Source: an uncultured virus (IMG/VR IMGVR_UViG_3300045912_000307) (taxonomy: Duplodnaviria > Heunggongvirae > Uroviricota > Caudoviricetes). Taken from it: 20,000 nt of DNA. The number at the start of each line of letters is the position of its first letter. Positions within the stretch are counted from its first letter, which is position 1. The stretch lies in the IMG/VR virus record IMGVR_UViG_3300045912_000307; one strand, 5' to 3'. The notes under the pieces were generated by a model, which did no database searches, was not told where the DNA came from, and was given only the letters and a program-made list of their open reading frames with translations. Made by a program: the position numbers and the translations under genes. Positions 1 through 20,000 of the stretch are shown in pieces.

Positions 1-378
1 TATAGAGCTAAAAGTTTGTATAGAGGAGCTAAACAAAGAGCTAAACTAAAAAATATACCTTTTGATTTAACAGTAGTTTGGATTTATGATAAACTACTAG
101 CTGGTAAATGTGAAGTTACAGGTATTGAATTTGTTATAAAAAAATATTCTAGTAGATTAAAAAATGGTTATGAAAAAGTTCATCCATTTGCTCCTAGTTT
201 AGATCAAATAAAACCTAGTAAAGGTTATACTAAAGACAATGTTCAAGTTGTTTGCGATCAATTTAATAAATTCAAAAACGATCGGGATATTGTTCATACT
301 TATAAAATCGCTAAAGCTTATGTCGAGTCTATTAAATCCAAATATTCATTGCAAGTTAAGAAATTAGAATTTAACTAA
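1..378 (+). CDS. HNH-like (His-Me finger) phage endonuclease, probably homing type; 5'-truncated
   Basis: The frame is open from base 1 (YRAKSLYRGAKQRAK...), so the TTG at 16 is probably not the true start. The motif series AK.RAK.KNIPFDLT, CEVTG and PSLDQIKPSKGYTKDNVQVVC..FN.FK matches the phage 'SLDRID..GY...NV..VC...N..K' HNH-like family. TAA at 376-378. Confidence 0.75.
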   Translation, partial: YRAKSLYRGAKQRAKLKNIPFDLTVVWIYDKLLAGKCEVTGIEFVIKKYSSRLKNGYEKVHPFAPSLDQIKPSKGYTKDNVQVVCDQFNKFKNDRDIVHTYKIAKAYVESIKSKYSLQVKKLEFN

Positions 379-392
379 TTAAATTATTTACT

Positions 393-446
393 TAACTAAA
401 AGTGTGTTATAATTGTCTAAAATAGCAATTATAACACTTTTAGTTA
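393..446. repeat. Long intergenic inverted repeat (hairpin/cruciform), about 21-bp stem
   Basis: The left arm TAACTAAAAGTGTGTTATAATTG (393-415) is the reverse complement of CAATTATAACACTTTTAGTTA (426-446) apart from a 2-nt bulge. The 10-nt loop TCTAAAATAG can add three more pairs (CTA/TAG). Confidence 0.9.
405..413 (+). promoter_or_regulatory. Extended -10-like element TGTTATAAT, mirrored on the - strand at 428-436
   Basis: A perfect TGnTATAAT match lies about 70 nt upstream of the ATG at 484. There is no convincing -35, the background is AT-rich, and the likely host group uses a different promoter consensus. Confidence 0.3.
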
Positions 447-483
447 TTTAATCGAATATAAACAACATAAATAGTAATTAACT

Positions 484-3400
484 ATGGCGATAATAAGTGG
501 GTTTAAATCAGCTACAGTAGATGATGTTAAGCCGTTTCAGCTACCTATAGATGAAATGGCAAAAGGTTTATTAGCAATTGATACTAGAGCTACTGCAGCA
601 AAAAACGCTTTAGCTACTGCTACAAGTTCTTTAAACATACCCCTTCGTGATAATGTTGAAGATTGGAATCTATTTGATACTATTGTAAAAGAATTTGATC
701 AAGAGAAGAATAAATTAATAGATTCAGTAGGCGGTGATTTTTCTAAGTTAAATATTGCAGATTTACAAAAATTAGCTTTAGATAAAGCACAAGATCATAG
801 ATTTAGACAATTAGTAAGTGCTAAGAAAAATGCTGATGAGTTTCAAGAGCAATTGAATAAAATGCAAGCTGCTGGAAAAGTACCTGTAACTTTTGGTATT
901 AATCCTCTTTATGATTCTCTTTATGATGAAAACGGTAGATTTAGATTTATGAATCAGTATGAAATAATGGAAGATCAAGATATAGAAGAACCTGCACAAA
1001 AAATGTTTAATAATTTAGGTCATAGTCTTGAAGAAGCTATTAAATGGCATCATAGTTCTGCTTTCTTAACTAAAGAGCAGCAAGAACAATTCTGGTATGA
1101 TTTCTGGCAAAAAGACTGGTCTAAAATTAAAGATAATTATCCTAACATTTCTGCTGTTATTAAAGATGGAGCTAAACAATTGATGAATGAACCAGCTGGT
1201 AGAGTTCATCAAAGAAAGCTTTATACTATGTATTCTAAGCAGTTTCCAACTAAGTCCAGACAGGAAGTTGATCAAATGATCGAAGATGACTTTGCTAAAA
1301 TCTTAATAAGAATTGGTAATTCTAGAAGAATAAGAGAATTAAATAAAACAAGTGATAGAAATTATAATCAAAAACCACAACAACCTTCTGTAGGTTCACC
1401 AGGTATGCCTTCTGGTAAAGGATCAAAAGTAGAAGCACCAGAACGTTTGAATATTAAAGCGCAAGAGTTTACATATACAGCTCCTGGATTTAATTACTTA
1501 AATCAAATAAGTCCTGGTGAAGCTTCAAGACATATTCTTAATACTGATATTAATCTTGCTAATTCAGGTATTAACTGGTCTCAATTCGATCCAGCTAACA
1601 TTGGTTCTATTGATAATATTAACTTGTTAGGTCAGTACTTATTAGCTGTACCTACTTTTGATAAAAAGATAGAAGTTAAAGGTCTTGGTGGATTTGATTT
1701 TGCAGGAGGTATTTATCAAGCTGCGCAAAATACAGTAATAATTGGTGGTAATGAAAAAGAAAAATGGAGAAATAATCCTACTGTGTTACCTATGCTTAAA
1801 GGTGATAATTTTGGATCAGCTGTAACATTACCTACTGGATATTTTATGGCAGATGGTAAAAGTTACAATGACATTCTTAATAACAATGATATTGCTTATA
1901 ATACAATTAGACAAGCTATTGAAAATAATCAAACTTATATTCTTGAACAAGATTACGCTAGAGCTTTAGCTAGAGAAGCTGGTGTTACTAGTGATAAAGA
2001 TAAAAACTACGTTGAAACAATGAAAACAGTTTCTGCTATTATTCAGCAACGTAGAAACTTTTCTCAAGGTAATTCAATGTATAATTTTAATATTAATCCT
2101 GATACAGGATTACCAAGTATTGGTGTAGATAAAACTCTTTACACAGTATTACAACTATTAGACGAAGATCGTAAAGAAGTAGATGCTGAAGGTAAACCTA
2201 CTCGTGCTGCACAATTAGCTGAACTACGTTATCAAAAACTAAGTGCTAAGATTAAAGCTGCTGAAGAATTTAGAAACAATTCAGGTAGAGCTTACTTTGA
2301 AAAAGCTGAAGCTACAATGAGAACTAAAGCTGAACAAGCTGCTACTTTTGATATGATTGATGATACTCATAGAGTAGCTGCTGGTATGAAAGAAAATGAA
2401 TACTTTATTATGGGTAATGAAGGAAAGAAAAGTAAACTAGAGGATAAAAAAGAAGCAGATATATTGTATAAAAAAGCTATAGTGACAACTGCTTACGCTA
2501 TGAGTAATTCTTCAATTAGCGGTGTTAGATTTAAACTTGACTATGCTGATTTGTCTGAAAGTACAGATAGTCTAAAAAATAAATTAGGAGATACTATGTT
2601 AAATATTACTGAAAAGATCTTAAGAAGAGAATTTCGTTTAGAAGATTATTTAACAAAAGAAGAAATAGAAGAAGGTACATCTGATCGTCTTTGGAGTTTT
2701 GTATTATCAAAATCATTATTATCTAAGTTTTTTAGTGAAATAGAAATAGAAGAGTTAGAAAAACAGGGAGTTATTAGGGGAGGTTTTTCAAGTATGGCAA
2801 ACCCTATTTTATCAGATATAGCTCACCTGTTATATTACTATTTTGAACCTGATAGTAGCGGTAAGACAATTACTTACACTAACCAAGAAGCTCCTAATGA
2901 ATATAATCAAAAACTTCAATCATCAATTATCGAAAGTTTAAAGCAAAACAAAAGCATATCACCAGCTGCTTTAAGATATTATGAATCACTAACTAAATCT
3001 AAATTAAATAGAGAAGCAGCTTTAACATACAGAATGTTTAATGAAACAGATCCTGATACTAAACACTATGCTGAAAATATTAAAAGTTTAGTTGTTAATA
3101 AAATAATGGCAGATGGTACAGCTGATACTCCTATCTATAGAGCTCATTATAATAGTAACAACACTAAAGTATTAAGAGAACAAGCTCCTATTCACTTGTT
3201 AAAAGATCAGCTTAGAGAGTTATACGATAAGATTAATGAGAAGAATACTACAGGTAAACTACCTTCTTATGAAGATTTTATTAAAGACTCTGTTACAGTA
3301 CTAGGAGTTACATGGGAACCAGGTCAAACAGGTTCTGATGACGGATGGGTAGTTGGTTTTCAAGTAACAATTGATGGTACTAAACACCATTGGCAAATAC

Positions 3401-3924
3401 CAGTATCTCAAACAGAATTACCAATGACTGTAAGAACTATGTTAGGTTTTGATAATCTTGAGTTAAAGTATTCTCCTATTGTCCAACAAAGTTTAAAACA
3501 AAATGGAGGATTATTTTATGATTTAGATTCTAGAGCTGAAGGAAGCAGTCCTATGAGAGTTTTTGTAGCTCATGCTCCTATGACTTTACGAGGTGTAAAT
3601 GGTGATATGGTTTCATTACAAGTAGGTCAAAGATATATTATTGGTTCAGGTAACCCTGCTATAGATCCGACAAACGCTTCAGAAGCTGGTATTCGTGCGT
3701 TTAAAAACGATCATGAAGCCTGGATGTATTATGATAGAAATAAAGCTTACGGTAAAAACTATCATGATTTAGTGTTTTTAAATAGCATATTAAAACAAAT
3801 GGCTTTAGCTAGATCGCCTCAAGAAAAACTAGCTATATCATATAGAATGACTGGTAAATATTTAAGTGAAGAAGCAATTAGAGCATTGATGCTTAAAAAA
3901 GCTGAAGAAAACCGGTCAAAGTAG
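484..3924 (+). CDS. Large putative virion cargo/ejection protein (1146 aa)
   Basis: Long ORF with an AT-rich leader lacking an SD. The N-terminal 'KPFQLPIDEM' plus helical segment resembles crAss-like internal virion proteins (recognised from memory, not searched). It has a P/G/S linker near aa 296-316 and no cysteine seen, and it precedes a muramidase and giant genes. Ends TCA AAG TAG. Confidence 0.6.
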   Translation: MAIISGFKSATVDDVKPFQLPIDEMAKGLLAIDTRATAAKNALATATSSLNIPLRDNVEDWNLFDTIVKEFDQEKNKLIDSVGGDFSKLNIADLQKLALDKAQDHRFRQLVSAKKNADEFQEQLNKMQAAGKVPVTFGINPLYDSLYDENGRFRFMNQYEIMEDQDIEEPAQKMFNNLGHSLEEAIKWHHSSAFLTKEQQEQFWYDFWQKDWSKIKDNYPNISAVIKDGAKQLMNEPAGRVHQRKLYTMYSKQFPTKSRQEVDQMIEDDFAKILIRIGNSRRIRELNKTSDRNYNQKPQQPSVGSPGMPSGKGSKVEAPERLNIKAQEFTYTAPGFNYLNQISPGEASRHILNTDINLANSGINWSQFDPANIGSIDNINLLGQYLLAVPTFDKKIEVKGLGGFDFAGGIYQAAQNTVIIGGNEKEKWRNNPTVLPMLKGDNFGSAVTLPTGYFMADGKSYNDILNNNDIAYNTIRQAIENNQTYILEQDYARALAREAGVTSDKDKNYVETMKTVSAIIQQRRNFSQGNSMYNFNINPDTGLPSIGVDKTLYTVLQLLDEDRKEVDAEGKPTRAAQLAELRYQKLSAKIKAAEEFRNNSGRAYFEKAEATMRTKAEQAATFDMIDDTHRVAAGMKENEYFIMGNEGKKSKLEDKKEADILYKKAIVTTAYAMSNSSISGVRFKLDYADLSESTDSLKNKLGDTMLNITEKILRREFRLEDYLTKEEIEEGTSDRLWSFVLSKSLLSKFFSEIEIEELEKQGVIRGGFSSMANPILSDIAHLLYYYFEPDSSGKTITYTNQEAPNEYNQKLQSSIIESLKQNKSISPAALRYYESLTKSKLNREAALTYRMFNETDPDTKHYAENIKSLVVNKIMADGTADTPIYRAHYNSNNTKVLREQAPIHLLKDQLRELYDKINEKNTTGKLPSYEDFIKDSVTVLGVTWEPGQTGSDDGWVVGFQVTIDGTKHHWQIPVSQTELPMTVRTMLGFDNLELKYSPIVQQSLKQNGGLFYDLDSRAEGSSPMRVFVAHAPMTLRGVNGDMVSLQVGQRYIIGSGNPAIDPTNASEAGIRAFKNDHEAWMYYDRNKAYGKNYHDLVFLNSILKQMALARSPQEKLAISYRMTGKYLSEEAIRALMLKKAEENRSK

Positions 3925-3963
3925 GTGAGCCGCAAGAAAAGATACCTACTGCGGCTGTAGGTG
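3916..3963 (+). other. Candidate -1 programmed ribosomal frameshift signal (A_AAG slip site plus downstream stem/pseudoknot)
   Basis: TCA_AAG_TAG at 3916-3924. Six nt after AAG, AGCCGCA (3928-3934) pairs with TGCGGCT (3950-3956). ACCTAC (3944-3949) is complementary to GTAGGT at both 3921-3926 and 3957-3962. The -1 frame is open from 3906 straight into the muramidase ORF. Confidence 0.65.
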
Positions 3964-3971
3964 AAGAAGAA

Positions 3972-4688
3972 ATGGTTAAAAATACAGCTAGAAAATATAA
4001 ACCTTTAATTAGAACATTTGTAAATGAAGAAGGATTACCTAAAGAAGCTGAAGATATAATGACTGTACTGATTAGTAACGAATCAGGCGGTCAATTAATA
4101 AACCCTAAAACAGGTGTTATTCATTTAAGATTTGAAGGGCATATTTTCCAACAAAAAATGGTAGAATTAAAAGCTAATGAATTAATGAGACAAGGTGTTG
4201 CTCCGGATAAAGCGATGAAAGCTGCTCAAGATTACGTATTAAGTTTAAAAAACAGTGATAAAAATGCTTTATTTTATGATAAAGTAGATCAACATCCAGG
4301 TACTTCAGGACAAGCAGAATTAAATAGATTAAAGAAAGCTTATGAGCTTAATCCTGAAGCTGCTGCTATGGCTACAGGATTAGGTTTAACTGCTATTCAA
4401 GGGGTTAATTATAAGTTATTAGGATTTAATACTGGTAAAGAATTATTAGATTATGTACTTTCTAATCCTAAAGATGAAGATTTTATTAGATGGCAAGCCA
4501 GAATAATAAAAAATAATATTGATTACTTTAAATCAAAATACAAAAGAAATCCAACTGAAGAAGAAATAGTAGCAATGTATCAAGCAGGACCTGGTAATCC
4601 TAATTTATATCAAGATAAAGGTAATAAAATTGCTCAAGACTATATTGAAAAATATAGAAGACGCAAAGCATATATAAGCGGTTATTAA
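3972..4688 (+). CDS. N-acetylmuramidase-like peptidoglycan hydrolase (DUF3380/PF11860-like, lysozyme fold); frame open from 3906
   Basis: Motifs ESGG (candidate catalytic Glu at 4080-4082), LRFEGHIF and AAAMATGLGLTAIQGVNYKLLGF parallel the DUF3380 consensus ES.G...ILFERHIF...SASWGLFQIMGFNY..LG. The C-terminal 'AMYQAGPG...DY' resembles lysozyme-fold YNxG motifs. Confidence 0.75.
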   Translation: MVKNTARKYKPLIRTFVNEEGLPKEAEDIMTVLISNESGGQLINPKTGVIHLRFEGHIFQQKMVELKANELMRQGVAPDKAMKAAQDYVLSLKNSDKNALFYDKVDQHPGTSGQAELNRLKKAYELNPEAAAMATGLGLTAIQGVNYKLLGFNTGKELLDYVLSNPKDEDFIRWQARIIKNNIDYFKSKYKRNPTEEEIVAMYQAGPGNPNLYQDKGNKIAQDYIEKYRRRKAYISGY

Positions 4689-4702
4689 TAAATATTTTAA
4701 AC

Positions 4703-7700
4703 ATGAATGAAGATATACTCAATAAGATAGCTGAAGACCAGAAAGAATATGATCAGTTTCTTAAGAGTCAACAAGAGAAATTACAAGGTTCTATTCCTCC
4801 TCCATCTTCTACAGGAGAAATAGGTAATGTAGGTAGTAATGCTCCTTTTATACCTAAAGTACCTAAAGAAGTAACGTATCAACAATCTGTTAATAATTAC
4901 TTCAATAGCACTTCTATTGAAGATCAAATGAAAGAACTTGAAGATGTTCTAGCTAAGAAAAAAGAGTTAGAACAATTACAAGAAATGTATAAAGAAGATA
5001 AATGGGGTGTTGATTGGAAAAAAAGATATGAAGATGAAGGATCTGGTCCTTCATCAGCTAGTACTATATTTGATTCTGATTATGCTGAATACGATAGATT
5101 ACGTGTTACTGATAGAAGAGATCCTGAATATTTACAAGAACAATTAGCAGCTAATCAAAGTACTAGTGAGCAATTAGGAAGAGGTCTTAATAAGTTGTTT
5201 TGGAATACATTGTATCAAACTGTAGGTGGTATAGGTGCAATGTTTGATTTTGAAGACCATTTTAATCAAGATGATGAAGTAGGTAACTGGTTAACTGATT
5301 GGGCAAATAAGCAACAACAAGCTGTTGATGATGCTAACAAAATATATAAATCAAACAATAGATCATGGTCTTCATTAGCATGGTGGATAGATAATGGTGT
5401 TAATCTAGCATCTAGTATGTTATCATTTGCAGCGCAAGGTGCTGCTTTAGGTTATGCTCTATCACCTCTTAAGTTTGTACAGTTTTTAAGTAAAGGTAAA
5501 AAGTTAGCTGAGACAGCTGCTGCAGCTGAAAAAAGTGGTAAGCTTTTAAAAGCTGCTCAAAAATTTGAAGATGGTGCTAAAACTTTTATTACATCTGCTA
5601 TGCTAAATCAAGCAGAATCTATTATGAGTGCTACTGATGTTTACAGTAGAACTTATAAAGAAGCTATTGATAGAGGTTATTCTGATGAATATGCTAGAAA
5701 AGTTGCTGCAGCATCTGCTACACAAACTATTGCTGTTAATAAAGCTAACATTATGCTTAATTTAACCTCAGCTAATATGTTTACTAGAGGTTTTAAATCA
5801 GTAGCAGATGCTTATAAACAAAGCTTATGGAAACAAAGTTTAAAAGAAGCTATACAAGAATCTGCTGAAGAGCTTATTAATATGAAAGCTGAAAAAGCAG
5901 GTGAAGAAATTGCAAAAACTTACATGGATAACTCTTTCTTTAGTGGTCCTGATAAAATTCAAATTGGTGATTTAAAAATAACTCCTGAAACAGCAAGATA
6001 TAATGCACAAGCTGAAGCTAATAAAACAGATGTAAGATATAAAGCACAAGACCTAGGAATATTTACTCCTATGGTTCAGTCTATGTATAATAGTAAAACA
6101 GGAAATTTTAATCCGTTTTATAATATAGAAGCTGGTGAAGCATTAGAAACAGTATTTTGGGGTGCTTTAGGTGGAGCAGGACAAACTGCTATTGTTAAAG
6201 GCGGATTAGATAAGCTTGGATCATCTGAAGGATTTCTTTCTAAAATACCAGGTGTAGGTGCTTTAAATGAAAAACTATTTGGTAGTGAAATACATAAAGT
6301 AGCTGAAGAAGATGTTTACGATCCTTACAGTGGTACTTTGTTATTTAGAAAAGGAGAACCTATGTATGAAACTCAAAATGCTACATACAAAGAAAATCAA
6401 GCTTATCAAGAAGGAGATATTATCACTGAAGATATAAAAGATAAAGATGGTAATGTAATTCTTAAGGTAGAAAAAGATGATCAAGGTAAGCCTATTCCTA
6501 CTTCTATAACAGAGGAACAAGCTGCTAATCTTGCTAAAGCTAATGTTTATAAACATAAAGCTGGTGATGTTATTACAAGAGAAGTTTACGATGAAAATGG
6601 TGTACTTAAAGAAGTTATTACAGCTAAAGAATTAAAGTTAGATGAGAAAGGTCAACCTATTCTTGTTAAAGAAGTAGGTAAAGACGGTAAACCACGTAAG
6701 TATAGTAAAAGTGAGATGGAAGAAATTAACTATCAAAGACAGCTAGCTAAAGAATCAGAAATGAAAAGTCAAGCTGTAGCTCAAGCAAAACTTATTGCTT
6801 CAGCAGAACTTAAAAGAGCTGTTGACGATGTTAATACACAACTTGAAGAATTAAGAAGTAGAAACTGGGAAAATAAAGAAGATCAAAAAGATTTCTTATT
6901 AACTAAGTTATCTAAAAATATAGCAGCTGTAGAATTAGCTACAGAAGGTAATACTAATATTACTACTGAAATGCTTGAAGCTAAAGAAAAAGAAATAAGA
7001 GCTAAGCTTGAAGATCCTAGTTTTGATTTAAATGAGTTAAATGCTATTCAAACTAAATACGCTGCTTTATCTCACTATAATACTACTCTTAATGCAATTG
7101 ATAATGGTCAAGAAGAAATGTTATTAAGAATATGGGATGATATTGGTAAAATGACTAAAGAACAAGCAGCTGAAAAAGGTTTACCTGATAATTATGCTGA
7201 AGTAGCAGAACAACAAAAAGCTGAAATAAAAAGAATATCTAACATTTACTACAGTAATAGAATGAAAAAAGGTTATGCTGTAGGTAGAGCTGCTACAATG
7301 AATAGATTAAGATATGAACAAAATGAAAAAATACTTAGTAAGATTAACGATGATATAGATAAAAGACATGATGAAGCTTTTCAAAGATACTTAAAGTACA
7401 ATAAAGTGCCTAAAGAATTAGAACTAGAGCACAGAGAGAAGTTTAATGAAATGATTCAAAAACGTAGAAAACTTGATGAAGAATTAGAAAATGATCCTGA
7501 ACTTAATAAAATAGCTAAAGAAATTGAAGATCTTAAAAAGAAAAGAAATGAATTAGAAGAAAAGATTAAACAGGAAGCAGAGAATAGAAAAAAGAAAGAA
7601 GATGTAGCACTTAAAGAAAAACAAATTCAAGAAGCTAAAGCTAAATTGCTAGATGATCTTAAAAAAGCTTTAGCTGCAGAATTAGCTAGACCACCCGAAG

Positions 7701-10700
7701 AACAAGATAAAGAAAAGATTAATAATTTAAAAAATGATATTAAAATTGCTGAAGAAGCAGGTCGTCCTGCTAGTGCAGCTAGAGCTGAAAAATTAAAAGA
7801 ATTAAAAGATAAATTGCAACAAGAAAAAGCTAAACCTGAAGAACAACAAGATAAAGATCTTATCAATGATTTAAATGAAAGTATTGATATACTAGAAGCT
7901 TTAGAAAAAGAAGAACAAATTGAAAAAAGAACTATTAAAACTATTAAAGAAAGATCTAAAAAAATTAAAGAAGAATTAGATGAGATACAAGAACAAATTA
8001 AAGTATTAGAAGCAGAAAGTGAAGCTACTAGATCTGAAGAAGATAATAATAAATTAAAAGAACTTAAGACTAAAGAAAAAGCTTTAAAAAGAACTAAAAG
8101 AATATTAGATAATTTATCTAAGATATATGTTGAAGCTAGTCAAGAAAACGTTGATATTAATAATCTAGCTAAAGAACTAGCTAAAGTTAACCAACAAATT
8201 CAAGCTAAAAATGCAGAAAAATTTAATAAAGAAACTAGTATTAAAAATGCAGCTGATAGACAGTTAAAAGCTTTAGGTTTACCTCCTCATATGCACAAAT
8301 TTGCTCAAGATGTAGATAAAGCTTTTTATGCTAGAAAGAAAATTATTAAAGAACAAGATTACTTAAATAAAGTATTTCAAAGATTAGATACTGATGGTAT
8401 GAAAGTAGAACAAGAAAGACAATATCGTCAGTATCAAAATAGAATGAGAAGTGTAGCTTATGTACAACAATTAAATACTTTAAGAAGATTTCAAGCAGCT
8501 GGTGGAGGTATTGCTTATTATCCTCCTATTACTTTTCAACAAGAAACAGGTAGAATGAATGAAGATGGTACTCCTGAAACTAAAACAGTTAAAGGTACTC
8601 TTCAAACTCCTATTATTATGAAAATTGTAACTAAAGATGGTAAGTTGTATATGCAACCTACTAATCTTAATACAATGACAATGACTACTCAACAAGCTGC
8701 TATATATGAAAAAGTAGTAATACCAGGTAGAGAACAAGAATTTTATGCTACACTAGAAGCTCTTAATGCTTTAAAGAAAGAGTTTAAAGATTATCAGAAA
8801 AGCATTGAAGAAAGTACTCAAGATGAAAAAGAACGTAAAAGAGTTTTCTTTTCTGATGAACTAGTTAAATCTTATCAAGAAAATATTAAAGAATTACAAG
8901 AAAGACTTAATTCTCTTAAGTTATTTAGAGTATCTACAGCAAAAGAAGTTGAAGGTAGTAATTTTGAAGGTATAGCTATTGTAACTCCTTCTAGTACTAG
9001 AGTATCTCAATTACTTGTTACTGATGGAATGACTTTTCGTAAGAAAGTTAAAAGTGAAGATGGTAAATACACTGAACAAGATGTACCTGTTGAAGGTAAT
9101 GGTATTAAAGCCGGTACTACAATTACTTATACTTATACTAATATTAATAATGAAACAGTAACTAAAGAGTATAAGTTAAGAAGAGGTAAAAGAGCTGGTG
9201 ATAAAGAGATCATGGTAGAAAGTGAAGAATCTAGTATACTAATACCTGTTAGTTATAATGTAGTAATGAGTTCTTCACCTGTTAATTCTAAAGAAAAGAA
9301 AAAATTACTCAGAGAACAAGAAGCAATAGAAGCTATGACTATGCGTCAAGCTAGAATATTGCAAACTCAATATGCTTTAAATCAAAGATTAATAGAGATT
9401 GATAAAGAGCAAAGAGATAAAATAGAAGAAGATCAAAGAATTAGTGAATCTATTGAAGCTCTTTTAAAGATTTATAATGATTATATAATTAACTATGACT
9501 TTACAGCTTCAGATGAAGAACTACAAAAATTAGATGAAGAACTAAAGAAAACTTATATAGCTATTAAACAAGCTTTTATAAAGTATGGTGATGCTACTTT
9601 AAAGTCTTCTTTTGATACTTATATTAAAGAGTTAGACGCTCTTACTGCTGATATTAAAGAAATGAATGCTTTAATTAGAGCAGGAGCATCTCACATAAGA
9701 ACTATAAATGGTACTATTAAAAGTATTGAAGATAGACAAGCTAAAATTAAAGAAGAAAAGATAAAGCTTGAAGAATTACAACTAGAAGCTGAAATTCAAT
9801 TAGAAGAGTACGAAAAGAATTTACAAAAGAATTCAAAACTAATAGAGCAATTAACTAAAGACAGAGCAAATTTAGAAGCAAGAATTGCAGAAATAGAGCA
9901 ATCAGCTAAAGGAGCTAAATCACAAAAAGCAAAAGCAACTATTAGTGCTTTTAAAAAGCAAATAGACGCTATTGATGAACAATTAAATGAACTATACACT
10001 AAAAATGTTATTGAAGGTTTTGAAGCATCTGAACAAGTAAAACAATATGAAAAAGCTGTTGTTGAATTAGAGATAGAGTATTCTAAACTAGAAAGTGAAA
10101 AAGAAAAAGCTAAAATTACTTTAGGTGAATTAAAAGAGTCTATTAAAAAGAATCAAAAGAAAAAAGCAGAAATTGCTAAAGAAAGAGCTGAAAAATCTAA
10201 AGAATTAGATGCTTTAAAAGAAATAGGTACTACTTCTAACTATTTAGCTGTGCAAGAAAGTTTTAATAAAAACTTTTTAGCTTATGAAAAACAAATTGAA
10301 AATGCTAACAACACTGTAAGAGAATTACAGTTAAGTATTACTAGAGCTGAGCAAATATTAACAGTAGTTGATTTAGATAGAGCTTATCAAAACTTTTATG
10401 TTAAAGGTATTGAAGCTATTAATGCTCGTGTTAAAAAAGCTATAGAAAACGGAGATACTACAGTTGATGGTATTGATATTTCTGAAATAAAAATGATCAA
10501 TGCCATGACAAAAAGTATGATAGAAAGACTTAACAAGAAAAAAGAAGAAATAATTAAAATGGAAGGATTAGCTGCTACTAAACAAAAAGAATTACATAGA
10601 ACTAATAAAAAAGATCCTAAATATCCTAAATTAAAACAAGAATTATCTGATCTAAGAGCTGAGATTAAAGCTGCTCGTGCTGAAGCAAAAAATATAAAAA

Positions 10701-13700
10701 ATTTAATAGAAGAGAATAGACAAGAAATAGATAAGAAAATAAAAGAAAAAATTACTCTTAATAAAGAAGATTTCTTTAAAGAAATTATGAAAACATCTGG
10801 AGTAACTCAAAACATGATTAATCTTTATAATGAAGGAAAATTAGATGAGTTAAAGAAAGCTATGTTTCCAAAAATAGTAGAGGAATTTGTAACTGAAGAT
10901 GGAGATGTTGAAGTAGTAGCTGAATCAGATGAAGAATATAATGAAAGATTAAGTACTATCAATATACATGAACATGAAAACTTTGGAAAACTAAGCGTAT
11001 TTGCTATGTTACAACAAGAAGATATCCCTGATACTGTAGTTACAGAAGGTATTAGTGATATGAAAGCTTTTGTCAATGATCTTGTTGATAAAGTTAAAAA
11101 CAGAATTAATCAAAAAATAGATCTTGAAAATAAACTTAAAGAAGAATTAGAAACTAAAAAAGAAGAATGGATAAAAGCTAATCCTGCTTTCTTATTTATT
11201 AAAGAAAAAGATCTTGAAAAGTTCATAATTACTGAAGAAACTAAAGAAAAACTTGGTACTCAAATAAGAAATGCTTATAATTTATTTTCACAAACTGTTG
11301 ATATTTTAGCTAAACGTAAGAAAGCGATACAAGAAAGAATAGAAGAACTTGATAGAGAAGTAAATGGACCTGGTGGTATTGTTGAACAATTTGCAAGACT
11401 TACTGCTTTACAAGAAAGTTTAGCAGAAGATGCTAAATTGTATAAAGAAGGTAAAGCAGAAGAAGAGTTTTATAAAAAATATACTATTAAGAATCAAGCT
11501 GAACTCTATGTTTCTTTAGCTAAAGATATTGAAGAGTATAATAAGAAACTAGAAATGTTAAAAGCTGACTTAGCTAATCATGAAAAAGAAATTCAAATTC
11601 TTGAAGCTTTAATGAGTTCATTAGATCCTCAAGAACAACAAGTTGAATACGATAATGCTAAAGCTAAAGTAGAAGCTCTTAATGAAGCTATTAATAAGAT
11701 CAATAGTGAGTATGAAAATATTAATAGTGATTTAGAAAAAGCTAAACTACAAAGATTTGATATTGCTTTACTGTATTCTTTTATACCTGAAGAAACAAGA
11801 ATGCTTCATGAAAAAAGAGAATTTGTTAACAATAACAGACAAGTTTTAGATGATCTAATTGCTCAAAGATCTGAATTATATCAAAAAAGAGCTGCTTTAG
11901 AAAACGTATATACTAAAGTTAGAAAAGGTAGAAAGACTTTAGTAGTAACTACTAAAGATCGCATAGCAAGAAATAAAGAGTTATTAAATCAGCTTATTGA
12001 AGAACTAAAGCAACAAGTATCATTAGCAAACGATGTTAGTCTTAGTGTTAATTTAAAAGAACAAGTTAGTAGTACTATTAATGACTTAGAAAAACAAATA
12101 GCTCTCAATGAAAAAGCTAGTTTAAAACTACTTAATGAAATTGATAAATTAAAATTAAGTGAATTAACAGAACAAAATATAGAGTTAATAGCTTCTAAAA
12201 AACAAGCTTTTAATGAGATTAATGCTAAACTAGAAACACTCAAAAGTGATTTAAATATCTATAAGAAAATGTTAGAATTACCAATGGGTGATATTAGCAT
12301 TAGTAACAGAGAAGCTATTATAAAAAAGATAACTGGGCAAAGTGCTGATGAAATTAAATTAAATGATAGCGAAACTACTGTAGCAAACTTTATTGAAACT
12401 TTAAAAGGTTTTATTGAATCTGATGAAAGAAACTTAGAATTATATAATCAGCAAATACAAGAGCTAGATGAGAAGTTAAAAGAAGTAGGTAAAAACTTAG
12501 TTTTAACTACTACTCGTAATGAAGTTGATCCTATTTCTAGTGCTAGAACTGCTGAAAGAATTATAAAGAGTAAATCAGCAATAGCTTTATATAAAAACAA
12601 GTTAGAAAAAGAACAAGCTAAACTAGAAGCATTAGAAAAAGAGTTAGATGCTAAGAAAAAAGAACAAGAAGCAAATAGAGAAGCTTTAAAAGACGCTAAT
12701 CAAAAACCTCAAAGTACTCCTTCTGAAAAGCTATTAAAAGATAAAGAAGTAAAAGAAGCTAATGATAAAGTAACATTAACTAAGAGAGAACTAGCAATAC
12801 TATATGGTAAAATAAAAACTACTAAAAGAAATATTGCTAAATACAGAAAAGATTTAATAAAAGCTACTGAAAACTATAATTCATTCTTTAATGTTACTTT
12901 ACAAGAAGAAGCTATACAAGCTCAAAATCTCTTGTTAATTCAAGATATAGCTAGAATTAGTGGAGGAGAATTGTACGATGGTTTTAACTACTCTGGTAGA
13001 AATGATGCTAATGAATTACAACCAGGTGGTAGCAGATCAAGTACTTTTGCTTTAGAAGGTTATCATGCTAAATCTAAAGACACTATTTTTGCTACTGCTA
13101 ATGCGTTTACTTTATGGGATGGTACAAGTAAAGTGTATAATGAAAAAGGTATTCCTATTGTTACTAAGGACATTCATCAAGTTAATTTCTTAAATGCTTT
13201 AGCTGATCTTGCTGATAACAATTTTAGTGAGTTTAATGAAAACCATGTGTTACAAGTAGTAAATCCTACATCACTTGGTAGTGAAGATCCTTCTATTAAC
13301 TACTTATCTAAACTTCCTTTCTATGATGAAGATGGTACTAGTACTATGACTATTGGTGAAATGAATAAAAAAGAAGCTAAAAATTTAGGTTTATATGTAG
13401 TTATTGCTAATAAAAAAGGTGAATGGTTATATAAAATGGAAGATGGATCTTATGAATATCATAGTATTCCACCAGATAAAGGTATGCCTATTTTTACAAC
13501 ATTTGCCAGTGAAAAACGAGTAGATTACTTAGATAATAATGCTTTTAAGAAAAAGATTGAAGAGTTAACGGGTTCTAAAACAATACAAGGAGTTCATATA
13601 ATTAACGGTGTTAAATATGATTTAAGTACTAAAGAAAAAGAATTAGAATTTTATAAAGACCCAAATCATCCGCTTAAAAAAGCTTTACGAGTTATTATTA

Positions 13701-16700
13701 AAAATGAACTTACAGCTTTCAGGAATAGAGTAATACATGAAAGCATGGTAGGTAATAAAGTATTTACTAAAATAGAACAAACAAGAGTAGGAGGTTTATT
13801 AAGAAGACAAAAACAAAATTTAGTAGTTGATACTAAAGATGGTGCTAAAACACTTAGAGTAGCTGATGTAAGACCTGTAAACATTCACAATATAAAAGAA
13901 GTAACTGTAGATAAACGATCTGATAAAAAAGGTATGGTTATCGTAACAGATGATAAAGGTACAGAAATAGATGTTTACGGTAGAAAAATGAATAGTAATG
14001 AAATAGTAGCAGCTATGTTTTTAATAGCTCATGCTACATCTCATGAAGAAGGATTAAAAAAATTAAACAATAGTATTATCATTAATGATGTAGAATATCC
14101 TGTACTAAATACTAAAAATAATCCAAATGGTTTACTTAATAGTTTAATGCACTGGACAGGTAAACCTGGAGAAGATATTCCTAAAACAGCTATATGGGTT
14201 GAAAAAGGTGCTATCAATTTTGCTTTTGGTAATAAGACTTCTTTTATAACTATTAACAATCTTAAAAAATTAGTTCAGTTTATAAAAGACAACATTCAAG
14301 ATATTACTAACGAAAATGGAGAAATTGATTTGAACTTGTTGAATGATAGAGTTAAAAATCTACAAGATAATAGAGGTATGCAACAATTCATTGCTTATAT
14401 GCAAAATAAGCGTGTAAATGTTGTAGCAGATAAATTAAATAAAAATGAGCCATATTTTAAACCTGTTATAGAAAATGGTAATCTATCTGTTAAAGAGTAT
14501 CCAAGTTATAAAGAATATCTTATCAATGAAGTTCTTGTTACAGATGTGATACCTGTTAGTGAATTACAAGATCAAGGATTAACAACTAATAAAGGTAACA
14601 GCTATATTACGTTTAAAGGTTTATCTACAAGTCCTGATATGAAAAATACAGTTAAGATAACTGTTGAAAAATATATAAATAAAGAAGGTATTCCATTCCA
14701 AAATGGAGAAACAGTCATAGTTAATAGAACTTTGAAAGATGGAGAAGTAGAACAATTCCAATCAATGTTAGTATTAAAAGACGGTCGTTGGTTTATTTAT
14801 CATAATAATGAGTATATTGATGTTGCTAAAGATCCAAATCTTTCTATAGAAAAATATACTGAAGAAGATGAAGAAGATGTAATTGCAAATCAAAATTCTG
14901 ATTCTCCGTCTCCTAAGTCTGAGTTAAAACCATTCGGTAAACTTAAATTTAATGAAAGAGCTGAAGCTATAGATAAAGCTACGCCTATAAAGTTTCAAAT
15001 AAATAATCAGAATACTATAGAAGTTGATGGAGCTAAAATAGTATTTAAAACTTCACAAGAAAATATCCAAAAGTTTATAGAAACAGGAGAAGGTTTATCT
15101 GATAAAGAAGTAGTAGCTGAAGTAAATCAAAAAACTACACATAATGGAAAAACTGTAAATACTAGTTATAAGTTAATTTATGATTCTGGTAGTAAATTAA
15201 TTATAATAGATCCTACTAGTGTTACAGTAGATGGTAAAGATTTTACTAAGTTCAGAGAAGAAAATGCTAACATTGTTAGTTTAGATGACTTAAATAAAAA
15301 CTTAACGTTTAGTGATGGGTCAGTGTATAACCTAAATGATAATGTTATTCCAGGTGTAGCTGGTTTTGATTTGTATTTAAAACAGCAAATTAAACAAGCT
15401 CTTGAAAACATTGCTAAAAAATATAATAAAACTTATGAAGAAATACTAAGCTTTGCTAAGTCTATTAATAATGTTGAAAAAGATAATTTAGATAATTTAA
15501 TTAAAAACACTAAACCTGAAGATTATCAATTAGTACAAGATATACTTAGAATACTAAGAGGTGATGATATTAACGTTGGTTTAAAACTATTATTAGCAGA
15601 TAGCAAAGGTAATTCTTTATACGGTTTTAATCCTAATACTTTAGATTCTACAGCTTTACCTAGTGTACTTAGACCTTCGATTCTTACTTTAGGATTTAGC
15701 GAAGATTCTAAAGCTCAATATACTGTTCCTACTAAAAATGAATTAGTAGCGCGTATATCTTACGCTTTAAGTAACAATTTAGGTTATTTTGAAGCTACTG
15801 AAACATCTATAGGTAATGCTACTGATATAACTAAGGAAAGAGGTTCTGTAATACTAGATGATGGTGCTTTAGAATATCAAGCTAGCGATTCTATGGTCTT
15901 TTATGATCCTAATCAAAACAGAACTAAAGTAGCTATTCCTCCTTCTGTGTATGTAATATATGCTACAGCAGTTAGTACTGGTGATCCTAAAATCAGATTA
16001 TCAAACACAATGGATAATCTAATTAGTGTTTTAAATAACGCTAGACATGGTATAGTTACTAAAGCAGATATTAATGAAAAGTTAAGAGAAGTATTCAAAA
16101 CTCAAGATGACAGTAAAACAAAAAATGATAAAGAAAAAGAGAATGCTCAAACTAAAGAATCTGAAGTTAAAGAAGTTAATATAGTTCCTTCTAAGTTTGA
16201 ATTTAGAGATTTAAATAGTGTTGATGCTCAAATCTTAGACAATCCTATTGATGCTCTATTAAATGAGCTAAATAATGATCAAGAAAGCTTTGTAGCTATT
16301 CGTAAACAAACTTCTAATAAAACTAGTAAAGATCCTGTTACAATAGAAGATTTAATAGAGTTAGATAATTTAATTAAAAATGACAAAATAACTGATCCTT
16401 TAGATAAAGCTAATGTATTAGCAATTTTAGATAAGTTTAAATCTCTAGATTTATCTAATATGACACTTAGTTCTGAATTTGATATTAGTGAAAATAGTGA
16501 AGATATAGAACTGTTAAGAAACTTATTTGAAGCTTATTATAGAGATAATGAGTATATAAATGATAAAGAAAATAAGATAGAAGAAATATTAGAAGCAATT
16601 AATGAACTAAGAGCAATATTAAGCAAAGAAAACAACTCTGTAGCTACTATAACAACAACTGATGATAATGTAAATGTAATTATTGACGGTAAAGTTTATG

Positions 16701-18511
16701 AAACTAAGTTTGTATTAAACAAAGATGTAAATCTTCTTAAAGCATCTGCTACAAATCCTAACAGTGAAACTAACAAGAAAATCATCGAGACTATTGAAAA
16801 CTGGACTGATGAAGTAGATCCTAATAAACTTAACATTTCAGTAAGTAGTGATGGATTTATTACTGCTACTCATCCTATAACTGTTACAAAAGCTAATAAA
16901 GCTGAACAAAAAGAAGGTATAATAAATTCTAATTTTGAATTAGTATTCATATTTGATTCTAAAGGTAACTTGATTAGTATAAAAGAAGAGTCTTTAAAAC
17001 TGAATTTAGCTGGTAAAAATAAACAGCTAGAGATAAAAGAAGAAACTGATACTCCTACATTAATTAAGTTTATAGAAAAAAATAAAAAGAATTATGAAAA
17101 ACTATTAGAAAAAGTAAATAAATCTAATTTAAATACTAATCCTCTTAATGCTCTTAAAGACAAAATTCAAACAGCTAAAGAAGTAAAAGTAGGATCTTTG
17201 TTTAAAGATTCAATTGAAGATTTTACTAAGACTTTAAAACCTTTTGATAAAGACCAAGCTTTAAATAATTTGTTAGTAACTGCTCCGCCTCAAACAAAAG
17301 TATTAATTTATAGTAAAACAGAAGGTAAAAAAACAGTAGAACAAAATAAGACTAATAGGAAAGATTCTAAAAAAGAAGAAACTACTGAAAATCAATCTAA
17401 GCTAGAATTAAAAGATTCTAAAGATCCTAATTTTACAGTTAAAGAATCAGCATTAAAAGATTCTCATAAAGAAGTATTAAAACTATTAGTAGGAGCTTTA
17501 TTTGCTAATGAAGGTAAAGTGAACTTGACTATAGTTAAAAATATAACTAATGAAAATATAGAAGGAACAGTTGATTTATCTAATCCTAATAACCCTGTTA
17601 TTAGACTTTATAAACCTGAAAACGTTAGTAGTAGTAATGATTTAGATGATAATGAATTATTTGTTGTTGCTCATGAGTTAATACATATTGCTGATTATAG
17701 AAAAAATAAAAGCTTTGATTTAGATCCAGAAAGATATGCTGATGTCATACTATTTAGAAATATAGCTTTAACTTCTTTTTTAACAAATACACCAGAAGGT
17801 AGTATAGATGATATGAGAGAAGTTGCTTATGCTTTACTGGGTAAAAGAAAACAAGATGGTAAAATTGCTAATGAGCATGATTTGATGTTATTAAAAGAAT
17901 TATTAGAGACTGTTAGCTTACAAGAGTTTTTAGAATACGTTGAAAAGAACTATAGTAATAACGAGTTTATTCCTAATATGATGAATAAAAAGTTCTTTAC
18001 TAAGTTCTTATTAGATACTAAACTAGACTCCAATTTCACTCAATCAGATTTAGGAAAATTATGGGCAGGTTATCCTTTTACGCAATCTCAGTTAGATTTA
18101 ATTAAAGCTGAAAATGCTGGTTCAATTAAATATGGTCAAGGATCTTTGTTTAATATAATATACAGTGCATTAATGGCTGTATTACAAAGATTAGTAGGTA
18201 GTGAACATCCTTTTAACAGTAACAGAAGTATATTACAAAAAGCTGTAGTATCATATACGTTTGCTACTATGAATGTTAAACCTGTTATAACTAAATCTAA
18301 GAAAGAAAAAGTAGATCCTGTAATTCAAGCTGAAAAAGAGTTTTTAAAACAACACTCTAATTATACTAATCAAAAAGTTGATAGCATTAAGACTATGATT
18401 CAAAATAAATCTAATGGTTTAAGTTCATTGCCTGATGAAGAGATTATTAATTTTATAAAACATCAAATCTCAACCAATGATAAGAGTATAATAACTTATG
18501 AGTGTATTTAA
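4703..18511 (+). CDS. Giant virion cargo/ejection polyprotein (4602 aa) with membrane-like N-terminal segments, long coiled coils and a C-terminal zincin-like domain
   Basis: Uninterrupted 13.8-kb ORF. Gly/Ala-rich hydrophobic stretches at about 5200-6270, E/K/L-rich heptad-like sequence at about 7300-12900, and HELIH at 17672-17686. Size and organisation resemble giant genes of the crAss-like RNAP/cargo cluster. Confidence 0.75.
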   Translation: MNEDILNKIAEDQKEYDQFLKSQQEKLQGSIPPPSSTGEIGNVGSNAPFIPKVPKEVTYQQSVNNYFNSTSIEDQMKELEDVLAKKKELEQLQEMYKEDKWGVDWKKRYEDEGSGPSSASTIFDSDYAEYDRLRVTDRRDPEYLQEQLAANQSTSEQLGRGLNKLFWNTLYQTVGGIGAMFDFEDHFNQDDEVGNWLTDWANKQQQAVDDANKIYKSNNRSWSSLAWWIDNGVNLASSMLSFAAQGAALGYALSPLKFVQFLSKGKKLAETAAAAEKSGKLLKAAQKFEDGAKTFITSAMLNQAESIMSATDVYSRTYKEAIDRGYSDEYARKVAAASATQTIAVNKANIMLNLTSANMFTRGFKSVADAYKQSLWKQSLKEAIQESAEELINMKAEKAGEEIAKTYMDNSFFSGPDKIQIGDLKITPETARYNAQAEANKTDVRYKAQDLGIFTPMVQSMYNSKTGNFNPFYNIEAGEALETVFWGALGGAGQTAIVKGGLDKLGSSEGFLSKIPGVGALNEKLFGSEIHKVAEEDVYDPYSGTLLFRKGEPMYETQNATYKENQAYQEGDIITEDIKDKDGNVILKVEKDDQGKPIPTSITEEQAANLAKANVYKHKAGDVITREVYDENGVLKEVITAKELKLDEKGQPILVKEVGKDGKPRKYSKSEMEEINYQRQLAKESEMKSQAVAQAKLIASAELKRAVDDVNTQLEELRSRNWENKEDQKDFLLTKLSKNIAAVELATEGNTNITTEMLEAKEKEIRAKLEDPSFDLNELNAIQTKYAALSHYNTTLNAIDNGQEEMLLRIWDDIGKMTKEQAAEKGLPDNYAEVAEQQKAEIKRISNIYYSNRMKKGYAVGRAATMNRLRYEQNEKILSKINDDIDKRHDEAFQRYLKYNKVPKELELEHREKFNEMIQKRRKLDEELENDPELNKIAKEIEDLKKKRNELEEKIKQEAENRKKKEDVALKEKQIQEAKAKLLDDLKKALAAELARPPEEQDKEKINNLKNDIKIAEEAGRPASAARAEKLKELKDKLQQEKAKPEEQQDKDLINDLNESIDILEALEKEEQIEKRTIKTIKERSKKIKEELDEIQEQIKVLEAESEATRSEEDNNKLKELKTKEKALKRTKRILDNLSKIYVEASQENVDINNLAKELAKVNQQIQAKNAEKFNKETSIKNAADRQLKALGLPPHMHKFAQDVDKAFYARKKIIKEQDYLNKVFQRLDTDGMKVEQERQYRQYQNRMRSVAYVQQLNTLRRFQAAGGGIAYYPPITFQQETGRMNEDGTPETKTVKGTLQTPIIMKIVTKDGKLYMQPTNLNTMTMTTQQAAIYEKVVIPGREQEFYATLEALNALKKEFKDYQKSIEESTQDEKERKRVFFSDELVKSYQENIKELQERLNSLKLFRVSTAKEVEGSNFEGIAIVTPSSTRVSQLLVTDGMTFRKKVKSEDGKYTEQDVPVEGNGIKAGTTITYTYTNINNETVTKEYKLRRGKRAGDKEIMVESEESSILIPVSYNVVMSSSPVNSKEKKKLLREQEAIEAMTMRQARILQTQYALNQRLIEIDKEQRDKIEEDQRISESIEALLKIYNDYIINYDFTASDEELQKLDEELKKTYIAIKQAFIKYGDATLKSSFDTYIKELDALTADIKEMNALIRAGASHIRTINGTIKSIEDRQAKIKEEKIKLEELQLEAEIQLEEYEKNLQKNSKLIEQLTKDRANLEARIAEIEQSAKGAKSQKAKATISAFKKQIDAIDEQLNELYTKNVIEGFEASEQVKQYEKAVVELEIEYSKLESEKEKAKITLGELKESIKKNQKKKAEIAKERAEKSKELDALKEIGTTSNYLAVQESFNKNFLAYEKQIENANNTVRELQLSITRAEQILTVVDLDRAYQNFYVKGIEAINARVKKAIENGDTTVDGIDISEIKMINAMTKSMIERLNKKKEEIIKMEGLAATKQKELHRTNKKDPKYPKLKQELSDLRAEIKAARAEAKNIKNLIEENRQEIDKKIKEKITLNKEDFFKEIMKTSGVTQNMINLYNEGKLDELKKAMFPKIVEEFVTEDGDVEVVAESDEEYNERLSTINIHEHENFGKLSVFAMLQQEDIPDTVVTEGISDMKAFVNDLVDKVKNRINQKIDLENKLKEELETKKEEWIKANPAFLFIKEKDLEKFIITEETKEKLGTQIRNAYNLFSQTVDILAKRKKAIQERIEELDREVNGPGGIVEQFARLTALQESLAEDAKLYKEGKAEEEFYKKYTIKNQAELYVSLAKDIEEYNKKLEMLKADLANHEKEIQILEALMSSLDPQEQQVEYDNAKAKVEALNEAINKINSEYENINSDLEKAKLQRFDIALLYSFIPEETRMLHEKREFVNNNRQVLDDLIAQRSELYQKRAALENVYTKVRKGRKTLVVTTKDRIARNKELLNQLIEELKQQVSLANDVSLSVNLKEQVSSTINDLEKQIALNEKASLKLLNEIDKLKLSELTEQNIELIASKKQAFNEINAKLETLKSDLNIYKKMLELPMGDISISNREAIIKKITGQSADEIKLNDSETTVANFIETLKGFIESDERNLELYNQQIQELDEKLKEVGKNLVLTTTRNEVDPISSARTAERIIKSKSAIALYKNKLEKEQAKLEALEKELDAKKKEQEANREALKDANQKPQSTPSEKLLKDKEVKEANDKVTLTKRELAILYGKIKTTKRNIAKYRKDLIKATENYNSFFNVTLQEEAIQAQNLLLIQDIARISGGELYDGFNYSGRNDANELQPGGSRSSTFALEGYHAKSKDTIFATANAFTLWDGTSKVYNEKGIPIVTKDIHQVNFLNALADLADNNFSEFNENHVLQVVNPTSLGSEDPSINYLSKLPFYDEDGTSTMTIGEMNKKEAKNLGLYVVIANKKGEWLYKMEDGSYEYHSIPPDKGMPIFTTFASEKRVDYLDNNAFKKKIEELTGSKTIQGVHIINGVKYDLSTKEKELEFYKDPNHPLKKALRVIIKNELTAFRNRVIHESMVGNKVFTKIEQTRVGGLLRRQKQNLVVDTKDGAKTLRVADVRPVNIHNIKEVTVDKRSDKKGMVIVTDDKGTEIDVYGRKMNSNEIVAAMFLIAHATSHEEGLKKLNNSIIINDVEYPVLNTKNNPNGLLNSLMHWTGKPGEDIPKTAIWVEKGAINFAFGNKTSFITINNLKKLVQFIKDNIQDITNENGEIDLNLLNDRVKNLQDNRGMQQFIAYMQNKRVNVVADKLNKNEPYFKPVIENGNLSVKEYPSYKEYLINEVLVTDVIPVSELQDQGLTTNKGNSYITFKGLSTSPDMKNTVKITVEKYINKEGIPFQNGETVIVNRTLKDGEVEQFQSMLVLKDGRWFIYHNNEYIDVAKDPNLSIEKYTEEDEEDVIANQNSDSPSPKSELKPFGKLKFNERAEAIDKATPIKFQINNQNTIEVDGAKIVFKTSQENIQKFIETGEGLSDKEVVAEVNQKTTHNGKTVNTSYKLIYDSGSKLIIIDPTSVTVDGKDFTKFREENANIVSLDDLNKNLTFSDGSVYNLNDNVIPGVAGFDLYLKQQIKQALENIAKKYNKTYEEILSFAKSINNVEKDNLDNLIKNTKPEDYQLVQDILRILRGDDINVGLKLLLADSKGNSLYGFNPNTLDSTALPSVLRPSILTLGFSEDSKAQYTVPTKNELVARISYALSNNLGYFEATETSIGNATDITKERGSVILDDGALEYQASDSMVFYDPNQNRTKVAIPPSVYVIYATAVSTGDPKIRLSNTMDNLISVLNNARHGIVTKADINEKLREVFKTQDDSKTKNDKEKENAQTKESEVKEVNIVPSKFEFRDLNSVDAQILDNPIDALLNELNNDQESFVAIRKQTSNKTSKDPVTIEDLIELDNLIKNDKITDPLDKANVLAILDKFKSLDLSNMTLSSEFDISENSEDIELLRNLFEAYYRDNEYINDKENKIEEILEAINELRAILSKENNSVATITTTDDNVNVIIDGKVYETKFVLNKDVNLLKASATNPNSETNKKIIETIENWTDEVDPNKLNISVSSDGFITATHPITVTKANKAEQKEGIINSNFELVFIFDSKGNLISIKEESLKLNLAGKNKQLEIKEETDTPTLIKFIEKNKKNYEKLLEKVNKSNLNTNPLNALKDKIQTAKEVKVGSLFKDSIEDFTKTLKPFDKDQALNNLLVTAPPQTKVLIYSKTEGKKTVEQNKTNRKDSKKEETTENQSKLELKDSKDPNFTVKESALKDSHKEVLKLLVGALFANEGKVNLTIVKNITNENIEGTVDLSNPNNPVIRLYKPENVSSSNDLDDNELFVVAHELIHIADYRKNKSFDLDPERYADVILFRNIALTSFLTNTPEGSIDDMREVAYALLGKRKQDGKIANEHDLMLLKELLETVSLQEFLEYVEKNYSNNEFIPNMMNKKFFTKFLLDTKLDSNFTQSDLGKLWAGYPFTQSQLDLIKAENAGSIKYGQGSLFNIIYSALMAVLQRLVGSEHPFNSNRSILQKAVVSYTFATMNVKPVITKSKKEKVDPVIQAEKEFLKQHSNYTNQKVDSIKTMIQNKSNGLSSLPDEEIINFIKHQISTNDKSIITYECI
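17657..17695 (+). other. HExxH zinc metallopeptidase (zincin) motif within the giant protein
   Basis: LFVVAHELIHIAD, preceded by the beta-like 'IEGTVDLS...VIRLY' and followed downstream by candidate third-ligand Glu residues (QEFLEY, NEFIPN). Confidence 0.65.
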
Positions 18512-20000
18512 TGGCTACGTGTAATTATAAATATAATGGTAAAATATATACTGATTTAAGTTCTCTTGTAGAAGCTATCAAAAGGAGTGGATTATCCACT
18601 CCTCCTTCTACAATTCAAAATACTAATGATAGTATTGTTAATGTATTAGAGTCTTTTATAAAACAATTTCCAGCTGAAGGTTTAAGTTCAAATGAATTTA
18701 AAGCTCTTTTAGAAAAACTAAAATCTAGTTATGATACTAAAAATGATAATAAAAGAATTCAAGCTTTAAATTTATTTATTGAACAAGCTAGAAAAAATTT
18801 GATAGATATAGATTTAGACACGGGTACAATAATGTTAAAAGAAAATATAAACTTAGATGATATAAAATACGAACTAAGTTTTACAGAATCAGAAGATACT
18901 CCTCTTTCTATAAAAAGAACAATTAAAACCGAATCTATGACTTCTTTGCAAGATAAACTAGACGGTATTAATCGAGATAATCCAGCTGTTATTAGTGAAG
19001 TTTTAAGTATTTATGACTCTTCTATTACAAAAGCAGAGTTGCTCAAATTGTTAATGAATGATAAGAAAAAATTTGATTTTTATAAAGAACAAGCTAAAGA
19101 AATTGTAGAAGAAGTACTAGCTGATAAGTATAAAAAAGAAGAAGAATTACAAATGTATTCTCTTTCTGATTTTAAGTTTACAGGAGTAAGTGATCGAATT
19201 ACGATTAAAGAATTAGTATCTATTGTTGAAGGACTAGATTATTACCTATTTAAAGCTTTAACTGAAAGCTTATCAGTATCAGATACTCAAATACTTTATG
19301 AAGATAGTTATTTAATTGCTAAAGACAACTTAATAAAGCATTTAGAAAGATTACATGAAATGACTTCATTAGAAGAAAATAGTGTATATAAAGAAATAAT
19401 TGAGAAAATACTACAGAATGATAGCAATTGGAGAAAATTAATGAAAATTCATTCAAGAAAACTATCTCAATTTTCTATTTCAGTTAATGAAGATGTATTT
19501 GACGAAGAAGATGCTGGTAGAGAAAATAATATTGGTGATAATGTAGCTTTTGAATTTGATACTAAAGATAGTTTACCAAGAATTATTAAACTATATTTAG
19601 CATCAATACCTTACATGACTTATAATAATGGTAAATACATACCTCAAAGAAATGAATTAGGTTTATATAAACTACCTAATTTTAATCACATATACAATAC
19701 TGTAGCTAAATTGTTAAGTAATAGACCTGCTAATCTAGATGATATGTTAGAAGCTTTACGTATTAGAGCAGAAGATGAAAGAGTATCTAGTGATACAGGT
19801 TTTGTTGAAAAAATATATAATGATTTGCTAGCAAGAAAGAATAAGCTAGATCAAATGATTCAAAATCCTAGTGCTTTTCAAAAAGAAGATGTACATGCTG
19901 AAGTATCTTTTATTAATAAGTTTATTCAATCTTTTTCTAAACATACTCCAAAGTTTGTTGTACACAACTTAGAAGGTAATGAATTTAATATTGTTCAACA
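18511..20000 (+). CDS. Second giant protein, 3'-truncated (at least 496 aa); candidate N-terminal part of a crAss-like virion RNA polymerase
   Basis: Not in the ORF track because it has no stop in the window. The ATG overlaps the upstream stop (TAATG, 18509-18513). Manual translation MATCNYKYNGKIYTDLSSLVEAIK... is open to the window end with the same codon style. The RNAP identity is inferred from position and a remembered resemblance of the segment 'FEFDTKDSLPRIIKLYLASIP...NELGL'; no catalytic motif is visible. Confidence 0.6.
   Translation, partial: MATCNYKYNGKIYTDLSSLVEAIKRSGLSTPPSTIQNTNDSIVNVLESFIKQFPAEGLSSNEFKALLEKLKSSYDTKNDNKRIQALNLFIEQARKNLIDIDLDTGTIMLKENINLDDIKYELSFTESEDTPLSIKRTIKTESMTSLQDKLDGINRDNPAVISEVLSIYDSSITKAELLKLLMNDKKKFDFYKEQAKEIVEEVLADKYKKEEELQMYSLSDFKFTGVSDRITIKELVSIVEGLDYYLFKALTESLSVSDTQILYEDSYLIAKDNLIKHLERLHEMTSLEENSVYKEIIEKILQNDSNWRKLMKIHSRKLSQFSISVNEDVFDEEDAGRENNIGDNVAFEFDTKDSLPRIIKLYLASIPYMTYNNGKYIPQRNELGLYKLPNFNHIYNTVAKLLSNRPANLDDMLEALRIRAEDERVSSDTGFVEKIYNDLLARKNKLDQMIQNPSAFQKEDVHAEVSFINKFIQSFSKHTPKFVVHNLEGNEFNIVQ

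Follow-up and report, generated by a model that had tools for sequence, protein, structure and literature searches.

A candidate programmed -1 frameshift between a putative cargo-type gene and a muramidase gene in an uncultured, probably crAss-like phage

A possible -1 frameshift at the end of ORF1

The window analyzed here (the whole 20,000-nt stretch of DNA) carries two consecutive genes, ORF1 and the muramidase gene ORF2, in different frames (Table 1). The features of their junction are explained best, in our judgment and with slightly better than even confidence, by a programmed -1 ribosomal frameshift at the end of ORF1. Translation would usually end at the TAG at 3922, releasing the 1146-aa protein. 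Of the ribosomes that stand with Lys-tRNA on AAG 3919-3921, facing the stop codon and with hairpin B (6 nt further on) at the mRNA entrance, a minority would slip back to AAA 3918-3920 and then read GTA GGT GAG and onward, passing a 17-residue acidic linker into the muramidase to give a product of ~1401 aa. The cell-wall-cutting domain would be placed on a fraction of the ORF1 copies and, as ORF1 is probably a virion or cargo-type protein (see below), the fusion would arm only that fraction. Recoding would do here what most ORF1 relatives do by an in-frame C-terminal peptidase. We infer the slip itself, its efficiency and the conservation of its signal in relatives. Free muramidase may additionally come from the ATG at 3972. 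The two products had been proposed in an earlier note on this DNA; the coding linker, the family architecture and the similarity to a related muramidase (P0004) speak for them, and the usable ATG at 3972 and the weakness of the tetramer slip site speak against.

Table 1. Coordinates of the genes, the candidate shift site and the hairpins around the ORF1-ORF2 junction
Feature	Position	Strand	Description
ORF1	484..3924	+	1146 aa; large, probable virion-type protein; uncultured hot-spring-mat phage
Stop-free -1 stretch	3906..3971	+	reads RKPVKVGEPQEKIPTAAVGEEE; ATG/GTG/TTG absent
Candidate shift site A_AAG	3918-3921	+	Lys AAG 3919-3921 would re-pair to AAA 3918-3920; TAG 3922-3924 adjoins
Hairpin A	3920-3927 / 3943-3950	+	-7.7 kcal/mol; competes with B
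Hairpin B	3928..3956	+	7-bp stem AGCCGCA 3928-3934 / TGCGGCT 3950-3956; 15-nt loop; -11.0 kcal/mol
Hairpin C	3944-3949 / 3957-3962	+	-7.5 kcal/mol; competes with B
ORF2	3972..4688	+	238 aa; predicted N-acetylmuramidase (PF11860)
ORF3	4703..18511	+	4602 aa; starts 14 nt past ORF2; no family match

The anatomy of the junction is as first described: ORF1 ends ...GAA AAC CGG TCA AAG TAG, and the -1 frame, closed by a TGA at 3903-3905, stays open from 3906 through the ATG at 3972 to 4688. The A_AAG motif falls inside the 16-nt zone (3906-3921) that is open in both frames. As the P-site codon TCA is unable to re-pair in the -1 frame, the slip site is only a tetramer. Downstream, the open -1 frame holds a linker with the codon signature of that frame and then the PF11860 domain, and the predicted fusion would contain the linker peptides VGEPQEK and IPTAAVGEEEMVK. 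The phage shows no avoidance of the motif: an A precedes 43 of the 110 AAG codons, in line with an A share of 43% at third positions. According to the passages on tetramer sites in PMC5009743 and PMC4066793, the best Z_ZZN tetramer in Escherichia coli is A_AAG, which IS elements employ. Data in PMC4066793 place E. coli tetramers lacking a stimulator near background (0.147% vs 0.112%), with a tetramer maximum of 5.6% reached with the IS3 pseudoknot. The proposal that A_AAG acts as a bacterial slip signal holds for the motif class, which is documented, and is weakened by the low activity of the bare tetramer in E. coli (PMC4066793).

Two other ways through or around the stop codon were considered and rejected. 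Read-through of the TAG would lead in the ORF1 frame to a second TAG after 11 codons, with a codon score of -26.6, and transcriptional slippage would have to work on A runs of just 3-4 nt (3908-3911 and 3918-3920).

Coding signal and folding of the 47-nt gap

The apparent intergenic gap between ORF1 and ORF2 was said to be a GC-rich island, and this was borne out: gap 3925-3971 has a G+C content of 48.9%, compared with 17.1% in the gap 379-483 and 7.1% in the gap 4689-4702, and only 0.19% of 47-nt coding windows are equally G+C-rich. The leader of the start at 3972 had also been called coding-like. Codon usage agreed and pointed to the muramidase frame alone: the log-odds score of 3924-3971 in that frame was +14.19 over 16 codons, the 86th percentile among windows read in their true frame, and the other two frames scored -26.6 and -37.6. 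The score was reached by none of 20,000 shuffles and none of 7,743 stop-free shuffles, nor by any of 150 G+C-rich coding windows when read out of frame. From the stop at 3903-3905 to 3972, the muramidase frame has no ATG, GTG or TTG. The leaders of the starts at 484 and 4703, and also at 18511, are A+T-rich with no Shine-Dalgarno motif, in line with the earlier description, and no promoter-like site was found on the + strand within the gap. A 47-nt 'intergenic gap' that has intact codon usage and no start is a caution for annotation and could serve as a cheap general flag for recoding.

The 7-bp stem reported 6 nt after A_AAG exists (hairpin B, Table 1), a spacer that lies within the 5-9 nt past the motif at which stimulatory structures are expected. 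With a folding energy of -11.0 kcal/mol, the 35 nt that begin at 3925 rank among the top 0.44% of 6653 windows of this kind; 1.8% of 2000 composition-matched shuffles fold as well. When the 43 in-frame A_AAG sites were ranked by downstream stability, hairpin B came first, the next best being -8.5. We consider hairpin B a candidate frameshift stimulator. The wider 76-nt fold was not significant (z = -1.19, with 25/200 shuffles as good), and its minimum-energy structure uses the competing stem A. Hairpins A and C stem from a direct repeat, GTAGGTGA (3921-3928 and 3957-3964), that flanks TACCTAC. Pseudoknots of B with C or of A with B would have loops of 0 nt, as reasoned from the coordinates, and were set aside as sterically implausible. 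A search of Rfam gave a chance match only.

The muramidase and its one close relative

The 238-residue product of ORF2 matches PF11860 at E 1.9e-12 and 48.3 bits (gathering cutoff 22.3) over residues 34-162, and it also matches PHROG endolysin families 1224 and 2860; its match to the endolysin 7rum is weak (E 0.006). Independent initiation of the muramidase is possible, as the ATG at 3972 is accessible (the region -15..+5 is unpaired at 0.50, compared with 0.40-0.64 for the other three starts) and is preceded by AGGTG 9 nt upstream.

P0004, the one close relative, is a protein of 252 aa that is 64% identical to ORF2 and is not fused. Its N-terminus lies 15 residues ahead of the shared MVKN, where the Met of ATG 3972 is conserved, and aligns gaplessly to the linker with 5/14 identities and a BLOSUM62 score of 25. 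In composition-preserving shuffles, this similarity had p = 0.003 by score and 0.028 by identities. P0004 was called from its own start codon and could be the product of a separate gene that is extended at its N-terminal end.

Back-translation of P0004 onto stem B showed that the 3/3 pairs fixed by the amino acids are forced and that the other four are possible, with the pair 3933:3951 swapped from C-G to G-C. All eight slid registers of the stem contain 1-4 impossible pairs. Among 2079 registers of 7 bp, 16 had no impossible pair on P0004, and about five of those had at least three forced pairs. From these comparisons, both the linker peptide and the register of the stem appear to be conserved in P0004, an argument that uses one protein and a gapless alignment. 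The structure signal is not specific to B, as hairpin C likewise has two swapped pairs in P0004.

ORF1 relatives usually end in a peptidoglycan hydrolase

A phmmer search with ORF1 returned 41 matches, 38 of them at E <= 1e-10, from a set clustered at 50% in which relatives 50-90% identical to ORF1 may be hidden. They share with ORF1 a conserved N-terminal region (MAIISG..VDDVKPFELP..) and full-length homology. A word-based search, which gives a weak negative, found no close ORF1 relative of 630-2006 aa. A local HMM detected a C-terminal LAS/Peptidase_M15-like domain, in frame, in 18 of the 28 relatives longer than 1000 aa; the model was built from six of the 18 positives, and the remaining 12 scored E 3.5e-46 to 8.6e-20. 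By the same HMM, the fused hydrolase is absent from the other 10. With Pfam, P0005 (PF05951) was the sole relative of the 28 with a fused peptidase at E <= 0.001, and M15_2 and M15_3 were found in three and two, respectively, of the 10 family members examined. These results show that the large proteins of the ORF1 family, which has crAss-like predicted folds, usually end in a peptidoglycan hydrolase.

ORF1 departs from this majority architecture in that it stops ahead of the peptidase. P0005 (1342 aa) is homologous across ORF1 residues 1-1128 (29% identity, E 1.2e-96), and the C-terminus of ORF1 is the exact point where P0005 and P0007 go on into a linker and then the peptidase. The order of ORF1 homologue, linker and cell-wall hydrolase in such relatives is that of ORF1 and its downstream enzyme. 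The difference is that they carry a peptidase in frame, whereas the enzyme here is a muramidase, of an unrelated fold class, in the -1 frame. A fused ORF1-muramidase protein was found neither among the ORF1 relatives nor among longer muramidase-bearing proteins, the word-based part of this search being a weak negative.

Nucleotide collections added little. GenBank phages gave zero matches to ORF1 or the muramidase by megablast and tblastn. Scans for relatives in viral_contigs yielded only L001, an unrelated free-standing 182-aa muramidase of another phage, those in metagenome_contigs yielded only the contig L002, which breaks off 117 residues into an ORF1 relative, and those in genome_contigs yielded nothing. 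ORF1 had no significant match in PDB by sequence and fold searches, and no match in PHROGs.

Affinity to crassvirus cargo proteins

The AF2 model of ORF1 (pLDDT 77.6) gave eight matches in BFVD at E <= 0.001, the best at 1.2e-7, with low TM-scores (0.13-0.36). At least six of the eight are from crAss-like phages by name, and one is the 593-aa 'Structural protein' of Cellulophaga phage phi14:2; the crAss-like proteins that ORF1 resembles are uncharacterized or structural ones. The Atlas lead for ORF1 was crAss_CARGO2, at 0.90. The 'crAss-like' label given earlier is thus supported at the level of predicted fold. At the sequence level, the ORF1 profile did not match phi14:2 g068, g069 or g070 (hhalign probabilities 0.07, 0.04 and 0.3), the crAss_CARGO2 family PF25712 was absent in ORF1, and 10 family members gave no such Pfam match at E <= 1.

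The known system nearest to ORF1 is that of the crassvirus cargo proteins (PhiCrAss001 gp45/gp46; the phi14:2 structural proteins g068-g070), given its fold match to crAss-like phage proteins. The phi14:2 genes sit upstream of the virion RNA polymerase genes, and ORF1 likewise lies just upstream of a giant ORF. Membership of the crassvirus cargo proteins is indicated by fold and position and not by sequence family. The phages also differ in origin, that of ORF1 coming from a hot-spring or microbial mat and the compared crassviruses from the gut or the sea. Judged by predicted fold, ORF1 probably belongs to an environmental crAss-like phage and serves there as a virion or cargo-type protein, presumably located in the virion. 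The term 'ejection protein' used in the earlier note fits the cargo-type fold and position, and it stands on inference rather than on a sequence-family match. The cargo-protein concept of crassviruses is set out in PMC10172136; in the text passages on crassvirus cargo proteins analyzed, peptidoglycan hydrolase has 0 occurrences.

ORF3 had no Pfam and no PHROGs match, and its similarity to phi14:2 gp66 and gp67 was not significant; given this, its assignment as an RNA polymerase is unsupported. ORF3 provides the context of a module of very large proteins, as is seen beside crAss-like cargo genes. The window contains no tRNA gene.

Integrity of the junction and alternative explanations

The earlier note had asked for raw reads to exclude an indel at the junction. 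No indel was present in the contigs of two further runs, X3 and X4, which are low-depth contigs (2.5-2.7) and not raw reads. Over 3865-4043 the X3 contig, which comes from another sample, shows 0 differences and 0 gaps, and over 3842-3992 the X4 contig shows one substitution and 0 gaps. A divergent strain occurs in X4 and X6; its contigs do not span the junction.

A less likely reading, in our view, is that ORF1 and ORF2 are two ordinary genes, with the muramidase made solely from ATG 3972, perhaps coupled to ORF1 translation. The 47-nt gap would then be a recent coding relic, either of an N-terminal extension that lost its start (M in P0004, GAG here) or of a former in-frame fusion, and the hairpin could act in mRNA stability, processing or the control of muramidase initiation. 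The start of P0004 upstream of MVKN agrees with this, as do the conserved Met at 3972, the AGGTG ahead of it and a start region as accessible as the other starts. A_AAG is a common motif and tetramer sites are weak, and split architecture is normal in the ORF1 family, as 10 of the 28 long relatives have no fused hydrolase. However, the codon signature of the gap is fully intact and falls well among real coding windows; since the other gaps are at 7-17% G+C, decay of a relic would need to be very recent. P0004 retains a similar linker peptide although the enzymes have diverged to 64% identity, and the stem deduced for P0004 would bury the proposed start codon. With two ordinary genes, chance would also have to account for the -1 offset, for a frame that stays open past the stop, for A_AAG directly ahead of the stop and for the best hairpin of 43 sites at a distance of 6 nt.

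A broken in-frame ORF1-linker-muramidase fusion, caused by a 1-nt indel in 3906-3921 that is either a fixed mutation or an assembly error, seems improbable to us. Most ORF1 relatives are fused in frame with a hydrolase, the linker is still coding-like and the short A runs lie in this interval. Against this stand the same gapless sequence in the contigs of two further runs, one from another sample, the unfused state of the diverged relative P0004 and, as weak evidence, the lack of fused muramidase among longer proteins; a recent accident would also leave the apparent conservation of the hairpin register unexplained. We give hardly any weight to translational bypassing, in which peptidyl-tRNA-Lys would hop from AAG 3919-3921 to AAG 3939-3941 and skip 17 nt. 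This layout resembles T4 gene 60: the take-off codon is followed by UAG and lies within a stem (hairpin A), and downstream the muramidase frame offers a single AAG, at 3939-3941. However, the skipped codons (VGEPQE) show the coding signature, some of their residues are conserved in P0004, and a single -1 slip, the reading we prefer, explains all of this more simply.

A family-wide reading

The frameshift could be one instance of a family trait of this environmental crAss-like lineage, in which the cargo-type protein gets its hydrolase either by in-frame fusion (18/28) or by a -1 slip on the terminal Lys codon beside the stop. Some of the ejected proteins would in this way receive a lytic domain, and the muramidase made from its own ATG could double as endolysin. 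We regard this broader reading as doubtful. Unfused ORF1 relatives likewise terminate at the boundary where ORF1 does, behind a short acidic tail, and in many the last residues are ...GK or ...KK (P0022, P0024, P0031 and P0034; P0008 and P0041), endings that could correspond to G_GGA_AAG or A_AAA_AAG at the nucleotide level. A terminal lysine as a family-wide slip signal was rejected as it does not discriminate: K ends 8 of the 11 unfused clusters, yet also 10 of the 18 fused ones. If true, the family trait would give crassvirus-type cargo proteins their first recoding event and their first assigned wall-degrading function. Regardless of the frameshift, the family architecture offers a testable function, wall breach during ejection, for these largely uncharacterized crassvirus-type proteins.

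Comparison with known systems

T7 10A/10B and the lambda G/GT tail chaperone are phage cases of a -1 frameshift close to the stop of a structural or assembly protein, in which one start gives two products at a fixed ratio, the minor longer form having an extra C-terminal module. Those systems add structural or chaperone segments, whereas here the addition would be an enzyme that has a usable start codon itself; the carrier also differs, being here a crAss-like cargo-type protein. The T7 gene 10 frameshift site is mentioned in PMC5009743, and phage tail chaperone frameshifts in PMC10885494. Our literature search found no paper in which a crassvirus cargo gene and a lysin are joined by frameshifting. 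If the frameshift is real, programmed frameshifting in phages would reach beyond tail chaperones and the decorations of capsids or tails, to an ejected protein that carries an enzyme.

In the design of the signal, the closest parallels are IS1222, of the IS3 family (G_CGA_AAG), and the Bacillus subtilis cdd gene (A_CGA_AAG). As PMC5009743 and PMC4066793 describe them, both shift sites are minimal Z_ZZN motifs that end in _AAG, with a P-site codon unable to re-pair, as here; the shift occurs near the 0-frame stop with a structure a few nucleotides downstream and yields a C-terminal extension or fusion, again as proposed here. The candidate site in ORF1 differs from IS1222 and cdd in having a simple 7-bp hairpin, with no pseudoknot and no upstream Shine-Dalgarno-like stimulator, and from IS3-type systems in belonging to a phage virion-type gene and not to a transposase.

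In the proposed outcome, the nearest parallel is Tal of the lactococcal phages Tuc2009 and TP901-1. According to PMC6115969, their virions contain this tail-associated lysin, a large structural protein, as a mixture of two forms, one bearing a C-terminal peptidoglycan hydrolase and the other lacking it; the mixture broadens infection success. Tal and ORF1 have no sequence relationship, and the routes are opposite: the Tal forms arise by proteolytic removal of the domain (PMC6115969), whereas here the domain would be added by recoding. If real, the frameshift would be a third route, beside in-frame fusion and proteolytic trimming, to mixed 'armed' and 'unarmed' copies of a virion protein.

Gene organization of the window

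The window carries five genes, all on the same strand (table below). The truncated HNH/endonuclease VII-type gene lies directly 5' of the structural module, and an A+T-rich 13-bp hairpin followed by TTTTAGTTAT (404-447) separates it from ORF1. Because this hairpin looks like a terminator, ORF1 probably opens a new transcription unit that continues through ORF2 and ORF3. The ORF3 protein matched nothing in Pfam, PHROG or PDB and had no detectable similarity to gp66 and gp67 of Cellulophaga phage phi14:2, its only Atlas leads being the "large polyvalent protein" domains LPD14 (score 0.86) and LPD22 (0.82). Its stop codon overlaps the most likely start of the next gene in TAATG (18509-18513); the ORF list gives GTG 18502 for that gene, in the same frame.

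Genes of the window and elements of the ORF1-ORF2 junction
Feature	Position	Description
HNH/endonuclease VII-type gene, 5'-cut	1-378	PHROG 3322, E 1.3e-28
ORF1	484-3924	1146 aa
A_AAG, candidate -1 slip tetramer	3918-3921	directly before the ORF1 stop
Hairpin A, competitor	3920-3927/3943-3950	-7.7 kcal/mol
Hairpin B, candidate stimulator	3928-3934/3950-3956	-11.0 kcal/mol, 7-bp stem
Hairpin C, competitor	3944-3949/3957-3962	-7.5 kcal/mol
ORF2	3972-4688	238 aa; PF11860 N-acetylmuramidase, 48.3 bits (cutoff 22.3)
ORF3	4703-18511	4602 aa, single ORF
3'-cut ORF	start most likely ATG 18511

Coding signature of the ORF1-ORF2 gap

The earlier note proposed that a -1 frameshift at the end of ORF1 joins the muramidase of ORF2 to some copies of the ORF1 product, and all the sequence features it described are present. 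ORF1 ends with GAA AAC CGG TCA AAG TAG; the -1 frame is open after a TGA at 3903-3905 and reads RKPVKVGEPQEKIPTAAVGEEE into the muramidase ATG; and the stem of hairpin B begins 6 nt past A_AAG. The gap is indeed G+C-rich (48.9% G+C versus 17.1% and 7.1% in the window's two other gaps). With a codon-usage log-odds score trained on the window's own 6485 codons, positions 3924-3971 (16 codons) read in the muramidase frame reached +14.19, which places them at the 86th percentile of true in-frame windows; the other two frames gave -26.6 and -37.6, typical off-frame values. None of 20,000 shuffles reached +14.19, including 7,743 stop-free ones. True coding windows rich in G+C averaged 14.4, and their own off-frames never reached the score of the gap. 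No ATG, GTG or TTG occurs in the muramidase frame between 3906 and 3972. The coding-like score and the lack of a start codon together suggest that the gap is translated, or was until very recently, by ribosomes that begin elsewhere.

Candidate slip signal and competing hairpins

Among the 43 in-frame A_AAG sites, the one ending ORF1 is followed by the most stably folding 35 nt (runner-up -8.5 kcal/mol). This fold falls in the top 0.44% of 6653 windows and was equalled by 1.8% of composition-matched shuffles. Against a signal count the wider 76-nt fold (z = -1.19), in which stem A is chosen over B, and the finding that this phage does not avoid A_AAG. GTAGGTGA occurs as an exact 8-nt direct repeat (3921-3928 and 3957-3964) on either side of TACCTAC (3943-3949) and encodes VGE twice in the linker. 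TACCTAC is able to pair with either copy, giving three mutually exclusive hairpins and a possible switch. Read on the minus strand, hairpin C and the T-rich run behind it have a terminator-like score.

According to PMC4066793, A_AAG is the best tetramer in E. coli, where tetramers shift at background level without a stimulator and at no more than 5.6% with the IS3 pseudoknot. Shift efficiency here would be expected to be low. The P-site codon at the end of ORF1 does not re-pair, and the same holds for the cdd and IS1222 sites (PMC5009743).

A related muramidase has a linker-like N-terminal peptide

The one close muramidase relative, P0004 (252 aa, 7,342-bp contig, 64% identity), has 15 residues ahead of the shared MVKN. 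These align to the linker gaplessly, with 5/14 identities (p = 0.028 against shuffles) and a BLOSUM62 score of 25 (p = 0.003). When the P0004 protein was back-translated onto window coordinates, all three amino-acid-fixed pairs of stem B were forced pairs, with C-G exchanged for G-C at 3933:3951 (Q to E, A to P); the remaining four hinge on free third positions. All eight slid registers include impossible pairs. Only 16 of 2079 7-bp registers lack one, about 5 of which also have at least three forced pairs. Because hairpin C also keeps 3/4 of its fixed pairs, the structural signal points to this spot and not uniquely to hairpin B. If present in P0004, the stem would cover the start codon chosen by the gene caller.

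Most long relatives of ORF1 end in a peptidase-like domain

A full HMMER scan found 41 ORF1 relatives, 38 at E <= 1e-10, all of which share a highly conserved N-terminus (MAIISG..VDDVKPFELP). Neither Pfam nor PHROG has a model for this family. Twenty-eight exceed 1000 aa, the majority longer than ORF1. A local HMM built from six relatives, using their last 230 residues, placed a LAS/Peptidase_M15-like cell-wall peptidase at the extreme C-terminus of 18 of these 28. Its SxHxxGxAxD...HxH pattern is typical of LAS zinc peptidases. Pfam identified Peptidase_M15_2 in P0005, and among 10 family members M15_2 in three and M15_3 in two; at E <= 0.001 it recognised the domain in just 1/28. ORF1 ends exactly where P0005 and P0007 extend into a linker and peptidase, and P0022, P0024 and P0034 end at the same boundary. 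The unfused P0022, P0024, P0031, P0034, P0008 and P0041 have an acidic tail, then ...GK or ...KK before the stop. At the protein level these endings are compatible with heptamers G_GGA_AAG or A_AAA_AAG; fused relatives, too, often end in K (10/18).

Frameshift or separate genes

We lean, by a modest measure, towards a programmed -1 frameshift at the end of ORF1. A less probable but serious alternative is that the genes are separate, the muramidase being made only from ATG 3972 and the linker being a young relic. That ATG is usable: its leader is rich in A, an AGGTG lies 9 nt before it, and its unpaired probability is 0.50, where the other three starts, which have no Shine-Dalgarno motif, range over 0.40-0.64. 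Free muramidase may therefore be made as well. Separate genes would, however, require several coincidences: the offset, a frame open across the stop, A_AAG at that stop, correct spacing of the best hairpin, and a linker both undecayed and conserved.

A broken fusion or an artefact is improbable. We compared the window with four of ten hot-spring/microbial-mat metagenome runs containing part of the stretch. The X3 contig, from a different sample, had no differences or gaps over 3865-4043, and the X4 contig had no gaps and one substitution over 3842-3992. These are low-depth contigs, as distinct from the raw reads that the earlier note proposed to map, and an assembly error at the junction is unlikely. 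The sole indel reported within 3300-4800 is at 4695, inside the true intergenic spacer. Bypassing is scarcely credible, and any reading beyond these is very improbable.

X4 and X6 contain a second strain, about 7% divergent over the muramidase gene (4061-4797; 14 of 183 nt, 25 of 353 and 11 of 177 differ), which carries a 1-nt deletion between ORF2 and ORF3, at 4695; none of its contigs spans the junction. In the Logan assembly of X1, the likely source run, a 16-kb contig starts at 3951, within the hairpin, with nothing from X1 further upstream, which could reflect a strain variant or a graph branch around 3920-3950.

Comparison with crAss-like phages and other systems

The AlphaFold model of ORF1 (38-sequence alignment, pLDDT 77.6, pTM 0.64) had no match in PDB. 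In BFVD it matched eight proteins at E <= 0.001; nearly all belong to crAss-like phages, and one is a 593-aa structural protein from phi14:2. In that phage the MS-verified structural proteins g068-g070 are encoded immediately 5' of giant virion RNA-polymerase genes, and ORF1 likewise lies upstream of a giant gene. At the sequence level, hhalign of ORF1 against g068-g070 was not significant, and crAss_CARGO2 gave no Pfam match and an Atlas lead at 0.90 only. From predicted fold and synteny we thus infer that ORF1 is a crAss-like cargo-type protein, a label that the sequence comparisons do not back. The literature, as far as available, describes neither a frameshift nor a wall hydrolase for the cargo genes of crassviruses; there, the nearest functional analogue of a two-form product is Tal of lactococcal phages, whose two forms arise by proteolysis.

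Follow-up and report, generated by a model that had tools for sequence, protein, structure and literature searches.

Two short RNA stems that cross each other directly behind the stop codon of a phage virion gene probably stimulate, from the 3' side, a programmed -1 frameshift that would join a muramidase domain to the C-terminus of a large cargo-type protein (ORF-A). The junction lies in a 20,000-nt stretch of DNA (the window) with which a phage contig of 72,801 nt ends. Overlapping reading frames and comparison with relatives make a frameshift fusion of ORF-A and the muramidase very probable, and the same kind of evidence suggests, with less assurance, that both stems are functional.

The cargo gene, the muramidase and the overlap between them

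ORF-A has no match of note in Pfam, PHROG or the PDB. Its language-model feature score against the Atlas entry PF25712 (crassvirus cargo protein 2) is 0.90, a value likewise obtained for residues 1-600 of the protein P0002, and on this lead only ORF-A may resemble crassvirus cargo protein 2. We take the phage to be 'crAss-like' from the PF25712 lead, its giant late genes and the gene order of the group. Directly 5' of the cargo gene lies an HNH/endonuclease VII-like gene (window 16-378, PHROG), and genes that look similar by eye precede the cargo gene at two other loci (L001 1961-2578, L051 4286-4870).

The -1 frame relative to ORF-A is open at 3906-4688 and contains the muramidase, which matches Pfam PF11860 at 48.3 bits (curated cut-off 22.3) and has phage endolysins 7rum and 7q4s as its best fold matches, at E 0.018 or weaker. 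The gene after the muramidase (window 4703-18511) encodes 4602 aa with no Pfam or PHROG match of note; near its C-terminus stands a HELIH motif, which we take to be the zincin motif present in those crassvirus cargo proteins that associate with the polymerase. The features of the junction are as follows.

484..3924, + strand: ORF-A, virion cargo-type protein of 1146 aa, ending at TAG; cargo protein 2 as a lead
3906..3921, + strand: overlap with frames 0 and -1 both open, the 16 nt ahead of the stop, within which a -1 shift must fall
3909..3912, + strand: alternative tetrad A_AAC, a less likely candidate, 7 nt 5' of the upstream-copy stem
3915..3921, + strand: likely shift site G_TCA_AAG (NNA_AAG hexamer, A_AAG tetrad)
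3920..3927, + strand: upstream copy, taking in the last base of the slip codon pair, the stop codon and the 6-nt spacer
3921..3971, + strand: linker of 17 aa in -1 frame codons, predicted to be disordered
3928..3934, + strand: 5' arm of stem 1, pairing with 3950-3956 (-11.0 kcal/mol)
3935..3942, + strand: loop 1, purine-rich, 8 nt (9 with the terminal U.G pair open); the sole variant seen is G3941C
3943..3949, + strand: 5' arm of stem 2 (TACCTAC), from folding and the P0005 comparison
3950..3956, + strand: 3' arm of stem 1, which doubles as the 7-nt loop of hairpin 2
3957..3963, + strand: 3' arm of stem 2, equal to the downstream copy (hairpin -8.0 kcal/mol)
3972..4688, + strand: muramidase domain (PF11860), 238 aa, its ATG in a poor start context

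The end of ORF-A reads G_TCA_AAG_TAG, with TCA_AAG at 3916-3921 in frame 0 and the stop at 3922-3924. Neither G_TCA_AAG nor A_GAA_AAC qualifies as an X_XXY_YYZ heptamer of the kind used by lambda G/GT and dnaX. Part of one published account describes NNA_AAG hexamers as known low-level -1 sites with a usual spacing of 5-9 nt, and A_AAG as a shift-prone tetrad in bacteria (PMC5009743). In the window stem 1 begins 6 nt behind AAG, and the locus has what marks bacterial cassettes of the IS3/IS1222 type: a -1 overlap, a tetrad and hexamer, and a structure (computed and covarying) 5-9 nt behind. Among tetrad sites in the -1 overlaps of 70 junctions, the strongest 3' fold is that of the window junction. 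Frameshifting efficiency may be low, and the hexamer site would be weaker if the presumed host carries a separate tRNA for AAG.

With a ribosome in the slip position, TCA would occupy the P site and AAG the A site, and the spacer (the GTAGGTG copy) would lie in the mRNA channel, unable to pair. Stem 1 would stand at the ribosome entrance, its 3' arm forming the loop of hairpin 2, and hairpin 2 would either lock stem 1 as an inverted pseudoknot or replace it after three pairs open. The tRNA-Lys would re-pair on AAA 3918-3920 and reading would continue in frame -1; the majority of ribosomes would terminate at TAG 3922, so that the cargo protein is predicted to be made without and with the enzyme, at 1146 and 1401 aa. 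Two other routes past the stop were rejected. Read-through of TAG, or TAG read as Gln, brings frame 0 to a further TAG at 3958-3960 and soon after to a TAA, and the only tRNAs on the phage contig are tRNA-Met and tRNA-Arg(TCT) (G000 C1 5567-5718); slippage on the A run near 3895-3900 enters a -1 frame that stops at 3903.

The preliminary description of this DNA had drawn attention to an 8-nt sequence, GTAGGTGA, that occurs twice (3921-3928 and 3957-3964), with the stop codon in its first copy and, in its second, an AGGTG (3959-3963) 8 nt ahead of ATG 3972; all of these positions were verified. It had also placed the complement ACCTACT (3944-3950) within the loop of the AGCCGCA/TGCGGCT stem (3928-3934/3950-3956), which holds for ACCTAC only, T3950 being common to ACCTACT and the 3' arm of that stem. 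Of the 8 repeated bases, 6-7 are capable of pairing, and the 8-mer has 5 occurrences on the + strand of the 72.8-kb contig.

The junction motifs exceed chance: 5000 dinucleotide shuffles of 3920-3964 gave an 8-nt repeat in 41 cases, a 7-bp stem in 35 and crossing stems of 7 and 6 bp in none. When the genome was cut into 45-nt tiles (n=1617), a repeat of at least 8 nt was found in 57 (with at least 4 G/C in 2) and crossing stems in 3. The segment 3920-3964 has a GC content of 51%, against 28% for the genome; the nested folding energy of the junction is ordinary (z -0.88). One of the stem 1 pairs comes from two rare codons, CCG (23 of 610 for Pro) and GCG (20 of 1070 for Ala).

An error of assembly does not account for the junction, because contigs from two other runs cross it without a gap: one from X3, by its listing another sample and study but possibly of the same campaign, spans 3865-4043 with 0 differences, and one from X4 spans 3842-3992 and differs at a single base of loop 1 (G3941C), at a depth of 2.5. 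A second strain, ~92% identical across the muramidase gene (window 4037-4619), is present in runs X3, X4, X6 and X8, its junction not clearly recovered.

Relatives of the cargo gene and of the muramidase

A profile search returned 55 matches, of which 24 shorter than 1000 aa were dropped; the 31 of at least 1000 aa and ORF-A make up 32 full-length proteins, and P0006 was excluded for being almost the same as P0002. A long tail, reaching 264-438 aa past the shared body, is present in 22 of the 32. Twenty of these tails match an M15-type profile built from the family, that of P0024 resembles an SLT domain weakly and that of P0045 is without assignment; in P0013 Pfam supports M15 above its cut-off. 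The short form, found in 10 of the 32 including ORF-A, stops 71-104 aa past the shared body, and the short and long states require at least 5 changes on the tree. GK or GN lies within the last three residues of 6 of the 10 short forms versus 1 of the 22 long ones (p 0.0014), in a test that was picked after looking at the sequences and in which three of the six short forms belong to one clade; a C-terminal Lys gives no separation (6/10 versus 12/22). Several short-form C-termini (P0015 KKKFN, P0018 EGK, P0019 EGK, P0022 SGKK, P0027 MGK, P0038 AGNF and P0040 TGK) fit heptamer slip sites. This muramidase was not found on any in-frame fused relative among the cargo-family proteins, and the SLT tail of P0024 was rejected as a counterpart, as it does not align with the muramidase.

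Four DNA loci of the family were recovered, two of which (L053, L054) were set aside because they do not reach the junction. The other two, L051 and L052, are short-form loci whose -1 frame encodes an M15 domain; they are close kin that count as one lineage, with no two-sided change between them. Residues 2-85 of the L051 -1 frame align with the tail that P0029 carries in frame (E 5e-10), and the first possible start in that frame is codon 90. In the L051 extension (8822-10351) an M15-type peptidase is followed by an SLT domain, which makes a tandem of wall enzymes. The slip sequences of these relatives are A_AAT_TTT in L052 and A_AGT_TTT in L051, and in both the slip codon TTT is followed, 6 nt further on, by a GC stem 1 of 5 bp, an 18-nt loop and a 6-bp stem 2, with a loop 2 of 3 nt, a loop 3 of 0 nt and no linker behind the 3' arm of stem 1. 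The window, L051 and L052 have the CTAC/GTAG core of stem 2 in common. A layout rule, which was written after seeing the three cases, has a single match each in the 72.8-kb + strand, L051 and L052; shuffles matched it in 0, 2 and 2 of 20000 cases, and control loci totalling 561 kb, most of them GC-richer and many of them near-copies, gave 57 matches.

Wider searches turned up no close relative at the DNA level. Scans of viral contigs with ORF-B, ORF-A, A1, P0018 and A6 found no relative, and a scan with A3 found one locus, L002, rejected as an unrelated endolysin. Scans of genome contigs and tblastn of named phages gave no matches, a metagenome scan yielded L001, where the gene is cut off after 124 codons, and no short C-terminal pieces were present among 411 candidates. 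A sequence search of the PDB with the M15 tail gave no useful match. A degenerate junction pattern picked out 48 loci, none of them related.

The only other match to the muramidase, P0005, is 64% identical, and its called sequence begins with 15 extra residues that correspond to the window's -1 frame ahead of ATG 3972 (BLOSUM score 25, reached in 333 of 100000 shuffles; the other frames score -9 and -5). In this comparison with one relative, made from protein only in an ungapped register that does not reach the upstream copy, the amino acids of P0005 force Watson-Crick pairing at 6 of the 15 pairs examined, allow it at 8 and make it impossible at 1 (3945-3961). Three pairs change on both sides: in stem 1 C3933-G3951 becomes G-C, and in stem 2 C3946-G3960 becomes T-A and A3948-T3958 becomes G-C. 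Controls reached that outcome in 3, 24 and 55 of 20000 cases, and the stem 2 changes alone in 96, 199 and 327 of 20000; slid registers contain 2-8 impossible pairs. Covariation across homologous junctions had been named beforehand as a check on the proposed pairing, and these three two-sided changes, deduced from the P0005 protein and spread over both stems, are of the kind that it called for. As judged from this protein, conservation extends to the stem formed with the downstream copy but not to the repeat, because P0005 cannot keep the literal GTAGGTGA (5 of 8 positions can be kept) or ACCTAC (3 of 6). We infer that the repeat is a product of pairing demands, neither a conserved motif nor a ribosome-binding site.

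Folding and geometry of the two stems

Folding covered nested structures. Among these, stem 1 dominates the ensemble (P 0.97-0.99 with the 3' end at 3975), stems 1 and 2 never appear together, and stem 2 has P ~0.01 with stem 1 whole. The upstream copy pairs with 3943-3950 over 7-8 bp (-7.0 to -7.7 kcal/mol) in competition with stem 2, and in a fold to 3990 at 37 C this upstream-copy stem wins (P 0.97), showing that the outcome depends on the 3' extent. Its duplex is matched by 8 of 5000 random 9-mers in the window, as against 996 of 5000 in L051 and 978 of 5000 in L052, where the spacer pairs with the 3' arm of stem 2 and extends stem 1 (P 0.93-1.0). That the spacer copy acts as a competitor is plausible from these models, at somewhat less than even chances. 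An extra 6-bp helix (3954-3959/3983-3988) could hold ATG 3972 in its loop, and is apparently not kept by the P0005 residues.

When the 5' end is stripped stepwise, stem 1 of the window persists until three of its pairs are open, and hairpin 2 then forms with P 1.0; the same stripping of L051 and L052 ends in a takeover by hairpin 2 at P 0.91-1.0. These results bear on the earlier proposal that a ribosome at the stop codon frees ACCTAC to pair with the downstream copy as a stimulator of frameshifting. The pairing and its stimulatory role gain support from the P0005 covariation and the L051/L052 layout, and release from the upstream copy is plausible by folding; the trigger, by contrast, would be a ribosome on the slip site and not one at the stop, because in L051 and L052 the stop lies within loop 1.

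With all pairs formed, loops 2 and 3 of the window are both 0 nt, and DotKnot, in the part of its description used here, sets the minima for the outer loops at 1 and 2 nt (PMC2853144); therefore this is no classical H-type knot. Two crossing stems are present at all three loci, and where H-type knots have a loop 3 of at least 2 nt across stem 1 and a loop 2 of 0-1 nt, loop 3 is 0 nt in all three. A frayed form of 6 and 6 bp with a 2-nt loop 3 can be drawn in the window only, with none in L051 or L052. The uncertainty over 0-nt loops that the preliminary description had voiced is thus settled against the classical knot, and on geometric grounds an inverted knot could still form. In such a knot stem 1 would stack on stem 2 via the continuous 3950-3963 strand, loop 2 would bridge the deep groove along a stem of 6-7 bp, like loop 1 of classical knots, and loop 1 would span both stems. 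By estimates that use general helix values, this span is 38-41 A in the window, for which ~6 nt would be needed and 8-9 are present, and 31 A in L051 and L052, where loop 1 has 18 nt. Kissing loops may be a precedent for a fully paired 7-nt loop, which passages of PMC7357161 did not confirm.

For the cases in which both stems matter, the models lean slightly toward sequential replacement after three pairs open, with an inverted pseudoknot only a little less probable. Stems that form together would extend the range of shapes known for frameshift pseudoknots, and stems that form one after the other would represent a natural two-barrier switch. A bolder and on balance doubtful proposal is that crassvirus cargo genes share a ribosome-armed inverted pseudoknot as a new class of -1 stimulator, in which a hairpin whose entire loop pairs with an upstream strand would be stacked without a third loop, and in which the spacer would hold the knot off until a ribosome at the slip site covers it. 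If true, an inverted knot could drive frameshifting on weak non-heptamer sites, and would be excluded by the loop-length rules of standard predictors.

Competing explanations and known recoding systems

The frameshift might be real and stimulated by the stem 1 hairpin alone, with stem 2 and the GTAGGT copies incidental. The dominance of stem 1 in nested folding and the impossible stem 2 pair in P0005 are consistent with this, as are the simple stem-loops that stimulate bacterial shifts such as that of dnaX (described in part of PMC6815119); it is nevertheless unlikely given the two two-sided stem 2 changes in P0005 and the recurrence of hairpin 2 at the same place, with the CTAC/GTAG core, in L051 and L052. 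Equally dependent on frameshifting, and very improbable, is a tandem arrangement in which the upstream-copy stem stimulates A_AAC at 3909-3912 and stem 1 stimulates A_AAG, the duplication itself being selected. The position of the upstream stem 7 nt after A_AAC, the strength of its duplex and its success in the fold to 3990 speak for such an arrangement; against it, tRNA-Asn re-pairs imperfectly on AAA and it is A_AAG that is listed as shift-prone in bacteria (PMC5009743, in part), the helper helix to 3983-3988 is by our reading not keepable in P0005, and L051 and L052 have a single site at 6 nt.

Two further explanations dispense with frameshifting. The muramidase could be made separately from ATG 3972 by re-initiation after TAG 3922, with hairpin 2 masking its Shine-Dalgarno (SD) sequence up to the point where a ribosome that terminates there refolds the RNA, a possibility close to the masking of independent initiation raised earlier. 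Indeed, the AGGTG 8 nt before the ATG forms the strongest anti-SD duplex of 70 starts (-8.9 kcal/mol), and the Met of 3972 is kept in P0005. We regard this as quite improbable, however, since with script-assigned ATG starts, a generic anti-SD and a presumed host, only 2 of 70 starts (3972 and that of a contig-edge ORF) form a duplex of -6 kcal/mol or better, the median being -0.7. The starts carry A at -3, -11 and -12 in 46, 49 and 47 of the 70, an A-rich pattern described for Bacteroidota, whose ribosomes do not read SD sequences (PMC7797042, in part), and the start score of ATG 3972 is below those of all 69 other starts and of 316 of 321 internal ATGs. In addition, freed ACCTAC would bury the SD sequence and not expose it, P0005 is unable to retain the motif (5 of 8 positions), the linker upstream of the ATG shows conservation as protein, and L051 has 89 conserved -1 codons that lack a start. 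Masking of an SD-led start is accordingly not supported, the phage genes being without SD use and the P0005 register unable to keep AGGTG. The last explanation, in which an originally uninterrupted gene was broken recently or wrongly assembled and the stems arose by chance, could appeal to the 22 of 32 relatives that are continuous and to X1 run contigs that break at 3951-3971; it is the least probable of all and is largely refuted by the gap-free X3 and X4 contigs and by L051/L052, and 10 of the 32 relatives stop at the same place and the stems covary beyond chance.

The programmed frameshift with two stems, which we prefer, has partial counterparts elsewhere. Like the IS3 -1 cassette, as far as it is covered in the source (PMC6815119), the junction has A_AAG, a downstream two-stem structure at 5-9 nt and overlapping frames with a predicted fusion, and NNA_AAG hexamer sites are also listed for Bacillus cdd and IS1222 (PMC5009743, in part). 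Unlike IS3 and IS1222, the junction concerns a phage virion gene with the stop directly behind the slip codon; unlike IS3, it has no linker between the 3' arms of stems 1 and 2, and its spacer can pair with a stem 2 arm. Classical H-type frameshift knots, in the excerpt consulted (PMC2853144), likewise consist of two crossing stems, but loop 1 here is 8-9 nt (18 in L051/L052), loop 2 is 0-3 nt and loop 3 is 0 nt. The HIV 'anchoring helix' is comparable in that a sequence near the slip site pairs downstream and steers two folds (PMC5009743, in part).

On the protein side, T7 gp16, SP6 gp36 and phiKMV gp36 carry a wall-cutting domain on a large internal virion protein as well, in one reading frame as listed in the relevant part of the source (PMC5380687), whereas recoding would be needed here. 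No frameshift on a crassvirus cargo gene was reported in the literature searched, which took in few subscription papers, and supplementary gene tables could annotate such fusions; in the passages covered, the crassvirus structural atlas and review name neither a wall-cutting activity nor a frameshift for cargo proteins. Look-ups aimed at the layout of the stimulator came back empty. A hydrolase on a share of the cargo molecules would explain how peptidoglycan is crossed, and is missed by gene callers. As in late-gene frameshift systems, a fixed ratio of short and C-terminally extended product would result, but here the added part would be a peptidoglycan hydrolase, and the cargo protein that bears it is likely ejected. 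At the window locus a hexamer site and a muramidase module occur together with a putative two-stem stimulator that recurs and lacks a third loop. This stimulator is a cassette of 60 nt, and its layout reappears in a distant lineage where the slip site and the enzyme are different ones, in a family whose members swap the enzyme (M15, M15 with SLT, or muramidase) and switch between fused and shifted forms.
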